Below are positions 1 through 64,000 of a DNA stretch of 64,000 nucleotides, in pieces. The DNA comes from Pseudomonadota bacterium (GTDB lineage: Bacteria > Pseudomonadota > Gammaproteobacteria > Xanthomonadales > Xanthomonadaceae), in NCBI GenBank assembly GCA_049323195.1, contig JBMOOW010000120.1, positions 4,814 to 68,813 on the forward strand. The letters run 5' to 3'. The position numbers and the translations under genes are program-made. The notes below the pieces were generated by a model. It was not told the DNA's origin. It saw only the letters and a list, made by a program, of their open reading frames with translations, and ran no database searches. Numbering within the stretch: position 1 is the first letter of the stretch; each line of letters begins with the position of its first letter.

Positions 1-1
1 C

Positions 2-304
2 ATGGGCAGTTCGCTGTCGGGCGGGCAGAAGCAGCGCGTGATCCTGGCGCGCGCCCTGTACCGCAACCCGAAGCTGCTGTTTCTCGATGAGGCGACCAGC
101 CACCTCGACGTGATGAAGGAGCGGCTGGTCAACGAGGCCGTGAAGCAGCTGCAGCTGACCAAGATCATCGTGGCGCATCGTCCGGAGACGATCGCCAGCG
201 CCGACCGGGTGCTCGTCATGGAGCAGGGGCGGATCGTGCAGGAGCTGCGGCCCCAACCACAGCCCGCACCCTCGCCAGCAGCTTCCGTGTCAGTGCCGGC
301 CTGA
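2..304 (+). CDS. ABC transporter ATP-binding domain, C-terminal fragment (gene starts upstream of window); peptide/bacteriocin-exporter type
   Basis: ORF open at window edge; ABC signature LSGGQKQR, Walker B LLFLDEATSHLD, H-loop IIVAHR. Confidence 0.85.
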   Translation: MGSSLSGGQKQRVILARALYRNPKLLFLDEATSHLDVMKERLVNEAVKQLQLTKIIVAHRPETIASADRVLVMEQGRIVQELRPQPQPAPSPAASVSVPA

Positions 305-336
305 GTGGCGACCCTGTTGGCTCCGCCCATAGATTG

Positions 337-885
337 CTACCGGGGGATGCAATACGAAACCAGCGCTCCGGCGGCGACCACGGCGAAGCCGGTGTAGACG
401 ATGTAGCCGCGAATCGGTTCGGGAAACAGGCTCGCGTTGTTCGAGATCGTCGCCCCTGCGACCACCAGCCCGAATGCCGTCATCAGCATTCTGCGGCGCA
501 GCCGGATGGTGGCGTCCCGCAGCTGGGCGGCGCGGCGGATCTGCTTCTCCTGCTCCAGCAGCGCGTAGTGGTCGGAGAGGCTGAAACCGCACCATCGACA
601 GTGGTCGGTACCGCGCCACGTCCAGCGATCGCACTGCGGACACTCCGTGGCATTGCGGTGATGCGGTGGAGGGGCGTCGGGCAGGACAGGCGCCGGGGCG
701 GGCTTGGGCTCGGCAGGTATCCACTCCTGCACGGACCGTGCTTCCGCCGCCGTGTCTGCGGGCGCGTCGTCCTCGAGCAGTTCCAGAATCTCCTCGAGCA
801 GCGCCTCGCGCCGCTGGGCGTCCGACGGAGGTGCAACAGCTACAGGCAAGCGCACGATCTTCGGATCGTTGGGCGTCTCGGACAT
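337..885 (-). CDS. hypothetical membrane protein with Cys4 zinc ribbon
   Basis: 182-aa ORF starting 8 nt after the stop of the XRE gene on the same strand; CPQC-x10-CRWC motif; two hydrophobic C-terminal segments (LMTAFGLVVAGA, IVYTGFAVVAAGALV). Confidence 0.55.
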   Translation of the reverse strand: MSETPNDPKIVRLPVAVAPPSDAQRREALLEEILELLEDDAPADTAAEARSVQEWIPAEPKPAPAPVLPDAPPPHHRNATECPQCDRWTWRGTDHCRWCGFSLSDHYALLEQEKQIRRAAQLRDATIRLRRRMLMTAFGLVVAGATISNNASLFPEPIRGYIVYTGFAVVAAGALVSYCIPR

Positions 886-893
886 CGGCTGCG

Positions 894-1325
894 CTACGCC
901 GTCAGGGCCAGCATCTCGGACAGTTGCTCGGGATCGACCCGTGGCTTGTCCCGGAAGTACAGGAACATGAGCTTGATCAGCCGGGCCTTCTTCTCCGGCG
1001 GCAGTCCCCGCCGCGTCTTCTTGAGCCGGGTTTCGAGCGCGATGACGACCTCTTCCAGCACGTCGAGGTCGGCTGCAGTCGTCGCTTTCAGGTCGGTGCT
1101 AAGCCCGGTCAGCACCCACAGGGGATCGGCGCCGTAGACCTCGTACAGCGCCTTCAGGACAATCGCGGGCACCTCCCGCTCGCCGCGCTCGTAGTTCTGG
1201 TAGGCGCGCGGCGACAGCCCCATGCGCTCGGCAAATTCTGTCTGGACCAGACGGGTGCGATCGCGCACGGCCGCCAGGCGCCGGCCGATCTGCAGGTTGA
1301 CCTCTTCCGTAGACAGCTTACTCAT
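894..1325 (-). CDS. XRE-family helix-turn-helix transcriptional regulator (phage-repressor-like)
   Basis: Internal ATG at 1325 gives MSKLSTEEVNLQIGRRLAAVRDRTRLVQTEFAERMGLSPRAYQNYERGEREVP, a typical XRE HTH; upstream part of the 198-aa ORF is Arg/Gly-rich and judged non-coding. Confidence 0.8.
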   Translation of the reverse strand: MSKLSTEEVNLQIGRRLAAVRDRTRLVQTEFAERMGLSPRAYQNYERGEREVPAIVLKALYEVYGADPLWVLTGLSTDLKATTAADLDVLEEVVIALETRLKKTRRGLPPEKKARLIKLMFLYFRDKPRVDPEQLSEMLALTA

Positions 1326-1329
1326 TTGT

Positions 1330-1365
1330 GCTATCGTGCGTCTCACTTGCCCATCGCACGCTAGC
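1330..1365. promoter_or_regulatory. candidate operator: 11-bp inverted repeat in the 42-bp spacer between divergent XRE and Ner-like genes
   Basis: GCTATCGTGCG (1330-1340) and CGCACGCTAGC (1355-1365) are reverse complements with one mismatch, 14-nt spacer. Confidence 0.45.
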
Positions 1366-1367
1366 AC

Positions 1368-1616
1368 ATGGCGCTTTCCCTGCGACAGCACGAACGGATC
1401 AAGCAGCAGCTGCGCAAGCGGGGCACCTCGCTGGCCGAGGTCGCCCGGGAGTTGTCGGTCGCGAAAACCACCGTCACGTCGGTCAGCCAAGGCTATCGGC
1501 GGTCACGTCGCATCGAGATGGCCATTGCGACCAAGCTTGGCCGCACGCCGCAGCAATTGTGGCCGGCACGCTACCCCGCCGGGCGCGAGGCCACGGAGGC
1601 ACCGCCAGTGAGCTGA
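1368..1616 (+). CDS. Ner/Nlp-family DNA-binding protein
   Basis: 82 aa; LRKRGTSLAEVARELSV...IEMAIATKLGRTPQQLWPARY parallels the E. coli Nlp / phage Mu Ner pattern LRKKGTS...IIAKALG..P..IWPSRY. Confidence 0.7.
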   Translation: MALSLRQHERIKQQLRKRGTSLAEVARELSVAKTTVTSVSQGYRRSRRIEMAIATKLGRTPQQLWPARYPAGREATEAPPVS

Positions 1617-1652
1617 CTTATCCTTTCCCATTTCTTCCGCGGGAAATGCAAA

Positions 1653-1680
1653 GCCCCCGTGCGTTGGAGCGCACGAGGGC
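1653..1680 (+). terminator. GC-rich hairpin downstream of the Ner-like gene (possible terminator; could also belong to the IS left end)
   Basis: GCCCCCGTGCG-TTGGAG-CGCACGAGGGC, 11-bp stem with one mismatch, followed only by TT. Confidence 0.3.
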
Positions 1681-1820
1681 TTGAGGTGCAAGGCGACTGC
1701 GATGTCGCTTGCATTCTCGGCATCCCGACTTCCTTCGTCAAGCCCTGCCCGGCGATCGCCCGGGTGGCGGTGCGGTGCTGCCGGCTGTCCGGCGACAGCG
1801 CCGCGCATGCGGGATGCACG

Positions 1821-3353
1821 ATGAGCACATTGAAAGACGTGTGCCGGGCGCTGTTGCGCACGCAACACTCCAACCGCGAGATTGCACGCCGGCTGCACTG
1901 GTCCGCGACCACCGTGGGACGGTACCGGCAGCGCCTGCTTGAAGAGTCCCTCGACTGGACCGCGGTCGAGGTGCTCGACGAGATCGCCTTGGACCGGCTT
2001 CTCAATCCCGGCCGGCACCACGGCAAGAAGCAGTTCGTCGAGCCCGACTGGGCGCACGTCCACCAGGAGCTGCAGCGGCGTGGCGTGACCAAGGCGCTCC
2101 TGCATGAGGAGTACGCGCTGGGCCTTGAGTCGGGCGCCATGTCCGAGACGGAGTTCCGGCGGCGCTATGACCGCTACGCCCGGACGCGCGGGCTGGTCAT
2201 GCGGCAGGTGCATCATCCGGGCGAGCAACTGTTTCTGGACTTCTCGGGCGTGCGGCCGTCCCTGACCGATCGCCTGACCGGTCGGAAGACGCCCGTCGAG
2301 TTCTTCGTGGCGGTCATGGGCGCCAGCCGCAAGACCTTCGCGACGGCGGTGGCCAGCCAGAAGCTGGCCGACTGGATCGCCTGCAACGCCGGTGCGCTCG
2401 CGTTCTTCGGGGGCGTGCCGATGCACTTGGTGCCGGACAACCTGAAGGCGGCCGTCATCTCGCGCTCGCGCGAGGACGGCCCGGTGCTGAACGCGACGTA
2501 CGCCGAGTTCGCGACGCACTACGACACCGACATCCATCCGACGCGGCCGCGCAGACCGAAGGACAAGGCGGCGGTCGAGGTCGGCGTGCAGGTGGCGCAG
2601 CGCTGGATCCTGGCCCGTCTGCGCAACCGGGTGTTCTATACGCTGAAAGAGCTCAATGCGGCGATCGCCGAGTTGACCGAGCGACTGAACAACCGCCCGA
2701 TGCGGGGCTGTGGTGGCAAGAGTCGCAACCAGCTTTTCGACGAGCTCGACGCCCCGGCGCTGCGCCCGCTGCCGGCGACTCCCTACGAATATGCCGAGTG
2801 GAAGCTCAAGGTCACCGTCGGTCAGGACTACCACGTCCCGTGGGGCGCCCGGTACTACTCGGTGCCGTACACGCTGGTCGGCGCCAAGGTGAACGTCAAG
2901 GCCACCCGTGACACGGTGACGGTGTTCCATCGGGACCGTCGCGTCGCGCTGCATCCGCGCGTCGACGAGGCCGGGTGCAGCACGCTGCCGGAGCACCAGC
3001 CTGCAGCGCATCGGGCCTATTCGCAGGACACGTCCGCCACGCTGATGGCCTGGGCCACGCAGCAGGGTGGCGCCATCCACCGGTTCGTCCAACACCACAT
3101 CGACAACCACCGGCGGCCCGCGCTCTCGCTGCAGGCGTGCCGCGGCCTCCAGCGGCTCGGCCGCGAATACGGCACGGAGCGCCTGCAGGCGGCGTGCGAC
3201 CGCGCGCTCCGGGCGCACGCGACCAGCATCAGCTCCGTCAAATCGATTCTCAAGCGCGGCCTTGAAGCCACGCCGCCGGCATCGCCCGAAGCGGCGAACG
3301 ATGACCCGCTGCCCGCCCACGAGAACGTGCGCGGCGCCCACTACTACACCTGA
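1821..3353 (+). CDS. istA: IS21-family transposase IstA
   Basis: ATG at 1821 (MSTLKDVCRALL...); N-terminal HTH, DDE/rve-like core (LDFSGV...FVAVMGASRKTFA...VPDNLKAAV), about 510 aa, 17 nt upstream of istB. Confidence 0.93.
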   Translation: MSTLKDVCRALLRTQHSNREIARRLHWSATTVGRYRQRLLEESLDWTAVEVLDEIALDRLLNPGRHHGKKQFVEPDWAHVHQELQRRGVTKALLHEEYALGLESGAMSETEFRRRYDRYARTRGLVMRQVHHPGEQLFLDFSGVRPSLTDRLTGRKTPVEFFVAVMGASRKTFATAVASQKLADWIACNAGALAFFGGVPMHLVPDNLKAAVISRSREDGPVLNATYAEFATHYDTDIHPTRPRRPKDKAAVEVGVQVAQRWILARLRNRVFYTLKELNAAIAELTERLNNRPMRGCGGKSRNQLFDELDAPALRPLPATPYEYAEWKLKVTVGQDYHVPWGARYYSVPYTLVGAKVNVKATRDTVTVFHRDRRVALHPRVDEAGCSTLPEHQPAAHRAYSQDTSATLMAWATQQGGAIHRFVQHHIDNHRRPALSLQACRGLQRLGREYGTERLQAACDRALRAHATSISSVKSILKRGLEATPPASPEAANDDPLPAHENVRGAHYYT

Positions 3354-3370
3354 TTCACAAGGAGACCCGC

Positions 3371-4126
3371 ATGACCCTGCAGAACACTTTCGACCGGCTG
3401 CGCGAGCTGCGCCTGAACGGCATGATGGAAGGGCTGGAGCACCAGCTCAGCCAGACCGCCTACAGCGGATTGGCTTTTGAAGAGCGGCTCGGCCATCTGG
3501 TGGATGCCGAGCGCAGCCATCGCGATACCCAGCGGCTCAAGCGCCTATTGAAGAACGCGCGGCTCAAGACCAACGCCGAACCCGAAGCCATCGACTACAG
3601 GCCCGGTCGTGGGCTGGATCGGGCGGTCATCGCCGACCTGTTGACGTGCGGATGGGTTGAGCGTCGGCAGAACGTCTTGGTGACCGGGCTGACCGGGACG
3701 GGCAAGACGTGGCTAGCCTGCGCCTTGGGCGTGCAGGCCGCGCGCAAGGGCCACACCGTGGCCTACAGGCGCGTGAGGCGGATGCTGGAAGAACTGGAAA
3801 TCGCCCATGCCGATGGGTCGCTCGCCAAGGTACGGAACCAGCTGGCCAAGGTCGAGCTGCTGATCCTGGATGACTTCGGCCTGACCCCACTCAACAATCG
3901 GGGGCGGGCCGAGCTGCTCGAAGTGCTGGACGATCGCGTTGGCAGCGGCGCTACGATCGTCGCCGGCCAGATGCCGATCAAGGACTGGCACGCCTTCATC
4001 AACGACCCTGCGTTGGCCGATGCGATCCTGGATCGGTTGATCCACAGCAGCCACAAGCTCGTGCTCAAGGGCGAATCGATGCGCAAACGGAAAGGCGCCG
4101 CCCTGGCGGCGTCGGAAACCGGCTGA
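3371..4126 (+). CDS. istB: IS21-family helper ATPase IstB
   Basis: 251 aa; LRELRLNGMMEGLEHQL N-terminus, Walker A GLTGTGKTW, Walker B LLILDDFG. Confidence 0.93.
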   Translation: MTLQNTFDRLRELRLNGMMEGLEHQLSQTAYSGLAFEERLGHLVDAERSHRDTQRLKRLLKNARLKTNAEPEAIDYRPGRGLDRAVIADLLTCGWVERRQNVLVTGLTGTGKTWLACALGVQAARKGHTVAYRRVRRMLEELEIAHADGSLAKVRNQLAKVELLILDDFGLTPLNNRGRAELLEVLDDRVGSGATIVAGQMPIKDWHAFINDPALADAILDRLIHSSHKLVLKGESMRKRKGAALAASETG

Positions 4127-4149
4127 GCAACGACTATGGCCAGTCGGCT

Positions 4150-4241
4150 GGCGGCGGTGTCCAGTTCAGTTGGCGTCGCTGTCCAGTTACCTTGGCGGAG
4201 GTGCACGGATCCGTTGGCGGCAGTGTCCAGATCGATTGGCG
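4150..4241. repeat. phased direct repeats at the IS21 right end (putative IstA binding sites)
   Basis: GTGTCCAG at 4157 and 4223, CTGTCCAG at 4179, degenerate GTGCACGG at 4201 (22-bp phasing); three of them followed by TTGGCG. Confidence 0.55.
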
Positions 4242-4470
4242 TTGAGTGATCAGTTCGCTGGCGTTTGGCAATCACCGAGGACGCGGCGCCTTCGCTGATG
4301 CCGAGAACCCGTGGCACGGGGCGGCCGTGCAGGGGGGTGAAACACGGGCCGGAGTGGCCTTTCTCAGCCCCCAAGAGAAAGTCGACTGCGACCCCGGTTT
4401 CTGCTGCCCGGATGTGCGGGATCGGATGAAGCCCTCGACGTGTGCAGGAGCGGGGCCGCAGCCCCGTTCC

Positions 4471-5997
4471 TTACCAGTTCTCGTCCGCCTCTTCGGCACG
4501 CGCAGCGGCCGCAACCTTCTTTCGGACCGGTGCCGGCCGCGCATCCGCCACGCCCGCCGGGTGGGGAGGCGTGCCGGCAGCGGGCCCGGAGGCGGCCTGC
4601 GAGGCGAGGCTCGGTGCCGCGCGCGACGTCGAGCCGCGCAGTTCCACCATGCCGGGCCGGAAGGCCGACAACGATGCCGGAATGGGGCCCTCGATCGTGC
4701 CATAGGACGTCTTGTCGGCGACGCGGTCGATGCGGATCGTGCAGCATGGGATCTCGTTGCGCCCGAGCGAGCGGCCGGTCTGCGGGTCCGTCAGTTCCTC
4801 GCCGAGCACCACGGCATCGTAACGCTCGCCTGTCGCGACGGACTTGCCGCCCTGGCTAAGCACGACCTGATCGCCTTGCAGCGCGATGACCGAGATCGGG
4901 AAGATCTCGTTCACCACCGCACGCACCATGCGATCGGACAGCGAATCCATCATCGTGGCCGCCATACCGGCGCCATCTACGGCCCGCGGCAGGGTACTGG
5001 GCGCCGTCGGCGGCAGCGTGTGCTCGAAGCTTTCGGACATCACCACCTGGCCTGTCGATGCGTTGATGATGCGCAGCGCGATGCGTCCACCGCCGGAGTA
5101 CGACGTCAGCTCGCGTCCGGACAGCCGCAAGCTGCGGCTGCTGCGTGGATACGCGAAACGCTCGATGGTCGGTACCAGGATCAGGTCCGTGGCGAGCCGC
5201 TGTCCGAGCCGGGCCACCTCCTCGCTGCGGGCGTTGCCCGAGTTGATGAAGTCGACCTCGTCCTGCATCTCCGCATCAAACTCGCGATCAAGCAGCTGGA
5301 AGCGCTCGGTCTGCGTTAGCGCGTCGGACAGGCGGGCGCGTATCTCGGAGGCGACGGCCTGCGAGTCGACCTGAGCATCACCAACTGCGTAGCGTTCGCT
5401 CCCCACGCGTGGCGCCGCGACCACCAGTTTCGGGCGGTCATCCTGCGGTCCCATGAACTTCGCGACGTCGGCACGTACTCTGACCTTCCAGAATCGCGAC
5501 ATCCGCTTCTCGGACTCACTAACGCGGATGGCGTCACCGAAGTAGCCGCCGGATGTCGCCTCGCCCGTGAACGAATACTCCGCGTCCACACGCTCGACCT
5601 CTTCCTGCGACAGCACGTGGAAGCCCTTCACCACGCCGTCGGAAGCGGACACGACCTGGTCCACATAGGCATCGCCCCCGACCTCGGTCGACCCCAAACC
5701 CTGAACGTCCAGCCGGATACCCGCCGCCACCGCTTGCGTGGACGACGTCACCCGCCGGCCGTTGACCTGGGCAATGGCCATGTCGAGCGCGCGCAGCACC
5801 GCAATTGAAGCGGTGGGCCCGATGGCCTCGGTTTCCACCGTCACCGTCTTGACGCCGCCGAAGTCGGGGTTGTCACGGAAGGGTGCTGGCTTGGAACGCG
5901 CCGGGGCAGCCGCCGCAGCCGCCGGTGCGTCCTTCTTGCAGCCGGCGAGCCCGGCGCACGCGACGGCGGTTGCGAGAATGAGGGCAGTGGTCCGCAT
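4471..5997 (-). CDS. lipoprotein with LPP20-like N-terminal region and CsgG/LpoB-like middle domain
   Basis: 508 aa; signal peptide plus lipobox LAGC; segment PKLVVAAPRV...IRARLSDALTQTERFQLLDREF...LGQRLATDLILVPTIERF resembles the CsgG-family pattern; last gene of a packed four-gene operon. Confidence 0.7.
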   Translation of the reverse strand: MRTTALILATAVACAGLAGCKKDAPAAAAAAPARSKPAPFRDNPDFGGVKTVTVETEAIGPTASIAVLRALDMAIAQVNGRRVTSSTQAVAAGIRLDVQGLGSTEVGGDAYVDQVVSASDGVVKGFHVLSQEEVERVDAEYSFTGEATSGGYFGDAIRVSESEKRMSRFWKVRVRADVAKFMGPQDDRPKLVVAAPRVGSERYAVGDAQVDSQAVASEIRARLSDALTQTERFQLLDREFDAEMQDEVDFINSGNARSEEVARLGQRLATDLILVPTIERFAYPRSSRSLRLSGRELTSYSGGGRIALRIINASTGQVVMSESFEHTLPPTAPSTLPRAVDGAGMAATMMDSLSDRMVRAVVNEIFPISVIALQGDQVVLSQGGKSVATGERYDAVVLGEELTDPQTGRSLGRNEIPCCTIRIDRVADKTSYGTIEGPIPASLSAFRPGMVELRGSTSRAAPSLASQAASGPAAGTPPHPAGVADARPAPVRKKVAAAARAEEADENW

Positions 5998-6000
5998 CGA

Positions 6001-6636
6001 TCAGAGCCCGTCGAGGGCGGCCGTCGCATTGGCCGGTGGCTTGATGCCATTGCTTTTGGCAAAGGCGAACACGTCACGGGTCGTGGTGCCCAGCCCCTTT
6101 ACATAGCCGGGCATCTCCTTACCGACCCAAAGGGCCACGCGGGCCTTGCCCATCAGTGCCATCGGGTTGGAGCCGACCGATGCCACGAACGCCTGCGACT
6201 GACCGAGGAGCTGGCGCGCGCTGAGCAGCGCCTTCGCGTATTCAACCAGGCCGGCGACGAACTGCTCGCGCTGTTGCGCCGTCAGGGCCGGCTTCGCGGC
6301 CAGGACCTCCGCGATGCGTGCCTGGGCCGCATCCGACAGCGCGCGCGACTTCTTCAGCGCGTCCGCATCGAGCTGGCCACTGCTGAGGCGCTTGGCCTCG
6401 GCTTCGAGCTGTGTGACCTGATCCTTCAGCCCGAGCGCCGACGAGAGCGCCTGTTGCGCGCTCACCACGGCGGTGGCCGAGGCGACGTAGCTCGTGACGA
6501 GGGCATCACCCGAGGGTGCGTCGGTGGCCGGCATGTCCGACTTTTCCTTGCCAAGGCCAGGCAGCTTCAGGCCGGCCTGCGCAGGCGCCGAGGCGAGTGC
6601 CAGCAATGCACAGCCGAGTACGAGCATCTTTTTCAC
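6001..6636 (-). CDS. secreted alpha-helical protein, unknown function
   Basis: 211 aa; signal peptide MKKMLVLGCALLALASAPAQA; stop 3 nt before the next start. Confidence 0.7.
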   Translation of the reverse strand: MKKMLVLGCALLALASAPAQAGLKLPGLGKEKSDMPATDAPSGDALVTSYVASATAVVSAQQALSSALGLKDQVTQLEAEAKRLSSGQLDADALKKSRALSDAAQARIAEVLAAKPALTAQQREQFVAGLVEYAKALLSARQLLGQSQAFVASVGSNPMALMGKARVALWVGKEMPGYVKGLGTTTRDVFAFAKSNGIKPPANATAALDGL

Positions 6637-6656
6637 GGTAGTCTCCTGGTAGGCCG

Positions 6657-7799
6657 TCAGCGGACGGCGCGGACGTTGAGTTCGTCGACCATCACCTGTG
6701 CGGCCTTTTCCGCGGCCAGGCTGAGGGCGTTGGTACGTGCCACCGTCTCGGTGTTGCCGATGCCGGCGAACTGCACGGGGCCGACAGACGAGAGAGTGCG
6801 TGGGAAGCGGCCGCTGACGTCGAGCACTTTGCCGGTTACGGTCACCGTCACGCGCACGAGTCCGCTTGCCGGGTCGGTATCGCGGATTCCCACGTCGAGC
6901 GTTCCGTAGGCGAGCAGCGGAATGGCGGCGCGCCTGACGCCATCGACGGTCGAGCGCAGCACCTCCGCGGAGAGATCGTTGCCCGTGCTGAAATCCTTGC
7001 GGATGCGCGCGACGCTGAGCTGGCCGCCACTCTGCGGCTCGACATACTCCGCCTGCACGACCTCGTAGCCGGCGCCGCTGAGCACGCCGGTCATGGCGCT
7101 GTCGACCTCGGAAGCCGTGGTTACCTTCCAGGCAATGCGGTCGGCCTTCTGCGTGCTGCTGCCGCCGGATTCGATCGTGCCGGAGAACGACTCGCGCCCG
7201 CTTCCGGTGCGGCTGATGACATCGGACGTGCCGATGCTGGAGGCGCCGATGCTCTCGCCCTCGCGCGTCCGCACGACGGTGGAGCCGCTGCTTGCGCTCT
7301 TTGCCTTCATGTCGACGCGGCGGTATTCGCGCGCCTCGAAGCTCTGCACGCTTTCCTGCATGCGCGCGACGAACACCGTCGCCATGAGTGAGCGTGCACC
7401 CTGCGACACCGCCGCGGTGGCGGCCCCGCCATCGAGCTCGGCACGCAACAGCGCACTGTCGATGTCGGCGCGCACCACGACCGAGTAGGTACCCATCTCC
7501 TTGTTGTCGTTGTCACTGAGCACGGTCGAGCCGACGACCAGCTGGTCGAGCTTGCCCATGAACTCGTCGCGGCGGTCTGCGAGGACCTTCGCCTTCGCGA
7601 CGGACGACTCCGAGACATGCGCCTGCAGGGCGGCGAACGTCGCCTTGCGCATGGCGGCCTGGCGGTCGGCTGGCTTGAGCTTGCCGGCGTACGTTACTGA
7701 CGCCATTCCCTTGCTGCTGACGACCTGTGCGTAGGCGTGACCGCTGGCGAGGAGGGTGATGGCAAGGACTATGGTTCGGAACAGGGCCTTCAGCGGCAT
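6657..7799 (-). CDS. secreted protein with LPP20/FlgP-like N-terminal region, unknown function
   Basis: ATG at 7799 gives MPLKALFRTIVLAITLLASGHAYA signal peptide; overlaps upstream gene stop by 10 nt. Confidence 0.7.
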   Translation of the reverse strand: MPLKALFRTIVLAITLLASGHAYAQVVSSKGMASVTYAGKLKPADRQAAMRKATFAALQAHVSESSVAKAKVLADRRDEFMGKLDQLVVGSTVLSDNDNKEMGTYSVVVRADIDSALLRAELDGGAATAAVSQGARSLMATVFVARMQESVQSFEAREYRRVDMKAKSASSGSTVVRTREGESIGASSIGTSDVISRTGSGRESFSGTIESGGSSTQKADRIAWKVTTASEVDSAMTGVLSGAGYEVVQAEYVEPQSGGQLSVARIRKDFSTGNDLSAEVLRSTVDGVRRAAIPLLAYGTLDVGIRDTDPASGLVRVTVTVTGKVLDVSGRFPRTLSSVGPVQFAGIGNTETVARTNALSLAAEKAAQVMVDELNVRAVR

Positions 7800-8959
7800 T
7801 GCTGCACGAGCTCCTTGAGGGATTTGAGTTGCTGGGTGAAGACGCGGCCGCCCGTCTGCTCCGACGCCCATGGCTTTGCGCCGCCGTCGAGCGACTGGGC
7901 AAGTGACGCGAAGCCAGCCAGGAGCGTCTCGTAATAGGCTCCGCTCGAGTCGACGATGTCCTGCGAGCCGGGGATGGCCTTGGTGCTGCCCTGCCGCAGC
8001 GGCTGATCGAGGTAGATGCGGCCGGAAAGCGGTTCGGACACCGTGACGTGGAAGAACGCGCCGTAGAGTTGCTGGCGGAAACCGCCCTGTTGCGAAAGCG
8101 TCTTGTCGCGCAGATCCTCGACCGTCACGTCGATGCGATAGTCCGGCTCGGGGATGCGCAGCTGGTGGACGCTACCGTCGGCGAAGCGCGCGGGCATCAC
8201 GCCGCCAATCGCCTGTCCCGCCGCATGGGGCAACATCGGCAAGCGCAGTGTCGATGCGAGGATCTTGGTGAACTCGTGCCCCACCAGCGCGGCATCGCGC
8301 TGCCCGGGTGCAAGCTTGCCGGCAGCGAGGTCCGACAGGCGCGTTCCGACCACCTGCAGGCGCCTCGACGACGCGTTCGGTAGCGAAAGCGACGCCAACT
8401 CGGCCGCGGTGACCTCGGGCAGGCGCCCCGGCCCTGTACCATCCAGCACTCGCGCCGCCATCGCCTCCAGCGCCGCTTCCGTCGGTGGCGCGTCGAACAT
8501 GTCGATGTACTGGAGCGTCAACGGGTACGCGAAAAGCACCTGCTTCTCGCGGAAGTCGAAGAACAGGGCCTGCCCGGCGAGCTCGTAGAGCACTTTCCAG
8601 CGGCCGTCGATGCGCTCCTGCGTGACGGTCTCGCGGTCGAGCGCCACGGCCATTACCAGCGACGCGCCGCTGCCATCGAGCACCTGCAGCCGCTCCGCAG
8701 GTGCCCAGGAGATGTGCCGTGCCGGAGTACGCTCCAGAGCATCACGCAGGCGCCGCGCATACGCCTGCAGACCGATCCGGCCCAGCACGGCACTGGCGTG
8801 CGGCAGCCGCTCGCCAGAGCCGGCCGCGGCGCCGGTATAGGCCACGCCCGCGAAGCCGACCTCGGCACGTTCCGCGGCCGGTGCGGCCGCCGCGATGGAA
8901 AGCAGGACAGCAACCCCCAACACCGCACGGCGCAGCGGCGCGGCCCAGCATGACGACAT
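7790..8959 (-). CDS. secreted protein, unknown function (first gene of envelope operon)
   Basis: 389 aa; signal-like N-terminus AVLGVAVLLSIAAAAPAAE; non-repetitive composition. Confidence 0.65.
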   Translation of the reverse strand: MSSCWAAPLRRAVLGVAVLLSIAAAAPAAERAEVGFAGVAYTGAAAGSGERLPHASAVLGRIGLQAYARRLRDALERTPARHISWAPAERLQVLDGSGASLVMAVALDRETVTQERIDGRWKVLYELAGQALFFDFREKQVLFAYPLTLQYIDMFDAPPTEAALEAMAARVLDGTGPGRLPEVTAAELASLSLPNASSRRLQVVGTRLSDLAAGKLAPGQRDAALVGHEFTKILASTLRLPMLPHAAGQAIGGVMPARFADGSVHQLRIPEPDYRIDVTVEDLRDKTLSQQGGFRQQLYGAFFHVTVSEPLSGRIYLDQPLRQGSTKAIPGSQDIVDSSGAYYETLLAGFASLAQSLDGGAKPWASEQTGGRVFTQQLKSLKELVQQCR

Positions 8960-9264
8960 TGATTCCCCTGTGCGCTAGGTCAGCGCCCGCTGCGCGAGGG
9001 CCGCGCATTCACGTTCGACATTGTGAAAGTCGCGTGAAAAGCGGCTATTGGAAATCTTCTGGGTCGAGTCAGGAGTTCTCCGCTAGTGCGGCCATGGAGA
9101 GGCGCGGCGCCGCCGTGGCGAAGGATTTCGGTGGGAGGCAAGGCGACGCGAGCCGCCGTGCTCCGTCTTGCGCCGTGCGCAGCGATCACCGCGGCAGGCC
9201 GAAACAAGGGCTGGTATTCGTGCCGCATGCGGGAACGTCGATTCCGGCAGCGTGTGCCGTCTTC

Positions 9265-11481
9265 TCAGCGACCCGGCGCACCCGTCGCCGAAGCGGGCCG
9301 CATGCGTTCGTGGAAGAGGTCCACCGGTTCCGGTCGCGCCAGGCCGAATCCCTGCGCCGCGTCCGCTCCCGCGCGGCGCAGCCATTCGAGCGTCTCGGCG
9401 TCCTCCACGCCTTCGGCGGTGGCCTTCGCGCCGAGGCTGTGCGCCAGTTCGATGGTCGAGCGCACGATGGCCTGGTCGGCCTCGGAGGCGACGACGCCGG
9501 CGATGAACGCGCGGTCGATCTTCACTTCGTCCGGCCGCAACTGCCGCAGGTAGGTCAGCGATGCGTTGCCGGTGCCGAAGTCGTCGAGCGAGACGCGCAC
9601 GCCATGCGACCGCAGTTCGCGCACCGCCGCCAGCGTGCGCTCGGCATCGCGCATCACGGCGGTTTCGGTGATCTCCAGCACCAGGCAGCCGGGCGCGCCG
9701 GCGACATGTTCGACGATGCCGGCGACCACGCGCGGGTCGACGAGGTCGTTGGCGGACACGTTGACGGCCAGCTCGATGTGCAGCTCCCGGCCGCACCACT
9801 GCCGGCAGAGTTCGACGGCATGGCCGATCAGGTAGAGCGTCATCTCGCCGATGACCTGCGTGCGCTCGGCAAGCGGTACGAAGTGGGAGGGGGGCAGCGG
9901 GCCGTGCTCGGGATGCGTCCAGCGCACGAGCATCTCCGCGCCGCAGACCTCGCCGGTCACGAGGTCGAACTTGGCCTGCAGCGCGAAGCCGAGGCTGCGT
10001 TCGGCGATTGCGCGTCGAAGGTCGGTCAGCAGCGTCAGGTTGCGCGGGTCGGGATCGAGGGAGGGGGTGTAGACCACCGACGAGCCGGGCACCGCGGCGG
10101 CGGCGGCCGAGGCGACGGTGGCGGCGCGCATGAGCGCACCGGGCTGCTCGGCGTGGATCGGGAACAGCGCGGCGCCGGCGGCGCAGGCCGGGTCGAGCGG
10201 CACCCCGTCGATCTCCAGCCTGCGCGAGGCCAGGGCCAACAGCTCCTCCATCGCGACTGCCGCGGCTGCCGCATCCACGGCCTCGTGGCAGACCAGGTAG
10301 AACGTGCCGCGACCGACGCTCGCCACCACCGGGCGGCCGCTATGCGTGGCCAGACGCTGCCCGAGTTCACGCAGCAGGTTGTCGGTGAAGGTGTGCCCGG
10401 TGATGGATTCGGTCAGGTGCAGGTCGAGCAGGTCGATGCGGACCAGGCCGAACGGCCGCCGCTGCGCGGTGCGCTCGGCCAGCGCGTCACGAAGGCCGGC
10501 GGTATTGAGGATGCCGGTCACCGGGTCGTGATGGAGCAACCGGTGCGCCTCGTGCTCGGCGCTGCGCTGCGAATGCACCGCCGTCGCCGCCAGACGTCGC
10601 ATGTGGCGCCAGCGCGCCAGGAAGAACAGCGCGATGCCGGCAAGGGGCAGCGCGATCCACAGCGCGACCAGCATGCCCGAGCGATGGCGTTCCGATGCGG
10701 GGGTCAGGTCGCCGAGCCAGTGCAGGTAGATGCGGTCGGCGGTGCCGCTGCGCATGGACTCCTGCAGGCCGGCATCGAGACGACGCAGCAGGTCGATGCG
10801 GTCGGGCGGCAACGCGAAGGCGTAGTCGCTGCTCAACAGCGGCGGGCTCAGCGGCACGACGTCGTCCACCCGGAAACGGCGCCGCGCGTAGAAGGCGGTC
10901 GTGGACGGCGCGAGCGCGAAGTCGGCGCGCCCGTCGGACACCGCGCGAACGGTGTCGCCTTCCTTTTCCACCTGCACGATGCGGACGCCGGGCATGCCGA
11001 CGAGCGCCTGCCAGGCGCGCCCCGCGCGCTGCACCGCCACGCGCTCGCCCGCGAGCTGGTCGAGCGATGCGATGAAACGGCCGCCGCGGCGTCCGAACAC
11101 GAGGTGATAGCGCTGCAGGTAGGGCTGGGTGAACAGAAGGCGCTGGCGGCGCTCCGGCGTGACGAGCATCGGGACCACGTCGACGGTGCCGGCCGACAGG
11201 CGTGTCTGGATGGCGAGCCAGTCGTCCAGCCGGATGTCCGCGAGCAGCCCCGCGCGCCGCGCGACATCGCGGAACAGTTCGACGTCGTAGCCCACGGGCC
11301 CCTGTTCGGGGTGTTCGAAGCTGAAGGGCGCGTAGTCGTGATCGGCCTGGAAGCGGATGCGTGCGCCCGGTGCGGCATCGCCATCGGCGGTGTGCGCCGA
11401 GGGCATCGGCAGTAACAGAATGATGGCGAGCAGTCGCGGCAGGCCGCGCTGCAGGCAGAGCTTCCATCGACTCGGCACCAT
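9265..11481 (-). CDS. periplasmic solute-binding-domain sensor with degenerate GGDEF and intact EAL domain (c-di-GMP phosphodiesterase)
   Basis: SBP_bac_3-like N-terminus, TM segment, GGDEF position reads GRGTF, EAL domain motifs AEMLVRW, NVSA, EITE, DDFGTG, KIDR, EGVE, QG; start 11481 preferred (11541 alternative). Confidence 0.85.
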   Translation of the reverse strand: MVPSRWKLCLQRGLPRLLAIILLLPMPSAHTADGDAAPGARIRFQADHDYAPFSFEHPEQGPVGYDVELFRDVARRAGLLADIRLDDWLAIQTRLSAGTVDVVPMLVTPERRQRLLFTQPYLQRYHLVFGRRGGRFIASLDQLAGERVAVQRAGRAWQALVGMPGVRIVQVEKEGDTVRAVSDGRADFALAPSTTAFYARRRFRVDDVVPLSPPLLSSDYAFALPPDRIDLLRRLDAGLQESMRSGTADRIYLHWLGDLTPASERHRSGMLVALWIALPLAGIALFFLARWRHMRRLAATAVHSQRSAEHEAHRLLHHDPVTGILNTAGLRDALAERTAQRRPFGLVRIDLLDLHLTESITGHTFTDNLLRELGQRLATHSGRPVVASVGRGTFYLVCHEAVDAAAAAVAMEELLALASRRLEIDGVPLDPACAAGAALFPIHAEQPGALMRAATVASAAAAAVPGSSVVYTPSLDPDPRNLTLLTDLRRAIAERSLGFALQAKFDLVTGEVCGAEMLVRWTHPEHGPLPPSHFVPLAERTQVIGEMTLYLIGHAVELCRQWCGRELHIELAVNVSANDLVDPRVVAGIVEHVAGAPGCLVLEITETAVMRDAERTLAAVRELRSHGVRVSLDDFGTGNASLTYLRQLRPDEVKIDRAFIAGVVASEADQAIVRSTIELAHSLGAKATAEGVEDAETLEWLRRAGADAAQGFGLARPEPVDLFHERMRPASATGAPGR

Positions 11482-12089
11482 CCAGGCCCCCCTGACTGTC
11501 GATGCCGAGTATTGCCGACCGGTCTGGCTGTTCCTCCACATGGCGTTGACGGATTGCGCTGCGGCCCGGTGCGATGCACGCCCGTTTCATGCGACGTGCA
11601 TGCCGGCGATGCGGCCGGTGCCCAGGTGTTGGGCATGCACGCCGCGGCCCGGTGCAGGTTGTGTACGCGGGCCATGAATCGACCGGCCGCAATGTCGCCT
11701 GCGACGTCGCCCGTGCAAGAAGACGCGCGGACGTCACGCGCAATATCGCGGGTGTTGCACACGGCGTCCCAGGCCTGTTCGATCTATCGGGCCATGTCGT
11801 GCATCATCGGAAGGAGGCGTGGCGTGCGTGATGCGCATCCGTCAGCGTGGGCGGCCGCGGGCGCGTTTCACTTGCCCCGGCCGCGTGCGTCGCGTGGCGG
11901 CGGTCTAGGAAATTTTCCCGGTCGACGGGGCTGCCTTGCGGGGCGGTGTTATGCGGGAAATGCGGACACGCCCACACTTTTTGCGCCTGGGGTCGAAGGC
12001 GACGCTGTGATGTACGCGCGTTCGCACGCGGGCTTTCCGGATCGGATGGATAGACTCGCCATTCCTTCCATGACGCAGGGACGCCTGGC

Positions 12090-12428
12090 GTGGATGACAT
12101 GGCAGTCGGTGGTGGCCTGCTGGCGCGCGGGGATGCCGAGATCGAGCTCGGCCGCTTCGCGCTGGAGATCGTCCGTCGCGGCGATGATCCCGAACGGATG
12201 GCCGCCTGGATCGAGGGCGCGGCGGCGGCGCTCATCGCGCGCGTATCGCCCGAGTGCCGCGCGCTCACCGCCGAGCGGCTGCGGCAGATCGCGCGGTCGC
12301 TTGGCGGAATCGAGTTGCCGGTGGCGGACACGCCCGGTCGCCCGCTATCGGCGGATGCCGGTGGCGGCCGCGAGGGCCGCCGGCCGGCAGAGGCCCGGGC
12401 CGAGCGCAGGTGCACGCCACAGGGCTGA
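12090..12428 (+). CDS. hypothetical protein
   Basis: 112-aa ORF (GTG start) with strong third-position GC bias; no recognisable motif. Confidence 0.4.
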   Translation: MDDMAVGGGLLARGDAEIELGRFALEIVRRGDDPERMAAWIEGAAAALIARVSPECRALTAERLRQIARSLGGIELPVADTPGRPLSADAGGGREGRRPAEARAERRCTPQG

Positions 12429-12443
12429 CGAGTCGCCGGCGCT

Positions 12444-12710
12444 TCAGCCGATGAGCTGGAGCTCGGCGACGAGTTCGGCACCGAACTCCCAGGGCACGAG
12501 CACGGCCTGTGCCGGCTGCCATGCACCGCCCAGGCGCCGGCGCCAGCGCGCATGATCGAGCAGTGCGCACCCGACATGCACGCAGTCGGCGGGCACGTCG
12601 CCCGATGGGGCCGCACGTATCAGCAGCCGGCCATCGTGGCGTCGGTAGACGTCGACCAGGAGCCGTGTGCCGAGCGGCCGGATACTGTCCGCAGGGAAGG
12701 TGTCAGCCAT
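12444..12710 (-). CDS. hypothetical protein
   Basis: 88 aa; start overlaps the stop of the upstream gene by 8 nt (ATGGCTGA). Confidence 0.5.
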   Translation of the reverse strand: MADTFPADSIRPLGTRLLVDVYRRHDGRLLIRAAPSGDVPADCVHVGCALLDHARWRRRLGGAWQPAQAVLVPWEFGAELVAELQLIG

Positions 12711-12951
12711 CGGCGGTGGTCGCCGATGGCTTCATGGCCGCTTCGATGAGGTCCCAGTCCGGCCCGCGCAGGCAGGCGAAGCCGTCCTGCGCGAGTGCGG
12801 CGACGACGTCGGGCGACAGGGCGTCCAGATCGATGTCGCAGACGGAATCGAAGGTGAGCAGGCCACCGCGGCGCGAGGCCAGCGGCGGGTGGAACATGGC
12901 AGGCACGACCACCAGCGCACCGTCCGTGCGCCGGAAAACAAGAAATTCCAT
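12703..12951 (-). CDS. hypothetical protein
   Basis: ATG at 12951 (MEFLVFRRTDG...); the track ORF begins at a TTG at 12960. Confidence 0.5.
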   Translation of the reverse strand: MEFLVFRRTDGALVVVPAMFHPPLASRRGGLLTFDSVCDIDLDALSPDVVAALAQDGFACLRGPDWDLIEAAMKPSATTADG

Positions 12952-13208
12952 GATGACCAACCGAGTGCTTTGAAAGGCGCGGAGCCCGCGCGGACGCGGA
13001 GCGGTCTCGGTTGTCGGCCGGGCGCCAGGAACAATCCACGTAATAGAAGCCCCGAGGAAATCGGTCGCTGGGGGCTGTGCCTCCTCCGGAGGTCGTGGCT
13101 TCGCTCGACGGGAAGCCTGTCCACCCTACACGTGCGCACGTGACGGGCAGCCCAACATCACGCACGCGCACCGATGATGCGCAGTCCTCACATGCCCGGG
13201 GAGCGCCC

Positions 13209-13877
13209 ATGAGCACGCAGACCACGCCTGTTTCCATCCGCATCGATTTCGTCTCCGACGTGGTCTGCCCGTGGTGCGCGATCGGCCTTGCGTCGCTGGA
13301 GGAGGCGATCGCGCGTGTCGGCAGCGACGTCGAGGTCGAACTGCACGTGCAGCCCTTCGAGATCAACCCGGACATGGCGGCCGAAGGCGAGGACATCGAC
13401 GAGCACCTCGCCCGCAAGTACGGCCTGTCGGCCGCACAGCTGGAAGAGAACCGCGCACGCCTTCGCGAGCGTGGCGCGGAAGTGGGCGTGGACTTCGCCG
13501 CGGGCGCGCGCTCGCGCATCCACAACACCTTCGACGCCCATCGGCTGCTGCACTGGGCGGGGGAAGAGGGCCGCCAGCTTGCGCTCAAGCGCGCGATGCT
13601 GCGCGCGTACTTCGGCGAGGGCGCGGACGTGAGCGATGCCGGCACGCTCGTACGCCTCGCCACGCAGGCCGGGCTGCCGGGCGAGCGTGCCGCGGCGATC
13701 CTGGCGTCGGACGACTTCGCCGATGCCGTGCGCGCCGAGGAACAGGCCTTCCTGCGTGCGGGCATCCGGTCCGTGCCCGCGATCATCTTCGATCGCCAGT
13801 ACCTGGTATCGGGCGGGCAGCCGGTGGCGGTGTTCGAGGATGTGCTGAGGCAGGTGGCGGCGCGGAAGCGTGGTTGA
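13209..13877 (+). CDS. DsbA-family oxidoreductase (FrnE / 2-hydroxychromene-2-carboxylate isomerase-like)
   Basis: ATG at 13209; IDFVSDVVCPWCAIG (CPWC active site), SVPAIIFDRQYLVSGGQP C-terminal pattern. Confidence 0.9.
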   Translation: MSTQTTPVSIRIDFVSDVVCPWCAIGLASLEEAIARVGSDVEVELHVQPFEINPDMAAEGEDIDEHLARKYGLSAAQLEENRARLRERGAEVGVDFAAGARSRIHNTFDAHRLLHWAGEEGRQLALKRAMLRAYFGEGADVSDAGTLVRLATQAGLPGERAAAILASDDFADAVRAEEQAFLRAGIRSVPAIIFDRQYLVSGGQPVAVFEDVLRQVAARKRG

Positions 13878-13879
13878 GT

Positions 13880-14075
13880 GCGTGGAGATCCGCCCCGGGT
13901 GCGCTGCGCTTACCCGGGCTACGGAAGGCGGCGGCGCGAAAGTGGGCGTGGAGATCCGCCCCGGGTGCGCTGCGCTTACCCGGGCTACGGAAGGTGGCGG
14001 CGCGGAAGCGGGCGTGGAGATCCGCCCCGGGTGCGTTGCGCTTGCCCGGGTTACGGCGCGCGGCGGCACGTGGCC
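13880..14075. repeat. three tandem copies of a 66-bp REP-like palindromic element
   Basis: GCGTGGAGATCCGCCCCGGGTGCG(C/T)TGCGCTT(A/G)CCCGGG(C/T)TACGG starts at 13880, 13946, 14012; each copy contains hairpin CCCGGGTGCGC/GCGCTTACCCGGG. Confidence 0.85.
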
Positions 14076-14087
14076 TAGACTGCGCGG

Positions 14088-14630
14088 ATGAGGAATCCCC
14101 TGCAGGACCAGCTGCTCAAGGCGGGGCTGGTCAAGAAATCCCAGGTGGCGCAGGTCGCGCGCGAGCAGGCGAAGCAGCGCAAGGCCAAGGCGCCTGCGGC
14201 GCCGAATGCGCAGCAACTGGACGCCGAGCGGGCACGCGCCGAGCGCGCGGAGCGCGACCGTGCGTTCGCCGCCGAGCGCAATGCGCAGGCGCAGGCACGC
14301 GAGCAGCGCGCGCAGGCGCGGCAGATCGTCGACACCCAGCGCGTGCCCGGTGCCGGCGACATCGAGTACCGCTTCATCGACGGCGGCGCGATCCGCTCGG
14401 TACGGGTCGACGCCGCGCAGCGCGGCCAGCTGGCCGCCGGCCTGCTGGTGATCGCACGCCTCGACGAGGCCTATGCGCTTCTGCCGCGCGCCGCGGCGGA
14501 GAAGGTGCGGGCACGCGATGCGTCGATGATCGTGCTCGATCATGCCGCCGCGCCGGCGGATGCGGCGCCCGCCACGGACGACGACGTCTACTACGCGCGG
14601 TTCGAGGTGCCGGACGACCTGATCTGGTAG
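14088..14630 (+). CDS. DUF2058-family protein (YaiL-like)
   Basis: 180 aa; N-terminus LQDQLLKAGLVKKSQV plus Lys/Arg/Ala-rich linker matches the YaiL pattern. Confidence 0.8.
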   Translation: MRNPLQDQLLKAGLVKKSQVAQVAREQAKQRKAKAPAAPNAQQLDAERARAERAERDRAFAAERNAQAQAREQRAQARQIVDTQRVPGAGDIEYRFIDGGAIRSVRVDAAQRGQLAAGLLVIARLDEAYALLPRAAAEKVRARDASMIVLDHAAAPADAAPATDDDVYYARFEVPDDLIW

Positions 14631-14762
14631 GAGAAACCGGGGTCGGAGTCGGGTTTCCTGCGACGCGTCCGCCGCGCGCGACCTGCAGGGCGCGCGGCTC
14701 ACACCGCGGCCGAGGGCGCCGTGTGCACCGGAGTCGAGCGCGGACGCACATGGCTGCGGGAA

Positions 14763-15135
14763 CGTGCCGGCCACGTGCGTGGCGTGCCAGCTGGAGTCGT
14801 CCTTGCGGTAGTAGCCGCCCGGATCGTGCGCGTCGGCGTCGCGGCCGTTGCCATCGCCGGCGGTGCGGCTGTCGCTGATGAAGTCGTAGCCCGGGAGGAT
14901 GTCGCCGGGCAGGTCGCTGTGGTCGGTGTAGCCGGTGTCGGACACCGCCACCACCGCGCCGTTGCCACTGGTGGTGTTCGGCGCGGATGCCGCCCGTGCC
15001 GCTCTGCATGCCCCAGGGGTAGGCGCCGCAGTGCGTGTCGTTGGGCGTCATCAGCGGCTGCATCAGCGGGACGACCTCGACCTCGACGTAGTCGGCGTTC
15101 GGGTCGGCGGCGATCCGGCGCATCAGACCGGCCGC
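14763..15135 (-). pseudogene. remnant of a subtilisin-like (S8) serine peptidase, frameshifted and truncated
   Basis: Frame A: AAGLMRRIAADPNADYVEVEVVPLMQPLMTPNDTH...GGIRA; frame B after a shift near 14980: SGNGAVVAVSDTGYTDHSDLPGDILPGYDF...SSWHATHVAGT (Asp and His regions); similarity ends there and no Ser region follows. Confidence 0.6.
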
Positions 15136-15172
15136 ACTTGAAACCCATCCATGCCAGGCGGATGTTGCCGCC

Positions 15173-15343
15173 ATGGACCCCGCCTCCGACCCGCGCCCGA
15201 TCCCGCCGGAGAAGCCCCTGCCCGGCGACTGCTGCGACAGCGGCTGCGCGGTCTGCGTGCTCGACAGCTACCGGGAGGAACTCGAGTACTACCAGGCGCA
15301 GCTGGCGGCCTGGCTCGAGCGGCATCCCGGCAACCAACCCTGA
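15173..15343 (+). CDS. small Oxidoreductase-like-domain protein (56 aa), not in the ORF track
   Basis: ATG 15173 to TGA 15341-15343; MDPASDPRPIPPEKPLPGDCCDSGCAVCVLDSYREELEYYQAQLAAWLERHPGNQP; PxxP...CCxSGCxxCV...Y motif; GC-rich third positions. Confidence 0.6.
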   Translation: MDPASDPRPIPPEKPLPGDCCDSGCAVCVLDSYREELEYYQAQLAAWLERHPGNQP

Positions 15344-15496
15344 CCGGGGGCTGCACGGCTTCCGGGAGGCCGCCGCGCGCTGTGTGGGCCACGGACCCGG
15401 GGCGAAAGCCGGGCCGCCGGCGCGGCGGGCCCGCCGTTCCGGCGCACGTGGCACAAGCGCCTAGAATCGCGCTCCCGCTAACCGCCCGGAAGGCGC

Positions 15497-16045
15497 ATGT
15501 CCCCCAAGTCCACCGTGGTCAAGGTCGAGCTGCAGGTCAGCGACATGGACCGGCACTACTACGCCAGCCATGCGCTCACGCTGGCGCAGCATCCGTCGGA
15601 AACCGACCTGCGCCTGCTCGTTCGCCTCATCGCCTTCGCGCTGCATGCCGACGAGCGCCTGGAGTTCGGCCGCGGCCTGGGCGACGAGGACGAACCCGCG
15701 CTGTGGAGGCGCGACTACACCGGCGCCATCGAGCAGTGGATCGAGCTCGGCCAGCCCGACGAGTCGCGCCTGCGCAAGGCGGCGGGACGCGCGGCGCAGG
15801 TGGTCGTGGTGGGCTACGGCGGGCAGGCGTCGGAGCTGTGGTGGACGCGCAATGCCGCCGCGCTGGCGCGGCTTCGCGCGCTCACGGTGATCGACCTCGA
15901 CCCGCAGGAACTCGATGCCGCGCTGCCCCTGCTTTCGCGCGGGGCGCGGCTCACCGCCATGATCCAGGACGGCGAGCTGCAGCTGATGGACGCCGAGCGC
16001 AGCGTCGCGCTGCGGCCCCGGGTGCGCGCGTCCGGCGGCGGTTAG
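15497..16045 (+). CDS. yaeQ: YaeQ-family protein
   Basis: 182 aa; KVELQVSDMDRHYYASHALTLAQHPSETDLRLLVRLIAFAL matches the YaeQ N-terminal pattern. Confidence 0.88.
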   Translation: MSPKSTVVKVELQVSDMDRHYYASHALTLAQHPSETDLRLLVRLIAFALHADERLEFGRGLGDEDEPALWRRDYTGAIEQWIELGQPDESRLRKAAGRAAQVVVVGYGGQASELWWTRNAAALARLRALTVIDLDPQELDAALPLLSRGARLTAMIQDGELQLMDAERSVALRPRVRASGGG

Positions 16046-16314
16046 GCCCTTCGGAGGAGACGACGGTGGACGTCGACCAGGCTCATGCGGCATTCGCGGC
16101 GCTGACGCTGGAGCAGAGACAGGCCCCGCGAGGCGGCAGAACGCCGGAAAGCGGAGAACGCACGCGCCGTGGCCGGCCAGAAGCGCATGCCGCTTTCGGT
16201 CCTGCTCGGATTCGCCGGCGGCGCGCAGCCTGGTCACGTGTTTGTCAGGCATTGGCACCTGCCCGGGATGTTCGGCGCTGGCCTCGGCACGGTCGTCGGT
16301 AGCGCCCTGCGGCG

Positions 16315-16577
16315 ACTACATGGCCGCCAACAGCTCGATCCCGCTGCCGGCGATCCGTGCCGAGGTGCGTCGCCACATCACCTGGCCGGGCCAGGCGACC
16401 AGCTACAAGACCGGCATGCTCAGGATCCAGGAGCTGCGCCGCAAGGCCGAGGCGGAACTGGGCGACCGCTTCGACATCCGCGGCTTCCAGGATGCGGTGC
16501 TCGGCGGCGGCGCGACGCCGCTCACGCTGCTGGAACGCCGCGTGGAGCGGTGGATCGCCTCGCGCAGGCAGGGCTGA
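16315..16577 (+). pseudogene. C-terminal remnant of a DUF885-family protein
   Basis: IRAEVRRHITWPGQATSYKTGMLRIQELRRKAEAELGDRFDIRGFQDAVLGGGATPLTLLE matches only the last ~90 residues of the ~600-aa DUF885 family; no upstream body present. Confidence 0.55.
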
Positions 16578-16639
16578 GCGGCGGGCCCGTCGCGTGGCCG
16601 CGCAAACATGCGTGGCCGCGCGCACCATGGCCGATCCCG

Positions 16640-17224
16640 ATGCATGGAGATCCGCATGTGACCGTCGCCAAGCGTCGTCCGCCCTGGCACGAGCTGCGCC
16701 GCCTGCCCGACGGGCGCGAGGTGCTGATCCGCCCGGTCCGTCCGGCCGACGCCGATCCGCTGCGCGCCGCGTTCCCGCTGCTGCAGCCCGAAGAGGTGCA
16801 GCAGCGCTTCATGTGTTCGATGAAGGAGATGGCGCCCTCGATGGCGCGGCGCCTGACGCGGATCGACCCGCGCAGCGAATTCGCGCTGGTGGCCGCCGAG
16901 CCGCTGCCGCCGGGCGAGGCGCGCGTCGGCGCGGTGGCACGCATCGCGCTGGACCCGGGCGGGCGACGCGGCGAGTTCGCCATCCTCGTCAGCCACTACC
17001 TCGCGCACATGGGGCTGGGCCGGCACCTCATGACGCGGCTGGTGAAGTGGTCGCGCCGCCGCGGGCTCGACGCGCTCTACGGCGACGTGCTGGAAACCAA
17101 CGGCCCCATGCTGCGCCTGGCCGACGCGCTGGGCTTCGCGCGCCGCGCGGGGGCCGAGCCGGGGCTGGTGCGGGTGGAACTGGATCTCGCGGCCCTGCGT
17201 GCCGGCGCGGCACCGGCGGGTTAG
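16640..17224 (+). CDS. GNAT-family N-acetyltransferase
   Basis: ATG at 16640; LIRPVRPADADPL...EFAILVSHYLAHMGLGRHLMTRLVKWSRRRGLDALYGDVLETNGPMLRLADALGF. Confidence 0.85.
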   Translation: MHGDPHVTVAKRRPPWHELRRLPDGREVLIRPVRPADADPLRAAFPLLQPEEVQQRFMCSMKEMAPSMARRLTRIDPRSEFALVAAEPLPPGEARVGAVARIALDPGGRRGEFAILVSHYLAHMGLGRHLMTRLVKWSRRRGLDALYGDVLETNGPMLRLADALGFARRAGAEPGLVRVELDLAALRAGAAPAG

Positions 17225-17272
17225 TTCGCGTCTTCGGGTTCGGACGCGCCGGTCGGTGGAACGCGGCGTGAC

Positions 17273-18544
17273 TCAGCGCGTGAGGGCCGGCTGCTGCTCC
17301 GGCAGGGTCTCGCGTGCGGGCACCTGCGAGGACGCGATCCATCGGTCGCTCGATTCGTGGATGGACTGCATCGATGCCTGCCAGGTGGACAGCGGACGGG
17401 TCGCGACCTCGTGCTCGCGCAACCCTGTCGGCGAGTGGACGATGCGGATGGACGTCGCGTCCGCGTTGAACTCGACGCGGTCGACATGCGCCAGGCGATC
17501 CTCCCGCATGCGCACCAGCAGCGCGGCGGCGATGTTCATGCTGTGCGGGCCCGAAGGAACACCGCGCGCGGCTTCGGCCGCCTGCACCTGCCCGAGGATC
17601 CGCTCGAACAGCCCGTAATCGGGATGGCCGGTGTCGGTGATCCGTTGCCCGTGCGGCTGCGCCAGCGCCTCGCGCGTGAGCCGGCCGACGCGACCGTCGA
17701 CTTCGAGGCCATGCGCGCGCTGGAAGGCTTCGACGGCCTCGCGCGTGCGTCCACCGAAGTCACCGTCCTCGACCAGCGGCAGGCCGCGCGCATCGCGAAT
17801 GCCGAGGTGGTTGAGCCTGCGCTGGAGCTCGCGCACCGCAGTGCCCCGGTCCCCTGCGTCCAAAGTCCCGGCCGGGCCGTCCTGCGTGCTGCCGCGTGGC
17901 GCCGCGGTGCGGTCGCCGGGCCGCGCGTCGGTGGCGCCATGAGCCTGCGGGCGATCGGGGCGACCGGGCCAGCGGCCCGGGGCGATGGTGCCGTTGTCGA
18001 TGTCGCGGATGTAGCGGCGGAACTGTTCGACCTCGCATTCGACGTGGGCGTGGATGGCACCGGGCGAACCCGTGTCGGACATCACGCCGAGAGGTTGCCC
18101 GTAGGCTACCTTTTCGCCGTCGCGCAGTGAGAACGTTCGGGGGTCCATGTGCAGGACCTGGCCCAACAGCCTCGCGCCGCGCTCGTGATGGGGGCGATCG
18201 TAGATCTGGAGCGTCGCGGTCTTGTCGTGCAGGTAGTGCACGTAGCCGGCCACCGGAGCCGGGATGCGTGGCTGGCCGGGCGAATCGTCGAGCAGGATGA
18301 AGTCCTTCTTGACCAGTGTACGCCCGTCCGGCGTACGCCTGATCTCCTCGAATTCCCCCTGGACCCGGGCGTGGACGCGGCCGGGCTCGAAGTCTTCGGG
18401 CCGGCCGGTCCTCAGGCCCCTGACGTTGTGCGATGGATGGTGGATTTCGAGATCGTCGTAGGTGTGCACGCGCTCGATGCCATGGCGAGCACTTTCGACA
18501 ATGCGGTATCTGTCCATTGAGCGTCCTTGCGTCATTGCGGTCAT
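17273..18544 (-). CDS. candidate antibacterial T4SS effector (X-Tfe-like): M23 peptidase + peptidoglycan-binding domain + XVIPCD-like C-terminus
   Basis: HYLHD (HxxxD) and GSPGAIHAHVE (HxH) M23 motifs; PG_binding_1-like GDRGTAVRELQRRLNHLG...DGDFGGRTREAVEAFQRAHGLEVDGRVG; C-terminus GHPDYGLFERIL...HSMNIAAALLV...LAHVDRVEFN...; start 18544 forms ATGA with the immunity gene stop. Confidence 0.75.
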   Translation of the reverse strand: MTAMTQGRSMDRYRIVESARHGIERVHTYDDLEIHHPSHNVRGLRTGRPEDFEPGRVHARVQGEFEEIRRTPDGRTLVKKDFILLDDSPGQPRIPAPVAGYVHYLHDKTATLQIYDRPHHERGARLLGQVLHMDPRTFSLRDGEKVAYGQPLGVMSDTGSPGAIHAHVECEVEQFRRYIRDIDNGTIAPGRWPGRPDRPQAHGATDARPGDRTAAPRGSTQDGPAGTLDAGDRGTAVRELQRRLNHLGIRDARGLPLVEDGDFGGRTREAVEAFQRAHGLEVDGRVGRLTREALAQPHGQRITDTGHPDYGLFERILGQVQAAEAARGVPSGPHSMNIAAALLVRMREDRLAHVDRVEFNADATSIRIVHSPTGLREHEVATRPLSTWQASMQSIHESSDRWIASSQVPARETLPEQQPALTR

Positions 18545-19014
18545 TCCCACGTGGGTTCGGGATCGGAAGCGAGCTGCCAGCAACCGTTATTGCGTTCGAA
18601 GAGCCAGGAATTGCCTTCCGACGTACCGATCACGTAGCGCACCAGCATCGCGGAACCCCGCGCCTGGACGACCGGTACGACCGGATCGCCCCATGGCGCT
18701 CCATCGGCATCCAGGTGCCGGAACGCGCCGTCGACGAAAGCGAGGCTGAAGCCTCGATACTCTTGCCGCGGAACGTTGCGGGTCTCTTTAACGGGATCGA
18801 TCGCGCTGGCGTCCACCCAGTCGGTAACGCGCACGGTGGCCGCCGTATGGCGTGCCCTGACGCGCGAGTCGGCCGCGAATGCCCGGAGGAACGCGTTGAA
18901 GTCGCCGCCCCCGGGACAGTCGACGGAAGACTGCGCAAGCGAGCCGCTGGCGCCTGGCGCACATGCGCAGGCGATCGCAGCGGGTAGCAGTGCAAGGGCG
19001 ATGCGTCCGGTCAT
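18541..19014 (-). CDS. lipoprotein, candidate cognate immunity protein (X-Tfi-like)
   Basis: ATG at 19014; MTGRIALALLPAAIACACAPG signal/lipobox; immediately upstream of and overlapping the effector gene. Confidence 0.6.
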   Translation of the reverse strand: MTGRIALALLPAAIACACAPGASGSLAQSSVDCPGGGDFNAFLRAFAADSRVRARHTAATVRVTDWVDASAIDPVKETRNVPRQEYRGFSLAFVDGAFRHLDADGAPWGDPVVPVVQARGSAMLVRYVIGTSEGNSWLFERNNGCWQLASDPEPTWE

Positions 19015-19174
19015 GGGAAGTCCTTTCGGCAAGGCGGACGGCGCTTCCGAACCCGAGCCGTCCATGGCGCGCCCATGCTAGCCATGCCACTGCGACCCTG
19101 GCAATCCATCCGGGCGATGGGCTCGACCGGGATGTCCGCACCCGTGTGTAGGCCTGTCGCGACCGGCGGCAGCG

Positions 19175-21472
19175 TCACGCCGCTTGCGCGCTGTCTCCAC
19201 CCGCGTGCACCCGGGTGATCGACATGGCGCAAGGCGATGCGCTCCTCGCGCGCTCCCCGGCCGGCAAGCGAAACACCGCCACCGCCTCGACCAGCCGCTC
19301 GGCCTGCGCTTGCAGGCCGAGGGCGGAGGCGGAGGCCTGTTCGACGAGGGCTGCGTTCTGCTGCGTGCCCGCGTCCATGTGCGCCACCGCGTCGCCGATG
19401 CGGGCGATGCCGTCGGCCTGCTGCGACGATGCGCGGGCGATGTCGGCCACCAGGCCGCTCACGCGCTGGGCGTCGTCGACGATCTGCGCGATGCGGCCGT
19501 GCGCGGTGCCCACCCATTCGCTGCCCGCCTCGACCTGTACCACCGAGGTGGCCACCAGGTCGCGCACGTCGCGCGCGGCGGCGGCGGAGCGTTGCGCGAG
19601 GTTGCGCACCTCGGCGGCGACCACCGCGAAGCCGCGGCCTTCCTCCCCCGCGCGCGCCGCTTCCACCGCCGCGTTGAGCGCGAGGATGTTGGTCTGGAAG
19701 GCGATGCCGTCGATCACGCCGACGATCTCGGCCACGCGGCGCGATGCGCTGCGGATGCCGTCCATGGTGTCCACCACGCGATCCATCGCCGCGCCGCCTT
19801 CGCCCGCGGTGTGCGCGGCGTCGCCCGCCAGGCGCTGGGCCTGCTGCGCACCCGCGGTATTTCCGCGCACGGCGGCGGTGAGTTCGTCCATCGCCGCGCC
19901 GGTCTGCTCCAGCGATGCGGCCTGCTGTTCGGTGCGGCGCGCGAGGTCGGCATTGCCGGCGGCGATCTCGTCGGCCGCCGCGCGGATGGCGTTGGCGGCG
20001 AGGCGGATCGCGCCCACCGTCTCGCCCAGTCGCGCGGCGCTGCGGTTGGCGGCGGCCTGCAGGCGGCCGAACTGGCCGTCGAGCGCGGCATCGGCGCGAT
20101 AGCCGAGGTCGCCGGCGGCCAGCGCGTCGAGCATGCGTTCGAGTTCGCCGAGCGCGGTGCGCGTGGCATCGACCAGGCGGTTCACGTCCTGGCCGAGATG
20201 GCGCAGGAAGCCCTGCTGGCGGGTGGTGTCGATGCGTGCGTGGAAGTCGCCGTTCGCCGCCGCGCCGACCACGCGCGCGACCTCCGCCTCCATCGCGAGT
20301 TCGACCGTGCGGTCGCGCCACTCGGTGGCCAGCCCGATGCGGGCGCCCTCGTCGTCGAGCACGGGCGTGAGCACCAGGTCGAAGACGTGGCCGCCCAGCT
20401 CGATGCGCACCTCGCGTGCCTGGCCCAGCGTGGCCAGCAGTTCGTGGCTGATGCCGGTGCCGTCGAACAGCGCGTCCATCGGGGTGCCGACGAGGGCGTC
20501 GGCGCGGAAGTCGGCACGCGTGCGGCGCAGGTCGGCTTCGGTGGCGGCCAGCAGCGCGGCCATGCCGCGATTGGCATAGGCGATGCGCAGCTCGCGGTTG
20601 GCCACCAGTACGTTCGATGCCGAGGCATCCAGCGCGCAGCGCAGGCGCGTGGCCTCGCGCAGCATGCGCGCGCCGTCCTCGACCTGGAAACCCAGCCGCA
20701 CCTGCATGGACTTCAGGCCCAGCAGCAGGCGGCCGACCTCGTCGTTGCGATCGATCGCGATGGCCTGGTCGTAGCGGCCATCGGCAAGCGCGTGGAAGTG
20801 CGCATTGGCCGCATCGAGCCGGCCGACCACGTCGCGCCCGAGCCAGGCAGCGCTGTAGAGCGCGAACACGCCGCCCCCGCCCAGCAGCGTGGCGAGCGCG
20901 CCGTCACCTGCATGCCGTGCGAGCCAGGCCGCCGCCGCGAAGGCCACGCTGCCGAGCGCGGCCAGCAGCAGGCGCTGGCGCAGCGACAGCAGCCAGAGCG
21001 GGTTGAGGCGGCGCAGCGGATGGCGGCGGTCGATGCGCCCATGGCGGAAGCGCAGCCGCGCATCGCCCTCGCGCAGCGCCACGTGCCGGGCTTCGGCCTC
21101 TTCGATCTGCGCGCGCGTGGCGCGCCGCCGCACCGACATGTAGCCCACGTGGCGGCCGTCCTCGTGCAGCGGGGTGACATGCGCCTCCACCCAGTAGTGG
21201 TCGCCGTTCCTGCAGCGGTTGCGGACCATGCCTACCCAGGGGCGCCCGGATTTCAGCGTCGCCCAGAGATCGGCGAAGGCCGCTGCCGGCATGTCGGGAT
21301 GGCGCACGATGTTGTGCGGCTGGCCCAGCAGTTCGTGCTCGGCATAGCCGCTGACCTGCACGAAGGCCGTGTTGACATAGGTGATGCGGCCTTCGGGGTC
21401 GGTCTTCGAGACCAGGGGATGGTCGTCGGGCAGCATCACCTCGACGCCGGTCACGGGCAGGTTGCTTCGCAT
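19175..21472 (-). CDS. PAS-domain methyl-accepting chemotaxis protein (Aer-like N-terminus)
   Basis: ATG at 21472; ITYVNTAFVQVSGYAEHELLGQPHNIVRHPDMP PAS, two TM segments, HAMP, signalling domain IAFQTNILALNAAVEAARAGEEGRGFAVVAAEVRNLA. Confidence 0.9.
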   Translation of the reverse strand: MRSNLPVTGVEVMLPDDHPLVSKTDPEGRITYVNTAFVQVSGYAEHELLGQPHNIVRHPDMPAAAFADLWATLKSGRPWVGMVRNRCRNGDHYWVEAHVTPLHEDGRHVGYMSVRRRATRAQIEEAEARHVALREGDARLRFRHGRIDRRHPLRRLNPLWLLSLRQRLLLAALGSVAFAAAAWLARHAGDGALATLLGGGGVFALYSAAWLGRDVVGRLDAANAHFHALADGRYDQAIAIDRNDEVGRLLLGLKSMQVRLGFQVEDGARMLREATRLRCALDASASNVLVANRELRIAYANRGMAALLAATEADLRRTRADFRADALVGTPMDALFDGTGISHELLATLGQAREVRIELGGHVFDLVLTPVLDDEGARIGLATEWRDRTVELAMEAEVARVVGAAANGDFHARIDTTRQQGFLRHLGQDVNRLVDATRTALGELERMLDALAAGDLGYRADAALDGQFGRLQAAANRSAARLGETVGAIRLAANAIRAAADEIAAGNADLARRTEQQAASLEQTGAAMDELTAAVRGNTAGAQQAQRLAGDAAHTAGEGGAAMDRVVDTMDGIRSASRRVAEIVGVIDGIAFQTNILALNAAVEAARAGEEGRGFAVVAAEVRNLAQRSAAAARDVRDLVATSVVQVEAGSEWVGTAHGRIAQIVDDAQRVSGLVADIARASSQQADGIARIGDAVAHMDAGTQQNAALVEQASASALGLQAQAERLVEAVAVFRLPAGERARSASPCAMSITRVHAGGDSAQAA

Positions 21473-21624
21473 CGCGGTCTCTTCGTGGATATCGCGCGGA
21501 CTCTGCGCCCGTTCGCGGCCACGGGCTTGACCGCGATCAACCCGCGGGCGTCGTCGTGCGGAACGGTGACCGGGTTCGCAGGACGTGCGCGACGCAGGCC
21601 GCACCGGCGCGGCGCGCGCGGCGA

Positions 21625-23202
21625 TCAGAACGCGATGCGGTTGCGCCCTGCGCGCTTGGCGCGATAGAGCGCCGCGTCGGCGGCCTGCAGCAGCTCCGGC
21701 GTCGCGAAGCTCGTGGCCATGTGCACGCCCACGCTCACGGTCACGTACCCGGTGGGCGAATCGGCGTGCGGGATCGCCAGGCTTTCCACCGCGCCACGCG
21801 CGCGCTCGGCGATCTCCAGCGCCGCCTGTGCGTCGACCGTGGGCAGCAGGGCGAGGAACTCCTCGCCGCCGAGCCGGCCGAAGGCATCGTCGGCATTGCG
21901 CAGGCTGCGGCCGATCGCGGCGGCCACGCGACGCAGCGCCGCGTCGCCCGCGACATGGCCGTAGCGGTCGTTGTAGGCCTTGAAGTGGTCGATGTCGAAG
22001 AGCAGGGCGGCCAGCGGCAGGCCGTGGTTGCCGGTGCACAGCCGGTCCAGCGCGGCGTCCAGCCCGCGGCGGTTGAGCGTGCCGGTGAGCGCGTCGGTGC
22101 GGTTGAGGCGGTCGAGCTCGGCATTGTCCTGGTGCGCGCTGCGCAGGCGATGGCCCAGGCCGTCGATCGCGCGCGCGAGCGGACGCAACTCCTCGGGCAT
22201 CTGCGGGGAGGCGGCCGGCGCGGGCTGGCCGTCGCGCGCCAGTGCCTCCAGCGGGCCCAGCACGCGGCGCAGCGAGCGCGCGAAGCGGTCCATCTCCCAG
22301 CGCACCGCCAGCGCCGCGCCCGCGGCGGCCAGCAGGAGCATGGCCAGCATCGTGCCCAGCCGTGCATACAGGGGCGTGGTGACGCGGTCCCCGGGCGCGA
22401 ACAGCAGGAGCTTCCAGCCGGCCTGCATGTCGGCGCGCGCGACGAAGGCATCGCGCCCGTCCGCGAGTGCGGCGGGCACGTGGCGCACGGTGGCCGCGGT
22501 ACGGCCGGCGCCGAGGAAGGGCGCGCCCGACAGGTCCTGCGCGAAGGCGAAGGGCAGCCCGCTGCCGGCGTACACCACGCGATCCTCGCGGTCGAGAATG
22601 AGCATCTCGTAGCCGCGCTGGCGCAAGGCCTCCGAACGCAGGCGGGTGAAGGCGTCGACGCGGATCGAGGCCTCGACCACGCCGCCGGGGCGGCCCCGGT
22701 CCAGCAAAGGCGCCGAGACCGCGACCAGCGGGTCATTGCCGAAGCCGCGGCCGCGGAAGGCGCCGGACACGTGCACCCGCCCCGTGCGCATCGGCACGCG
22801 GAAATACTCGCGATCGGCGACGCGGGTGCCGACGGGGCCGTCCGCGGGCTGGGTGGCGATGATCCGGCCTCGGGCGTCGATCACCACCGCGGTGACGATG
22901 GCGGGAAAGTGCACGCGCAGCTGGCCGAGCGCATCGGGCCAGCCCGCCTTCCCGCCGCCCGAGCGGGCCAGCAGGCCGGTGGCGGCGGCATGGTCCTGCA
23001 CGAAGGTCTCCACCGACAGCGCCGCGAGGCCCGTGGCGACGGCAAGCTGGTCGACCAGGTTGTCCCGCTCGGAGCGGTAGGTCAGGGCGACCGCGCCGAA
23101 CCCGAGCAGCGCCGCGGGAACCAGGGCCACGCCGGCCAGCCGGCGCAGCAGGTCGGCCTGCAGCGAGCGGCGGCGTAGGACGGGCGAGGGGGTGGGATCC
23201 AC
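21625..23202 (-). CDS. sensor diguanylate cyclase (periplasmic Cache-like domain + GGDEF)
   Basis: 525 aa; two TM segments flanking a periplasmic domain; DALTGTLNRRG, RLGGEEFLALL, RAKRAGRNR. Confidence 0.88.
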   Translation of the reverse strand: MDPTPSPVLRRRSLQADLLRRLAGVALVPAALLGFGAVALTYRSERDNLVDQLAVATGLAALSVETFVQDHAAATGLLARSGGGKAGWPDALGQLRVHFPAIVTAVVIDARGRIIATQPADGPVGTRVADREYFRVPMRTGRVHVSGAFRGRGFGNDPLVAVSAPLLDRGRPGGVVEASIRVDAFTRLRSEALRQRGYEMLILDREDRVVYAGSGLPFAFAQDLSGAPFLGAGRTAATVRHVPAALADGRDAFVARADMQAGWKLLLFAPGDRVTTPLYARLGTMLAMLLLAAAGAALAVRWEMDRFARSLRRVLGPLEALARDGQPAPAASPQMPEELRPLARAIDGLGHRLRSAHQDNAELDRLNRTDALTGTLNRRGLDAALDRLCTGNHGLPLAALLFDIDHFKAYNDRYGHVAGDAALRRVAAAIGRSLRNADDAFGRLGGEEFLALLPTVDAQAALEIAERARGAVESLAIPHADSPTGYVTVSVGVHMATSFATPELLQAADAALYRAKRAGRNRIAF

Positions 23203-23295
23203 GTCGGGCTGGGCCTCCGCGCAATGCCGGGTGGTTGACGGCCGGCGCCGCCGCGCCTTGAGGCCGCCACTGGAACATAGCAGGGCGGCCGTGGA

Positions 23296-24807
23296 TCAGC
23301 CGCGCATCGAGCCCGTCTCCACGAAGCGCTGGTGCCAGCTCAGGGCCTCGCGCAGCAGGTGCGGCGAATGCTTGCCGTAGCTGTCGCGGCAGGCGCGGTC
23401 GAAGTAGTCCTGCAGCATCGGGCGGTAGTTGGGGTGGGCGCAGCGCTCGATCACGAGTCGGGCGCGCTGCTTGGGCGAGAGCCCGCGCAGGTCCGCCAGG
23501 CCCTGCTCGGTCACCAGCACCATCACGTCGTGCTCGGTGTGGTCGACGTGGCTGGCCATCGGCACGATCGACGAGACCACGCCGTTCTTCGCGGTGCTGG
23601 GCGACATGAACACAGAGAGGTAAGCATTGCGCGCGAAGTCGCCGCTGCCGCCGATGCCGTTCATGATCTTCGAGCCCGCCACGTGCGTGGAATTGACGTG
23701 GCCGTAGAGGTCGGCCTCGATCATCCCGTTCATGGCGATGCAGCCCAGCCGGCGGATCAGCTCGGGATGGTTGGACATCTCCTGCGGGCGCAGCACGATG
23801 CGCTTGCGGTAGAAGTCGATCTCGCGCTCGAACTCGTCGATGCCGTCGGGGCTGAGCGAGAACGCGGTGGCCGAGGCCATGCGCAGCACGCCGGACTTGA
23901 GCAGCGCGAGCATGCCGTCCTGGATGACCTCGGTGAAGGCCGTGAGCCCGCGGTAGCCGCCGTCCTGCAGCCCGGCGAGCACTGCATTGGCGATGTTGCC
24001 CACGCCCGACTGCAGCGGAAGCAGGCCCGGCTGCAGGCGGCCGCGCCGCACCTCGTGATCAAGGAATTCGAGCAGATGGCCGGCGATGAGCCGCGAGTCC
24101 CCGTCGGGCGGCGCGAAGGGCGTGTTGCGGTCGGGCGAATCGGTCTCGACGATCGCCACCACCTTGTCCGGGTCCACGCGCAGGTAGCGCTCGCCGATGC
24201 GGTCGTCGGGCTGCACCAGCGGGATGGGCTTGCGGTTGGGCGGGCGCTCCGTGCCGTAGTAGACGTCGTGCATGCCGTCCAGCGCCATCGGCTGCCAGCG
24301 GTTGACCTCGAGGATCACGTGCGCGGCCTGGTCCAGCCAGGTCTTGTTGTTGCCGACCGACGAGGAGGGCACCAGCCGCCCGTCCTCGCGGATCGCGGTG
24401 ACTTCCACCACCGCCACGTCCACGTCGCCGAAAAAACCGAACCACGTGTACTGCGCGACATGGCTCAGGTGCATGTCGATGTAGTCCAGGGTGCCGGCGT
24501 TGATGCGCTCGCGCACCGCCGGGTCGGACTGGTAGGGCAGGCGCAGCTGGATGCCCTCGGCGCGCGCGAGTTCGCCGTCGAGTTCGGGCGCGGTGGAAGC
24601 GCCCGTGAGCACGCGCACGCGGAAGTCCTCGCCCGCGGCATGCGCCGCGCGCATGCGCGAGGCCAGCGCCTGGGGCACCGCCTTGGGGTAGCCCGCGCCG
24701 GTGAAACCGCTCATGGCGACGGCCTGGCCGTGGCGGATGTGCGCGGCGGCTTCTTCGGCGCTGCAGACTCGCGCGGCGAGGCCGGGATGGAGGATGCGAT
24801 CGTTCAT
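23296..24807 (-). CDS. acetyl-CoA hydrolase/transferase family protein (succinate/acetate CoA-transferase-like)
   Basis: 503 aa; AVAMSGFTGAGYPKAVPQAL, GIGGSGDFARNA, full-length family pattern. Confidence 0.88.
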   Translation of the reverse strand: MNDRILHPGLAARVCSAEEAAAHIRHGQAVAMSGFTGAGYPKAVPQALASRMRAAHAAGEDFRVRVLTGASTAPELDGELARAEGIQLRLPYQSDPAVRERINAGTLDYIDMHLSHVAQYTWFGFFGDVDVAVVEVTAIREDGRLVPSSSVGNNKTWLDQAAHVILEVNRWQPMALDGMHDVYYGTERPPNRKPIPLVQPDDRIGERYLRVDPDKVVAIVETDSPDRNTPFAPPDGDSRLIAGHLLEFLDHEVRRGRLQPGLLPLQSGVGNIANAVLAGLQDGGYRGLTAFTEVIQDGMLALLKSGVLRMASATAFSLSPDGIDEFEREIDFYRKRIVLRPQEMSNHPELIRRLGCIAMNGMIEADLYGHVNSTHVAGSKIMNGIGGSGDFARNAYLSVFMSPSTAKNGVVSSIVPMASHVDHTEHDVMVLVTEQGLADLRGLSPKQRARLVIERCAHPNYRPMLQDYFDRACRDSYGKHSPHLLREALSWHQRFVETGSMRG

Positions 24808-25084
24808 GCATTCATGCTGGAGGAAGCGGCGTGGCGTCGGCCTCCATGGCGGTGCTGCCCGCGGGCGGCGGTGCCTGCGCGCAGGCCAAGGCCGGGCGCG
24901 ACGCCTGGGAGCGCAGCGTGGGCCTGGGCCGCACGATCGACGGCATACGCTACTGGCAGGGCCGCGTCTACCGGGCCTGCCGCTGAAGGCTGCGACGCGG
25001 GCGCATTCAGGATCCGCCCTGCCGGCCGATCACGAGGCAGCCCTGCGGCGCGGCCGCCCCGCGCGTTCTTTCCCCGGTTCGTCG

Positions 25085-26749
25085 ATGTCGTCATCCCCAA
25101 CCAGCCGTCCCCGCTTTCCGTACCGCCGGCGAGCGCCCATCGGGCTGCGTCTGGCCCTGCTGCTCCTGGCGCTGCTGCTTCCCTGGGCCGCATGCCAGGC
25201 CGGGCCGGCGGCCGGCGCGCTCGCGCTGCGCGGCGAATGGACGCCGGCGCCGGGCGCGGCGGCACGCCCGTTCGACCCGTCGCGGCTGAACGCCTTCGGG
25301 CGCCGGCCGGAGGGCGCCTGGTTGCGGCTGCATCCGCGCGCCGGCGCCTGGCCGCAGGGGGCATGGGTGCTGTCGGTGGAGTCGGCGGGCTTCCAGCGCA
25401 TCACGCTGCACGTGCCCGGTGCGCCGCCCAGGACCGCGCAGCTGCTCGCGCCGTCGGACCGGCACGCCTTCGGACGCTTGGTGTTCGAGCTGCCGCGCCT
25501 GCCGGCAGGGAGCGCACCGCTCGTGCTGCACGTGGATGCGCGCGACACCGTGCCCTCGCCGCTGCTGTTCGCGCTGCGCGAACCGGCGGCGCAGCAGGCC
25601 GTGGAGGCGCGGTGGCTGGCCTTCGCGACCGCCTGCCTGGTGATCATGCTGGCGACCGCCGCGATCGCGCTGGTGTTCGGCCTGCGCCTGCGCGACGCCG
25701 CCTTCGTCTGGTATGCGGCCTATGTGCTCGCCTACGCCCTGATCCAGGCCACGCAGAGCGGCTACATCGTGGCGCCGCTGGGCTGGACCACACTGGCCGC
25801 GACGCTGCCCTTGTGGGGCCGCGCTGTCACCACGCTCTCGGTGATCGCCGCGGTGCTGTTTCTCGACCACTTCGCCGAGCTGCCGCGGCGCCTGCCGCGC
25901 GTGCGCCGTGCGCTGCAGGCCTATGTGGCGCTGATGCTGCTGCTGGTGGCGCTGAGCTACGTCCCGGGCCTGCACGGGCCCATGCGCACGTTGGTCAACC
26001 CGGTGCTCATCCTCGGCGGCCCGCTGGTGCTGGGCGTGGCGGCGGTGGCCGCATGGCGGGGGTCGCGGTATGCGCTGATCTTCCTGCTGGGCTGGGTGCC
26101 GCTGCTGGCGGTGACCGTGCTCGGCAGCCTGCAGCTCTACGGCATCGCCGGGGACTGGCCGTGGAGCGACGATGCGGCCCTCGCCGCGGGCGCCTTCGAG
26201 GCCATCGTGCTCTCGCTGGGCCTGGCCGAGCGCGCGGCCTCGGTGCGTCGCCAGCGCGACCAGGCGCGGCTGCTGGCAGGCACCGACCCGCTGACCGGCG
26301 TGCTCAACCGCCGTGCCTGGCGCGAGGCGGTTCAGGAGCGCCTGGCGCACGACGCCGGCGCGCTGTCGGTGCTCTACCTCGACCTGGACCACTTCAAGCG
26401 CGTGAACGACCGCATCGGCCACGAAGGCGGCGATCGCGTGCTGCGGCTGTTCGTCGAGGTGCTGCGCGGCGCGCTTCGCGAGCGCGACGCCGTGGGGCGC
26501 TATGGCGGCGAGGAGTTCGTGGTGGGCCTGGCGCGGACCGGCCCGGCGGAGGCGCGCGCGGTGGCCGAACGCATCCGCAGCGGGTTGCGCGAGCGCGGAC
26601 AGGGGCGGGTGCCCGACATGCCGCTCACGGTGAGCATCGGCCTGGCCACGCGCCGCCCGGGCGAGTCGCTGGACGAGCTGCTGCGTCGAGCCGATGCCGC
26701 GCTCTACGAGGCCAAGCGCGGCGGGCGCGATCAGGTGGTGGGCGGCTGA
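25085..26749 (+). CDS. 7TM-receptor (7TMR-DISM-like) diguanylate cyclase
   Basis: ATG at 25085; signal peptide, ~170-aa extracytoplasmic region, seven hydrophobic helices, DPLTGVLNRR, YGGEEFVVGL. Confidence 0.85.
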   Translation: MSSSPTSRPRFPYRRRAPIGLRLALLLLALLLPWAACQAGPAAGALALRGEWTPAPGAAARPFDPSRLNAFGRRPEGAWLRLHPRAGAWPQGAWVLSVESAGFQRITLHVPGAPPRTAQLLAPSDRHAFGRLVFELPRLPAGSAPLVLHVDARDTVPSPLLFALREPAAQQAVEARWLAFATACLVIMLATAAIALVFGLRLRDAAFVWYAAYVLAYALIQATQSGYIVAPLGWTTLAATLPLWGRAVTTLSVIAAVLFLDHFAELPRRLPRVRRALQAYVALMLLLVALSYVPGLHGPMRTLVNPVLILGGPLVLGVAAVAAWRGSRYALIFLLGWVPLLAVTVLGSLQLYGIAGDWPWSDDAALAAGAFEAIVLSLGLAERAASVRRQRDQARLLAGTDPLTGVLNRRAWREAVQERLAHDAGALSVLYLDLDHFKRVNDRIGHEGGDRVLRLFVEVLRGALRERDAVGRYGGEEFVVGLARTGPAEARAVAERIRSGLRERGQGRVPDMPLTVSIGLATRRPGESLDELLRRADAALYEAKRGGRDQVVGG

Positions 26750-27354
26750 GGTCCGCCGCGGCCGGCCGGTTGCGCGCGTTCGGCCTCCACGAACCCGCAC
26801 AGCGCCGGAAACAGCGACTCGAACGCGCTCCCGGCCTCGGCTTCCAGCCCGCGCAGGTCCTCGAGGCAGCCCACCAGCCGTTCGCCATGGCGCGAGAGCC
26901 GGCCGGCGATGCGCCTCACGGCAAGGTCGACGCTGCCGCGGTGGCGGTAGCCGCCCAGCCAGTCGCGGGCGGCCATGGACGGCGCGATCGCCTGCAGCCG
27001 CGGCGGCAGCGACGCGTCATGCGCATCGAGCATCGCATAGGCGCGCGCGGTGAAGGCGTCCAGCGGGGTCGTGGACCAGCGCGCCCAGTCGCGGGCGAGC
27101 AGGTGGTCGAAGTACACGTCGAGCGCGATGCCCGCATAGCGCCGGCGGCCGTCGGGGAAGCGCGCCCGCAGCGCGGTCACCGCCGGATGCGAATCGGTGA
27201 AGGCGTCGATGCGACGGTGCAGCAGGATCTCGCGCCGCACGACCGCCCCGTAGCGCTCCAGCCCGCTGGATCCGAAGACGAAGTCGCCCAGCAGCGCGCC
27301 CAGCATCGCGTCCTCGCTCTGCCGGGCCAGGTACAGGTGCGCGAGCCAGTTCAT
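26731..27354 (-). CDS. acpH: acyl carrier protein phosphodiesterase (AcpH family)
   Basis: MNWLAHLYLA...LLGDF...LLHRRIDAFTDSHP matches the AcpH N-terminal pattern; 19-bp convergent overlap with the previous gene. Confidence 0.82.
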   Translation of the reverse strand: MNWLAHLYLARQSEDAMLGALLGDFVFGSSGLERYGAVVRREILLHRRIDAFTDSHPAVTALRARFPDGRRRYAGIALDVYFDHLLARDWARWSTTPLDAFTARAYAMLDAHDASLPPRLQAIAPSMAARDWLGGYRHRGSVDLAVRRIAGRLSRHGERLVGCLEDLRGLEAEAGSAFESLFPALCGFVEAERAQPAGRGGPQPPTT

Positions 27355-27397
27355 GCGCGGCGCAGTCTACTTCCGCGCGGCCGAGCGGCAGCCTTCG

Positions 27398-30313
27398 CTA
27401 GTGCATGCCGTTGCCGGCCACCAGGCCGGGCAGCAGGTCGTCGAAGGACTGCGGCGCGCCCAGCAGGTAGCCCTGCAGTTCGTTGCAGCCGTTCTCGAGC
27501 AGCCAGCGCTCCTGCTGCACCGTTTCCACGCCCTCGGCCACGGTGGCGATGCCCAGCGACCTCGCCAGGCCGATGATCGACTGGCAGATCGCCGCGTCCT
27601 GGGCGTTGCGGTCGAGGTCCTGCACGAAGGAGCGGTCGATCTTGAGCCGGCGGATCGGGAAGCGCTTGAGATAGGCCAGGCTCGAATAGCCCGTGCCGAA
27701 GTCGTCGATGGTGAAGCCCACGCCCAGCGCGTCGAGGCGACGCATCAGCTCGATCGCGCGCTCGGGAGAATGCATCACCACGCTCTCGGTGAGCTCCAGC
27801 TCCAGCGCGCCGGGCGGCAGGTCCAGCCTGCGCACCAGGTGCTCGATGTCGAGGTAGAGGTCGTCGTTGAACTGCGCGGCCGAGACATTCACCGCGATGC
27901 GCAGCCCGGGCAGCCCGGCATCCACCAGGCGTCGGTAATGCGCGGCGGCCTGCTCCAGCACGCGCCGGCCGAGCTCGACGATCAGCCCGCTGTCCTCGCA
28001 GGCGCCGATGAACTCCGCCGGCGGCAGCACGCCGCGCGCCGGGTGCTTCCAGCGCACCAGCGCCTCCAGCCCCTGCGCGCGGCCGTCGGCGTCGTACTGC
28101 GGCTGGAACAGCACGTCGAACTCCTCCCTCTCCAATGCTTCCCGCAGATGGTTGACCAGCTGCAGCCGTTGCGAGGCATGGGCGTCGAACTCGTCGCGGT
28201 AGACCATCGCGCGGTTGCGGCCGCGCACCTTCGCCTGGTACATGGCGAGGTCGGCATGGCGCAGCAGCGTCTGCACGTCGCCGCCGTGCTCGGGGTAGCA
28301 GCAGTAGCCGACGCTGGCGGTGATCGAATGCTGCACCTCGCCCAGCATCACCGGCTCGGCCAGCGCGTCCATCATGCGCCGGATGATGTCCGAAGGCCGC
28401 TCGCCATGCTGCGGCGAGCTCAGCACGGCCACGAATTCGTCGCCGCCGAAACGGCCCACCGAGTCGGTCTCGCGCACCACGCCCGCCAGGCGCCTCGCCA
28501 CTTCCTTGAGCAGCAGGTCGCCGGTGTCGTGGCCCAGGCTGTCGTTGACGATCTTGAAGTCGTCGAGGTCGATGAAGACCACCGCCGTGCCGGTGCCGTA
28601 GCGGTCGGAGGTGTGCAACGCCTGCTGCAGGCGGTCTTCCAGCAGCACGCGGTTGGGCAGGCCGGTGAGCTCGTCGTGGGTGGCGCGGTGTGCCAGCTGC
28701 TCTTCGTAGCGGCGGCGCTCGCTCACGTCGTGCAGGATGCCGACGAAGTGGGTGAGCGCGCCGCGGTCGTCGCGTACCGGCGCGATGTAGACCTCGTTCC
28801 AGAACAGGCTGCCGTCCTTGCGGTAGTTGCGCAGCAGCGTGCGCACCTCGTGCGCCTCGCGGATGCCGCGGCGGATCGCGTCCAGGCCGGGTTGGTCGCG
28901 GTCGCCGCGCTGCAGGAGGCGGCAGTTGCGGCCGGCGATCTCCTCGCGCGTGTAGCCGGTCATCTGCTCGAAGGCGGGATTGACATAGACCACCGGCAGG
29001 TCCGGCGCGCGCGCATCGCTGATCATCACGCCGTTGTCGGTGGATTCGACCGCGCGCCGCAGCAGGCGCAGGTCCGCTTCCTGCTGGCGGCGCTCGGTCT
29101 CGTCGAGCAGTCCGCCCACGATGCGCAGTGCATGGCCGCGCGGGCCCCGCGCGATGAAGCCGCGCTCGCTCACCTGCGCATAGCGCCCGTCACTGCGGCG
29201 CAGGCGATAGGCCTCGCGCCACTCCGACGCGCCCGAGCCCAGGGCCCGCTCGAGATTGGCGGTGACCCGCTCGAGGTCGTCGGGATGCACGAGCATGCTC
29301 CAGCCCGGCAGCGAGAGTTCCACCGCACCGCGGGCATAGCCGAACATCGCGTAGAACGAGTCGCTCCACCACATCGTGCCGGTCTCGAGGTCGAGGTCGT
29401 AGACCGCGTCGCTGGTGGCACGCGCGATCAGCGCGAAACGCTCCTCGCTGCGTTCGCGCTCGGTGACGTCCTGCGCGCCCACCAGCCGCGCCGCGCGCCC
29501 GCCGAAGTGGGTGTCGTGCACCGACAGCGCCAGCCGCACGCGGCGTCCGTCGCGGCACCTGCAGGTGATCACGGCGCCCGAGCGCCAGCGGCTGGCCCGG
29601 GCCTCGGTGCCCTGCGGCTGCTCCTCCTCGGCCAGCAGGCAGTCGATCGGCCTTCCCGCCATCTCGCCCGGGCCGTAGCCGAACAGCCGCTCGGCGGCGG
29701 CGTTGACCGCCAGCAGCGCGCCCTGCGCATGGTCGAAGATCCACATGGGCACGGGGTTGTCGTCGAACAGCGCCCGGTACTGCGCCTCCGCCTCGCGCAG
29801 GCGGCTGCGCATGACGTCGAGCTCGGTCACGTCCTTCATGAAGCCGATCACGCGACGCCCGCCCTGCTGCACCACGCGCTCGCCGGTGGTGACGATGCGC
29901 TGCACGTCGCCGTTCGGTCGCACGATGCGTACCGACACCTCGGGCCGGTGTTCGCCGCCGACCACCGCGGCGATGGAGGCGATGGCGATGCGGCGGTCGT
30001 CGGGGTGCACCGCGGCGATCACGCGGTCCATGTCGACGCCGCTTGCCGGGTCCATGCCGAAGATGCGGTAGCTGGCCGGCGACCACCACATCGCGCCGGT
30101 GTCCACGTTCCAGATGTACTCGCCGATGCCGGCCAGGCGCTCGACCTTCTTCAGGCGCTGCACGCGCCGGCGCAGCCTGGCCAGCTGTCGCAGCAGGATG
30201 CGCACGCGCCGCGTGCGATGGCCCACGCCCGACACCGCGGCCGCGATCGCCGCCACCGCACCTGCGGTGGCGGTGTGCCTGAGCGGCTTGCTCGGCAAGG
30301 ACGGACCGCGCAT
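27398..30313 (-). CDS. multi-PAS GGDEF-EAL signalling protein
   Basis: 971 aa; several PAS/PAC modules, FGGDEFVAVL, EAL domain GLEALVRW, DDFGTGYSSLAYL, EGVE, QGY. Confidence 0.9.
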   Translation of the reverse strand: MRGPSLPSKPLRHTATAGAVAAIAAAVSGVGHRTRRVRILLRQLARLRRRVQRLKKVERLAGIGEYIWNVDTGAMWWSPASYRIFGMDPASGVDMDRVIAAVHPDDRRIAIASIAAVVGGEHRPEVSVRIVRPNGDVQRIVTTGERVVQQGGRRVIGFMKDVTELDVMRSRLREAEAQYRALFDDNPVPMWIFDHAQGALLAVNAAAERLFGYGPGEMAGRPIDCLLAEEEQPQGTEARASRWRSGAVITCRCRDGRRVRLALSVHDTHFGGRAARLVGAQDVTERERSEERFALIARATSDAVYDLDLETGTMWWSDSFYAMFGYARGAVELSLPGWSMLVHPDDLERVTANLERALGSGASEWREAYRLRRSDGRYAQVSERGFIARGPRGHALRIVGGLLDETERRQQEADLRLLRRAVESTDNGVMISDARAPDLPVVYVNPAFEQMTGYTREEIAGRNCRLLQRGDRDQPGLDAIRRGIREAHEVRTLLRNYRKDGSLFWNEVYIAPVRDDRGALTHFVGILHDVSERRRYEEQLAHRATHDELTGLPNRVLLEDRLQQALHTSDRYGTGTAVVFIDLDDFKIVNDSLGHDTGDLLLKEVARRLAGVVRETDSVGRFGGDEFVAVLSSPQHGERPSDIIRRMMDALAEPVMLGEVQHSITASVGYCCYPEHGGDVQTLLRHADLAMYQAKVRGRNRAMVYRDEFDAHASQRLQLVNHLREALEREEFDVLFQPQYDADGRAQGLEALVRWKHPARGVLPPAEFIGACEDSGLIVELGRRVLEQAAAHYRRLVDAGLPGLRIAVNVSAAQFNDDLYLDIEHLVRRLDLPPGALELELTESVVMHSPERAIELMRRLDALGVGFTIDDFGTGYSSLAYLKRFPIRRLKIDRSFVQDLDRNAQDAAICQSIIGLARSLGIATVAEGVETVQQERWLLENGCNELQGYLLGAPQSFDDLLPGLVAGNGMH

Positions 30314-30434
30314 GTGTCCACCTGTGAAGACGTCGGCCGATCATGGCCACAGCCATGTCACGCCCGTCTTCACATCCTGGCGACCAAGCGGCAGTTCTCC
30401 ACCGGCGCATGGCTGCGATGCGCGGCGTATGGGC

Positions 30435-31628
30435 TCAGCCGAACACGTCGGCCGGCACGCGCACCTGCCCTTCCATCAGCACCCGTGCACTGCGGCTCAT
30501 CACCGCCCGGGTCACGCACCACTGGCCGTCGACGCAGCGCACCTCGGCACCGGCGCGCAGCGTGCCGGAGGGATGGCCGAAGGTGACGATCGCGCGTTCG
30601 CCGCCGCCGGCGGCCTGGTTGACCAGGGTGCCCGGCACCGCCGCGGCGGTCGCGATGGCCACGGATGCCGTGCCCATCATGGCGTGGTGCAGCTTGCCCA
30701 TCGACATGGCGCGGGCCAGCAGGTCGACGTCGGCCGCGCGCACGGGCCTGCCGCTGGAGGCGACGTAGTCGCGCGGCGGCGCCACCCAGGCGATCTTCGG
30801 CGTGTGCTGGCGGGTGGCGGCTTTCGCGACGTCGTCGATCAGGCCCATGCGAAGCGCGCCATGGGCGCGGATGGCCTCCAGCCTGCGCAGCAACGCCGCA
30901 TCCTCGTTGATCGCCGGCTGCAGCTCGGTGCCGTCGAAGCCCAGGTCCGCGGCGCGCAGGAAGATCGTCGGGATGCCGGCGGCGATCAGCGTCGCCTCGA
31001 ACGTGCCCACGCACGGCACCTCCAGCGTGTCGACGAGCCGGCCGGTGGGGAACATCGCGCCGCCGTCGCCGTCGCCGTCATCGGAGGGGTCGACGAACTC
31101 CAGCGGGATCTCCGCCGCGGGGAAGGCCACGCCGTCGAGCTCGAAATCGCCGGTTTCCTGCACTTCGCCGTCCGCCATCGGCACGTGCGCCACGATCGTC
31201 TTGCCGATGTTGGCCTGCCAGATGCGCACGGTGCAGTGGCCGTCCCGCGGAACGCGCGAGGGATCGACCAGGCCATGGGCGATCGCGAACGGGCCGACCG
31301 CGGACGACAGGTTGCCGCAGTTGCCGCTCCAGTCCACCAAGGCGCTGTCGATGGCCACCTGGCCGTAGAGGTAGTCGACGTCGTGCCCGGGCACCGTCGA
31401 CTTCGAGATGATCACGCACTTGCTCGTGCTCGAGGTCGCACCGCCCATGCCGTCGGTGTGCTTGCCGTAGGGGTCGGGCGAGCCGATCACGCGCATCAGC
31501 AGTGCATCGCGCGCAGGGCCGGGCACGCGGACGGGCTCCGGCAGGTCCTCGAGCCGGAAGAACACGCCCTTGGACGTGCCTCCGCGCATGTAGGTGGCGG
31601 GGATGCGGAGCTGGGGGGTGTGCGTCAT
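30435..31628 (-). CDS. prpF: 2-methylaconitate cis-trans isomerase PrpF
   Basis: 397 aa; IPATYMRGGTSKGVFF, SKCVIIS, NCGNLSSAVGPFA family pattern. Confidence 0.9.
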   Translation of the reverse strand: MTHTPQLRIPATYMRGGTSKGVFFRLEDLPEPVRVPGPARDALLMRVIGSPDPYGKHTDGMGGATSSTSKCVIISKSTVPGHDVDYLYGQVAIDSALVDWSGNCGNLSSAVGPFAIAHGLVDPSRVPRDGHCTVRIWQANIGKTIVAHVPMADGEVQETGDFELDGVAFPAAEIPLEFVDPSDDGDGDGGAMFPTGRLVDTLEVPCVGTFEATLIAAGIPTIFLRAADLGFDGTELQPAINEDAALLRRLEAIRAHGALRMGLIDDVAKAATRQHTPKIAWVAPPRDYVASSGRPVRAADVDLLARAMSMGKLHHAMMGTASVAIATAAAVPGTLVNQAAGGGERAIVTFGHPSGTLRAGAEVRCVDGQWCVTRAVMSRSARVLMEGQVRVPADVFG

Positions 31629-31679
31629 GATCGGGTCGGCAGGTGTTGGCGGTGGTGCGATGGCGGATGACGCGGGCGG

Positions 31680-32243
31680 TTACCGCTGCGCCGCGCGGAA
31701 TTTAGGCAGGTCGGCGGGCGCACACAGGCGCTGCCGAAGAAGGTCGAGCGTGCGGTGATGGTCCGAGCGCAACTGCTCGTTCCGACCGAGCGAGGGATGC
31801 TTGAACAGCCCGTGCTCCCACAGCCCGGCAGCCGCTTCCGCGAGCGACTCGTCGCGCCATTCGAAGCCGAGCCAGGCCTCTGTCCGGCGGCCGTTGATCG
31901 AGGCCAGCAGGCTGCGGTCGCGCGCCTGGCCGAAGCTGAAGCCGGACGCGAACGCCGCGGCTTCGGCGTCCACCCGCGGCCCCTCGATGCCGAAGTACGC
32001 GCAGAGCGAAGCGAACTGCAGGGCGGCGCGCTCGTGCAGCGCCTTCAGGCCCGCGGCGTTGCCGTTGAGCACGAGCGTGGCGCCGGTGGACGCGTTGAGC
32101 ACCAGCACGAAGGGCTTGCGGTTCCAGAAGTCGACATCCGCATGCCACTCGCCGAGCGGGTTCAGCTGCGGCGAAGGCTCCGGCAGCTTCGGAGACTGGC
32201 GCAGGCGCTTGAGCAGCTTGGCCGTGCAGCGCAGGACGGTCAT
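31680..32243 (-). CDS. hypothetical protein (possibly DUF6933-like), last gene of the defence operon
   Basis: 187 aa; start forms ATGA with the stop of the Res-like gene; MTVLRCTAKLLKRL...LGEWHADVDFWNRKPFVLVLNASTGATLVL. Confidence 0.65.
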   Translation of the reverse strand: MTVLRCTAKLLKRLRQSPKLPEPSPQLNPLGEWHADVDFWNRKPFVLVLNASTGATLVLNGNAAGLKALHERAALQFASLCAYFGIEGPRVDAEAAAFASGFSFGQARDRSLLASINGRRTEAWLGFEWRDESLAEAAAGLWEHGLFKHPSLGRNEQLRSDHHRTLDLLRQRLCAPADLPKFRAAQR

Positions 32244-35200
32244 GGGGCGGGCCCCGCGGCGAGGATCGCCGCGATCACGTGCGCGTAATCGGCCTGCGGG
32301 AACAGGATGTGCCGGGCCGCGAAGTCGGTCTCAGTCCACGGCACGCCCCAGCGGTCGCATAGTTCCGCGAGCGGCGTTTCCGAAACGATCCACGCATCGA
32401 CTTCGATGTCGCTCCGTCCGGCAGCCGCCAGCCCGGGCGCGACGTAATCGCGCAGGCGCGTGTGGAAGTCGGTCACCTTGTCGCCGCCGCGGCTCTCGTT
32501 GAGCAGCCCATGCGGCTCGACGAAGACGACGCGGTGGCGCCGTCCGTCGGTCGTCCACAGGATGAAGTCCGGAAAGAAACCTTCGCTCTCGTAAAAGCCC
32601 AGCCCGTGCCCGCGCGACTGATTGCGCAGCAGGTAGAGGCGCTGACCGGCGGGCAGCCGTCCAGCCTCGCAGTGCACCCGGAGCGCATCGACGAAGTCGT
32701 GTTCCGAGCGGCTAAGACCCTTGGGCGAAACGCTCACCCCCTCCACGCTCTCGTCTTCGGCGACGAGCAGGGGCTGATAGAGATGCCGGTCGAAACCGGA
32801 CCGTGCGATCTGCGGGAAGTCGCCTGCCGCGGGCGGGCGACCGGCCGCGAGGTCAGCCGCAAGGCGCTGCAGCTCGGCGATCAACGGCTGCCGGTCCACC
32901 CGCACCACGACGCGATACGGGCGGTACTGCGCCTGCGCTTCGCCGACCCGGGTCACGCGCATGTGCTGCGTCTCGAACTGCTTCTGCTGGCGGCGGTAAT
33001 CACGCTCGAACCAGGTTTCCAGCGCCTCGAACACGGCTTCCTGCAGGCGGCCCAGCGCGGCGTCATCCGCAGGCTTGAAGAAATCATCGTCTGCGATGAA
33101 CTGGCAATGCGACGCGACCAGCTCGCGCAGTTGCACCGGCCGCAGCACGACGTTAGTCCAGCCCCGCACGCGCTTTTTCTCGAGCAGACGGAAGTAGGCG
33201 CGCGTCCAGTCCACCAGTCCGAGCAGGCTTGGCGGAAGGTCGCGCGGGGGCGCTCGCTCGCCCGTGCCACCTTCCAGGCCCGCGCTGCCACCCCGGTAGT
33301 GGGAAAAGCGCGACGTCGCATCGTGCCGCACCGGCATTCTCGCCTGCAGGCCTAGGCCCACCACGCGCTCGGTTCGGAACCGCGATTCGCCCGGTGGCTC
33401 GAAATAGGGCAGGTCGGCGACGCCCGCGTCGTGCGCATCCAGGCGCCAGAGCGGCAGCTCGATCACGACGGACGGCAGGTCGTCCACGCCCTCGCGCAGC
33501 AGCGCCTCGCGGAACGTCCGCATGTACGAGGCATGCACCGAGAACACATTGAGCTGCTCGAGCCAGCGGATGTCCGGCGGATGCTCGATGCCGGGCAGTG
33601 CGGAAGAGCGCTTCAGGCTGCGGCCCAGGCCCAGCAGGCGCACGCCACGCCCGAACAGCTGGATGATCTGCGCGCCTTCCTTCTTGCCGACGTTGAGCAA
33701 GCCGAGGCTGCTGACGCGCCAGCTGCTCCAGCCTTCGATGAACTTCTTCGCGCCGATCAGCAGGTGGATGCCCGAATCGCGCCGGTCGATCTCCCGGAAC
33801 AGCGAGCCGCCGACCACGTCGTCGAGCACGGTCACGCCGTCGGCCTTCAGCAGCTTCTCGAGCGCGCTGGTGTCGCCCACGTTGACCACGCCGAAAGGCC
33901 GGGCGGCGCCTTCCGCACGCAGCGCCATTTCGCCGTCCGCGTCCCGGATGGGCTGCACCTGCAGGCGGCTGGCAGCGCCTTCGACGTGGAAGACGCGCGA
34001 GAGCACATCCGCCAGCAGCGCGTCGAAGTCGGCGTTCTCGGGATAGCGGCCGCGCAGCCAGTCCAGGGCCTCGTGAAGCGCGGCACGCCCGTCCTCGCCG
34101 CGGAACAGCCGCGCATCGTGCAGCAGGCGCTTGACCAGCCGCGCCGATTCGCCGCGGCGGTTGGTCAGGAACGCATCGAGGAAATGCAGCACGGCGGCGA
34201 TGTCCGACCCGCCCGTCTTGCCGCTGTCCACCCGCGCGCCCACGTACACCCACAACGGCCTCTCGATGCCGTACGGCCGCCAGTCCGTGCCGTCGGCATG
34301 CACGCGCAGCTGCTGGTAGTAGCTGAGCAGGTTGGCGGCCATCAGCCGGCGGCGAATGTCCTCGTCCTCGCTGTCCACGTTCAGCAGGCGGAAGTCCTTG
34401 CCGAAGCCGTCGCCGTGGAAGTAGCGGTACGAGTAGTCAAAGAGGATGGCCTTACCGTACTCGGCCAGCAGGTCCTCATTGCCTGCCGCGTTGAGCGCCT
34501 GCCCGAAGGTGGCGCTGTACTCGAAGGTGAAGCCGCTCGCGCCCAGCGCGTCGCGGTAGCCCTTCCACACGGTGCCACCGCTGCCCTTGTGGCCCTCGTC
34601 CACGAAGACGAGATTCGGCACGTCGCGACGGACCAGCTGCTCGACGGGCACACGGACGCCGCCATCCTTCTTTTCGTCCACCAGCTTGGTGATCTCGATC
34701 ACCTGTACCGCGTCGCTGGCGCCCACCAGCGGGGGGCGCTCCGGGTCAAAGCGCTCGATCGCGATCCCCGAGGCGCGCGCCTCGGCGATGTGCTGGGCCG
34801 ACAGGCCTTCGTTGGGCGTGATCAGCAGGATGTTGTTGACCGGGCCCGGGAAGTAATGCCGGTACTGCATCACGTGGAAGTGCAGCAGCAGGGTCTTGCC
34901 GCTGCCGGTGGCCATCCAGAAGGCCAGCTTGCGCAAATCGTCCCGGCCGAAGGGCCGCGCACCGGCGAAATCGGCCTGCGTCGCGGCGAAGCGGTTCAGG
35001 CTGTCGAGCAGGGCGCCGGGTGCGTTGGCGAGCCGGTCCAGGTAAAGCTCCGTGAACAGCAGCGCGAGCACCTGGAAGTAGCGCAGCTGCAGCGGCTGCG
35101 CGGCGCGGGCGCGGTTGATGCGCTCGAGGTGGGCGCGGATGTTGGCGTCGAACCGCAGAAGGTCTTTCTGCAGGGCCGCGTCGCGCACGTAGCCGATCAG

Positions 35201-35425
35201 TGCCCGGGTGACGTGGAACACGCCGTCGACGCCCACGCCCTCCTGCACGGCGGCACAGCGCGCCAACAGGGTGCGGTTGTCCGGCTGGCCGAGCAGGTGC
35301 AGCGCCCAGCGCAGCAGCACGAGGCGCTGCTCCAATCGCGCGGTCATGAGCGATGCCGAGCCCGCCGGGTTGGTGGCGGCAGGCGCGGTGGCCGTTGCTG
35401 TTGCGGCGCGTCTTGCGCGCGGCAT
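32240..35425 (-). CDS. type III restriction Res-like SF2 helicase with C-terminal PD-(D/E)xK-like nuclease module
   Basis: ATG at 35425 (TGATG with HepT stop); motif I WMATGSGKT, II FVDEGHKG, III YSATFG, EGWSS, VI QLFGRGVRL; C-terminus FFPDFILW...VVFVEPHG. Confidence 0.82.
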   Translation of the reverse strand: MPRARRAATATATAPAATNPAGSASLMTARLEQRLVLLRWALHLLGQPDNRTLLARCAAVQEGVGVDGVFHVTRALIGYVRDAALQKDLLRFDANIRAHLERINRARAAQPLQLRYFQVLALLFTELYLDRLANAPGALLDSLNRFAATQADFAGARPFGRDDLRKLAFWMATGSGKTLLLHFHVMQYRHYFPGPVNNILLITPNEGLSAQHIAEARASGIAIERFDPERPPLVGASDAVQVIEITKLVDEKKDGGVRVPVEQLVRRDVPNLVFVDEGHKGSGGTVWKGYRDALGASGFTFEYSATFGQALNAAGNEDLLAEYGKAILFDYSYRYFHGDGFGKDFRLLNVDSEDEDIRRRLMAANLLSYYQQLRVHADGTDWRPYGIERPLWVYVGARVDSGKTGGSDIAAVLHFLDAFLTNRRGESARLVKRLLHDARLFRGEDGRAALHEALDWLRGRYPENADFDALLADVLSRVFHVEGAASRLQVQPIRDADGEMALRAEGAARPFGVVNVGDTSALEKLLKADGVTVLDDVVGGSLFREIDRRDSGIHLLIGAKKFIEGWSSWRVSSLGLLNVGKKEGAQIIQLFGRGVRLLGLGRSLKRSSALPGIEHPPDIRWLEQLNVFSVHASYMRTFREALLREGVDDLPSVVIELPLWRLDAHDAGVADLPYFEPPGESRFRTERVVGLGLQARMPVRHDATSRFSHYRGGSAGLEGGTGERAPPRDLPPSLLGLVDWTRAYFRLLEKKRVRGWTNVVLRPVQLRELVASHCQFIADDDFFKPADDAALGRLQEAVFEALETWFERDYRRQQKQFETQHMRVTRVGEAQAQYRPYRVVVRVDRQPLIAELQRLAADLAAGRPPAAGDFPQIARSGFDRHLYQPLLVAEDESVEGVSVSPKGLSRSEHDFVDALRVHCEAGRLPAGQRLYLLRNQSRGHGLGFYESEGFFPDFILWTTDGRRHRVVFVEPHGLLNESRGGDKVTDFHTRLRDYVAPGLAAAGRSDIEVDAWIVSETPLAELCDRWGVPWTETDFAARHILFPQADYAHVIAAILAAGPAP

Positions 35426-35769
35426 CAGCCCGCCCCCTGGAGCAGGGCATCGACCTGCGCACGCAAGCCCGGCAAACGCGTCTGCACGATGTCCCAGACC
35501 AATGCATCGTCCACGTCCGCATAGCCGTGGATCAGGATGTTGCGGAAGGCGATGATGCGACGATGGTCCCCGATGCGCGCCAGCAGCGCGGGGTCGCGCC
35601 GGCCGAGCTGGGCAAGCGCCTCGCCGATGATCTCGAACTGGCGCTCCACCGCCGCGCGCAGCATCGCGTCGCGTTCGTAGTCTTCCCACTGCTTCCCCGC
35701 CACGAAGTCGTGCAGGCGCTGCGCGGCGCTCTGCACGTCGAACAGGTACTTGGCGGATTCAAGCCGCAT
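35425..35769 (-). CDS. hepT: HepT-like (DUF86/HEPN) toxin
   Basis: ATG at 35769; MRLESAKYLFDV...AVERQFEIIGEA...IIAFRNILIHGYADVD (Rx4H motif); overlaps the MNT gene by 11 nt. Confidence 0.82.
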   Translation of the reverse strand: MRLESAKYLFDVQSAAQRLHDFVAGKQWEDYERDAMLRAAVERQFEIIGEALAQLGRRDPALLARIGDHRRIIAFRNILIHGYADVDDALVWDIVQTRLPGLRAQVDALLQGAG

Positions 35770-36079
35770 AGAGCGCCTCGCGCTGGCCTTCGATGGCCTG
35801 CCGGAAGAAGGGATTGCGGATGGCGCGCTCGACCACGAGATCCACGGGGGCATCGAACAGCTGTTCGAGGTCCTCGCGCAGGCCGAAGTAGGCCTCGGCG
35901 TACGCGCCCGGGGGCAGCGGCTCGAAGTCCACCAGCAGGTCCACGTCGCTGCCCGGATGGCCTTCGCCGCGAGCGAGCGAGCCGAACAGCTCCAGCCGTC
36001 GCACGTGGCGGCGGCGGCAGACCGTGGCGATGGCCTCGCGCTGGGCGGTGACACGGGCACGCAGGTCGAGGGCGGACAT
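35759..36079 (-). CDS. mntA: MNT-type nucleotidyltransferase antitoxin
   Basis: 106 aa; LELFGSLARGEGHPGSDVDLLVDF minimal nucleotidyltransferase motif. Confidence 0.82.
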   Translation of the reverse strand: MSALDLRARVTAQREAIATVCRRRHVRRLELFGSLARGEGHPGSDVDLLVDFEPLPPGAYAEAYFGLREDLEQLFDAPVDLVVERAIRNPFFRQAIEGQREALYAA

Positions 36080-36083
36080 AGCT

Positions 36084-38912
36084 TCAGTGCACCGGCGCGA
36101 ACATGCACGCGTGGAAGACAGGGTCGAGCGACTGCGCGCCGGACAGGGCGGAATCGCCGTTGACGTAGATCACGGTGGCGTCCTCGAACGGCGCCTGTGC
36201 GGCGAGCCAGTCCCGCTCGGCGGCGAAGTCGTCCGTGGTCCAGCCGTCGATGTCGCGCCAGAGCACGGCGGTGGGTGCGTCGTCGGCGCGGGTGCGGCCC
36301 AGAACCAGCACGTAGCGCCGGCCGTCGCGGTGCAGCACGCGGCGACGGCGGACGATCAGGCCGATGAGGTAGTTGAAGGTCTCGACTAGGTCCACCGCCT
36401 GCTCGCGCGACTCGCGGCCGTCGTGCACACGCAGCGTGTAGTCGAACGGGCGCTCGAGCTTCTCCACGTCGAGCAGGCTGGGGCTGCCGGCGGTCTCCAC
36501 GTCGAGCCAGTACCCCAGGCGATAGCTCTCCGGAACCGCGTCGAAGTCGAAGCCCGGCTGCGTGTCCTCGGCCTTGCGGACGCGGAGGTTGGAGAGGGTG
36601 TCTTCGTAGGATTCGAGGCGGAGGTACTTGAATACCCCACCGCGGGGGAAGCCGTACTTTTCCGAAATCCCGTAACGGTCGCCAAACAAGACCTTCTTTA
36701 GGCGTGGCAGCGCATATCGGTCAAAATTCTCACCCATCTCGATTGCCACCCACCTGCGCCCCGACTTGTAGGCGACTGCAGCGGTCGTTCCCGAGCCGAC
36801 GAACGCATCAGCTACGTAATCCCCGACATTCGAGGAGGACGTAATCAGCCTTTCGACGAGGGCTTCATTCTTCTGCGTCAGCGATTGGTCACCGACCTTT
36901 TCCTTGCTGAAGCTGACGATTTGAATTGAATTGAGCGCGTCGATCTCCGAACAATTCCATGTGTCTTCAAGCGGATAGCCAGCCCCGTCCGGCGCATTGC
37001 CATCACGCCTCACATATCCCGGAGGATAGGGGATGTATTGTTTGTTGAAGAATACATTTCCGCTCTTGCCGTACTGGTAGATCGTGTCATGGTTGCGGAT
37101 GAACTTGTTTGCTGTGCTCTTGTACCCCGATATCCAGCCGATACGCCAGATGATCTCTGTGATGTAGGTGTATCGCTCGTCGAGCAATAGCTTCAGCCGC
37201 TCTTTCTCATAGTAGTCGATGTGCGCGTAAAGCGTGCCACTGGGCGACAGCAATTCGTAAAGCGCGGCCGTGCATCCCTGCATCATCGAGAGCCAGCTCG
37301 AATGCCGATATGCATCTCGATAGTAGAAGTCACCGAGCCCCGTGTTGAAAGGCGGATCGATATATACGCACTGTACATCGGCAAGATAACGTGCCGAAAC
37401 TAGGTTCAGCGCCTGCCAGTTGTCGGCGCGGATCATCACGCCGCTGGTACTGTTTTCGTCGTCTCCAATGCTTTCGAGCAGTTCCAATTCCAGGTCCGTG
37501 GGGAGGTGCGCAGTGTCGAGTACCAGAAACGGCTGACTCCGCAAGAACTCCGCCGTCACCTTCTCCTTCCACCCCGGCTTCCCGCCCTCTGCCTTCACTT
37601 CGTCGATCGCGAAGAGCTTCTTCCACTCCGCCTTCTGCGCCTTGCCGCCCTCGGTGGTGTTGAGGATCTCCACGAGCCGCTCGGTGAGCCCCGCACGTTC
37701 GACGTGATCGAGGGTGATGCACCAGTGGCACTCGGTCACGAACTTGCGCTTTTCGTACAGGCGCTTCTGGAAGTCCTCGACGCGGGCGAGGAAGTCGATG
37801 ATGGTGGTGGCCACCTCGCGCAGGCAGGCCAGTGTCTGCAGCCAGGCGCGCGCGGGTTGTTCGCCGGCCAGTAGCGTGTCGAGCTTCAGGACTTCGGCCT
37901 TGAGCCAGTAGTCGAGCTCGCGGGTGAGGAAGCCGCGCAGATCCTTGTGGATGAAAAAGTCGCTGGTGTTGCGCCGGGTGTAGCGGCGCAGGTGTTGGGC
38001 GAGCACGGTGCGCGGGGTGTCGCCGCTGCCGGGCGCTTCGGCCTCCAGGGCCGCCTTGAGCGCGGGCTGGGCCTTTACAGGTTTCGCGGCGAGCAGCTTC
38101 TTCTCGACGTCGGCGTTGATGGCGTCCTGCGCGTTTCGCGCCGGCAGCGTGGTCGCCTCGGTGGACGTGGCCGCGCGCCATTGCACGGGAACGGTCAACG
38201 TGCGTGTGGCGGCGTCGAGTTGCGCAGCGGCCGTGTCGGCGAAGAAGTAGCGCTTTTCGGCGGACTTGGTGTTGTCGCGGTCGGTCTCGGCCCGCTGCAG
38301 GCGGAACTCCACGTGCCAGGCGTCCGCACCCGTTCCGGCACGGAAACGGTAGTCGGTGAAATGCTCGCCGGTCTTGACGTAGTACTGGTCGCGGTTGGCC
38401 CAGTGCAGCATCACTTCCTGCCCGTTGTAGGGCAGGGCATAGGCGTCCTCAGCGCCGTAGCGGCGCAGGCTGAGGAAGTCGCCGTCCTCGTAGTAGCGGC
38501 GGAAGAAGTCGTAGAGGCGGTTGTAGATCTCGGCTTCGCGGTCCTGCGGCTGCCCGGCGGCCTGACGGGCTTCCCACTGCTCGCGGTACTCGCGGGCGGT
38601 GCGGCCGCGGATGTCGTCGCGCAGGCGGCCGTCGCCGTCAATGATGCTCTCGCCCTCGTATTCCTCGCGCAGCTCGGCGGCGAGTTCCGCCAGGCGCCTG
38701 GCCTGCCCGTCCACCTGCGCGGCGGCACCGCCCGCCAGTGCCTGCTTCACGGCGGCGGGAAGGCGCGTGGTGAGCCAGTCCTCGAACAGGGCGCGACGCT
38801 CGTTGAGGATGCGGTAGATGCCGAAGTCGAGGTCGGCGCAGTCGTACTGGAAGAGCTCGCGCAGCAGCGTCTGGAACTTCTGCAGGGCGGGCGAGGCGGG
38901 CTCAAGGGTCAT
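36084..38912 (-). CDS. large beta-class (Mod-like) N6-adenine/N4-cytosine DNA methyltransferase
   Basis: 942 aa; motif IV VYIDPPFNTG precedes motif I AFVGSGTTAAVA; IRADNWQALNLV pre-motif typical of type III Mod; ~450-aa N-terminal extension with DLDFGIYRILN. Confidence 0.88.
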   Translation of the reverse strand: MTLEPASPALQKFQTLLRELFQYDCADLDFGIYRILNERRALFEDWLTTRLPAAVKQALAGGAAAQVDGQARRLAELAAELREEYEGESIIDGDGRLRDDIRGRTAREYREQWEARQAAGQPQDREAEIYNRLYDFFRRYYEDGDFLSLRRYGAEDAYALPYNGQEVMLHWANRDQYYVKTGEHFTDYRFRAGTGADAWHVEFRLQRAETDRDNTKSAEKRYFFADTAAAQLDAATRTLTVPVQWRAATSTEATTLPARNAQDAINADVEKKLLAAKPVKAQPALKAALEAEAPGSGDTPRTVLAQHLRRYTRRNTSDFFIHKDLRGFLTRELDYWLKAEVLKLDTLLAGEQPARAWLQTLACLREVATTIIDFLARVEDFQKRLYEKRKFVTECHWCITLDHVERAGLTERLVEILNTTEGGKAQKAEWKKLFAIDEVKAEGGKPGWKEKVTAEFLRSQPFLVLDTAHLPTDLELELLESIGDDENSTSGVMIRADNWQALNLVSARYLADVQCVYIDPPFNTGLGDFYYRDAYRHSSWLSMMQGCTAALYELLSPSGTLYAHIDYYEKERLKLLLDERYTYITEIIWRIGWISGYKSTANKFIRNHDTIYQYGKSGNVFFNKQYIPYPPGYVRRDGNAPDGAGYPLEDTWNCSEIDALNSIQIVSFSKEKVGDQSLTQKNEALVERLITSSSNVGDYVADAFVGSGTTAAVAYKSGRRWVAIEMGENFDRYALPRLKKVLFGDRYGISEKYGFPRGGVFKYLRLESYEDTLSNLRVRKAEDTQPGFDFDAVPESYRLGYWLDVETAGSPSLLDVEKLERPFDYTLRVHDGRESREQAVDLVETFNYLIGLIVRRRRVLHRDGRRYVLVLGRTRADDAPTAVLWRDIDGWTTDDFAAERDWLAAQAPFEDATVIYVNGDSALSGAQSLDPVFHACMFAPVH

Positions 38913-39283
38913 TCGGTGGGGTCCGGAGAGACGTGCAGTGCGTCGGCGGGCGTGTCGTTCAGGGCGTCGAGATCCCGGGAGGCGTGCCAGATCCGGACGA
39001 CGCTGATATGGGTAGGCTGATCCACGTAGTAGACGAGATACCTGTCGAAGCCGCGTACGTGTAGAAGGCGCAGCGGCGCCGGCAGGACCGGGATCATCCG
39101 AGCATGGCGCGCGGAGCCGATTTCGGGGAAGGCGGCGATGTGCGCGAGCGTGGTGTCCAGCGCGTCGAGGAATCGCTCACCCAGCGCCAGTCCGCCGTGC
39201 AGGGCGTAGCGCCAAGCGGTTTCCGAGGCGTCCGCTTCGGCCTGCGGCCGCCACTCAATTGCCTTCACGAGCCCAGCGGTCAC
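38909..39283 (-). CDS. parE: ParE/RelE-family toxin
   Basis: KAIEWRPQAEADASE...FPEIGSARH...LRLLHVRGFDRYLVYYVDQPTHISVVRIWHASRD; GTG starts at 39283 (AAGGA 5 nt upstream) or 39268; stop forms ATGA with the methyltransferase start. Confidence 0.78.
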   Translation of the reverse strand: MTAGLVKAIEWRPQAEADASETAWRYALHGGLALGERFLDALDTTLAHIAAFPEIGSARHARMIPVLPAPLRLLHVRGFDRYLVYYVDQPTHISVVRIWHASRDLDALNDTPADALHVSPDPTE

Positions 39284-39512
39284 GCAGATCCTTGCGCATG
39301 CGGTCGAACCTGGCCGCGTCCACGGGAACGGCCAGGCCGGACGCCAGTCCCTCGGCGATGGCCTGCCGCAACGCCTCCTCGGCCTTGGCGCGCTGCCGCT
39401 GGCGCAGCAGGTCGCGCATGTAGTCCGACGTGCTGGCGAAACCGCCCTCGCGGACTTCCTCGTCCACGAACTGCTTGAGCGGATCGGGGAGGGAGATGTT
39501 CATGGTGGCCAT
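39255..39512 (-). CDS. parD: ParD-family (RHH) antitoxin
   Basis: 85 aa; MNISLPDPLKQFVDEEVREGGFASTSDYMRDLLRQ. Confidence 0.78.
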   Translation of the reverse strand: MATMNISLPDPLKQFVDEEVREGGFASTSDYMRDLLRQRQRAKAEEALRQAIAEGLASGLAVPVDAARFDRMRKDLRDRWAREGN

Positions 39513-39523
39513 AGCCGGGCCTT

Positions 39524-39542
39524 GATGGCAAAGATTGCCATC
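39524..39542. promoter_or_regulatory. perfect 8-3-8 palindrome just upstream of parD (candidate ParD operator)
   Basis: GATGGCAA-AGA-TTGCCATC, 12-30 nt upstream of the parD ATG; a TTGATA hexamer lies immediately upstream on the coding strand. Confidence 0.4.
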
Positions 39543-39704
39543 GGAGTATCAATGCGGCGCAGTGGGCGGGCAAGTGCTTTGGCTGGGGATGACCGCTTCG
39601 TTACCCCTCACCGCAACCCCTCCCCCCGGGGCGAGAGGGGCTCCCGGTTCAGCATGAGCCTGCTGCTCACTGGCAGCGGGCCTTCGCTCCCGGGGAGGGC
39701 TTGA

Positions 39705-42320
39705 TCAGGCCGCGTTGCGGTTGCCTTCGAGGAAATCGTTCGCGAAGCGCTGCAGCACGCCGCCAGCCTCGTAGATCGAGACCTCCTCGGCGGTGTCCAG
39801 GCGGCAGGTCACGGGCACTTCGACGGTCTCTCCACTGCGGCGGTGGATCAGCAGCGTGAGCGTGGCGCGCGGGGTGCGCTCGCCGACGACGTCGAAGGTC
39901 TCGGTGCCGTCGATGCCCAGCGTGAGGCGGCTGGTGCCGGGCTGGAACTCCAGCGGCAGCACGCCCATGCCGATCAGGTTGGTGCGGTGGATGCGCTCGA
40001 AGCCCTCGGCGACGATCGCCTCCACGCCCGCGAGCCGCACGCCCTTGGCCGCCCAGTCGCGCGAGCTGCCTTGGCCGTAGTCGGCGCCGGCGATGATGAT
40101 CAGCGGCTGCCGGCGCTCCATGTAGGTCTCGATCGCCTCCCACATGCGCGTCACCGTGCCATCAGGTTCGATGCGCGCGAGCGAGCCCTGGCGCACTGTG
40201 CCGTCCTCGGCGCGCACCATCTCGTTGAGCAGCTTCGGGTTGGCGAAGGTGGCGCGCTGCGCGGTGAGGTGGTCGCCGCGGTGCGTGGCGTAGGAATTGA
40301 AGTCCTCCTCCGGCACGCCCATCTTCGCGAGGTACTCGCCCGCGGCGGAGTTCGCGAGGATCGCGTTGCTGGGCGAGAGGTGGTCGGTGGTGATGTTGTC
40401 GCCCAGCACCGCCAGCGGGCGCATGCCGCGCAGCGTGCGCTCGCCGGCCAGCGCGCCTTCCCAGTACGGCGGGCGGCGGATGTAGGTCGACATCGGGCGC
40501 CAGTCGTAGAGCGGCTTCACCGGCTCGCCGTGCTCCACGCGCAGCTTGAACATGGGCTCGTAGACGCGGCGGAACTGCTCGGGGCGCACGTGCTCGCGCA
40601 CGATGGCATCGATCTCCTCGTCCGTCGGCCACAGGTCCTTGAGCGTGAGCGCGCGGCCGTCGCTGCCGGTGCCCAGCACGTCCTTCTCGATGTCGAAGCG
40701 GATGGTGCCGGCGATGGCATAGGCCACGACCAGCGGCGGCGAGGCCAGGAAGGCCTGCTTGGCATAGGGGTGGATGCGGCCATCGAAGTTGCGGTTGCCG
40801 CTGAGCACCGCGACGGCATACAGGTCGCGCTCGATGATCTCCTGCTGGATGGCCGGGTCCAGCGCGCCGCTCATGCCGTTGCAGGTGGTGCAGGCGAAGC
40901 CGACGATGCCGAAGCCCAGCGCTTCCAGGTGCGGCAGCAGGCCCGCCTCCTGCAGGTAGAGCTCCACGGCCTTCGAGCCCGGCGCGAGCGAGGTCTTGAC
41001 CCAGGGCTTGCGCACCAGGCCGAGCTCGTTCGCCTTCTTCGCAAGCAGCCCCGCCGCGATGACGTTGCGAGGGTTGGAGGTGTTCGTGCAGCTGGTGATC
41101 GCAGCGATGATCACCGCGCCGTCGGGCATCAAGCCACTGGCTTCCTGCGCGCGCGCGGCCTCGAGGTCCCGGGCGATGCCGCGCTCGGCCAGCGCCGTGG
41201 TCGGCAGGCGGCGGTGCGGGTTGGACGGGCCGGCCATGTTGCGCACGACGGTCGAGAGGTCGAAGGTCAGCGTGCGCTCGTACTGGGCGTCCACCAGCGC
41301 ATCGGCCCAGAGCCCGGCCGCCTTCGCATAGGTTTCGACCAGCTGCACCTGCTGCTCGTCGCGGCCGGTCAGGCGCAGGTAGTCGAGGGTGTTGTCGTCG
41401 ATGAAGAACATCGCCGCGGTGGCGCCGTACTCGGGCGCCATGTTGGAGATCGTCGCGCGATCGCCCAGCGTGAGCGCGCGCGCGCCCTCGCCACGGAACT
41501 CCAGGTAGGCGCCGACGACCTTCGACTGTCGCAGGAACTCGGTGAGCGCGAGCACGATGTCGGTGGCGGTGATGCCCGGCTGCGGACGGCCGGTGAGCTC
41601 CACGCCGACGATCTCGGGCAGGCGCATCCAGGAGGCGCGGCCGAGCATCACGCTCTCGGCTTCCAGGCCGCCCACGCCCACGGCGATAACGCCCAGCGCG
41701 TCCACGTGCGGCGTGTGCGAGTCGGTGCCCACGCAGGTATCCGGGAAGGCCACGCCGTCGGCCACGTAGACCACCGGCGACATCTTCTCCAGATTGATCT
41801 GGTGCATGATCCCGTTGCCCGGCGGGATCACGTCGACGTTCCTGAAGGCGTGCTTGGTCCACTCGATGAAGTGGAAGCGATCCTCGTTGCGGCGCTCCTC
41901 GATCGCGCGGTTCCTGGCGAACGCATCCGGATCGAAGCCACCGCATTCGACCGCGAGCGAGTGGTCGACGATCAGCTGCGTAGGCACCACCGGATTGATC
42001 TGCGCCGGGTCGCCGCCACGCTCGGCGATGGCGTCGCGCAGGCCGGCGAGGTCAACCAGCGCGGTCTGGCCGAGGATGTCGTGGCAGACCACGCGTGCGG
42101 GGAACCAGGGGAAGTCGAGGTCGCGGCGGCGCTCGACGAGCTGGCGCAGGTAATCGCCGATGCGGTGCGGCTCGGCACGGCGCACGATGTTCTCGGCATG
42201 CACGCGCGAGGTGTAGGGCAGGCCGTCCCATGCGCCCGGCTGGATCGCCTCCACCGCCTCGCGGGCGTCGAACCAGTGCAGCGAGGTGCCGGGAAGGGGC
42301 TTGCGGTGGGCGGTGTTCAT
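39705..42320 (-). CDS. acnD: Fe/S-dependent 2-methylisocitrate dehydratase AcnD (aconitase family)
   Basis: ATG at 42320; 871 aa; aconitase motifs GTDSHT, ITSCTNTSNP, CTTCNG, DNITTDHLSPS, GQGSSRDWAAKG. Confidence 0.93.
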   Translation of the reverse strand: MNTAHRKPLPGTSLHWFDAREAVEAIQPGAWDGLPYTSRVHAENIVRRAEPHRIGDYLRQLVERRRDLDFPWFPARVVCHDILGQTALVDLAGLRDAIAERGGDPAQINPVVPTQLIVDHSLAVECGGFDPDAFARNRAIEERRNEDRFHFIEWTKHAFRNVDVIPPGNGIMHQINLEKMSPVVYVADGVAFPDTCVGTDSHTPHVDALGVIAVGVGGLEAESVMLGRASWMRLPEIVGVELTGRPQPGITATDIVLALTEFLRQSKVVGAYLEFRGEGARALTLGDRATISNMAPEYGATAAMFFIDDNTLDYLRLTGRDEQQVQLVETYAKAAGLWADALVDAQYERTLTFDLSTVVRNMAGPSNPHRRLPTTALAERGIARDLEAARAQEASGLMPDGAVIIAAITSCTNTSNPRNVIAAGLLAKKANELGLVRKPWVKTSLAPGSKAVELYLQEAGLLPHLEALGFGIVGFACTTCNGMSGALDPAIQQEIIERDLYAVAVLSGNRNFDGRIHPYAKQAFLASPPLVVAYAIAGTIRFDIEKDVLGTGSDGRALTLKDLWPTDEEIDAIVREHVRPEQFRRVYEPMFKLRVEHGEPVKPLYDWRPMSTYIRRPPYWEGALAGERTLRGMRPLAVLGDNITTDHLSPSNAILANSAAGEYLAKMGVPEEDFNSYATHRGDHLTAQRATFANPKLLNEMVRAEDGTVRQGSLARIEPDGTVTRMWEAIETYMERRQPLIIIAGADYGQGSSRDWAAKGVRLAGVEAIVAEGFERIHRTNLIGMGVLPLEFQPGTSRLTLGIDGTETFDVVGERTPRATLTLLIHRRSGETVEVPVTCRLDTAEEVSIYEAGGVLQRFANDFLEGNRNAA

Positions 42321-42540
42321 CGTCGGATCCACGGTCGGCGCACGTCCGGCACGGGGCCGACGCGGCAGGGTGCGAGAAGGGCCGGGCGGGCCCGGCGGCA
42401 TCGGCCAATTATCCCGCACCTCGGCAGGACGGGCTCAGGCGCATGCGGGCGCGGGCCGGCGGGGATTCAGCGCCCCACGCCGGCTGCCGGGGGCCGTGCC
42501 ATGATCGGCGCGCGGCGGGGAGGCCGCGGGGAGGGATGCG

Positions 42541-43950
42541 ATGGACCAGGGGATGGACATGCGGATCGCGCCGGGTCGAACCCGCAAGCCGATGCCGCGC
42601 GCGTTGCGGGCGCTGCTCTGGAGCGCACTGGCGATCGTGCTGCTTCTGCTGATGCTCGCGGCCGTGGTGCTGCTCGTGAACCGGCGCGACGAGGCGCCAT
42701 CGGAGGATGCGAGGGCGCTGGAGGCGATCCTGGCGTCGGCACGCCCCGTCGATCCGGCCGACGATGCGCTGGCGGGGCTGGCGTCACTGGGGGCGACAGC
42801 CGTGGAGCAAGCCGGCCCGCACGATGCGGCACGGCTCGTGGCCGCCGCCGGACGCGACGCGCGGTCGAGGCGCGCCGCCCGCGGTGAGCGCCTGGACGAT
42901 GCCTTGGGCGCGTGCAGCGCACGGCGCGACGACTGCGCGAGCCTGCTGGCCGCCGCGGAACCGGACATGCCGGCCTGGATCGCGCGCGAGGCCGCGCTGC
43001 TGGCGGCCTATCGCCAGGTGCTCGCACGCCGGGGCTGGCACGAGGGCCCGCCGCCGCGGTCGCCGATGGACTGGCGCCCGGCGCCGTTCGCGCTTGCGCT
43101 GCAAGCCCAGGAGCTTCTGCTGATGCAGGCCTTCGTCGACGCAGGCGCCGGCGATGCCGCGGCCGTGCTGGAAGCGCTGGAGGCCGATGCGCGGTTCTGG
43201 CGCGGCGGCCTGGCCGGCGCGGACACGCTGCTCACCAAGATGGTCGCCACGGCAGCGGTACAGCGGAACCTGGCCCTGGGGGCGCTCGCAGTGCAGCGCC
43301 TGCCTGCCACCGCAATCGCCGCAGCGATCCCGCCTGCATGGAAGCTGCCGGTATCCGCCAGCGAGCGTTCGCTGCTCGGGGTGCTGGCCTGGGAGTGGAA
43401 GCTGGGCGACAACTTCATGCGGCGCACCGACGCCGACGCACGTGGAAAGCTGCAGGCCCGTGGTGCGGACGCACCATCGTTCAATGCCCTGTTCAAGCCC
43501 CAGGCCACGAGCAACGCCAATGCCGCGATGATGCGCCGCATCGCCGATGCCAGCGGTGCACCGTATCCGCAACTGCAGCGTTCGCTGCGGCAGCTCGATG
43601 CCTGGATCGAGGACAGTACGCGTTTCCCGTACTCGATCTACAACCCCGTCGGCCGCATCCTCGGCAGCATCGCGCCGCCGGCCTATGCCGGTTACGGCCG
43701 GCGCCTGGCGGATCTCGAGGCGCGCCGTCGCGCGGTGCTCGCCGTGCTCGGCCTGCACGCCGCGGGCATCGCACCGGTGCAGGTGGCGTCGGCGCTCGCG
43801 AGCAGCCCGCATCGGAATCCGTACACCGGTCGCGCCTTCCGCTGGGACGCCACGGTGTCCTGCGTGCGCATCGGCGGCATCGACCGCCCCGAAGGCCGCG
43901 GCTGCGTCGCCTACGTGCCGACGACCGCATCCCCGATACCCACCCACTGA
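42541..43950 (+). CDS. membrane-anchored hypothetical protein
   Basis: 469 aa; single N-terminal TM LLWSALAIVLLLLMLAAVVLLV; first of three tightly spaced genes. Confidence 0.6.
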   Translation: MDQGMDMRIAPGRTRKPMPRALRALLWSALAIVLLLLMLAAVVLLVNRRDEAPSEDARALEAILASARPVDPADDALAGLASLGATAVEQAGPHDAARLVAAAGRDARSRRAARGERLDDALGACSARRDDCASLLAAAEPDMPAWIAREAALLAAYRQVLARRGWHEGPPPRSPMDWRPAPFALALQAQELLLMQAFVDAGAGDAAAVLEALEADARFWRGGLAGADTLLTKMVATAAVQRNLALGALAVQRLPATAIAAAIPPAWKLPVSASERSLLGVLAWEWKLGDNFMRRTDADARGKLQARGADAPSFNALFKPQATSNANAAMMRRIADASGAPYPQLQRSLRQLDAWIEDSTRFPYSIYNPVGRILGSIAPPAYAGYGRRLADLEARRRAVLAVLGLHAAGIAPVQVASALASSPHRNPYTGRAFRWDATVSCVRIGGIDRPEGRGCVAYVPTTASPIPTH

Positions 43951-43957
43951 GGCCCGC

Positions 43958-44602
43958 ATGCCCAACGCCACCCAGGAACTGGAAACCTTCGTGCGCGAAG
44001 CGCTCATGCGCGGGCAGCCGCGCGCGGCGATCGGCGAGGCGCTCGCGCGCGCCGGCTGGAGCGCGGAGCAGACGCGCGGCGTGCTCGACGCCTGGGCCGA
44101 CGTCGACTTCCCCGTGCCGGTACCGCGTCCGCGCGCCTCGCTCTCGGCACGCGAGGCCTTCGCCTACCTCGTGATGTTCGCCACGCTCTACTTCGGCACC
44201 TGGAACCTGGGCAGCCTGCTGTTCGACCTGATCGATCGCGCACTGCCCGACGCCGCCTCGGCCGACTACATCATCGCCGCGACCGACAACTCCATCCGCT
44301 GGGCCGCGTCGGCGCTGGTGATCGCGTTCCCGGTCTTCGCCTTCGTCGCCCACCGCGTTTCGCGCGACGTGGCGCGCCATCCGATCAAGCGCCTCTCGCC
44401 GGTGCGCCGCTGGCTCACCTACCTCACGCTGTTCCTTGCGGCTTCGGTGCTGATCGGCGACATGACCACGCTGGTCTACCACGTGCTCGGTGGCGAGGCG
44501 ACGCTGCGCTTCTTGCTGAAGGTGCTCGTGGTCGCCGTGCTGGCGGGTGCCATCTTCGGCTGGTACCTGCACGATCTTCGCCGCGAGGAGGCCGGGGCAT
44601 GA
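43958..44602 (+). CDS. DUF5671-like integral membrane protein
   Basis: ATG at 43958; soluble N-terminal helix bundle then four hydrophobic helices; 7 nt after the previous stop. Confidence 0.65.
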   Translation: MPNATQELETFVREALMRGQPRAAIGEALARAGWSAEQTRGVLDAWADVDFPVPVPRPRASLSAREAFAYLVMFATLYFGTWNLGSLLFDLIDRALPDAASADYIIAATDNSIRWAASALVIAFPVFAFVAHRVSRDVARHPIKRLSPVRRWLTYLTLFLAASVLIGDMTTLVYHVLGGEATLRFLLKVLVVAVLAGAIFGWYLHDLRREEAGA

Positions 44603-45027
44603 GCACGCGGGGGACGGGAACCTGGCTGCTGGTGGCGGCCGGCGTGGCGGTGGCGGCGAGCATCGTGGCCGCCGTGTTCACGATCGGCACGCCCGGCGAG
44701 CAGCGCCTGCGGCGCATGGACGAGCGCCGCGAGCGCGATCTGGCGGGCCTGAAATCGGCCATCGAGGCGCGCTATCGGCTGGAGGGCTGGCTGCCTGCGT
44801 CGCTGGGCGAGATCTCGGAAGGGCGCGACTGGGAGCGGCTTTCGCTCGCCGATCCTCAGACGGGCACGCCCTACGAGTACCGCGTGATCGATGCGCGCCG
44901 CTACGAGCTCTGCGCCCGCTTCGCCCGGGCCTCCCGCCAGACGCATGCCTTCGACGTGGGCCATCCGGCGGGCCGGCACTGCATGCGCCATGCGGTGACG
45001 CCACCCGGGCGCGCCGTGGTGGACTGA
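44599..45027 (+). CDS. membrane-anchored protein with pseudopilin (GspG C-terminal)-like motif
   Basis: ATGA overlap with previous gene; N-terminal TM; RERDLAGLKSAIEARYRLEGWLPASL...DPQTGTPYEYRV...YELCARF. Confidence 0.55.
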   Translation: MSTRGTGTWLLVAAGVAVAASIVAAVFTIGTPGEQRLRRMDERRERDLAGLKSAIEARYRLEGWLPASLGEISEGRDWERLSLADPQTGTPYEYRVIDARRYELCARFARASRQTHAFDVGHPAGRHCMRHAVTPPGRAVVD

Positions 45028-45067
45028 CGGCGGGCGCCGCCTTCCGGGCGCGCGTCGCGGCGCGGTG

Positions 45068-45859
45068 CTACTTCGCGGCGGTCAGCGGTATGCGTCCGTC
45101 CAGGGCGCGGGGCGACAGGCCCAGTGCCCGGCGGTAGCGCGCGTACAGCGCGCGCACCTTCTCCACGTAGGCGCGCGTTTCGCGGTAGGGCGGCACGCCT
45201 CCGTAGCGGGCGACCACGCCTGCGCCGGCGTTGTAGGCGGCGGCTGCAAGCACCAGGTCGCCGCGGTAGCGGCGGATCAGCTGGCGCAGGTGGCGCGCGC
45301 CGCCGTCGATGGACTGCACCGGCGAATGCGGATCGGTGACTCCTAACTCCCGCGCGGTGCCCGGCATGAGCTGCATCACGCCGCGCGCGCCCTTGGGCGA
45401 GACGGCCTGCGGATCGAAGCCGCTTTCGGCATGCGCGATCGCGCGCAGGTAGGCATCGTCCACCCCCGTCTTCTTCGCCGCGGCACGGAACTGCGGCGCG
45501 AAGCGGTCCACCCGCGCCGGGCCTACGCGCCCCAGCCCCTCGTGCGCGGGCTCGCCCGGCGGCGTCTGCACGGTGAAGGACAGCACCTTGCGCGAGCCCG
45601 GCAGGTTGCGCGTGCTGTAGACGGTCCGGCCGTCCTGCTCGCGCTCGTAGAGCGTGCCCTGGACCAGGCCGAGCGCGCCCCAGAGGTTGGGAAGCTTCAC
45701 CGCGTCGTCAGGCACGTGGCGGGCTTCGCAGCGCGAGCCGGGCTCGGGTGCGGTGGCCAGGCTCACGGTGCCGCCCTGCACGCAGCGGTAGACCGTGCGT
45801 GCATGCGCGGGCCAGGCCAGCGCCGCCAGCATCAGCAGCAGGAGCAGGGCGCGGAGCAT
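45068..45859 (-). CDS. lytic transglycosylase (SLT domain) with DUF4124-like N-terminus
   Basis: 263 aa; signal peptide; AHAESGFDPQAVSPKGARGVMQLMPGTA, AAYNAG. Confidence 0.88.
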   Translation of the reverse strand: MLRALLLLLMLAALAWPAHARTVYRCVQGGTVSLATAPEPGSRCEARHVPDDAVKLPNLWGALGLVQGTLYEREQDGRTVYSTRNLPGSRKVLSFTVQTPPGEPAHEGLGRVGPARVDRFAPQFRAAAKKTGVDDAYLRAIAHAESGFDPQAVSPKGARGVMQLMPGTARELGVTDPHSPVQSIDGGARHLRQLIRRYRGDLVLAAAAYNAGAGVVARYGGVPPYRETRAYVEKVRALYARYRRALGLSPRALDGRIPLTAAK

Positions 45860-45919
45860 GGCGCGAGTCTAGGCGCCTGCCCTGCATGCGCCGCGTGGCG
45901 TTCGTCACCCTGACCAACG

Positions 45920-48349
45920 TCAGCGACCGTGGACCGCTTCCCGTGCGCTCGCGCTCAGCAACTGCAGTAGGGCCTGGAGGTCCAGCGGCTTGACCAGGTG
46001 ATGGTCGAAGCCGGCCGCCCGCGAGCGGGCGATGTCGTCGGCACTGCCATAGCCGGTGATCGCGATGAAACGGCTGTCCGCCAGCTCGGCGCGCCCGCGC
46101 AGGGCCCGCACCAGCGCCCGGCCGTCCATGCCCGGCAGGCCGATGTCGAGCAGGAAGACGTCGGGCGCGGCCGGCCAGCGCGCGGCCAGCACCGAGCGTG
46201 CGTCGGCATGCACCTCGACCTGGTGGCCGAGCAGCCGCAGGGCCTCGGCGAGCGTGACGGCGGCATCGCGGTTGTCGTCGACCACGACGACGTACAGCGG
46301 CCGGCCGGTGTCCGGGAGCGCAGCGGCATCGCCACGTGCCGGCGTCGCATCGACGGCGGGAAGATGCACCTCGAAGCGGCTGCCCCGGCCCGGGCCGTCG
46401 CTGTGCGCGGTGACGCGGCCCCCGTGCAGCTGCACGAGCTGGCGCACCAGCGCAAGGCCCAGCCCCAGGCCGCCGTGCGCGCGCTCGGGCGTGCGTCGGC
46501 CCTGCGAGAACAGCTCGAAGACATGCGGCAGCAGCGCGGCATCGATGCCCTGGCCGGTGTCGGTGACCGCGATGCAGGCCCGCTGGCCTTCGCGCCAGCC
46601 CTCCACGTCGATGCGCGAGCCTTCCGGCGAGTACTTCGCGGCGTTGTTGAGCAGGTTCGCCAGCACCTGGATCAGCCGCGTGGCATCGCCCCGCACGCAC
46701 AGGGGCGCGTCGGGCAGCGAGATCCGCAGCACGTGCCGTCGCGCATCCACGTCGGCGCGCGACTGCTCGACCGCGCCCGCCACGATCGTCGACACGTCCA
46801 GCAGGTCCTGGCGCAGCGTGATCAGGCCGCGGGTGACGCGCGACACGTCGAGCAGGTCGTCCACGAGCTCGCGGATGTGGCCGACCTGGCGGCCGATCAC
46901 GCGTGCCACCTCGCGCACGCGCACCGGGTCGTCGGCCACGCGATCGAGCAGGTGCGAGGCGGTGGCGATGGGCGCGAGCGGGTTGCGCAGCTCGTGCGCC
47001 AGCATGGCCAGGAACTCGTCCTTGCGACGGTCGGCGTCGGCCAGGGCCTGCTGGGCCAGCTTGAGGTCGTGGATGTCGGCGGAACTGCCGAACCAGCGCA
47101 CGACCTCGCCGGTGGCGGGGTCGCGCCAGGGCTCGGCGCGCACGATGAACCAGCGGTAGTCGCCGTTGGCCGCGCGCATGCGGTGCTCGAGCGTGAAGGC
47201 CTGGCCGGTGGCAAGTGCCTGCTCGAAGGCCGCGGTGGACGTGGCCAGGTCGTCGGGATGCACGAACTCCGTCATCGCGGGCCCGCGGCCATGCGGATCG
47301 ATGCTGCGGCCGGTGTAGTCCACCCACTGGCGGTTGACGAATTCCACGCTGCCGTCGCCGCGCAGGATCCACACCAGGTGTGGCACGGAGTCGGCCATCA
47401 GCCGGAAGCGTTCCTCGCTCGCCCGCAGCGCCTCGTCGTGGCGGCGACGCTCCACGTGCGGGAACACGCGCGCGGCCACGGCGCGAAGCAGCCGCAGGTC
47501 GTCGTCGCGCCAGCGTCGCGGCCTCGTGTCGGTGACCGAGACGGCGAAGCGCCACTCGCCATCGCGCAGGAAGGGTGCGATGGCGAACGCGCCGATGCCC
47601 AGCGCCGCGTAACGCGCACCGTCGACGCGCTCATCGGCCTGCACGTCGTCGACCGCGACCGAGTCGCCGTGACGCAGGGCCTCGGGGTAGTCGCCGAGCA
47701 GGATCTCGTCCAGCCGATGGCGGCCCCGCAGGGGCGGACGGCCATGCCGCCAGCTGATGGCGACTTGCAGGATCCCGGCCGCCTCGTCGACCTCGCTGAA
47801 CTCGCAGCTTCGCGCGTCGAGCAGGCGCGCGAGACCTTCCGCGGCGTGCCCGAGCACGTCGTCGAGCGCGGCCCCGCGCGCGATGTCGTCGGAGATGTTG
47901 GCCAGCAGCACGCGCCGCGCCTCGACGCGCTTCTGCTCCGTGACGTCGCGCACCTCGAGCACCATGCTCACGGCCGCATCGCCCTCGCGGATCACGGTCG
48001 CGGCGTAGGCCATGTCATAAGCGTGGCCGTCGCGGTGGATGAACACGCCCTCGCCACGCATCGGACCGGAGCCCGCGAAGCCGTCGCCGATCGGCAAAGG
48101 GTCGCCGTCCGGTCGCGCGCGGTGGATGAGCTCGTGCAGCACGCGCCCGCGCAGTTCCTCGAGCGTGTAGCCGGTGACCGCCTCGGCCGCGGGGTTCATG
48201 TAGACGCAGCGCGACTCGGCATCCGTGATCAGCAGCGCCGCCGTGGCGTTGTTGAGGATGTCGTCGAGGTGGCTGCGCGCGCCGCTCATGCCTGCAGGTC
48301 CCGCGGGGGTCCTGCGGGCAGTATCCGGCAAGTCGGCTTCCGGCGACAT
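45920..48349 (-). CDS. hybrid sensor histidine kinase/response regulator (PAS-GAF-PAS-HisKA-HATPase-REC)
   Basis: 809 aa; H-box FLAMLAHELRNPL, N/G boxes NLLNNAAKY, DTGQGI, GGLGLGL; receiver VVVDDN...FLLDIGLPGMDG. Confidence 0.9.
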   Translation of the reverse strand: MSPEADLPDTARRTPAGPAGMSGARSHLDDILNNATAALLITDAESRCVYMNPAAEAVTGYTLEELRGRVLHELIHRARPDGDPLPIGDGFAGSGPMRGEGVFIHRDGHAYDMAYAATVIREGDAAVSMVLEVRDVTEQKRVEARRVLLANISDDIARGAALDDVLGHAAEGLARLLDARSCEFSEVDEAAGILQVAISWRHGRPPLRGRHRLDEILLGDYPEALRHGDSVAVDDVQADERVDGARYAALGIGAFAIAPFLRDGEWRFAVSVTDTRPRRWRDDDLRLLRAVAARVFPHVERRRHDEALRASEERFRLMADSVPHLVWILRGDGSVEFVNRQWVDYTGRSIDPHGRGPAMTEFVHPDDLATSTAAFEQALATGQAFTLEHRMRAANGDYRWFIVRAEPWRDPATGEVVRWFGSSADIHDLKLAQQALADADRRKDEFLAMLAHELRNPLAPIATASHLLDRVADDPVRVREVARVIGRQVGHIRELVDDLLDVSRVTRGLITLRQDLLDVSTIVAGAVEQSRADVDARRHVLRISLPDAPLCVRGDATRLIQVLANLLNNAAKYSPEGSRIDVEGWREGQRACIAVTDTGQGIDAALLPHVFELFSQGRRTPERAHGGLGLGLALVRQLVQLHGGRVTAHSDGPGRGSRFEVHLPAVDATPARGDAAALPDTGRPLYVVVVDDNRDAAVTLAEALRLLGHQVEVHADARSVLAARWPAAPDVFLLDIGLPGMDGRALVRALRGRAELADSRFIAITGYGSADDIARSRAAGFDHHLVKPLDLQALLQLLSASAREAVHGR

Positions 48350-48410
48350 CGTGGGCGCCGTGTTGGTGCGGACGCGACGCCCCGGGCGGGCGTCGCCGTC
48401 GCCGTGCCGC

Positions 48411-48671
48411 TCAGTCGCCGCGGGTGGTGCCCGCGCGGTCCTCGCCCCGGCGGCCGCCGCGGCGATGGGCCACCGAGTCGTCGTAGCGCCCGGAACCGTT
48501 GCTGTCGCGGTCGCGCTGCTCGTCCTCGAAGTACTCGCCGCGGGTTTCCAGATCCACGCCGTGGAGACGGTTCGCGGTGGCCTGCGGCTGCTGCGGGCCG
48601 GTCATGTTCTCGCGGCTGCCGCTGGCGACGCCGCGGTCGGACTCGAGGGGAGACTTGCCTGGGCCGGCCAT
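48411..48671 (-). CDS. small hydrophilic protein, unknown function
   Basis: 86 aa; strongly GC3-biased frame, charged low-complexity composition. Confidence 0.5.
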   Translation of the reverse strand: MAGPGKSPLESDRGVASGSRENMTGPQQPQATANRLHGVDLETRGEYFEDEQRDRDSNGSGRYDDSVAHRRGGRRGEDRAGTTRGD

Positions 48672-48749
48672 GTCGCGCTCCTTCGGGACGGGAGGACCAG
48701 CCTTGCATCGCCGGCGTTAGGCGACGGCGAGCACCGGGTGCGTGTCGCG

Positions 48750-49160
48750 TTAGCGGCGCCGCCGTCGCCGCGGCGGAACACGCCACCAGGCCAGCGCCAC
48801 CAGGGCCGCGAAGGCCGTGTAGGCCGCCACGAAGGCCCACCACGGCGCTTCGTAGAAGATCAGCCGCGCCAGCCAGTGCTCGATGAAGGATTCGCCGTAC
48901 GTCGCCTGCCCGGCGTGGCGGCGCAGCCCCTGTTCCCAGGTCGTGAGCGGGCAGACGGCGCCGAGCCAGGCCTGCAGTGCCACCACGCCCATCAGCGCGG
49001 CATGCACGGCGCGCCAACGACGACCGCGCACCCAGCGCCAGCGTCGCGCGCCGACCAGGATCGCGACCATCCCGACAACCACGAAGGCCACCACGCCCAC
49101 GTGCAGCACCAGCAGCGTGTCGGCCAACAGGGCGGCGACGGTGGGTGTCAGCCGGTCCAT
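48750..49160 (-). CDS. DUF2784-family membrane protein
   Basis: 136 aa; hydrophobic helices and CPLTTWEQGLRR motif. Confidence 0.72.
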   Translation of the reverse strand: MDRLTPTVAALLADTLLVLHVGVVAFVVVGMVAILVGARRWRWVRGRRWRAVHAALMGVVALQAWLGAVCPLTTWEQGLRRHAGQATYGESFIEHWLARLIFYEAPWWAFVAAYTAFAALVALAWWRVPPRRRRRR

Positions 49161-49488
49161 GGCCGGTTTCCGGGCGGCTCCCGCGTCGCGCGCAGGCCCA
49201 TGCGCCTGCGCGACGGGATCATGGTGCGCATCCGCGGCCTGCCCCCGCCGTGGCGGCCGGCCGGTGGCCGCATCGCATCGGGATCATTGCGTGTCGGTGT
49301 GTTCGCATGCATGGCCCGGCCTCGATGGGCAGGCATCACCGTCGTAGCCCCCGCCGGGTCGAGCAGGCGTGGAGGGCCGGGCAGGGACGGCCGATGGCGG
49401 ACGGACGGCAGGCCGCGGTGCGCCGGCGGTCGCCTCGGGCTGGGTATCATCACGGCCGCTTGCCACCGGCAGGAGCAGGGTTCGCCGC

Positions 49489-49767
49489 ATGCAGTACTAC
49501 GCCTTCATCGAGCGCGACGCCGAGCGCCAGTATTCGATCACCCTGCCGGACTTCCCGGGGTGCACCACCCGCGCGTCCAGCCTGGGCGCCATCACCGACG
49601 CGGCCCAGCAGGCCGTGTCCGTACACCTGGCCTCCTGCGTCACGCCGCTGGGCAAGCCCATGCGCGCCGAAACGCTGCCGCCGTCGTTCGAAGCGCGCGA
49701 GGGTTACTGGATGCTGGTCGACCTCTCGCCGGTGATCGCCAAGTACCCGCCGGGCGTCGGCTGGTAA
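49489..49767 (+). CDS. HicB-like antitoxin-fold protein (no hicA seen nearby)
   Basis: ATG at 49489; MQYYAFIERDAERQYSITLPDFPGCTTRASSLGAITDAAQQAV. Confidence 0.65.
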   Translation: MQYYAFIERDAERQYSITLPDFPGCTTRASSLGAITDAAQQAVSVHLASCVTPLGKPMRAETLPPSFEAREGYWMLVDLSPVIAKYPPGVGW

Positions 49768-49963
49768 TCCCGCGCCATGGGAGACGAATCGTGCGCTGCG
49801 CAGGTAGGGCATGCGCGTCCGTAAGCGCGAAGGTTTCGCAGTGCATCGACCGGGGGCGGCACGACCTGAACGTCATGCAACGCGCCTGCGGCGAACGAGG
49901 TCGCGGCCGCCGATGCGGCGCTAGCTTGCAAGCGGGCGTTCCCGCCCTTGCGAGGAGAAGCCG

Positions 49964-50365
49964 ATGGCCGTGTCCGCGTATTCCGCGTCCGACCGAGATG
50001 CCCGCATCGCCGAGATCAACATCACGCCGCTGGTGGACGTGATGCTCGTATTGCTGGTCATCTTCATGATCGCCGCGCCGGCCGTCACCGGCACGCTGTC
50101 CACGCGCCTGCCCGCCGACAGCCAGCGCGTCGACGCGGTACCGCCCCGCGCGGAACTCAGCGTGGACGCCAGCGGTGGCTTCGCGCTGGATGGCCGCGCG
50201 CTCACCCGCGATGCCCTGCAGGCCGAGCTGGCTGCACTGGCCCGGCGCAGCCCGCGGGCCGTCGTCGAGATCGCCGCCTCGCGCGAGGCCGATTACCAGG
50301 CCTTCGCCACCGCGCTTTCCACCGCGCGCGCCGGCGGCATCGAGAACATCACCTTCCGCCGCTGA
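49964..50365 (+). CDS. exbD: ExbD/TolR-family biopolymer transport protein
   Basis: 133 aa; IAEINITPLVDVMLVLLVIFMIAAP. Confidence 0.85.
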   Translation: MAVSAYSASDRDARIAEINITPLVDVMLVLLVIFMIAAPAVTGTLSTRLPADSQRVDAVPPRAELSVDASGGFALDGRALTRDALQAELAALARRSPRAVVEIAASREADYQAFATALSTARAGGIENITFRR

Positions 50366-50764
50366 TCGCGTGGCGGTCAGGGCGGCGGCCGCGGTCGTCG
50401 CCCTTTCCCTTCTCCCTGCGATGACTCCCGCTGGCGATGTCCGTGCCCATCGCGATCGCGTAGCTCACGATCGCGCTTTACAGGCTCACCAGCGAGAAGC
50501 TCCTCGACAGGTCCGGCCGTAGGGCGCGTTCGATTCGCCGTGCATGCATGGCGCGGCGTGTTCGACCATGCCATCGCGACCGCGGCGGCTGCGCAGGACA
50601 CGCGCGAACCCAGCCGCGTCCACACAGGACGCGGCACGGCCGCGCAAGATCGCACGACCACGCCGGCTTCGCATCGGTGAACGCTCCGCGCCCGCCGCGG
50701 CGCAGCTTCACGCCCGCCCGACCGCGCGCGGGAAGGATGCGGTGATCCGCACAGGGCCATCGCC

Positions 50765-51916
50765 ATGACCATGATCCGACCCCATCGCCTCGCCTTCGCG
50801 CTTGCCGGCGCGCTCACCGCCTGCGGGCTCGCGGCCTGCACGCGCACGCCTTCGCCCGCGGCCGACACAGCCCCCGCGCAGGACGTAGCCCCCCCGCCCA
50901 CCGCGGCCACTGGCGCCGGCGCGCCCGATTCGGCCACCGGCACGCCGGGCATGCAGGACGGCCAGCCGGGGGCGCCCGGCAAGCCGCTGCCCGCGGCCAC
51001 CGGTGGAAATACCGCCACGCCCGTGCAACCGGCGCCGGCACCCGTGGTGGCCGCCGCGGCCGACGCGGAACTTCCCGAGGACAGCCCCTTGCGCGCGCAG
51101 GTGCTGCTGGAACGCGCGTTCTTCTCGCCCGGCGAGATCGACGGCGCGGCCGGCGGCAACCTCGCGCGCGCCGTGCGCGCCTACCAGCGCGCGCAGGGCA
51201 TCACCGAAAGCGGCAAGCTCGACGCCGCCACGTGGGAGAAGTTGAACGTCGACACCGCGCCCATCCTCGTCGAGTACACCCTGACCGCCGAGGACGTGGC
51301 CGGTCCCTTCGGCAAGGTGCCCACGCAGCCGATGGAGATGGCCAAGCTCGACGCGCTCCCCTACGAGTCGGTCGAGGAGAAGATCGCCGAGAAGTTCCAC
51401 ATGAGCCCGGCGCTGCTGAAGAAGCTCAACCCGCAGGCCGACCTTGCAACCGCCGGTACGAAGATCACCGTGCCGCACGTGGCGCCCGGGGAGAACCTGC
51501 CCGCACCGGCGCGCATCGTGGTCGACGAGTCCGATGCCCAGCTCCTGCTCGAGGACTCCGCCGGAAAGGTGCTGGGCGCGTTCCCCGTCACCACCGGCAG
51601 CCAGCAGTTCCCGCTGCCCATCGGCGACTGGAAGATCCTCGGCGTCTCCCGCGATCCGGTCTGGCACTACGACCCCAAGCTCATCGCCGGCAGCCGCAAG
51701 ACCGACCGCAAGGCCGAGATCCCGCCGGGGCCGAACAATCCGGTGGGCACCACGTGGATCGACCTGTCGAAGGAGCACTACGGCATCCATGGCACGCCGA
51801 ACCCGGCGAAGGTGGGCAAGACCGAATCCAATGGCTGCATCCGCATGACCAACTGGAGCGCGGCGGCGCTGGCGAAGGTCGTCACCACCGGCATGCCGGT
51901 GTCGATGCGCCGCTGA
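50765..51916 (+). CDS. L,D-transpeptidase (YkuD family) lipoprotein
   Basis: 383 aa; lipobox LTACG; PG-binding-like repeat; catalytic [20 protein letters not shown]. Confidence 0.88.
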
Positions 51917-51967
51917 CCCGCGGTCGACACGCCCGGCCGCGCTGCGCGGCCGGGCGTGCGTCGCCGC

Positions 51968-52762
51968 TCAGTGCGCGGTCGAATGCGTGGCCAGGCGTGC
52001 CGGCAGGCCACGGCGATGGAGGAACACCGTCTGCGCGACGAGTACGGCCGCCACCGCGAGCGCGGCCCAGGCCATGACGTCGGCGCCGGGCAGGTTCCAA
52101 CCGGACTGCTTCACGAACACCGCGACCAGCGCCCACACGGCGGCCAGCACGTAGGGCAACAGGCCGCGCAGCGCGCGGTTCACCGCGAGCAGCGTGAAGG
52201 CCGCCACGACCAGCAACGGCAGGCTCCAGCCCAGCATGCGGTCGGCCGGCAGCAACCGCTCGGCGACGAGCACCTGGGCGAGGTTGAGGAAGGCCGCGAG
52301 CGACAGCCAGCCCGCGTGCAGCCCGAGCGCCCAGCGTGCGATCGCATCGCGGCCCGGCTGTCCATGGCGAACCACCTGCACCGCGGCCGCGACCATGCAG
52401 GCCAGCGCGCCGAAGATCACGGCCAGGCAGATCCAGTACAGGCCCATCGAGAACAGCGGCATCCACACTGTCGTCAGCAGGAAACCGGCGGCGGCCGGCA
52501 TCGCGGCCAGCGTGAGCGCACGCTCCCTGCGTCGCGGGCCGCCGAGCTGCCAGATGGCGTAGGCGAGATCGAGCAGGAAGATCAGCCCCCAGATCGAGAA
52601 CGCATAGCCCGCCGCGACCAGCAGCGTGGGATAGCGATCCGAGACCTCGCCGTTGGTGGGGCCGAACACGCCCTGCTGGTTCATCCACGCGGTGAGTGGC
52701 ATGAGCAGCGCGAACAGCAGGACGACAAGACGCATGGTGGCGATTCCGGAACGTGGCCGCAT
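51968..52762 (-). CDS. multi-pass membrane protein, unknown function
   Basis: 264-aa ORF, probable start at 52735 (MRLVVLLFALL); about seven hydrophobic segments. Confidence 0.6.
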   Translation of the reverse strand: MRPRSGIATMRLVVLLFALLMPLTAWMNQQGVFGPTNGEVSDRYPTLLVAAGYAFSIWGLIFLLDLAYAIWQLGGPRRRERALTLAAMPAAAGFLLTTVWMPLFSMGLYWICLAVIFGALACMVAAAVQVVRHGQPGRDAIARWALGLHAGWLSLAAFLNLAQVLVAERLLPADRMLGWSLPLLVVAAFTLLAVNRALRGLLPYVLAAVWALVAVFVKQSGWNLPGADVMAWAALAVAAVLVAQTVFLHRRGLPARLATHSTAH

Positions 52763-52906
52763 TACGGTCCGCCGCGCGCGGTGAGAGGCGAATGAAGCCT
52801 GCGCGCATGTCGATGCTCAGGCATCGCGCGCATGCCCGCGCGCTGCCTGCAGACAGCACGACGCGCGAAACCGGGGGGTTCCGCGCGCCGGTGTTACGCC
52901 CTGCCT

Positions 52907-53146
52907 TCAGCGTTCGCGGCTGCCCTGGCCGCCGCCGCGGCTGCCGCCACCACTGGCCTCGCCGCCCTTGCGGCCGGCTTCGCGTGCCTCTTCGGACGTG
53001 AACTCGTGCGCATTGCCGCTGCGATGCGCCGCGCGACCGCCCTCGGAGGCGATTTCGCGCTGCTGCTCCTTGTCCATGGATGCGAATCCGCGATTGCTCT
53101 CGCCCTGCTTGCCGCCCTGGCTGCCGCCTTGGTTCTGCTTGGCCAT
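52907..53146 (-). CDS. KGG-repeat general stress protein (YciG-like)
   Basis: ATG at 53146; MAKQNQGGSQGGKQGESNRGFASMDKEQQREIASEGGRAAH...EEAREAGRKGGEASGG. Confidence 0.72.
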   Translation of the reverse strand: MAKQNQGGSQGGKQGESNRGFASMDKEQQREIASEGGRAAHRSGNAHEFTSEEAREAGRKGGEASGGGSRGGGQGSRER

Positions 53147-53416
53147 GTCGCCTCTCCTGCTGCTCGAAAAATGGGATGGAACGAGCCGGGTGCCGGCCCG
53201 CGAGCAGGATCGGCAGGGGTGCAGTAAGGCAATGGGACGAAGCTGTTGCGTGGAACTTAATTCCGCCCGTTTTCCCGCGATGCCCACAACGGTTCATCGT
53301 CGTCAGGCCGGCGGTGGCGCAGGCGGCAGTGCCGGTGCCGGGGCGATCAGCCGGTGCCGTCGCCGGTGAGCGGGCGGCCATGCGCACCCGCTGGACGGCA
53401 GGATCCGGCGCGCCGC

Positions 53417-55048
53417 CTAGGCGCGACCGGAGTCCGCGCTCAGGCCGGCGATCCGGCGCTGGATGTCCTCGAGCCGCACGCCGCGCGTCTCCACGCCGCT
53501 GCGCCAGAGCATCACGGCCGAGACCGCCATCGGTATCGCGATCAGCAGCGCCGAGAGCGCGAAATGGGTGAAGAAGCCGAGCACGCCCAGCCCGGCGCCG
53601 ACGATGCCGCCGAACTTCGAGCTCGCGGCGATCACGCCCGAGCCCGTGCCGCGCAGGTGCACCGGGTAGATTTCGGCCGCATACGGGATCAGCATCGCGA
53701 TCACGCCGCTCACGCTGACCAGCAATGCGGCGGTGGCGACGATGGTGAGCGGCTCCGAGCGCAGGCCGAGCAGGTCCAGCGCGGCGAAGGCCAGCAGCGA
53801 CAGCGTGGTGAGTCCGATGAACAGCACCAGCGCGCGATAGCTGCTCCAGCGATGGTAGAGCCAGATGACCACGGCGATGCCCGGCAGCGCGTACACGGCG
53901 GACTTCGCGAGCAGCGCGCTCGCCGCCTTGGGGTCGATGCCGAGCTCGGCCAGGTTCACCGGCAGCCACAGCAGCACGCCGAAGTTCACCAGGCCCCAGG
54001 CGGTGCCGCAGACCAGCAGGCCCCAGCTGATGCGTGCATGCCGGCCGCGCAGCAACTGCCGCAGGCCCTGCGCGGCATGGTGTTCCTCGATCTGCGGCGC
54101 GCCCGGGTGCGCTGCGTCGTCGCGTTCCACCGCGTGCGTCGCGCCGCCGGAAAACCTGCGCAGCACCGCGCGCGCCACGTGCCCGAGCCCGGCATTGGAC
54201 AGAAAGCGCGGCGACTCGGGGATGTAGCGGTTGAGGAAGAGGATGATCGCGCCGGTCGGCAGCCCCAGCAGCCAGAGCACGCGCCACGAGAACAGCGGCT
54301 CCAGCGTCGCCGCCGCGCCGGCGGCGATCAGGTAACCCGCCGACGTGCCCACGCCGCCCAGTGCGACCAGCAGCCAGCCTCGATGCGCGGCCGGCACCGT
54401 CTCCGCCATCAGCGTGAAGGTGATCGGCAGCAGGCCACCGGCCGATGCGCCCATCAGGAAGCACATGGCGAGGTTCCAGCCGAAGCTCGGCATCGCGCCG
54501 CAGATCGCGGTGCCCACGAACATGAGGGCCGACAGCAGGATGGCGGCACGCCGCCCGAACGCGTCCGCGATGCGGCCCCAGACCACCGAGCCCACCGTGG
54601 TGCCGGTGAGCGCGCTCAGCGCGAGCAGGCTGGCCGTCGGCTTGCTGATCCCGTACTCGGTGCTCATTCCCGGCACCACGAAGCCGAGCGTGGCCGGCTT
54701 CATCACGTCGATGGCGAGCGTCACCACCAGCACCGCGACCAGCTTCCAGTGCTCGCGGTTGAGCGGCACGCCGTCGGCCACGTGGAAGTGCAGGGCAGGG
54801 CCGGCCTGCGCCAGGCGGTCGCGGCGGGCGCGCGGCGGCATCAGCCCGTAGCAGGACAGTGCCAGGCCCACGGGAATGGCCGTCATGCCGAGCCACATCT
54901 CGGTGGTCATCGGCATGCCGACCATCTGCCAGTGCGTGTGCCGGCCCATCATGAACATCGGGACGTGGGCGAGCACGCCCGCGGTAATCAGCGCGCAGCC
55001 GAGCCAGAAGGCCCAGCGATGATGGAAGGAGATGCCGTCGGCGTTCAT
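53417..55048 (-). CDS. MFS transporter
   Basis: 543 aa; 12-14 hydrophobic helices, GRIADAFGRR loop motif. Confidence 0.88.
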   Translation of the reverse strand: MNADGISFHHRWAFWLGCALITAGVLAHVPMFMMGRHTHWQMVGMPMTTEMWLGMTAIPVGLALSCYGLMPPRARRDRLAQAGPALHFHVADGVPLNREHWKLVAVLVVTLAIDVMKPATLGFVVPGMSTEYGISKPTASLLALSALTGTTVGSVVWGRIADAFGRRAAILLSALMFVGTAICGAMPSFGWNLAMCFLMGASAGGLLPITFTLMAETVPAAHRGWLLVALGGVGTSAGYLIAAGAAATLEPLFSWRVLWLLGLPTGAIILFLNRYIPESPRFLSNAGLGHVARAVLRRFSGGATHAVERDDAAHPGAPQIEEHHAAQGLRQLLRGRHARISWGLLVCGTAWGLVNFGVLLWLPVNLAELGIDPKAASALLAKSAVYALPGIAVVIWLYHRWSSYRALVLFIGLTTLSLLAFAALDLLGLRSEPLTIVATAALLVSVSGVIAMLIPYAAEIYPVHLRGTGSGVIAASSKFGGIVGAGLGVLGFFTHFALSALLIAIPMAVSAVMLWRSGVETRGVRLEDIQRRIAGLSADSGRA

Positions 55049-55151
55049 GCGGGCCCCTGGAGTGCGCGCAGTCTATCGGCCCGCGCGCCGACCGGTGCGC
55101 CCCACCGGCCGCCGCGCTAGGCTTGGCGCGACCCACAAAGGACCTGTCACG

Positions 55152-55955
55152 ATGGACCGTCGCCTCGCCCTTCTGCCCCTGCTCGCGCTCGCCGCCCCGT
55201 CCGGCGCCGCCGACCGCGGGCCGCCGCCGTCCCCGGCCTGTGCGGACGCACGCAGCGTGGTGGAGATGGTGCAGAGCGACGACCACACGCTGGCGGTGAG
55301 GCTGGCCGACGGGTCGCGTTTCCGCCTCGATCTCGCGCTGCGCTGCCCCGGCATCGCCGACGAACCGCAGGCGACGCTGGTGAGCCCCGGTGGCTGGGCC
55401 TGCGGGCGCGCGAAGGAGGCCGTGGTGGCCGGGCCGCGCGCCTGCCCCATCGCCCACGTCCAGCGCATCGACGCCCGCACCTACGCCGCCCACGCGATGG
55501 ACGGCGCGCGCGCCGGCCAGCCGGCCGTGCTGGGCAACGTCACGGTCACGGGCGAGCGGCGGCGCGGCTTCGTCGGTTCGCCGTCCTACTGCGTCAATAC
55601 CAACCACATGCGCGGCTGGAGCGAGGACGCGAAGGGGCTGATCGTCGAGGTCTCGCCGGTGCGCTCGGGCGGGCATCGCTATTACCGCGTCGAACTCGGC
55701 GCCGGCTGCCAGGGGCTCACCGATGCCGTGCACCTGAACCTGGTATCGCGCGTGGGCAATGCGATGGTCTGCGGTTTCGCCGGGGACGAGGCCATCTTCA
55801 CCGGCGACCTGGCCGCGTCGGGCGTGGCCGGTGCGTTCGACACCGGGCGCAGGCTGCGCGACATGCCCGACGCCGGCCGCTGCCCCGTATCCGAGGTCTA
55901 TCCCATCGAACGCGCGGAGGCCGACGAGGTCGCCTCGCTCAGGCCAGCATCGTGA
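55152..55955 (+). CDS. secreted Cys-rich hypothetical protein
   Basis: ATG at 55152; signal peptide MDRRLALLPLLALAAPSGAA. Confidence 0.55.
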   Translation: MDRRLALLPLLALAAPSGAADRGPPPSPACADARSVVEMVQSDDHTLAVRLADGSRFRLDLALRCPGIADEPQATLVSPGGWACGRAKEAVVAGPRACPIAHVQRIDARTYAAHAMDGARAGQPAVLGNVTVTGERRRGFVGSPSYCVNTNHMRGWSEDAKGLIVEVSPVRSGGHRYYRVELGAGCQGLTDAVHLNLVSRVGNAMVCGFAGDEAIFTGDLAASGVAGAFDTGRRLRDMPDAGRCPVSEVYPIERAEADEVASLRPAS

Positions 55956-56751
55956 CCGCGTCCCCGCGCCGCAGCGTGCCGGTGCCGCGCGGGATCAGGT
56001 TCATCCCGAAGACCACGCCCGACAGCCCGCTGCCCGCGGGTGCGCGCCGGTAGGTGGCCAACGTGCGCAGCGGCTCGCCCTCGGGATCGCGTGCCATCGT
56101 CGCCGCATCGATCGTGGTGAACACGCAACGCGTGCACGGCTTGACCGCCTCGAATTCGACCTCCCCGATGCGCACGCGGCGCCAGCCGTCCTCGGCATGC
56201 GGCGCGCAGCCTTCCACCACGAGGTTGGGGCGGAAGCGCGCCATCGGCACCGGGCGCGGCAGCCGCGCATTGAGCGCATCGAGCGCGGCCTGCGAGATCA
56301 CCAGCAGCGGATAGGCGTCGGCGAAGCTCACCACGTCCCCGGGCCTGGCGAAATCCGGGTCGACCGCGCGCTCGGTGGCGTCGTCCATGTGGACCAGGCA
56401 CACCGGCATGCCGAGGTAGCGCGAGAGCCATGCGTCCGCCTCCTCGCCGCAGCGCTGTGCGCCCACCACGTCGCGCCAGATGGCGACGTCCAGGCGCGGC
56501 GCGTCCACCGGCGGCGTGGGCACGTGCAGGCCGGGCATGCCCGGCGCATCCAGGTGCAGGCCGTCACGCGCGGGCCTGGCCCGGATCCCGACCATTGCGC
56601 TGTGCTGGCGCCCGGTGACAAAGCGTGCGTCGGCATCGACGACCAGCCAGCGGCGGTCGCGCGCGGGCCCGCGCGGCGCGATCTCGAGCCTGCCGACATC
56701 GAGCGGCGCGCAGGACTTGAGCGGATGCAGGTGCAGGGAGGCGATGCGCAT
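55939..56751 (-). CDS. MOSC-domain protein (YcbX-like)
   Basis: ATG at 56751; MRIASLHLHPLKSC..., RFRPNLVVEG, CTRCVFTTID. Confidence 0.85.
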   Translation of the reverse strand: MRIASLHLHPLKSCAPLDVGRLEIAPRGPARDRRWLVVDADARFVTGRQHSAMVGIRARPARDGLHLDAPGMPGLHVPTPPVDAPRLDVAIWRDVVGAQRCGEEADAWLSRYLGMPVCLVHMDDATERAVDPDFARPGDVVSFADAYPLLVISQAALDALNARLPRPVPMARFRPNLVVEGCAPHAEDGWRRVRIGEVEFEAVKPCTRCVFTTIDAATMARDPEGEPLRTLATYRRAPAGSGLSGVVFGMNLIPRGTGTLRRGDAVTMLA

Positions 56752-56772
56752 GGGCGGATTGTCGCCCACCCC

Positions 56773-57945
56773 TCAGTGCGCGCGGCCGGGCGGCGCCATG
56801 CGCACGGCTTCCCCCGCCTCCGCGCCCGGGGAGGCCGTTTCCGCCGCGTCGGCGCGCTCGCGACGACCCGCAGCCTCGGCACGCACGTCGGTCGCATCCA
56901 CCGCCGCCACGCCGCGCACGATGTCCGCACGCATGCGCGGCAGCGCCTCGGGATGGCGCGCGAGCAGGAAGTCGATCATCCGCTCGCGCACCGCGCAGCG
57001 CAGGTCGAACAGGTCGCCGGAATTGCGCGCGCTGACCAGCATGCGCAGCTGGATGGTGGCGTGGTCGGCCTCGACGATCTGCGCCACGCAGACCCGCCCG
57101 TCCCAGCGCCCATCGGTCTCGCAGATGCGCGAAAGCTCCGCGCGCACGGCGTCCATCGGGGTGCGGTAGTCCAGCCACAGGTGCGCCGCGCCCAGCAGCT
57201 CGGCGTTGCAGCGCGTCCAGTTCTGGAAGGGGTGCTCGATGAACCACTGCAGCGGCACGATCAGGCGCCGCTCGTCCCAGATGCGCACGACCACGTAGGC
57301 GCTGGTGATTTCCTCGATGCGACCCCACTCGCCCTCGACGATCACCACGTCGTCGAGGCGGATGGGCTGGCTCAGCGCGATCTGCAGCCCGGCGATGAGG
57401 TTGCCGAACACCGGCTTGGCCGCGATGCCGGCCACGAGCCCGAGCACGCCCGCCGAGGCCAGCAGCGTGGTGCCCAGCTGGCGCACCGCAGGAAAGCCCA
57501 TCAGCACGACGGACACGCCCAGCAGCGCCACGGTGCCCTGCGCGATGCGGCCGAGCACGCGCGTCTGCGTTTGCACGCGGCGCGCGGCCAGGTTGTCGGC
57601 CACGTCCACCGGATGCTCCATCAGGATGCGGCGCTCAATCGCACCGACGGTGCGCACGCCCAGCCAGGTCAGGCAGAGCATGAGCCCGATCCCCGCCGCG
57701 CGCTGCAGCGTCGCCGCCCACGTTTCCGGCAGCGGCACGGCGGCGGAGGCGGCGACCAGCAGCACCAGGGGCAGGGCGATCGACGCCGGCGGCGCGAGGA
57801 CGTGCACGATGCGCGCGGCCAGGCGGTCGCGGCGCTGGCGCGCGCGGCGCGCTACCGATCGCAGGATGCGGTGGAGGACGTAGCCGGCCGCGAGGGCCGC
57901 GAGCAGTACGCCCGCGGCGGGCGCGTACGTTTCCCAGTCGGGCAC
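56773..57945 (-). CDS. mechanosensitive ion channel (MscS family)
   Basis: 390 aa; LGLVAGIAAKPVFGNLIAGLQIALSQPIRLDDVVIVEGEWGRIEEI. Confidence 0.88.
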   Translation of the reverse strand: MPDWETYAPAAGVLLAALAAGYVLHRILRSVARRARQRRDRLAARIVHVLAPPASIALPLVLLVAASAAVPLPETWAATLQRAAGIGLMLCLTWLGVRTVGAIERRILMEHPVDVADNLAARRVQTQTRVLGRIAQGTVALLGVSVVLMGFPAVRQLGTTLLASAGVLGLVAGIAAKPVFGNLIAGLQIALSQPIRLDDVVIVEGEWGRIEEITSAYVVVRIWDERRLIVPLQWFIEHPFQNWTRCNAELLGAAHLWLDYRTPMDAVRAELSRICETDGRWDGRVCVAQIVEADHATIQLRMLVSARNSGDLFDLRCAVRERMIDFLLARHPEALPRMRADIVRGVAAVDATDVRAEAAGRRERADAAETASPGAEAGEAVRMAPPGRAH

Positions 57946-58008
57946 GGAACCTCTCCGGAACGGCAGGCCATGCTCGCGCGGTGGCCGTAAACGCCGCGTG
58001 GGGCCGGG

Positions 58009-59277
58009 TCAGCCGGTGGGCCCGCGCTGCGCCAGCTTCTCGCGCTGCATGCGCTCGAGTTCCATCTGCTCGCGCTTTTCCTGCTGGCGTCGAAGCTCCT
58101 CGCGACGCATCGCCTCCACCTCCTCGGGCGAGGGCGCGGCATCGAGCGTGAGCGTCGTGCCCGTGGCGCCCGTGGGCTCCCCGCGCCGGCTCTTGAGCTT
58201 GATCGCCAGGCGCAGCTCGTTGGCCGAGTCGGCGTTGCGGATGGCCTCGTCGTAGGAAATCGTGCCGTCGTTGTAGAGCTCGAAGAGGGCCCAGTCGAAG
58301 GTGCGCATGCCCAGCTCGCGCGACTTGGCCATGATGCCCTTGAGCTCGTTGAACTCGCCCTTGAAGATCTTCTCGGCGATGGTCGGCGTGTTGATGAGGA
58401 TCTCGATCGCCGCCGCGCGGCCGCGGCCGTCCTCGGTGCGCACCAGCCGCTGCGAGACGATCGCGCGCAGGTTGGCCGACAGGTCCATCAGCAATTGCGT
58501 GCGGCGCTCTTCCGGGAAGAAGTTGATGATGCGCTCCATCGTCTGCGAAGCGCTGTTGGCGTGCAGCGTGGACAGGCACAGGTGCCCGGTTTCGGCGAAG
58601 GCGATGGCGTGCTCCATCGTCTCGGCATCGCGGATCTCGCCGATGAGGATCACATCGGGCGCCTGGCGCAGGGTGTTCTTCAGCGCGTGGTGCCAGCTGT
58701 GCGTGTCCACGCCAACCTCGCGGTGCGTGACCAGCGATTTCTGCGAGGCGTGCGCGTACTCGACCGGGTCTTCCACCGTGATGATGTGCCCGGCGCTGGT
58801 GCGGTTGCGGTGGTCCAGCATCGCGGCCAGCGAGGTCGACTTGCCCGAGCCGGTACCGCCCACGACCAGGATCAGCCCGCGCTTGGCCATCACCAGGTCC
58901 TTGAGCACCTCAGGCAGCCTGAGCGTCTCGAAGTTCGGGATCTCCGCGGCGATCGTGCGCAGCACCATGCCCACGTGCCCCTGCTGCACGAACACGTTGA
59001 CGCGAAAGCGCGAGACGCCCGGCAGCGCGATGGCGAAGTTGCATTCGAGCTCGGCGGCGAACTCCGCGCGCTGCTTCTCGTTCATCAGCGCCTGCGCGAG
59101 CTTCTGCGTGACCGCGCCGGTGAGCCTCGAAGGCCCAAGCGGCGTCATCTGCCCATTGGCCTTCATGCTCGGCGGGAAGTCGTGCGCGATGAACAGGTCG
59201 GAGCCGCCGGCGCGGGCCATCGCCGCCAGCAGCTTGTGCATGTACTCGCGGGCCTGCTCTTCGGTGAGGTTCGACAT
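58009..59277 (-). CDS. pilU: PilT/PilU-family type IVa pilus retraction ATPase (PilU-like) with extended charged C-terminus
   Basis: 422 aa; Walker A GGTGSGKST, IITVEDPVEY, GEIRD, MRTFDWALFELYNDGTISYDEAIRNADSANELRLAIKL. Confidence 0.88.
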   Translation of the reverse strand: MSNLTEEQAREYMHKLLAAMARAGGSDLFIAHDFPPSMKANGQMTPLGPSRLTGAVTQKLAQALMNEKQRAEFAAELECNFAIALPGVSRFRVNVFVQQGHVGMVLRTIAAEIPNFETLRLPEVLKDLVMAKRGLILVVGGTGSGKSTSLAAMLDHRNRTSAGHIITVEDPVEYAHASQKSLVTHREVGVDTHSWHHALKNTLRQAPDVILIGEIRDAETMEHAIAFAETGHLCLSTLHANSASQTMERIINFFPEERRTQLLMDLSANLRAIVSQRLVRTEDGRGRAAAIEILINTPTIAEKIFKGEFNELKGIMAKSRELGMRTFDWALFELYNDGTISYDEAIRNADSANELRLAIKLKSRRGEPTGATGTTLTLDAAPSPEEVEAMRREELRRQQEKREQMELERMQREKLAQRGPTG

Positions 59278-59439
59278 GGACGGGGCGGTCGCGCCGGTGC
59301 GGTATCCCGCCCGTTAACGGCGGTGCGGCCCGGCCTTGAAGCCGCCGCGGGCCGATCCGTGACGGCGGTGCCCGCCTCTCGGCGCGGCGCCGAGGGCCGT
59401 GCCCGCATAGTCGGCCCGGTCCGCGTCGCCCTTCACCCC

Positions 59440-59823
59440 ATGGATCCCGTGCAGTTCAAGCGCCTGGCCGAAAGCCTCAGCCTCGTGATCGACGCCGGCG
59501 GCGCGCTGGTGATCGTGATCGGCCTGGCCTGGGCGCTGCTGCGCTGGGTCACCGCGCGCCGGCGCGCGCCGGCGGTCGATGCCTACCGGCGGCTCCGCCA
59601 GGACGTGGGACGCGGGATCCTGCTCGGCCTGGAGTTCATGGTGGCCGGCGACATCATCCGCACCGTGGCGGTGGAGCCCACGCTCGACAGCGTCACCGTG
59701 CTGGGTGCGATCGTGCTGATCCGCACCTTCCTGAGCATCTCGCTGGAAGTCGAACTCGACGGCCGCTGGCCCTGGCAGCGGGCAGGGGACGATCGCGCCC
59801 CCGGCCCGGCCGGGGAGGCGTAA
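59440..59823 (+). CDS. DUF1622-family membrane protein
   Basis: ATG at 59440; GILLGLEFMVAGDIIRTV...LIRTFLSISLEVE. Confidence 0.72.
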   Translation: MDPVQFKRLAESLSLVIDAGGALVIVIGLAWALLRWVTARRRAPAVDAYRRLRQDVGRGILLGLEFMVAGDIIRTVAVEPTLDSVTVLGAIVLIRTFLSISLEVELDGRWPWQRAGDDRAPGPAGEA

Positions 59824-59830
59824 GCCCGGG

Positions 59831-60091
59831 TCAGCCTTCCGCTTCGCCCGCTTCCGGCAGCAGGGGATAGGGCTCGACCTTGCCCCTGAGCTTGAGCGTC
59901 ATCGGCTGTCCGCGGCGGTCGCGCGCGCGGCCGGCGGCCACGCGGATCCAGCCCTCGCTCACGCAGTACTCCTCGACGTCGCGGCGCTCTGCGCCATTGA
60001 AACGGATGCCGATGCCGCGCTCGAGCAGGGCGGCGTCGTGGTGCGGGCTGCGCGGGTCGGTGGAGAGGCGGTCGGGCAGGGCGTCGGTCAT
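59831..60091 (-). CDS. DUF3297-family protein
   Basis: ATG at 60091; LSTDPRSPHHDAALLERGIGIRFNGAERRDVEEYCVSEGWIRV. Confidence 0.68.
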   Translation of the reverse strand: MTDALPDRLSTDPRSPHHDAALLERGIGIRFNGAERRDVEEYCVSEGWIRVAAGRARDRRGQPMTLKLRGKVEPYPLLPEAGEAEG

Positions 60092-60550
60092 GGCGGGTCG
60101 GCGAGGGCGGCGGTGCCGCGGCGGGCCATTATCGCCGAGCCGGCCATGACCGGCGGCGCGTGCGGCCGCTGCCGGACCGCGCGGCGTCCCGTCCTGCTCG
60201 ACCGGCGGCTGCGTCCGGAAGCCTTGCGCGATGCCGGTGTCTCCGGGTGAGCGCCCGAGTGCGGCGTCGAGAGGCGTCGGTCGCCTGACGGGCCCGGATG
60301 TCGCGCGCGCAGCCGATGCTTGCCGGCAGAGCTGCCGCTTCGGGTGCCGGCGGGCTGAACGGGCGACGGACGGACATTGCATTCGGCTCACGCAAGCTCT
60401 ACGGTAGCTCCGCTGCTCCGGGGGTCACGTGACCTGTGACCCGATGCTGTAGATCGAAGATCCGCTACATCGTTGCTAGATCACTCCTTGTGAACAGCGC
60501 CACCGCCGCCCCGCGCGGCATTACATCCAGTTCGTTCCAAGGAGTTGCAC

Positions 60551-60757
60551 ATGTCCCGTGAATCCGGCACCGTGAAGTGGTTCAACGACGCCAAGGGCTT
60601 CGGCTTCATCAGCCGCGAGAACGGCGAAGACGTCTTCGTCCACTTCCGCGCCATCCAGACCCAGGGCTTCAAGAGCCTCAAGGAAGGCCAGCGCGTCACC
60701 TTCACCGTGACGCAGGGCCAGAAGGGCCTGCAGGCCGAGGCCGTGCAGCCGGAGTAA
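60551..60757 (+). CDS. cspA: cold-shock protein (CspA family)
   Basis: AAGGAG 7 nt upstream of ATG 60551; [15 protein letters not shown] (RNP1), VFVHF (RNP2); long 5' leader. Confidence 0.95.
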
Positions 60758-60785
60758 TCCTCCGCTGACCGTCCAGGTCGATTCG

Positions 60786-60820
60786 AGAAAGCCCGGCTCC
60801 GGCCGGGCTTTCTTCTTTTC
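60786..60820 (+). terminator. rho-independent terminator of cspA
   Basis: GAAAGCCCGGC-TCCG-GCCGGGCTTTC followed by TTCTTTTCC. Confidence 0.8.
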
Positions 60821-60852
60821 CGGCAGGCGGCGTCCGCGGGGCAGGGCCCGCG

Positions 60853-62991
60853 TCAGGCGCCGGCCGCCTCGCAGCCGGCCCCGGCCTCTGCCTCGCGCAG
60901 CCGGACGGCATTGCCGCCGCCGCGCTTGGCCGCGTACATGCCGTGATCGGCGCGGGCGATGAGGTCCTCGGGCGTGGCGCGCCCGCCCTCGTGCACGACG
61001 ACCCCGATGCTCGCGGAGATCGCCAGTGGCACCCCGCCCAGCAGCAACGGTGCCGCCAGGGCAAGGCGGATCTTCTCGGCCACGCGGCGGGCCTGCTCGG
61101 CCGGCGCGCGCACGTTCTCCAGCACCACCACGAACTCGTCTCCGCCCAGCCGCGCGACGATGTCGGTCTTGCGCACGGTGGCGACCAGCCGGGCGGCGCA
61201 TTCGCGCAGCAGGGCATCGCCGGCCTCGTGGCCATGGCTGTCGTTGACCTGCTTGAAGCGGTCGAGGTCGACGAACATGACGACCACGCCGCCCTGCTGG
61301 CGGCCACTGCGTTCGAGCGTGCGCGGGAGGCGGTCCATCAGCCCGCGGCGGTTGGGCAGGCCGGTGAGCGGGTCCTGCCGGGCCTGGTGCTCGAGCGCGG
61401 CCATCAGCCGCTCGAGTTCGCGCGTGCGGTCGGCGACCTTCGCCTCCAGGTCCTCGCGCGCGGCCTGCAGCGCCTGCTCGGCCTGCTTGCGCGCGTCGAT
61501 GTCCTCGACCACGAGGATGAAGTGCACCGGGCGGCCATCCGCCTCGCGCCGCAGCGACAGCGTCTGCTGCGCCCAGAACGCGCCGCCGCCCGCGCGCAGC
61601 AGGCGGCGTTCGAGACGGCAGCTTTCGACCTCGCCCGCGCGCAGCGCGGCGAGCGCGGCCGCGTCGGCGGCGCGGTCGTCTGGATGGATGGCGTCGAACA
61701 GGCTCCCCTGCGGCGGCAGGGCCCCCTCGCCATGGCCGAGCATCTGCGCGAGCCGGCGGTTGCTGCGCAGCCAGCGGCCGTCGAGGTCGAGGTGCGCCAT
61801 GCCCACCGCGGTCTGCTCGAAGGCGAGCCGGAAACGCTCCTCGCTGTCGGCCAGCGCGGCCGCGGCGGCTTCGCGGGCGGTCACGTCCTGCACCAGCGAC
61901 AGGATGGAGGCGACGTTCCCGCGCGCGTCGTACACGGCGGAATCGAACCATTCGCAGACCAGTTCGCGGCCGTCGCGCGCGCGCACGCGGTGCGTGTGGG
62001 CCTGGCGCGCGACCTCGCGGCGCAGCAGCCGGCCCATCTGGGCCTCGAAGGCGTTCGCGGCATCCGCGTCGAACAGCGGCGCCTGGCGTGGGCGGCGCCC
62101 CTCCACCTCGTCCAGATGCCAGCCGGTGACTTCGGTGGCGCGGTGCGACCAGTAGCTCACGCGCAGCGCGGGATCCCATTCGATGGTGGCCAGCGGCGAG
62201 TTGTCGGCATGCAGCCGCAGGCGGGCGAGGGCGTCGTCGAGTTCGGCGGTGCGCTCGGCGATGCGCGCCTCCAGCTCGTCGCGGTGGCGCATCAGCGCCT
62301 CGCGGGCGCGCAGCTGGCCGGTGACGTCGCGTGCGGTGGCGTAGACGCGGCCGTCGTCGAAGGCCGAGATCGTCCATTCGAACCAGCGCCAGCCACCGAA
62401 GCGCGAGCGCAGGCGCGCCCGCAGCACGTCGGGGGTGGTGGCGCTGGCCCGCAGGGCGGCCGCCAGCCGCCCTCGGTCGTCCTCGTGGGCCAGATCGGGC
62501 AATGCGGTGCCCAGCAGCTGCCCCGTCTCCCAGCCCAGCGACACCGTCCAGGCCGGATTGGCCTCGCGCAGGCGGCCATCGGCATCCAGCAGGGCGACCA
62601 GGTCCGGCGCGAGCGCGAAGAGGCGGTCGCGCTCGGCGCGCGCGCGGGCCAGCGCGTCCGCGCTCTCGCACTGCAGCAGGGCGCAGCGCTCGCCGTCGAG
62701 CTCGAGTGCGAGGACGTCGACGGGCAGGCTGGGGCCGACGCCGTCGCGCCGCGGCAGGGTCAGCGACATCCGCTGCGTGGCGTCGGGCGCGCCCTGCATC
62801 GCCGCGGCAATGCACGGCCAGCCCGCCGTGGCGGCGAAGCCGACGTCGCCATACGGACTGCCCTCGGGCAGGCCCAGCAGCTCCTGGAAGGGCGGATTGG
62901 CACGCAGCAGGCGGCCGTCGGTCGCGACCAGCGCCAGTGCGCCGGTGCCGCCCGCGAACAGGCGATCGAGCAGCGCGCGGGCGCTGCTCAT
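60853..62991 (-). CDS. multi-PAS diguanylate cyclase
   Basis: 712 aa; PAS/PAC modules, DPLTGLPNRRG, RLGGDEFVVVL. Confidence 0.88.
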   Translation of the reverse strand: MSSARALLDRLFAGGTGALALVATDGRLLRANPPFQELLGLPEGSPYGDVGFAATAGWPCIAAAMQGAPDATQRMSLTLPRRDGVGPSLPVDVLALELDGERCALLQCESADALARARAERDRLFALAPDLVALLDADGRLREANPAWTVSLGWETGQLLGTALPDLAHEDDRGRLAAALRASATTPDVLRARLRSRFGGWRWFEWTISAFDDGRVYATARDVTGQLRAREALMRHRDELEARIAERTAELDDALARLRLHADNSPLATIEWDPALRVSYWSHRATEVTGWHLDEVEGRRPRQAPLFDADAANAFEAQMGRLLRREVARQAHTHRVRARDGRELVCEWFDSAVYDARGNVASILSLVQDVTAREAAAAALADSEERFRLAFEQTAVGMAHLDLDGRWLRSNRRLAQMLGHGEGALPPQGSLFDAIHPDDRAADAAALAALRAGEVESCRLERRLLRAGGGAFWAQQTLSLRREADGRPVHFILVVEDIDARKQAEQALQAAREDLEAKVADRTRELERLMAALEHQARQDPLTGLPNRRGLMDRLPRTLERSGRQQGGVVVMFVDLDRFKQVNDSHGHEAGDALLRECAARLVATVRKTDIVARLGGDEFVVVLENVRAPAEQARRVAEKIRLALAAPLLLGGVPLAISASIGVVVHEGGRATPEDLIARADHGMYAAKRGGGNAVRLREAEAGAGCEAAGA

Positions 62992-63121
62992 CGGCGACGG
63001 TCGCCCCAGCCGGAGCCGCCGGCGGGGCGCGATGGGGTGGCAGCGGGGCGGGTGGGCGGCATGACCGGGCGCGATGGGGCGGGAAATCGCGCCCGCAGGG
63101 TGGCCTCACCGCCGCTGGAGA

Positions 63122-63790
63122 TCAAGCCAGGGCGTCGTCGAGGTCCACTTCCAGGTTGAGCAGGCGGTCGACCAGCCCGGTGACGTGCCGCAGCTGGCGG
63201 TCGACGGCCGCGGCCGGCCCGCAGGCCGCGGGGTCGGCCCGGGCGACGAGATCCTGCGCACTGCGACGCAGCGGGTCGAGGCCGGCCCGGATGTCGCAGG
63301 CCAGGGCCACCCGCAGCTCCTCGCGCTGGCGAAGGCGCTCGGCCTCGGCATGGCTGGCGTTGTGGCGGTCGGTCACGTCGACGAACAGGCCCAGCGCGCC
63401 GGTGAGCGCGCGCGCCTCGTCGAGCATCGGGCTGGCATAGGCCACCACGATGCGACGGCTGCCGTCGGGGCGCTCGATCTGCAGGTGTCGGCCGTGCACG
63501 GGCGCGCCCGTGGCCAGCGCCCGCGCGACCGGCAACTGCCCCGGGGGCAGCGCTTCACCGTCCAGCGCATGGACGCGCCAGGCCCCGCAGTAGGTGGGAA
63601 CGTCCGGGCCCGACAGCGGCGGGCGCCGGCCCCACAGCACCGCGGCCTGGGGCGAGTAATAGGCGAGGCGCCCGTCGGTGCGGAACACGCTGGCGGCGGC
63701 GGGCAGCAGGTCGAGGATGCGGCAGTAGGCGTCGAGCGCCGGCTGCTGCGACTCCTCCGGCTCCTGCATCGACATACGACCTCCGACCAC
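63122..63790 (-). CDS. PAS-domain protein with short coiled C-terminus
   Basis: 222-aa ORF (likely start a few codons in, MSMQEPE); PAS-like core; 130 bp upstream of the diguanylate cyclase. Confidence 0.6.
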   Translation of the reverse strand: MVGGRMSMQEPEESQQPALDAYCRILDLLPAAASVFRTDGRLAYYSPQAAVLWGRRPPLSGPDVPTYCGAWRVHALDGEALPPGQLPVARALATGAPVHGRHLQIERPDGSRRIVVAYASPMLDEARALTGALGLFVDVTDRHNASHAEAERLRQREELRVALACDIRAGLDPLRRSAQDLVARADPAACGPAAAVDRQLRHVTGLVDRLLNLEVDLDDALA

Positions 63791-63855
63791 CTCCCGCGAC
63801 AGGGGCGCGAGGATTTGGCCGCGTCCGTGAAGCAGGTGTCAAAAAGCGCGGGCGT

Positions 63856-64000
63856 TCAGCGTGTTGGCCTACCTGACTCGCCGCCATCCCGATCGGCGGC
63901 AGGCGCCGCGGGGCCTGCCGCGGGATGCCAGGGCTCCAGCTCGTGCCGGTCGAGGTGGCGCAGGGCCACCACGCGGTCGAGGAAGACGTCGATCCAGCCG
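63856..64000 (-). CDS. 3' end of an unidentified gene running off the window
   Basis: Open frame ...GWIDVFLDRVVALRHLDRHELEPWHP... ending at TGA 63856-63858, almost all third positions G/C; too short for the ORF track. Confidence 0.35.
   Translation of the reverse strand, partial: GWIDVFLDRVVALRHLDRHELEPWHPAAGPAAPAADRDGGESGRPTR

Follow-up and report, generated by a model that had tools for sequence, protein, structure and literature searches.

A putative effector–immunity pair of the X-Tfe/X-Tfi type with a divergent M23-like toxin domain and a variant XVIPCD

The window analysed here, a stretch of DNA of 64 kb in total, contains two co-oriented genes on the minus strand, at the coordinates given in the initial annotation and confirmed by the list of open reading frames; all features of the pair described below lie on this strand. 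The downstream gene (17273..18517) encodes an X-Tfe-like effector of 414 aa plus stop, as defined from the open reading frame list, the Shine-Dalgarno sequence and the lengths of homologues. The upstream gene (18541..19014) encodes a 157-aa lipoprotein, which is the predicted immunity protein (X-Tfi-like) based on its reading frame, Shine-Dalgarno sequence, lipobox and position in the gene order. The effector frame presents an alternative ATG at 18544, which would yield a protein of 423 aa. The letters ATGA are indeed present at this point (ATG at 18544-18542 and TGA at 18543-18541), and the initial annotation had taken the resulting 4-nt overlap as the junction of the two genes. However, the ATG at 18517 is preceded by the Shine-Dalgarno sequence AAGGA (18528-18524) with a 6-nt spacer, and homologues of the effector are 412-425 aa long. 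The exact 414-aa product has also been called on an independent assembly; only this version is on record, and a product look-up with the 423-aa version returned no record. The effector likely starts at ATG 18517, which would leave a 23-nt intergenic gap to the lipoprotein gene; with either start, the two genes form a bicistronic arrangement. Since this start is the better supported of the two, the ATGA overlap is probably not a real gene junction.

The N-terminus of the effector reads as hydrophilic and presents no signal peptide. The protein consists of an M23-like N-terminal domain, followed by a PG_binding_1 domain and then by an X-Tfes_XVIPCD domain. A disordered Pro/Gly/Arg-rich linker (residues 189-215; 17873..17953), with AF2 pLDDT below 50 and a highly variable alignment, precedes the PG_binding_1 domain (residues 224-285 in 414-aa numbering; 17663..17848). 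The latter, already named in the initial annotation, was recovered over the full length of the Pfam profile (PF01471, positions 1-57 of 57; E=4.7e-18; score 65.6 bits, cut-off 23; residues 233-294 in 423-aa numbering), and this region also presented profile matches in the PDB to the peptidoglycan-binding domains of endolysins and SleB. PADLOC and NCBIfam provided no useful name for either the effector or the lipoprotein.

The lipoprotein gene starts at ATG 19014, with the Shine-Dalgarno sequence AAAGGA (19026-19021) 6 nt upstream. Its product is composed of a signal peptide with lipobox (residues 1-18; MTGRIALALLPAAIACAC), a low-complexity tether and a domain of ~125 aa with two invariant cysteines (C33 and C145) and a GxSEGNS motif. 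The lipobox cysteine was found aligned in all 43 family members, and the upstream lipoprotein gene described by the initial annotation is thereby well founded. A single-sequence search identified 2 relatives, and a profile built from 5 sequences identified 42. No match to the lipoprotein was detected in Pfam, NCBIfam or PADLOC. Its AF2 model (pLDDT 86.5) yielded nothing significant in a fold search, the best matches being weak ones to NTF2-like/DUF4348 structures (E about 0.02; best 0.016). Finally, a promoter-like site (TTGCCA-18 nt-TAGCAT; 19075..19104), recognized by consensus match alone, is located ~60 nt upstream of the start codon of the lipoprotein gene. This candidate is the sole sigma-70-like match in positions 17000-19500, with 0.1 expected by chance.

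The N-terminal toxin domain (residues 1-175; 17993..18517) was assigned to a divergent M23-like metallopeptidase fold using AF2, Foldseek and hhalign. The AF2 model presented pLDDT >90 throughout the domain. Searching this model against the PDB with Foldseek recovered the cyanophage A-1(L) hub (6.9e-8) as well as EnpA, lysostaphin, LytM and LytU (1e-3 to 1e-2); the LytM domain of EnvC and ShyA were also matched. The search against viral models (BFVD) returned "Peptidase M23" at 1.5e-10, and hhalign against a canonical, Pfam-positive M23 X-Tfe of Lysobacter antibioticus yielded a probability of 92.5%. On the Pfam profile Peptidase_M23 (PF01551), the domain scored 15.8 bits, which is under the cut-off of 28.7; its distant relatives scored 20-32 bits (e.g., 31.8 for P0166). 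By fold and by profile-profile comparison, the toxin domain is M23-like but not a canonical LytM/M23B domain, and it carries the conserved signature HH…KD…H…HxH.

The conserved residues of the toxin domain are H26, H27, E58, K71, D72, H123, H156 and H158, and motif counts were based on an alignment of close relatives plus 141 distant copies of the domain. The criterion for Peptidase M23 is an HxH motif with a further catalytic histidine ~30 residues upstream (PMC9662197). The initial annotation had described intact LytM motifs, HYLHD and HAHVE, and only the second of these withstood comparison. HAHVE is the HxH motif of the whole family: its two histidines, H156 and H158, do not vary among close relatives and were found in 131/141 and 134/141 distant copies, respectively. 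H123, located 33 residues before HxH and equivalent to H260 of LytM, shows no variation among close relatives either and was found in at least 131 of the 141 distant copies, and D72, which takes the place of the aspartate of Hx3D, is kept in 135/141. D72, H123, H156 and H158 occupy the catalytic positions of M23 enzymes and are near-universal. In contrast, HYLHD (H94-D98 in 414-aa numbering) follows the PxPxxG strand, which is the wrong place for an Hx3D motif, and is not conserved (His in 20/141 and Asp in 57/141 distant copies), which makes it a chance match.

The toxin domain thus shares with M23 enzymes such as LytM, lysostaphin, EnpA and LasA the β-sheet fold, the HxH motif, the preceding histidine and the Hx3D aspartate. 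It differs from these enzymes at the position of the Hx3D histidine, where hhalign aligned Leu68 (L/M/F in 118/141 distant copies), and in its invariant K71 and invariant H26-H27 pair, the latter located in an N-terminal extension 45 residues upstream. Because the Hx3D histidine is absent and the Pfam M23 score is under the cut-off, catalysis by the toxin domain is assumed only. It is possible that the H26/H27 pair could supply the zinc ligand, with n of ~45 in a motif of the form H(x)nD.

Based on Pfam, PDB profile and model, the C-terminal part of the effector (residues 295-414; 17276..17635) corresponds to an XVIPCD secretion/VirD4-recognition domain with its C-terminal tail; alignment defines it as a subtype, which we designate B. 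The initial annotation had proposed an XVIPCD-like C-terminus, and profile searches bore this out: X-Tfes_XVIPCD (PF20410) exceeded its curated cut-off of 24.9 with 44.4 bits (residues 304-402 in 423-aa numbering), and the profile of the effector family matched the solved XVIPCD of XAC2609 (PDB 7mu9) at E=8e-24. The family profile also matched the XVIPCD-bearing chains 7r6s and 9p3h. The model of the domain presents two helices followed by strands and aligned to 7mu9 with a target-normalised TM of 0.65 in Foldseek.

In Xanthomonas citri, the residues relevant to binding of the VirD4 all-alpha domain and to killing are HPD, D363, F375/V377 and D383/P384, of which the F375 and D383/P384 positions matter most (PMC8740702). 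When aligned to XAC2609, the effector keeps HPD, the AAxL helix and the equivalents of D363 (Asp) and V377 (Val), but the equivalent of F375 is Arg and the equivalent of D383-P384 is Glu-His. X-Tfes are further characterized by a Gln-rich tail and a mixed hydrophobic/positively charged C-terminus (PMC8740702); the tail of the effector, ...ASSQVPARETLPEQQPALTR, presents 3 Gln among the final 20 positions and terminates in ALTR. Based on these alignments, the XVIPCD is a divergent subtype without two of the VirD4-contact positions defined in X. citri. Subtype B is conserved across a whole sub-lineage and is also carried by effectors of a second architecture, NlpC/P60. It is possible that this variant matches a co-evolved VirD4, since it is conserved both in the sub-lineage and on the NlpC/P60 effectors. 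On one contig of 22.7 kb, a subtype-B effector and an effector with a classical-type XVIPCD co-occur. None of the subtype-B effectors examined was within 10 kb of a T4SS gene, and a metagenome scan with the subtype-B XVIPCD yielded three short loci with no T4SS genes on them.

Comparison with the syntenic locus of a close relative (L001) revealed a 1.2-kb segment (18056..19271) that includes the promoter region, the immunity gene and the toxin domain up to codon ~154, and whose limits were defined from sliding-window identity, edge mismatches, dS and GC content. Nucleotide identity was 40-67% within this segment vs 93-100% in the flanks, dS was 1.89 vs 0.06 in the remainder of the gene, and GC content was 0.669 vs 0.72-0.74 in the flanks. 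Between the window-type and L001-type cassettes, identity is 68% and 44%. The pair is flanked by neither an IS element nor a long terminal repeat, only by short repeats at chance level. Relative to a close relative, dN/dS was 0.16 for the toxin, 0.44 for the immunity protein, 0.25 for the XVIPCD and 0.24 for PG_binding_1, the last two values resting on 19 substitutions. The differences in identity, dS and GC content indicate that toxin and immunity have been exchanged against the syntenic relative as one cassette, which is newly described here. This part behaves as an exchangeable cassette that recombines at the HxH motif without involving the delivery domains. The toxin/immunity half is swapped between close relatives and the delivery half is fixed. 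Modular diversification of this kind is also known from CDI and Rhs toxins.

The association of the two genes extends well beyond the window. The lipoprotein family was found directly upstream of the effector family in 26/26 related loci, and toxin and immunity proteins co-diverge (Mantel r=0.94, a value reached by 0/5000 permutations), whereas the correlation between toxin and XVIPCD was r=0.57. The effector family was found in no fewer than 254 representative clusters (50% identity, E<=0.001), and the closest match in a scan of the genome collection presented 57-64% identity. Homologous pairs were found within X-Tfe arrays 1-6 kb from virD4 (loci L003, L005, L006, L017, L019 and L020); the virD4-linked pairs belong to Lysobacter antibioticus, other Lysobacter spp. 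and an Arenimonas MAG.

We did not detect VirD4 in the 64-kb window by tblastn, nor a second XVIPCD, and Pfam/NCBIfam scans of the remaining open reading frames identified no VirB genes, only a PilT/PilU pilus ATPase. The initial annotation had likewise seen no T4SS genes in this window. Two candidates were considered and rejected: the T2SSE-family ATPase at 58009-59277 is PilT/PilU rather than VirB11 (447 bits for TIGR01420 vs 67 for VirB11), and the SLT protein at 45068-45859 presented no VirB1-specific signal. X-Tfes are usually dispersed (PMC6536674). A dispersed location is normal for these effectors. X. citri has only one X-Tfe gene in its vir locus (PMC6536674).

Our results indicate that the pair is very probably an effector-plus-immunity module (X-Tfe/X-Tfi) of a Xanthomonadales-type bacteria-killing type IV secretion system. 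The initial annotation had favoured an effector–immunity pair, and this reading gains support from the invariant gene order, the co-divergence of toxin and immunity, the lipobox, the two invariant cysteines and the virD4-linked homologues. The 414-aa effector would be produced in the cytoplasm, with no signal peptide. Its C-terminal XVIPCD would dock on the VirD4 all-alpha domain of a T4SS that we infer to be encoded elsewhere in the source genome, and this system would pass the effector into a neighbouring Gram-negative cell. In the periplasm of the prey, the PG_binding_1 domain would hold the effector on the sacculus and the N-terminal domain, presumably an active zinc endopeptidase, would cut peptide stems or cross-links, leading to a weakened wall and lysis. 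The lipoprotein, tethered in the periplasm of the producer, would bind and block the toxin domain by direct contact and shield the producer from effector that leaks or comes in from outside. Effectors that act in the periplasm have lipoproteins as their X-Tfis (PMC6536674, PMC10933484).

Alternatively, the module might be stranded: the X-T4SS was lost or never present, the effector is not delivered and the pair is kept by the protection that the immunity gene still confers against related toxins of neighbours or by addiction, where loss of immunity would be lethal while toxin is still made. The window without T4SS genes is in line with this scenario, and so is the observation that all subtype-B pairs seen stood alone, at a distance from virD4 and in genomic contexts that are not related. 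An XVIPCD without two VirD4-contact positions (PMC8740702) points in the same direction, and in a relative from Dyella lutea (L016) the effector gene has two in-frame stops next to an intact immunity gene, which indicates that decay of such pairs does occur. However, the effector frame is intact in the window, with dN/dS of 0.25 for the XVIPCD and 0.24 for PG_binding_1 (19 substitutions), and genomes that have the T4SS carry, as a rule, dispersed X-Tfes (PMC6536674). In addition, the conservation of subtype B on NlpC/P60 effectors and its occurrence beside a classical-type XVIPCD effector on the 22.7-kb contig suggest that a working delivery system recognizes it. We therefore consider a stranded module unlikely.

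Two further alternatives appear less probable still. Autolysins often carry M23/LytM-type domains and PG_binding_1, and the other products of the window include an SLT transglycosylase and a PG_binding_1-containing L,D-transpeptidase, such that the pair could represent a housekeeping wall-remodelling endopeptidase together with a lipoprotein that regulates or inhibits it, and have no part in interbacterial killing. But the effector has neither signal peptide nor lipobox and thus cannot reach the peptidoglycan by Sec or Lol export; it carries an XVIPCD, its homologues are found in toxin arrays beside virD4, and the locus is polymorphic, with a cassette swapped between close relatives, as is typical of antagonistic toxins rather than of core wall enzymes. 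This makes a housekeeping role very unlikely. It is even harder to credit that the gene is the remnant of a phage lysis/injection protein, i.e., the lysin domain of a tape-measure or hub protein that was taken up into the chromosome, which we regard as extremely improbable despite the phage relatives of the toxin domain. Indeed, by structure as well as by PDB sequence the toxin domain is matched best by its closest solved relative, the C-terminal domain of the baseplate hub of cyanophage A-1(L) (PDB 8kea; profile E=1.7e-5, Foldseek 6.9e-8), which presents the same xxYDF/KKDF, PxPxxG, LHM and HxH pattern and is likewise without the Hx3D histidine. Versions of this domain 48-49% identical to that of the effector were found within giant open reading frames of viral contigs of 119 kb and 147 kb, and the domain also occurs in 2,800-4,800-aa proteins bearing a tape-measure domain. 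The M23-like domains of the hub and of giant phage tape-measure proteins, however, form part of 900-4,800-aa virion proteins without XVIPCD, PG_binding_1 or partner lipoprotein, whereas the effector has the complete X-Tfe architecture plus a dedicated lipoprotein partner. Nor is the pair flanked by phage genes: its neighbours encode MCP, GGDEF proteins, GNAT and YaeQ and are syntenic with a relative. Together, the chromosomal neighbours, the X-Tfe architecture and the lipoprotein partner indicate that the phage link reflects the origin of the domain and not its present function.

Many soil- and plant-associated Xanthomonadales kill their rivals with X-T4SS effectors, and a considerable fraction of these effectors present N-terminal domains of no recognized family (PMC6536674). 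The pair analysed here belongs to this known class of weapons, although both its toxin domain and its immunity domain are variants not characterised before. The locus assigns an unannotated effector family to the M23 fold, with a testable active-site signature, and pairs it with a previously unannotated immunity lipoprotein family. The divergent XVIPCD constitutes a natural experiment on substrate recognition by VirD4. These findings leave the established picture of X-T4SS biology unchanged. A more ambitious reading, which we put forward tentatively and hold to be rather less probable than its being mistaken, would join three elements: a new M23 subfamily whose signature is HH…KD…H…HxH, cassette exchange at the HxH point and a second VirD4 recognition code. 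In such a subfamily, the zinc-ligand histidine of Hx3D may have been lost and presumably replaced by the upstream His-His pair. The subfamily may be common to X-T4SS effectors and to giant phage tape-measure/hub proteins, and it may be neutralised by the unannotated NTF2-like lipoprotein family. The subtype-B XVIPCD, without equivalents of F375 and D383-P384, may in turn embody the second recognition code.

The pair of L. antibioticus 76 (CP011129.1) presents the same two families in the same order: P0025, named "peptidoglycan-binding domain-containing protein", and an upstream lipoprotein of 189 aa, P0065, neither of which is annotated as to function. P0025 is 51% identical to the effector overall and 69% in the toxin domain, and P0065 is 44% identical to the lipoprotein. 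This pair differs in its location, an array of five effectors directly upstream of virD4, and in the XVIPCD of P0025, which is of the classical type (FAVQG…DP) and ~18% identical to that of the effector studied here.

XAC2609/XAC2610 of X. citri is the prototype X-T4SS effector/immunity pair (XVIPCD structure PDB 7mu9). As in the effector of the window, XAC2609 consists of a peptidoglycan-degrading domain, then a peptidoglycan-binding domain and then a C-terminal XVIPCD, without signal peptide, and the adjacent gene encodes an immunity protein, XAC2610, with signal peptide and lipobox (PMC8740702, PMC10933484). The two pairs differ in their catalytic domain, which is GH19/lysozyme-like in XAC2609 and M23-like here, and in the fold of the immunity protein, a β-propeller in XAC2610 and, judging from a weak fold match of the model, a small NTF2-like α+β domain here. 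They also differ in the XVIPCD, with Arg at F375, Glu-His at D383-P384 and a tail poor in Gln in the present effector, and in that the present pair is not in a vir locus.

Two minus-strand open reading frames (ORFs) of the same orientation were recovered at the coordinates given in the initial annotation (17273-19014). The upstream ORF (18541..19014, 157 aa) begins with an ATG that has AAAGGA 6 nt ahead of it, and a single putative promoter-like site, recognized by sequence match, lies ~60 nt upstream of this start. The effector gene presents two candidate starts: ATG 18544, yielding 423 aa, and ATG 18517, yielding 414 aa. The ATGA overlap between the longer version and the upstream stop codon, which had been proposed, is present in the sequence, but the shorter version is better supported because its ATG is preceded by AAGGA with a 6-nt spacer, because effector homologues are 412-425 aa long and because in another, independent assembly of this organism the effector is called as 414 aa and not as 423 aa. 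The effector gene was therefore taken as 17273..18517, leaving a 23-nt gap to the lipoprotein gene.

The effector matched the Pfam X-Tfes_XVIPCD profile (44.4 bits for a cut-off of 24.9), as anticipated for a substrate of the bacteria-killing Xanthomonadales type IV secretion system (X-T4SS), and the proposed PG_binding_1 domain was also detected by Pfam (E=4.7e-18). A profile built from 21 family members matched PDB 7mu9, the solved XVIPCD of the X. citri effector (X-Tfe) XAC2609 (8e-24), as well as two more XVIPCD-bearing chains. The AlphaFold2 model (56 homologues, mean pLDDT 87) begins with a β-rich domain at the N-terminus (residues 1-175); after a disordered linker (residues 189-215) come a helical PG-binding domain and, at the C-terminus, a domain with two helices, then strands and a floppy tail. 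This modelled C-terminal domain matches the description of the XVIPCD as ααβββ plus tail (PMC8740702).

Foldseek grouped the N-terminal domain with M23 peptidases; the matches were the cyanophage A-1(L) hub (6.9e-8) and EnpA, lysostaphin, LytM, LytU and the EnvC LytM domain (~1e-3 to 1e-2), and the search of viral models returned 'Peptidase M23' (1.5e-10). Using hhalign, the family of this domain was aligned with 92.5% probability to a canonical M23 X-Tfe from L. antibioticus that is Pfam-positive; that enzyme's Hx3D motif (HGGSD) aligns with LVKKD, in which the Asp is retained (D72) and Leu68 stands in place of the His. HYLHD, initially read as a LytM-type motif, sits after the PxPxxG strand and not at the Hx3D site; it is variable in the close family and, of 141 distant copies of the domain, only 20 have its His and 57 its Asp. 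Because the Hx3D histidine is absent and the Pfam Peptidase_M23 match falls under the cut-off (15.8 bits vs 28.7), the predicted enzyme is better termed M23-like than LytM-type. The near-universal residues are H26, H27, R47, E58, K71, D72, P86, G91, H123, G140, H156, H158, Y169 and D172. H123 is located 33 residues ahead of HxH, and M23 enzymes possess an additional catalytic histidine at the equivalent position (PMC9662197). We infer a divergent M23 subfamily, with an upstream His-His pair that may substitute for the lost ligand.

The toxin domain has a wide distribution, and a profile search with it identified 254 representative clusters (E<=0.001). The best 150 listed included 140 domain-bearing proteins (139 representatives and the window's own), 62 of which carry an XVIPCD and 16 of which are longer than 2,000 aa; one of the latter, P0124 (4,321 aa), contains a tape-measure domain. 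Two viral contigs from IMG/VR, 119 and 147 kb long, also encode a copy of the domain (L031:3001-3477 and L032:3001-3477; 48-49% identical) within an ORF >6.4 kb. The HH…KD…H…HxH domain is embedded in giant phage ORFs (proteins P0124, P0126, P0130 and P0153), suggesting that T4SS effectors and phage injection proteins have exchanged domains.

The N-terminus of the upstream protein, MTGRIALALLPAAIACAC, is a signal peptide with a lipobox, the latter as first proposed. This lipoprotein had no match in Pfam, NCBIfam or PADLOC, and its confident model (pLDDT 86.5) gave only weak fold matches, to NTF2-like/DUF4348. A lipobox, a pair of invariant cysteines and a GxSEGNS motif are common to all 42 relatives recovered by profile search; the putative immunity protein is a member of an undescribed family. 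In 26 of 26 related loci, taken from genomes and metagenomes, the gene directly upstream of an effector-family member encodes a lipoprotein of this family. Pairwise divergence of the toxin domain and of the lipoprotein was strongly correlated (Mantel r=0.94, 0/5000 permutations), and remained so when controlling for the XVIPCD (partial correlation 0.92); the correlation between toxin and XVIPCD divergence was just 0.57. The canonical M23 effector of L. antibioticus has a lipoprotein encoded upstream that is distantly related across its N-terminal part. This comparative evidence points to the lipoprotein as the cognate partner of the effector. Members of one immunity subfamily (P0088-P0103, 282-310 aa) possess an additional N-terminal domain, which in P0089 is homologous (E=9e-32) to the lipoprotein upstream of another X-Tfe in L. 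antibioticus (L003:2286-2810), and these appear to be fused double-immunity proteins. In Dyella lutea (L016:9923-11386), the effector homologue contains two in-frame stop codons next to an intact upstream immunity gene, perhaps a case of effector decay with immunity retained.

The window is syntenic over ~17 kb with a 224-kb metagenome contig (L001) at 82-98% nucleotide identity. Identity drops to 40-67% in the block 18056-19271 and abruptly returns to 93-100% on both sides. The block spans the promoter region and immunity gene and extends through the toxin domain to codon ~154, its right edge falling two codons before the HxH motif (HAHVE), and its GC content is 0.669 relative to 0.72-0.74 around it. 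Because synonymous divergence (dS) from L001 is 1.89 in the toxin domain vs 0.06 in the remainder of the effector gene, the sequence comparison argues that the block is a diverged allele swapped in and not merely the product of fast evolution. The toxin domain is 69% identical to that of L. antibioticus and 68% to that of the syntenic neighbor; for the XVIPCD, these values are 18% and 95%. In one related locus (L024:7697-9250), just upstream of the pair, a second immunity-family ORF is followed by a 278-aa ORF with only the first ~30 toxin-domain residues, consistent with the remnant of a displaced older cassette.

The alignment revealed two types of XVIPCD: the classical type (…IDHV…FAVQG…DP…) and that of the window (17276-17635; …VDRVEFN…IRIVHS…REHE…), here called subtype B, which is also found in loci L001, L011 and L022-L027. 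Dyella effectors present a third variant. Subtype B retains HPD, the D363-equivalent Asp and the V377-equivalent Val, with F375 of XAC2609 replaced by Arg, D383-P384 by Glu-His and DHV by DRV; in X. citri, mutations at the F375 and D383-P384 positions cut VirD4 binding and killing the most (PMC8740702). Alternatively, the pair could be a stranded module that persists without a delivery system, which was lost or never present. In favor of this explanation, every XVIPCD seen beside virD4 is classical and every subtype-B effector seen is solitary, none adjoining virD4 in the available flanks. We nevertheless consider it improbable: subtype B is conserved in many lineages, is also borne by NlpC/P60 effectors, and co-occurs with a classical-like XVIPCD effector on a 22.7-kb contig. 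In addition, the XVIPCD presents a dN/dS of 0.25 relative to its nearest relative, a value resting on just 14 substitutions.

The absence of T4SS genes from the 64-kb window, already noted, was borne out: VirD4 was not found by tblastn, there was no second XVIPCD, and no T4SS genes emerged from domain scans of the other ORFs. A T2SSE-family ATPase (58009-59277) was considered as VirB11 and rejected in favor of PilT/PilU, the ATPase of type IV pili (TIGR01420, 447 bits). The scans otherwise recovered c-di-GMP and chemotaxis signalling, aconitase, an IS21-family element (1659-4126) with an IstA-like transposase (rve and Mu-transposase C-terminal domain) and an IstB ATPase, and a restriction/toxin-antitoxin, defence-like island (32240-39512) encoding a 1,149-aa ResIII-type helicase, a nucleotidyltransferase, a 942-aa N6/N4 DNA methylase and a ParE/ParD pair. 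GC content falls to 58% at 37-38 kb in this island, and a DUF6933 gene (31680-32243) lies just downstream. An L,D-transpeptidase (YkuD) with PG_binding_1 (50765-51916) and an SLT lytic transglycosylase (45068-45859) appear to be routine wall enzymes with no connection to the effector. Relative to L001, the window lacks ~1.5 kb of a DUF885 gene and most of a peptidase S8 gene at 14759-16314, where fragments remain; the independent assembly (L030) also has an 85-aa DUF885 remnant. A 66-nt tandem repeat (13880-14067; 2.8 copies, 91% matches) is located just upstream of a DUF2058 gene.

The best relative in the genome collection is 57-64% identical. L. antibioticus 76 has an array of five XVIPCD effectors, each with a small ORF ahead of it, and virD4 directly follows; the homologous pair (51% and 44% identical) occupies the fourth place in the array. 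The same arrangement, with virD4 1-6 kb from the pair, was found in L. antibioticus 13-6, Lysobacter sp. CA196, cf310 and Root916, and an Arenimonas MAG, and other family members adjoin further X-Tfes in Dyella and Pseudoxanthomonas. The XVIPCD match, the conserved pairing and the co-divergence support the original interpretation that the window contains an effector-immunity pair of the X-Tfe/X-Tfi type away from any T4SS locus. Such a dispersed location is expected, since just one X-Tfe gene of X. citri maps to the vir locus (PMC6536674), and the pair would belong to a class that is already known.

Follow-up and report, generated by a model that had tools for sequence, protein, structure and literature searches.

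The acnD and prpF genes of the window, the whole 64,000-nucleotide stretch of DNA that was analysed, are separated by an 8-kb island that is probably a horizontally acquired defence cassette, organised as a single operon and lodged in a recombination hotspot of a Lysobacteraceae genome. It combines a Type III-like restriction-modification (R-M) system with a HepT/MntA pair, a ParDE pair and a DUF6933 protein. Its most likely role is layered defence plus addiction, with transcription from a promoter under ParD control that runs on into prpF. The open reading frame list and translations agree with the preliminary description of this DNA in placing seven minus-strand genes between acnD and prpF. 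The same island occupies the same site in Lysobacter sp. N42 and one metagenome contig, the filled sites being the window, L001 and Lysobacter sp. N42 (L086). The features of the locus are as follows.

39705-42320, minus strand: acnD, host gene and left flank; ATG start, 96% identity to AcnD of L086
39604-39643, minus strand: REP-like G+C-rich hairpin element in the acnD-parD spacer, from sequence
39545-39573, minus strand: candidate sigma-70-type island promoter, TTGCCC-17 nt-GATACT, from sequence; kept in L001 and L086
39524-39542, minus strand: perfect palindrome GATGGCAAtctTTGCCATC, immediately 3' of the -10 element; sequence unchanged in L001 and L086
39255-39512, minus strand: parD, RHH antitoxin, 85 aa (Pfam ParD_antitoxin and RHH_1; NCBIfam TIGR02606)
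38909-39283, minus strand: parE, toxin, with alternative GTG starts at 39283 (124 aa) and 39268 (119 aa) (Pfam ParE_toxin)
36084-38912, minus strand: mod, beta-class N6/N4 DNA methyltransferase, 942 aa (Pfam N6_N4_Mtase; PADLOC MTase_III)
36572-37481, minus strand: swapped methyltransferase (MTase)/target-recognition (TRD) block in mod, about residues 477-780, low G+C (G+C and identity profile)
35759-36079, minus strand: MNT, MntA-like minimal nucleotidyltransferase antitoxin, 106 aa (Pfam NTP_transf_2; PADLOC PDC-S09)
35425-35769, minus strand: HepT, HEPN RNase toxin, 114 aa (Pfam HepT-like; R-x4-H-x-Y motif)
32240-35425, minus strand: res, SF2 helicase with C-terminal PD...ExH motif, 1061 aa (Pfam ResIII; PADLOC REase_III)
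31680-32243, minus strand: DUF6933 protein, 187 aa, cassette tail gene (Pfam DUF6933; ATGA overlap with the res stop)
31629-31679, minus strand: spacer of 51 nt from the DUF6933 stop to the prpF start, without terminator, from sequence
30435-31628, minus strand: prpF, host gene and right flank; PrpF identity 100% with a Pseudomonadota MAG and 90% with Lysobacter sp. N42

Profile searches with Pfam, PADLOC and NCBIfam upheld all seven family calls made earlier, and the strong matches argue that the island genes are not chance reading frames. For all six recognisable island proteins the family assignment holds and the catalytic motifs are preserved. Third-position G+C (GC3) is 0.81-0.90 in the island genes versus 0.93-0.94 in the flanking genes. 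ParD scored 57.1 bits against TIGR02606 (cut-off 46.2), and ParE matched ParE_toxin at 1.1e-12 over the full length of the model.

Direct reading of the sequence confirmed each of the junctions reported previously. The parD/parE overlap measures 29 or 14 nt according to which parE start codon is used; parE and mod have ATGA in common (38909-38912), as do res and the DUF6933 gene (32240-32243). A 4-nt spacer lies between mod and MNT (36080-36083), MNT and HepT overlap by 11 nt, and HepT and res have TGATG in common (35423-35427). Four-base overlaps are ordinary in the tight operons of high-GC genomes. Translational coupling in the island is not unusual; what is distinctive is that one operon holds two toxin-antitoxin (TA) pairs.

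We found no named composite that matches all seven genes, and to this extent the proposal that they form an undescribed system stands. The further claim that the arrangement is without precedent does not, since TA and toxin genes inside R-M operons are established and MNT-HepT recurs between Mod and Res in many phyla. Examples are PrrC nested in EcoprrI (PMC3710099, PMC12707154) and at least 16 clades of HEPN proteins with links to R-M (PMC3710099). The EPEC RptR-TypeI RM-DarTG2-M48 island (RRDM) has seven ORFs with TA inside R-M and gives E. coli up to 7 logs of protection (PMC12255303). Toxins and TA genes embedded in R-M operons have also been mined systematically by 'guilt-by-embedding' (bioRxiv 10.1101/2024.01.29.577857). 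PrrC/EcoprrI and RRDM are characterised analogues of the island. A PADLOC check for catalogued families showed that MNT (PDC-S09) and the DUF6933 protein (PDC-S63-related) are already defence candidates; the seven genes together are not one catalogued system. The layout, two TA pairs and a DUF6933 tail in one R-M operon, is new, and the underlying design is known.

The core of the cassette would be a Type III-like pair, in which Mod has a swappable catalytic and recognition block and Res is an SF2 helicase with a nuclease-like motif. Mod matched N6_N4_Mtase at 1.4e-37 (residues 513-731), PADLOC model PDLC03646 at 5e-136 and EcoP15I Mod at 2.5e-10. DPPF (residue 519) stands ahead of FxGSG (704), which is the beta-class order. 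Res matched ResIII at 5.4e-6, above the gathering score, and PADLOC model PDLC03654 at 4.5e-128; its GSGKT (residue 174), DEGH (276) and PD-x16-EPH (952-972) motifs are all invariant in the Res alignment. Pfam searches gave no match to the N- and C-terminal parts of Mod and no domain in the Res C-terminus, and a PDB search gave no sequence match between Res and any solved structure. Mod and Res might be a non-cleaving, methylation-dependent helicase system that provides DISARM- or BREX-like exclusion without classical restriction. Besides the 480-aa N-terminal extension of Mod, the Res C-terminal region and the missing PDB relative, two observations would suit this possibility: the nuclease-like motif reads PD...ExH, with His for the Lys of PD...ExK, and on enterobacterial IncF plasmids a DrmD-like SNF2 gene precedes the same Mod/Res family. 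We nevertheless consider it distinctly unlikely. The PADLOC models for Type III give matches of 1e-128 or better and cover the plasmid homologues at full length; the mod-res order, the beta-class motif order, Walker A and DEGH all match Type III R-M; and no SNF2, DUF1998 or PLD gene lies beside the pair in the window and most loci. As a Type III-like system, Mod would mark host DNA at its recognition site and an ATP-using Mod-Res complex would find and cut unmarked incoming DNA.

G+C in the mod block at 36572-37481 is 0.53-0.58 versus about 0.70 in its surroundings. Compared with L086, this MTase/TRD block has roughly 25-45% identity with indels, whereas on either side of it Mod is 85-100% identical. 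The MTase/TRD core has been exchanged between close relatives, a pattern that diversifying selection on an R-M system would be expected to produce.

The proposal that the 8-kb block is an insertion is supported by close relatives with about 90% identical PrpF, in which acnD and prpF are neighbours. Their spacer is 16 nt at the empty sites L088 and L089 and 68 nt at L090, and in Cognatilysobacter segetis (L087) one small AHSA1-like gene separates them. Presence of the island is polymorphic among genomes at this level of PrpF identity. The final 13 nt or so of the DUF6933-prpF spacer resemble the ancestral acnD-prpF spacer of L088 and L089. The REP-like element, one copy of which lies in the window, is present in 3/3 filled sites and missing from the empty sites; it folds no better than shuffled sequence. 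A search of the island ends found neither target-site duplication nor terminal repeats, and there is no integrase or transposase within the island. Varied defence cassettes have landed repeatedly in the acnD|prpF gap, where they are present in different states at nine loci.

The TTGCCC/GATACT element may be the island promoter. It matches the consensus weakly, at 8/12 positions, and was for this reason not reported by the promoter scan. Diverged locus L137 has a similar but imperfect palindrome, ATGGCAAaaaTTGCCAA. By analogy with known ParD/RHH antitoxin autoregulation, GATGGCAAtctTTGCCATC is probably the ParD operator, and ParD bound there would set the transcription level of the entire operon. 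ParE would provide a second addiction function. At the other end, scanning the interval between the island and prpF revealed neither a terminator-like nor a promoter-like site, which makes the suggested dependence of prpF on read-through of the island plausible. The cassette interrupts an acnD-prpF operon of two genes and ends without a terminator, so that transcription of prpF most likely now depends on read-through from the acnD promoter, the island promoter or both. At L108, DUF6933 and prpF overlap by ATGA.

Profile matches place the tail protein in DUF6933 (Pfam, 4e-20) and relate it to the PADLOC candidate family PDC-S63 (9.6e-6, and 2.4e-16 for a remote homologue). In the Lysobacterales, DUF6933 closes Type I, Type III and AbiE cassettes and is overlapped by the gene before it: the DUF6933 start overlaps the preceding stop at the end of 13 Type I R-M operons, three long Type III-like R-M loci and a canonical Type III R-M locus (L127), and likewise after AbiEi-AbiEii (L126) and ParE (L137). 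At L118 it lies 27 nt downstream of a NERD gene. Cassettes also lie after hutU (L091-L093) and near metK (L126, L131). This spread of cassette types and sites, the nine acnD|prpF loci included, would fit an undescribed class of exchangeable defence cassettes with a head TA pair and a DUF6933 tail. In such a class DUF6933 would mediate the insertion or swapping of cargo at fixed sites beside housekeeping genes, either as an enzyme resembling RNase H/integrase cores or as a homology anchor. The lack of an integrase or transposase in the island points the same way, as does the duplicated HsdS 3' end that flanks an MNT-HepT insert in the Type I R-M locus L098. The AlphaFold model of DUF6933 (pLDDT 90.9) has retroviral integrase catalytic cores as its sole Foldseek neighbours in two libraries, with invariant D36 on strand 1 and invariant D109 immediately past strand 4. 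However, no Foldseek match reached E 1e-3, TM-scores were 0.3-0.45 and rmsd was 7-9 A, so the fold assignment is a lead only. The 187-aa protein also has no recognisable DNA-binding domain, its homologues were not found on plasmids, and the island ends are without duplication or repeats. Ordinary homologous recombination between conserved flanks fits the data equally well, and we regard such a class as unlikely. In the single-operon defence cassette that we favour, DUF6933 is a conserved tail gene common to many defence cassettes of the bacterial order.

MNT matched NTP_transf_2 at 1.9e-15 and PDC-S09 at 6.6e-32 and has a GS-x10-DxD motif from residue 33; HepT matched HepT-like at 5.1e-22, with RNILIHGY (residues 76-83) as its R-x4-H-x-Y motif. 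Against NCBIfam MntA and HepT they scored 45.6 and 42.7 bits, respectively, each under the equivalog cut-off of 60. Seventy-five loci of the same long Mod/Res family from many phyla were classified by the content of the Mod-Res gap. Mod directly adjoins Res in 44 of them; the gap holds MNT-HepT in 18, a single MNT or HepT in 3 and other cargo in 10. Only two MNT matches lie outside the gap in all flanking DNA of the surveyed loci. The embedded pairs are a coherent group (median mutual identity 51%), and their identity correlates with that of Res (Mantel r 0.68; r 0.28, p 0.017 excluding the trio of the window). The pair in the window shares only 32-40% identity with its embedded counterparts in distant family members and 61%/75% with the pair in L098. 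It may therefore be a module that moves locally, and not a partner that co-evolved with its R-M system.

It is conceivable, though doubtful, that the TA pairs are selfish hitch-hikers in a few permissive operon junctions, without a functional tie to restriction, and that they do no more than hinder deletion or replacement of the cassette at a recombination hotspot. The occurrence of the same MNT-HepT lineage in a Type I locus is in keeping with this, as are Res relatives of 60-76% identity that work without MNT-HepT altogether. ParE of the window has 95% identity to that of L001 but only 50% to that of L086, whose Res is 92% identical to Res of the window; TA thus turns over independently. TA and tail genes also outlast loss of R-M: L137 reads acnD-ParD-ParE-truncated DUF6933-prpF, and L093, L094/L095 and L101/L104 have an antitoxin-ParE pair and DUF6933, some with HsdS or MNT remnants. 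On the other hand, the exact Mod-Res slot is reused in at least 21/75 loci across phyla, the divergence of the coherent embedded pairs tracks Res, and the embedded toxin adds to defence in the tested analogues PrrC and RRDM. In layered defence plus addiction, the role that we prefer, MNT-HepT would act as a HepT/MntA-type (type VII) TA system in which MNT nucleotidylates the Tyr of the HepT RX4HXY motif and keeps the RNase inactive. Phage infection or loss of the operon would stop the resupply of MNT, and active HepT would then arrest translation, giving a second, abortive line of defence and a penalty on operon loss. Other cargo of the Mod-Res gap includes Fic/DOC, an OLD-family ATPase-TOPRIM, a DndB-like protein, GNAT and DUF433, and this variety makes the gap a general slot for toxin or abortive-infection genes.

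Seven minus-strand genes encoding ParD, ParE, Mod (942 aa), MNT, HepT, Res (1061 aa) and a 187-aa protein lie between acnD and prpF at positions 31680-39512 of the window, whose G+C content is about 70%. The preliminary description had listed the junctions within this island, and its readings are exact to the base. parD and parE overlap, parE and mod share ATGA (38909-38912), mod and MNT are separated by 4 nt (36080-36083), MNT and HepT overlap by 11 nt, HepT and res meet at TGATG (35423-35427), and res and the last gene meet at ATGA (32240-32243). Its family calls were all backed by Pfam profile searches (ParD_antitoxin/RHH_1, ParE_toxin, N6_N4_Mtase, NTP_transf_2, HepT-like and ResIII). In PADLOC, Mod and Res matched Type III models (5e-136 and 4.5e-128, respectively) and MNT matched the candidate family PDC-S09. 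The seventh protein, which had been left as unknown, belongs to Pfam DUF6933 (PF22016; 72.7 bits, gathering score 27). The PADLOC candidate family PDC-S63 matched it weakly (9.6e-6) and matched a remote homologue in locus L139 at 2.4e-16.

The acnD-prpF loci of related genomes were compared, as an insertion between two normally adjacent genes had been proposed. By homology search PrpF is 100% identical to a Pseudomonadota MAG protein, 90% identical to PrpF of Lysobacter sp. N42 and 87% identical to that of Cognatilysobacter segetis, which places the window in Lysobacteraceae. In two metagenome contigs whose PrpF is 90% identical (L088 and L089), the acnD stop is followed by 16 nt and then the prpF start, and a third contig (L090) has a 68-nt spacer. 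C. segetis has a single small AHSA1-family gene at this position. The identical seven-gene set occurs in the identical place in Lysobacter sp. N42 (L086) and in metagenome contig L001. Because empty, small-gene and filled states coexist among relatives, the seven-gene block is a polymorphic insertion. GC3 is 0.81-0.90 in the island genes and 0.93-0.94 in the flanking genes. The ~13 nt directly ahead of prpF look like the spacer of the ancestral acnD-prpF pair, therefore the insert was placed right after the acnD stop. Neither terminal repeats nor target-site duplications were found at the island ends, only repeats at the chance level of high-GC DNA, and direct comparison of filled and empty junctions revealed no target duplication or boundary repeat. 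A model in which the island is an integrative element was dropped because no tRNA, integrase or transposase marks it. The gene upstream of acnD is divergent, encodes 469 aa (42541-43950) and is neither prpB nor prpC; acnD-prpF is therefore a two-gene unit of its own in this clade. Downstream of prpF is a 971-aa gene (27398-30313) whose counterpart in relatives encodes a PAS/GGDEF protein.

Three features of the filled site are needed in what follows.

Features of the filled acnD-prpF site in the window
36572-37481, minus strand: swapped block inside mod, within a G+C trough of 0.53-0.58 (36500-37500) against ~0.70
39524-39573: candidate promoter and palindrome upstream of parD
39604-39643: REP-like element CCCCTCTC...GAGGGGTTGCGGTGAGGGG in the acnD-parD spacer, single copy in the window

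The first two genes have the features of a ParDE type II toxin-antitoxin (TA) module. A RHH antitoxin (NCBIfam TIGR02606, 57.1 bits, cut-off 46.2) is followed by an overlapping toxin that covers the whole length of Pfam ParE_toxin (1e-12), and the palindrome at the promoter is a putative operator. TTGCCY-17 nt-GATACT is present at each of the three filled sites, with the perfect palindrome GATGGCAAtctTTGCCATC after it. A similar but imperfect palindrome is retained in L137, a diverged locus. RHH antitoxins repress their own promoters. Because ParD is a RHH protein and the palindrome is conserved at the candidate promoter, we infer that ParD or ParDE controls the whole operon. A consensus promoter scan of positions 30000-43000 returned nothing; the proposed island promoter falls under the scan threshold. 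Read-through of the putative island transcript into prpF is likely, since no terminator-like or promoter-like site was found between the island and prpF and since DUF6933 and prpF overlap at ATGA in L108, where DUF6933 alone fills the gap. A metabolic gene is thus likely to depend on a defense cassette, as had been suspected. The acnD-parD spacer was considered as a terminator and rejected, as its folding is no better than that of shuffled sequence (z -1.1). The REP-like element in this spacer is present in 3/3 filled sites and missing from the empty ones.

The nested pair has the gene order of HepT/MntA systems, with the MNT gene first (Pfam NTP_transf_2, 2e-15) and HepT overlapping it (HepT-like, 5e-22). 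The GS-x10-DxD motif of MNT is intact (GSLARGEGHPGSDVD), as is the RX4HXY motif of HepT (RNILIHGY), including its tyrosine. In HepT/MntA (type VII) systems the toxin is neutralized via (poly)AMPylation of the motif tyrosine. The NCBIfam equivalog cut-off of 60 bits was not reached by either protein (MntA 45.6 bits, HepT 42.7 bits), and their scores place them as Pfam family members outside the curated NCBIfam equivalog groups. The pair resembles SO_3166/SO_3165 of Shewanella oneidensis in gene order, gene overlap, both motifs and Pfam families. Unlike HepT/MntA systems, it is not free-standing but lies inside a restriction-modification (R-M) operon and has no separate promoter.

Mod has the motif order of the beta class, with DPPF at residue 519, FVGSG at residue 704 and a variable block in between, and matches N6_N4_Mtase at 1.4e-37. 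Res matches ResIII (26.8 bits, gathering score 22.5), and its GSGKT and DEGH motifs are invariant across the Res alignment. Res residues 952-972 contain an invariant PD-x16-E-P-H, with His at the expected Lys position, in a region without Pfam or PDB match. Sequence and profile searches of PDB found no relative of Res, and Pfam searches with the isolated Mod N-terminal half, Mod C-terminus and Res C-terminus gave no match for any of them. Because the domain order and ATPase motifs are those of Type III enzymes, Mod/Res is filed as Type III-like, with a putative nuclease domain in Res. Type III R-M enzymes carry out ATP-dependent cleavage that requires two inversely oriented unmethylated sites, and Mod hemimethylates. 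Like EcoP1I and EcoP15I, the window system has Mod before Res, a beta-class Mod with an internal recognition domain, and a Res that is a SF2 ATPase with a C-terminal PD...E motif. It differs in that Mod is ~300 aa longer, with an N-terminal half that has no Pfam match, in that PDB searches with Res showed no similarity to the EcoP15I Res sequence and the third nuclease-motif residue is His, and in that some members of the family, unlike canonical Type III, are linked to a DrmD-like SNF2 gene.

The long Mod/Res family is also carried by haloarchaeal plasmids. IncF plasmids from E. coli, Klebsiella and related bacteria carry it after the DrmD-like SNF2 gene and ahead of IS26, and PDLC03646 and PDLC03654, the Type III models of PADLOC, match these plasmid proteins over their full length. 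An example is E. coli plasmid pEC316_2 (L142; NZ_CP018955.1, 29496-39016), with the SNF2 gene matched by PADLOC DrmD at 1e-168. Insertion sequences were also observed at two other loci. In L082 (9165-13187) a Res 76% identical to that of the window is split into three frames beside an IS3-family transposase, with NERD and NYN genes near, and in L084 (2056-6336) an IS3-family element interrupts the Mod gene.

Comparison of the filled sites revealed mosaicism. Mod residues ~477-780, which include the catalytic motifs and the recognition domain, are roughly 25-45% identical to L086 with indels, and the ends outside this block are 85-100% identical. It looks as though the conserved Mod scaffold received an MTase/TRD block of foreign origin by a swap, and a changed recognition sequence is predicted from this. 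Contig L001 is a recombinant with its breakpoint near the mod/MNT junction: ParD, ParE and Mod are 99%, 95% and 92% identical to the window, and MNT, HepT, Res and DUF6933 are 97-99% identical to L086. ParE is 50% different between the window and L086. The block swap, the mosaic L001 and the ParE divergence may reflect a system that is active and evolving.

Relatives of Res number more than 6,700. Eighty Res loci from many phyla were fetched by a contig profile scan with the Res alignment; the matches listed are all ~42% identical to window Res, and the close relatives, absent among them, came from separate single look-ups. A homologous long Mod lies upstream of Res in 75/80 loci, that is, in all classifiable ones. 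Mod and Res are adjacent without an insert in 44/75. The gap holds MNT-HepT alone in 13/75, MNT-HepT with other genes in 5/75, just one detected member of the pair in 3/75 and other cargo in 10/75. Among this other cargo are Fic/DOC, GNAT and DUF433 genes, an OLD-family ATPase-TOPRIM, and a DndB-like protein accompanied by a D12 methylase. Elsewhere in the flanks of the fetched loci only two MNT matches were found. The range of other cargo and the placement of MNT establish the Mod|Res junction as a general slot for toxin or abortive-infection genes.

Embedded MNT-HepT pairs of distant phyla have a median identity of 51% to one another. Their divergence follows Res divergence weakly but significantly when the near-identical trio that includes the window is left out (Mantel r 0.28, p 0.017); the value for all loci (r 0.68) is inflated by those three and was set aside. 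The window pair is only 32-40% identical to the distant embedded pairs. Its MNT and HepT are 61% and 75% identical, respectively, to a pair in L098, where they lie between HsdS and DUF6933 of a Type I locus. In Res relatives at 60-76% identity Mod and Res are directly coupled without MNT-HepT. Because the window pair is nearest a Type I pair, far from other embedded pairs and absent from those Res relatives, it seems to have been captured locally, in a slot that other lineages filled independently. This convergent filling argues most strongly for a functional link, and the link can be tested with natural variants that have or lack the insert. In L098 a duplicated HsdS 3' end flanks MNT-HepT (2250-3060), with one copy of GGCCAGGTGCGCGTGGC ahead of the true HsdS stop and the second just ahead of the DUF6933 ATG.

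Two TA modules joined to a Type III-like R-M had been put forward as an undescribed system. That claim holds in part. A literature search found no paper describing HepT/MntA within a Type III-like operon, but a toxin or TA module nested in an R-M locus has already been described (PrrC and RRDM). The design is therefore known, and the window island is a variation on it rather than a new kind. Layered immunity, in which an abortive toxin backs restriction and both are regulated from a single promoter, is a topic of present interest in phage defense. To our knowledge it has few worked examples, and they are mainly these two. The window locus would add a Type III-like case whose nested module is a RNase toxin with putative enzymatic neutralization.

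RRDM, the RptR-TypeI RM-DarTG2-M48 island of EPEC, is closest among the worked examples; it gives up to seven logs of protection and whose repressor binds palindromes at the -10 element (PMC12255303). Both islands consist of seven ORFs in the same direction. In both, a small repressor gene comes first next to the promoter, with a palindrome at the promoter (repressor and operator are putative in the window), the R-M genes are split by a TA module with an enzymatic antitoxin, and an accessory gene trails. The place of embedding in RRDM is described as a probable hotspot of recombination (PMC12255303). The R-M is Type I in RRDM and Type III-like in the window, and the TA is DarT/DarG (DNA ADP-ribosylation) in the former and HepT/MNT (RNase and nucleotidyltransferase) in the latter. 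RRDM is headed by a dedicated repressor and ends with an M48 peptidase, whereas the window island is headed by a complete ParDE module and ends with DUF6933. RRDM is flanked by IS elements, whereas the window cassette sits inside a metabolic operon without mobility genes. Protection by RRDM has been demonstrated; the window cassette is known from sequence.

HEPN genes nested in R-M loci have been described, among them that of the anticodon nuclease PrrC, for which a back-up role upon failure of restriction has been proposed (PMC3710099, PMC12707154), and a coupling of immunity with suicide has been suggested (PMC3632139). PrrC/EcoprrI (Type Ic) and the window island both have a HEPN-superfamily RNase gene nested among R-M genes. 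However, PrrC is a single ABC-ATPase-HEPN protein kept inactive by the R-M enzyme, whereas the window toxin has its own putative enzymatic antitoxin. Embedded genes have also been mined as defense candidates, the hosts named being Hma, BREX, DISARM and Type I R-M (bioRxiv 10.1101/2024.01.29.577857). That text does not mention PDC-S09, PDC-S63, MNT or nucleotidyltransferase, so the Mod-MNT-HepT-Res arrangement is not discussed there. The window site resembles such embedded candidates and core-gene-flanked defense hotspots in being a fixed site between conserved genes with strain-variable content. Unlike those hotspots, it lies inside an operon, which would tie expression of a metabolic gene to the cassette.

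In what is probably the mechanism, restriction would be backed by a HepT-mediated abortive or addiction response, and a ParD-controlled promoter would transcribe the operon and now also feed prpF. The uncertainty lies mostly in this functional coupling and less in the parts list. Lysobacter sp. N42 (GCA_004344885.1) is a cultured carrier in which the island can be tested. What is newest is the cassette format with its DUF6933 tail, together with the repeated use of the acnD|prpF site.

Only 183 relatives of DUF6933 could be detected, nearly all from Xanthomonadales/Lysobacterales. No homologue was found on plasmids, and a literature search found no paper on the family. Besides two genomes (Luteimonas lutimaris and Frateuria soli), a metagenome scan yielded 49 further DUF6933 loci. 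The simple GC3-based gene caller misplaced starts in some metagenome loci (e.g. L127), and such loci are cited only with profile or Pfam support.

DUF6933 cassettes in the loci fetched for comparison
L091, 428-8564 (L. lutimaris) and L092, 715-8585 (F. soli): hutU, Phd-ParE, HsdR, antitoxin-ParE, HsdM, HsdS, DUF6933 (4-nt overlap)
L127, about 6300-11828: canonical Type III R-M closed by DUF6933, directly ahead of prpF
L140, 4649-10060: directly after acnD, a 555-aa Mod, a RhuM-family gene, an 877-aa Res and a DUF6933 remnant
L126, 8213-10603: antitoxin-ParE pair, then AbiEi-AbiEii and DUF6933 (4-nt overlap), close to metK
L118, 9059-10879: DUF6933 after a NERD-domain gene
L137, 3617-4423; L093, 9391-10560; L094/L095; L101/L104: decayed cassettes, head TA with full or truncated DUF6933, R-M genes gone

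The Type I operon of L. lutimaris and F. soli has the same architecture as the window island, with a head TA, an embedded TA pair and a DUF6933 tail. DUF6933 is the terminal gene of 13 Type I operons (11 metagenome loci and the two genomes), and one of these, in L110, has as its head a ParDE like that of the window. The canonical Type III R-M of L127 and L140 differs from the long Mod/Res of the window. The acnD|prpF gap may be empty or may hold the seven-gene island, ParD-ParE with truncated DUF6933 (L137), DUF6933 alone (L108 and L130) or canonical Type III with DUF6933 next to prpF (L127). Because DUF6933 closes varied defense cargo and this gap shows several states, a head TA, cargo with a nested toxin and a DUF6933 tail at reused sites constitute a general format. 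The consistent position of DUF6933 at the end of such cassettes offers a lead to the way in which immune genes change places without visible mobile-element genes. Some decayed cassettes retain short 3'-end remnants of HsdS or MNT.

A bolder proposal is that in Lysobacterales unrelated defense types (Type I R-M, two Type III families, AbiE and NERD) are carried in a common format of autoregulated head TA, cargo that often has a second toxin module inside it, and overlapped DUF6933 tail at a few fixed sites next to housekeeping genes (acnD|prpF, hutU and metK), with DUF6933 as the enzyme or anchor for cargo swapping. We regard this as rather unlikely; if true, immune genes would be exchanged in the manner of an integron, but with no integrase that can be recognized. 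An AlphaFold model of DUF6933 from 112 sequences had a pLDDT of 90.9 and a pTM of 0.85. Foldseek with this model found no match at E <= 1e-3 in PDB and BFVD, and an earlier model from 19 sequences (pLDDT 75.7) gave the same outcome. In both databases the top matches were all catalytic cores of retroviral integrases (E from 1.4e-3, TM 0.3-0.45). The RNase H-like/DDE core has a mixed sheet of five strands; one Asp is on strand 1, another follows strand 4, and a helix further on bears a third acidic residue. In the DUF6933 model the invariant D36 is on the first core strand and the invariant D109 is just past the fourth; a third acidic residue was not identified. The predicted resemblance to the integrase core is no more than a lead. 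Longer DUF6933 ORFs occur in L118 (292 aa) and L134 (358 aa).

Follow-up and report, generated by a model that had tools for sequence, protein, structure and literature searches.

The gene pair lying between mod and res in the window, the whole 64,000-nucleotide stretch of DNA that was analysed, is probably a self-contained type VII toxin-antitoxin cassette which was inserted precisely into the mod/res overlap of a long-form Type III-like restriction-modification (R-M) operon. No defence or addiction elements are more abundant in prokaryotes than R-M systems and toxin-antitoxin modules. That their frequent co-location reflects cooperation was put forward as a hypothesis in 2012-2013 and, to our knowledge, there have been almost no experimental tests of it beyond PrrC.

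The layout of the operon was established from gene calls, Pfam matches and the nucleotide sequence (Table 1). As proposed in the initial annotation, a minimal nucleotidyltransferase (MNT) gene and a HepT gene were located between mod and res, and all genes were on the minus strand. The packed block comprised seven genes (ParD, ParE, mod, MNT, HepT, res and DUF6933), and the same seven genes were called independently on two metagenome contigs. The gap of 4 nt that had been noted between the mod stop and the MNT start was recovered, with AGCT as the spacer, as was the one base common to the HepT stop and the res start, within TGATG at 35427-35423. The MNT gene is upstream of HepT on the same strand, and the last 11 nt of MNT overlap the HepT start. 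A scan for promoters and terminators across 31400-39800, which is weak at 70% GC, gave nothing above the shuffled expectation. From the tight packing of the genes, co-expression of MNT-HepT with mod-res is very likely. The block also includes a ParD/ParE pair upstream of mod, in which the stop of ParE overlaps the ATG of mod (ATGA), and this arrangement was likewise seen in loci L007 and L010. Downstream, the DUF6933 ATG overlaps the res stop, and DUF6933 is present in L007 and L010 too.

Table 1. Features of the packed gene block and of the cassette junctions (positions in the window).
Feature	Coordinates	Strand	Evidence
ParD-family antitoxin, 85 aa, first gene of the packed block	39255..39512	-	TIGR02606 1.4e-15; Pfam RHH_1/ParD_antitoxin
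ParE-family toxin, 124 aa	38909..39283	-	PF05016 1.1e-12
mod, long-form Type III-like N6/N4 DNA methyltransferase, 942 aa	36084..38912	-	PF01555 1.4e-37; PADLOC MTase_III PDLC03646 5.3e-136
Low-GC central segment of mod	36640..37525	-	GC ~0.52 vs 0.70; alignment to L010
Upstream insertion junction: mod stop TGA (36086-36084) and spacer AGCT, then MNT ATG	36080..36086	-	Sequence
MntA-type minimal nucleotidyltransferase antitoxin, 106 aa	35759..36079	-	PF01909 (NTP_transf_2) 1.9e-15
HepT HEPN RNase toxin (predicted), 114 aa	35425..35769	-	PF01934 (HepT-like) 5.3e-22
Downstream insertion junction TGATG, HepT stop/res ATG	35423..35427	-	Sequence; same as L011 mod/res junction
res, predicted SF2 helicase-nuclease subunit, 1061 aa	32240..35425	-	PADLOC REase_III PDLC03654 4.5e-128; PF04851 (ResIII) 5.4e-06
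DUF6933 protein, 187 aa	31680..32243	-	PF22016 4e-20; weak PADLOC PDC-S63 match 9.6e-06

Among the close relatives of the locus, the cassette is present in L009 and L010 and absent from L011. In L011, whose mod is 76% identical, mod and res are joined by TGATG (CACTGATGTCG), and CACTGA continues directly into the TG of the res ATG. The corresponding junctions in the window read CACTGA-AGCT-ATG...GGGCTGA-TGCCG. As TGATG also links mod to res in this insert-less relative, the comparison of sequences shows the cassette to have been dropped into the native mod/res stop/start overlap and to have rebuilt the TGATG coupling to res. The genes were left tight by the insertion (4-nt gap, 11-nt overlap and 1-nt overlap). 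The res start was placed at the overlap because the Arg/Ala/Thr-rich N-terminus of Res is conserved in L009, L010 and L011; an internal Met27, which would give a 78-nt spacer, was rejected as the true start, as L010 has no Met there. The insert is flanked only by the 4-nt microhomology CTGA, and a search for repeats around the cassette detected only weak GC-rich matches, with no terminal inverted repeats and no attC-like sites. The GC content of the cassette (0.68-0.70, against 0.70 in the host) does not mark it as foreign. The dS values relative to L010 were similar for MNT and HepT (0.29-0.36) and for res (0.28), which is consistent with co-inheritance.

The MNT protein holds FGSLARGEGHPGSDVDLLVDF, which in the translation corresponds to G33-S34-X10-D45-V46-D47 and is an exact GSX10DXD motif. 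It matched the PADLOC defence-candidate family PDC-S09 (6.6e-32) and PDB entry 1wot_A (1.6e-10). HepT scored 78.2 bits against PF01934 (DUF86/HepT-like, HEPN domain), for which the cut-off is 23.5, and the Rx4H motif FRNILIHGY read earlier in this protein was confirmed as R76-X4-H81-G-Y83. When the catalytic residues were checked by alignment, R76, H81 and Y83 were all intact, and they were invariant across the HepT homologues (alignments of 14 and of 18). The RX4HXY motif (the RNase Arg and His of the toxin and its AMP-acceptor Tyr), the GSX10DXD motif and the AMPylation mechanism have been defined previously (PMC7641770). HepT alone gave no match in a phmmer search of the PDB; a HepT profile matched Shewanella HepT (5yep_B, 5.4e-06), with Y83 aligned to Y104 of 5yep_B/6m6u_B. 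With the AF2 model of HepT (pLDDT 89.8, pTM 0.83), Foldseek ranks 1-21 in the PDB were all HepT/HEPN toxins (probability 1.00, TMq 0.60-0.73), the predicted fold matching 5yep, 6m6u and 7ae8 at TMq 0.64-0.73. Scores against the NCBIfam equivalogs (NF047751 and NF047752) were under the cut-off of 60, with 45.6 bits for MNT (MntA_antitoxin, 5.3e-12) and 42.7 bits for HepT (HepT_toxin). This cut-off is a naming threshold derived from close relatives of characterised pairs, and the lower scores are no contradiction of the Pfam, motif and fold evidence. The dN/dS values were 0.20-0.32 for MNT and 0.11-0.24 for HepT; neither gene is disrupted, and purifying selection acts on both. By sequence and predicted fold, the pair is a type VII MntA/HepT toxin-antitoxin system. 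A PHROGs search with MNT, HepT and DUF6933 gave no match and no sign of phage origin.

By analogy with the Shewanella and Aphanizomenon systems, MNT would use ATP to oligo-AMPylate HepT on Y83, beside the R76/H81 RNase site. AMPylation at this residue would keep the toxin silent, and unmodified HepT would cleave RNA and arrest growth. The pair resembles HepT/MntA (SO_3166/SO_3165) of Shewanella oneidensis and the Aphanizomenon HEPN-MNT pair in the combination of PF01934 with PF01909, in the upstream position of MNT, in the overlap of the genes, in the exact RX4HXY and GSX10DXD motifs and in the alignment of Y83 with the AMPylated Y104. Unlike those pairs, it is embedded in a Type III mod-res operon that leaves no space for a promoter region of its own, and it is known here from sequence. 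Its NCBIfam equivalog scores are below cut-off, and sequence identity with the solved HepT toxins is only about 15%.

Homologous mod-res loci were surveyed by a metagenome scan with a Mod alignment, in which the 80 best of at least 585 matches from one collection gave approximately 67 informative loci. A scan of genome contigs with the single Mod protein gave only 6 loci, all distant. Among the informative loci from the 80 best matches, mod was directly followed by res in about 54, which agrees with the norm assumed in the initial annotation, and MNT-HepT was present in 7 (approximately 10%). The MNT-HepT-bearing loci fall in at least five clades of the Mod tree, and on this phylogeny the mod-res slot has captured MNT-HepT independently at least five times. 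The cassettes are also incongruent with Mod, as L023 and L087 have Mod proteins that are 74% identical but HepT and MNT proteins that are only 34% and 40% identical, respectively. Independent MNT-HepT lineages were packed equally tightly (ATGA, 2-nt gaps, TAATG, TGATG). A single ancient MNT-HepT clade dedicated to R-M was considered and rejected, since the embedded HepT proteins of other Mod lineages are only 27-39% identical to the one in the window, against 63-80% for free-standing ones. Other cargo was found in the slot at about 6 of the 67 loci, and included GmrSD_N, an OLD-family AAA_15+TOPRIM protein, an SMC-like protein with Schlafen/AlbA_2, DarT-Macro and DUF6932. This unrelated cargo ranges from 0.6 to 3.8 kb; everything in it that was identified by domain match is defence-related. 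The mod-res junction of the long-form Type III family may thus serve as a slot for MNT-HepT or other defence cargo.

It is scarcely credible, on the same survey, that the insert is an expression-timing device which lengthens the path from mod to res and makes translation of res dependent on MNT-HepT, so that restriction is delayed or damped in a new host. In its favour, the native TGATG coupling has been moved from mod/res to HepT/res, and R-M systems need Mod action before Res (general knowledge; review PMC12707154). However, direct mod-res coupling suffices for most family members, the slot also holds unrelated cargo of widely differing size, and the toxin or nuclease nature of the cargo would be left unexplained.

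The genomic contexts of HepT relatives were examined in a small sample. Relatives that are 68-80% identical and of equal length were found with MNT but without any R-M genes, 2-9 nt upstream of prpF or of the Amidohydro_2 gene of a kynurenine operon, so tight downstream coupling is a general habit of the cassette. With this cassette just as closely packed in metabolic operons, close spacing of genes within an operon is by itself weak evidence that they are functionally coupled. Members of the same HepT clade also occur next to or within systems of Type I, Type IIG and classic Type III, and an R-M neighbourhood was seen in 4 of about 6 site contexts in this small sample. In L100 and L117, a 35-codon 5' remnant of prpF lies upstream of MNT and represents an insertion scar. 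The acnD-ParDE-MNT-HepT-prpF relatives are unlikely to be a deletion product of the mod-res locus, as the prpF remnant marks a separate insertion and the ParDE proteins are 36-46% identical.

These contexts could also be those of a selfish hitch-hiker, that is, a promoter-less cassette which enters tolerant stop/start junctions, borrows the expression of the operon, persists by addiction and adds nothing to defence, possibly stabilising the R-M locus as a side effect. This reading is unlikely, even though the same clade inside the prp and kynurenine operons, the scar in prpF and the lack of any above-chance promoter-like or terminator-like site within the block all speak for it, as does L050, where a 14-nt deletion removes the catalytic His and Tyr of HepT, as expected for a decaying toxin. 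An occupancy of about 10% with at least five captures is far above the expectation for a random junction, the other domain-identified cargo at the junction is all defence-related, and the PDC-S09 match of MNT is to a defence-candidate family. In the preferred reading of a self-contained type VII cassette, the module would be controlled by its own antitoxin and not by Mod/Res, as the comparative data suggest, and would be portable cargo that has repeatedly landed in R-M operons of several types and in other operons. Its benefit would most likely be an independent second layer, in the form of growth arrest/abortive infection and/or locus-stabilising addiction, and its link to restriction would be shared transcription and translation only. 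The defence role of the MNT-HepT pair is a conjecture.

The initial annotation had claimed that expression of the toxin is locked to the R-M genes in a manner recalling PrrC. The co-expression part of this claim stood, whereas the functional lock was not supported. Such a lock would make HepT a guard that is restrained by, or monitors, Mod/Res and is freed by a phage anti-restriction factor to cause abortive infection, and this is very improbable. That MNT-HepT stands between mod and res and is translationally coupled would suit a guard, as would the repeated independent capture of the same junction and the further toxin/defence cargo in the slot. The idea that HEPN genes in R-M operons provide second-line abortive infection is likewise in print, in papers from 2012 (PMC3506569) and 2013 (PMC3710099), and in a 2025 review (PMC12707154) it is still a hypothesis. 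However, HepT consists of nothing but a 114-aa HEPN domain, has its own enzymatic antitoxin and lacks an ABC ATPase sensor, it has no extra segment relative to its free-standing relatives, and closely related modules occur without an R-M partner. As the same clade pairs with three R-M types (Type I, IIG and classic III), a specific interface with this Mod/Res is unlikely.

In the EcoprrI Type Ic hsd locus, as here, an R-M operon encloses the gene of a HEPN-superfamily RNase (there PrrC; PMC3710099), and restriction and suicide layers are thereby co-encoded. PrrC is a large ABC-ATPase-HEPN fusion without an antitoxin gene, while the HEPN protein here is minimal, with a single PF01934 domain and a dedicated MNT that is predicted to AMPylate it. 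PrrC is silenced by the R-M complex and freed by the phage T4 Stp peptide, whereas here the host system is Type III and close relatives have no R-M partner. According to Makarova 2012 (PMC3506569) and Anantharaman 2013 (PMC3710099), toxin-like genes of the HEPN, Sir2, ParB or REase kind are part of many Type I and Type III systems, and toxins have been displaced repeatedly. The locus belongs to the same class of associations, with GmrSD, OLD and DarT-Macro sharing the slot here; HEPN toxins in R-M operons were already described, and so interpreted, in 2012-2013, and the locus adds a further example. What goes beyond the available text of these two papers is the MNT-DUF86 dyad at the mod/res overlap, the precise rebuilding of that overlap and the count of independent captures in the long-form Type III family. 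A literature search found no study specific to MNT-HepT inside R-M operons or to type VII toxin-antitoxin systems in phage defence. Another autonomous accessory effector inside a different defence locus is the GmrSD-family BrxU in a BREX island (PMC12707154); BrxU is a single Type IV nuclease whose independence has been shown, whereas the present case is a toxin-antitoxin pair whose independence we infer.

The recurrent convergent capture and the R-M contexts at 4 of about 6 sites could reflect a functional tie to restriction that is closer than the one proposed here. The mod-res junction might be a selected slot in which second-line effectors (MNT-HepT, GmrSD-like, OLD, DarT-Macro, Schlafen-like) are exchanged, and MNT-HepT modules might have evolved a tendency to associate with R-M operons in general, whether of Type I, IIG or III; when expression of the operon or restriction failed, coupled synthesis of MNT would be lost and RNase-mediated arrest would follow, making the pair a generic R-M guardian without specific protein contact. 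This more elaborate proposal is distinctly unlikely. The locus nevertheless offers a clean natural experiment, with relatives carrying (L009, L010) or lacking (L011) the cassette, a base-exact insertion point and a convergent architecture. A direct test of phage protection, operon stabilisation or anti-restriction response by a type VII pair is therefore practical.

Mod has the beta-class motif order, with YIDPPFNTG (IV) upstream of DAFVGSGTT (I) and the TRD between them; it is much longer than classic Mod, has a conserved N-terminal region of approximately 480 aa, and had 5771 homologues at E<=1e-20. The helicase motifs ATGSGKT and DEGH are present in Res. Its C-terminal PD...EPH has His at the canonical Lys position, which is the majority state in the family, some members having DPK, and the nuclease is a predicted one. 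Alignment to L010, the Lysobacter sp. N42 locus, covered the whole locus apart from the low-GC central segment of mod, which is probably a swapped target-recognition region.

The MNT-HepT pair lies within a block of seven closely packed minus-strand genes in the acnD-prpF interval, as established by ORF listing, direct reading of the sequence and scans against Pfam, NCBIfam and PADLOC. The mod stop codon is followed by AGCT and then by the ATG of the MNT gene, the MNT and HepT genes overlap by 11 nt, and the HepT stop and the res start together form TGATG. The initial annotation had placed the pair between mod and res, and all details of this arrangement were borne out, with the quoted peptide strings found in the translations; independent gene calls on two metagenome contigs recovered the same genes. 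Its gene inventory was correct as given, and incomplete only in omitting ParDE upstream and DUF6933 downstream. The Mod/Res pair is Type III-like in sequence and is atypically long. The putative Res nuclease motif is PD...EPH where the canonical motif has Lys, which is the norm within this Res family.

Genes of the acnD-prpF interval and its flanks in the window
Gene	Coordinates	Strand	Length (aa)	Remarks
AcnD-type aconitase	42419-39705	-		one flank of the seven-gene block
ParD	39512-39255	-	85	
ParE	39283-38909	-	124	stop overlaps mod ATG
Mod	38912-36084	-	942	PF01555; PADLOC MTase_III 5.3e-136
MNT	36079-35759	-	106	PF01909 1.9e-15
HepT	35769-35425	-	114	PF01934 5.3e-22
Res	35425-32240	-	1061	PADLOC REase_III 4.5e-128
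DUF6933	32243-31680	-	187	ATG overlaps res stop
prpF	31628-30435	-		other flank of the seven-gene block

The proposed identity of the pair, a minimal nucleotidyltransferase with an Rx4H HEPN protein, was upheld, as the window proteins retain intact both motifs (R76-X4-H81-X-Y83 in HepT, G33-S34-X10-D45-X-D47 in MNT) that define the AMPylation-dependent HepT/MntA (type VII) system (PMC7641770). R76, H81 and Y83 were invariant in alignments of close and distant HepT homologues. In a profile search of the PDB, the HepT family profile matched the Shewanella HepT structures 5yep_B and 6m6u_B (E 5.4e-06), with Y83 aligned to Shewanella Y104, the acceptor of three AMPs, and with a lower score for the Y104A variant 6m6w. 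All 21 of the best PDB fold matches of the AlphaFold2 model of HepT (pLDDT 89.8) were HepT toxins of the two characterised systems, and MNT matched 1wot, a Thermus minimal nucleotidyltransferase. In the NCBIfam scan, equivalog scores of both proteins were under the curated cut-offs. Comparison with three related loci (L010, L009 and L100) gave dN/dS values of 0.11-0.24 for HepT and 0.20-0.32 for MNT, and the synonymous divergence of both genes from L010 resembles that of res and prpF. Both genes are therefore kept under purifying selection and have been inherited together with the R-M genes from the time those lineages split.

The same seven genes occupy the same acnD-prpF site in Lysobacter sp. 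N42 (L010), at approximately 90% nucleotide identity. The metagenome contig L009 (Mod 76% identical) has the order Mod-MNT-HepT-Res with flanks that differ from those of the window, and in its sister L011 the insert is absent between mod and res. The L011 junction is CACTGATGTCG, in which one base is common to the mod stop and the res start; the window has the same CACTGA, followed by AGCT-ATG...(MNT, HepT)...GGGCTGA-TGCCG. Judged from these two junctions, the cassette was inserted precisely, within the native stop/start overlap. Coupling to res through TGATG is restored by the stop codon of the cassette itself, and each end of the insert carries a 4-nt CTGA. Placing the res start at the overlap is validated by the Arg/Ala/Thr-rich N-terminus of Res, which is kept in L009, L010 and L011. 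No terminal repeats around the cassette stood out in a repeat search, and no promoter-like or terminator-like sites stood out in a scan of the locus. The GC content of the cassette equals that of the host.

The survey of homologous mod/res pairs proposed in the initial annotation was made by a metagenome scan with a Mod alignment, mapping Mod, Res, MNT and HepT in the best 80 of at least 585 matches (31-45% identity). The two genes were adjacent or overlapping, without cargo, in about 54 loci; MNT-HepT occupied the junction in seven (L023, L031, L050, L053, L067, L078 and L087), other cargo in about six, and 14 were uninformative. The other cargo comprised GmrSD_N (L013, and L030 by its first residues), an OLD-family AAA_15 protein with TOPRIM (L028), an SMC-like protein with Schlafen/AlbA_2 (L035), a DarT-Macro fusion (L038) and a 239-aa protein without assigned function (L085); an earlier genome scan had found one further locus (L006) in which DUF6932 and a protein without assigned function occupy this junction. 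On the Mod tree, loci with MNT-HepT are spread over at least five clades, each with sisters lacking the insert, and cassette and Mod are incongruent (L023 and L087 are 74% identical in Mod, 34% in HepT and 40% in MNT). The independent lineages are again packed extremely tightly, the junctions including ATGA overlaps or 2-nt gaps on the mod side, and TAATG, TGATG or 3-nt gaps on the res side. These comparisons show that MNT-HepT recurs at this junction.

In L050 (3559-3924), a 14-nt deletion in the embedded HepT removes the L-I-H-G-Y codons, including the catalytic His and Tyr, and shifts the frame; this is either an inactivated toxin or an assembly error. A long gap (90 nt) after mod is unique to L023, where CACAAAGACACAAAG-type direct repeats (4113-4160 and 4828-4900) flank the cassette; the repeats may be an insertion footprint.

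HepT relatives number in the thousands, many of them 65-95% identical, and the identity of Mod relatives falls from 76% to about 50%. Contexts were sampled for HepT proteins 68-80% identical to that of the window, a small sample that fell into two groups. Three arrangements had no R-M genes: acnD-ParDE-MNT-HepT-prpF (L100-107), acnD-AAA_14/DUF4143-HTH-MNT-HepT-prpF (L117), and MNT-HepT immediately upstream of a kynurenine-operon Amidohydro_2 gene in Thermomonas, Luteimonas and a proteobacterial MAG. This MNT-HepT clade recurs at the kynurenine-operon site across L092-L099, L113 and L116, with or without a Type IIG gene before it. A 35-codon prpF 5' remnant upstream of MNT in both acnD-prpF arrangements indicates a separate insertion there. 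The acnD-prpF gap of the propionate operon (31628-39705 in the window) is an insertion hot spot, and acnD DNA is about 81% identical in these relatives. The R-M contexts were a Type I operon, HsdM-MNT-HepT-...-HsdS-TPR-HsdR (L109-L112), in which the MNT ATG overlaps the hsdM stop and an ORF6N gene and the TPR gene precede hsdR; a Type IIG enzyme directly followed by MNT-HepT, just upstream of Amidohydro_2, in Thermomonas brevis-like contigs; and a classic Type III mod-RhuM-res directly preceded by MNT-HepT (L108). The L108 locus (Metallibacterium sp. MAG, 5222-11286) is of classic size, with RhuM between mod (576 aa) and res (871 aa), a HepT 75% identical to that of the window and an extra Polbeta-like gene alongside MNT-HepT.

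The occurrence of HepT relatives without R-M genes, and with R-M systems of several types, argues for an autonomous, portable module. Among the contexts sampled, R-M neighbourhoods are clearly over-represented and span three R-M types. From its context, the pair would be transcribed with mod and res, and Res translation would now be coupled to HepT termination. The initial annotation had taken this packing as a functional lock to R-M. In most of the R-M-free loci, too, HepT either overlaps the gene that follows or is separated from it by 2-9 nt; tight coupling to a downstream gene is thus a general habit, and the packing beside res is no evidence of such a lock. That the insert is a device for timing expression is very improbable.

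By analogy with characterised systems, MntA would use ATP to AMPylate Y83 of HepT. In those systems, HepT that is left unmodified acts as an RNase and halts growth (PMC7641770), and the window HepT would be expected to do the same. Toxin switch-on is the weakest step of this mechanism. The suggested likeness to PrrC, the anticodon nuclease of Type Ic hsd loci, would make HepT a guard of the R-M system; this is unlikely, because the module is autonomous and associated with three R-M types. The initial interpretation is partly supported: the pair is intact, embedded and recurrent, and the step from its packing to a specific tie to restriction is not supported. A generic association (defence-island cargo, second layer, stabilisation) fits better. 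The module is probably autonomous cargo, and would form an independent extra layer acting by abortive infection or growth arrest, by locus-protecting addiction, or both. A purely selfish hitch-hiker is a less probable explanation, though less remote than a guard.

The initial interpretation restates a published hypothesis of HEPN/R-M coupling, and a 2025 review (PMC12707154) still presents the second-line idea as hypothetical. Finding a HEPN toxin gene among R-M genes will not surprise the specialist. In the portions of the literature searched, we found no MNT-DUF86 dyad at a mod/res stop/start overlap, no base-precise rebuilding of that overlap and no count of independent captures in the long-form Type III family. 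The natural pairs with and without the insert, and the convergent architecture, make the old coupling hypothesis directly testable.

Several features of the neighbouring genes were also recorded. An SNF2-related gene immediately precedes mod in one Mod/Res clade and is absent from the window lineage; the clade includes L114 (E. coli plasmid NZ_CP018955.1), L115 (Blastomonas plasmid NZ_CP020084.1), L014, L072 and L083, and conjugative IncF plasmids that carry it occur in Klebsiella and E. coli. The central part of the window mod (36640-37525) has a GC content of about 0.52, against 0.70 around it, and is the only segment of the locus unaligned to that of N42, whose Mod has 1025 aa; the target-recognition region has probably been swapped there recently. 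The ParD/ParE pair directly upstream of mod (38909-39512) is mosaic, as the window ParE is 50% identical to that of L010, where flanking genes are 90-97% identical, and the parD alignment with L100 DNA covers only the first 17 codons or so. The DUF6933 gene is conserved in L007 and L010, has a weak PADLOC match to the defence candidate PDC-S63, and may encode an accessory subunit of this R-M lineage.
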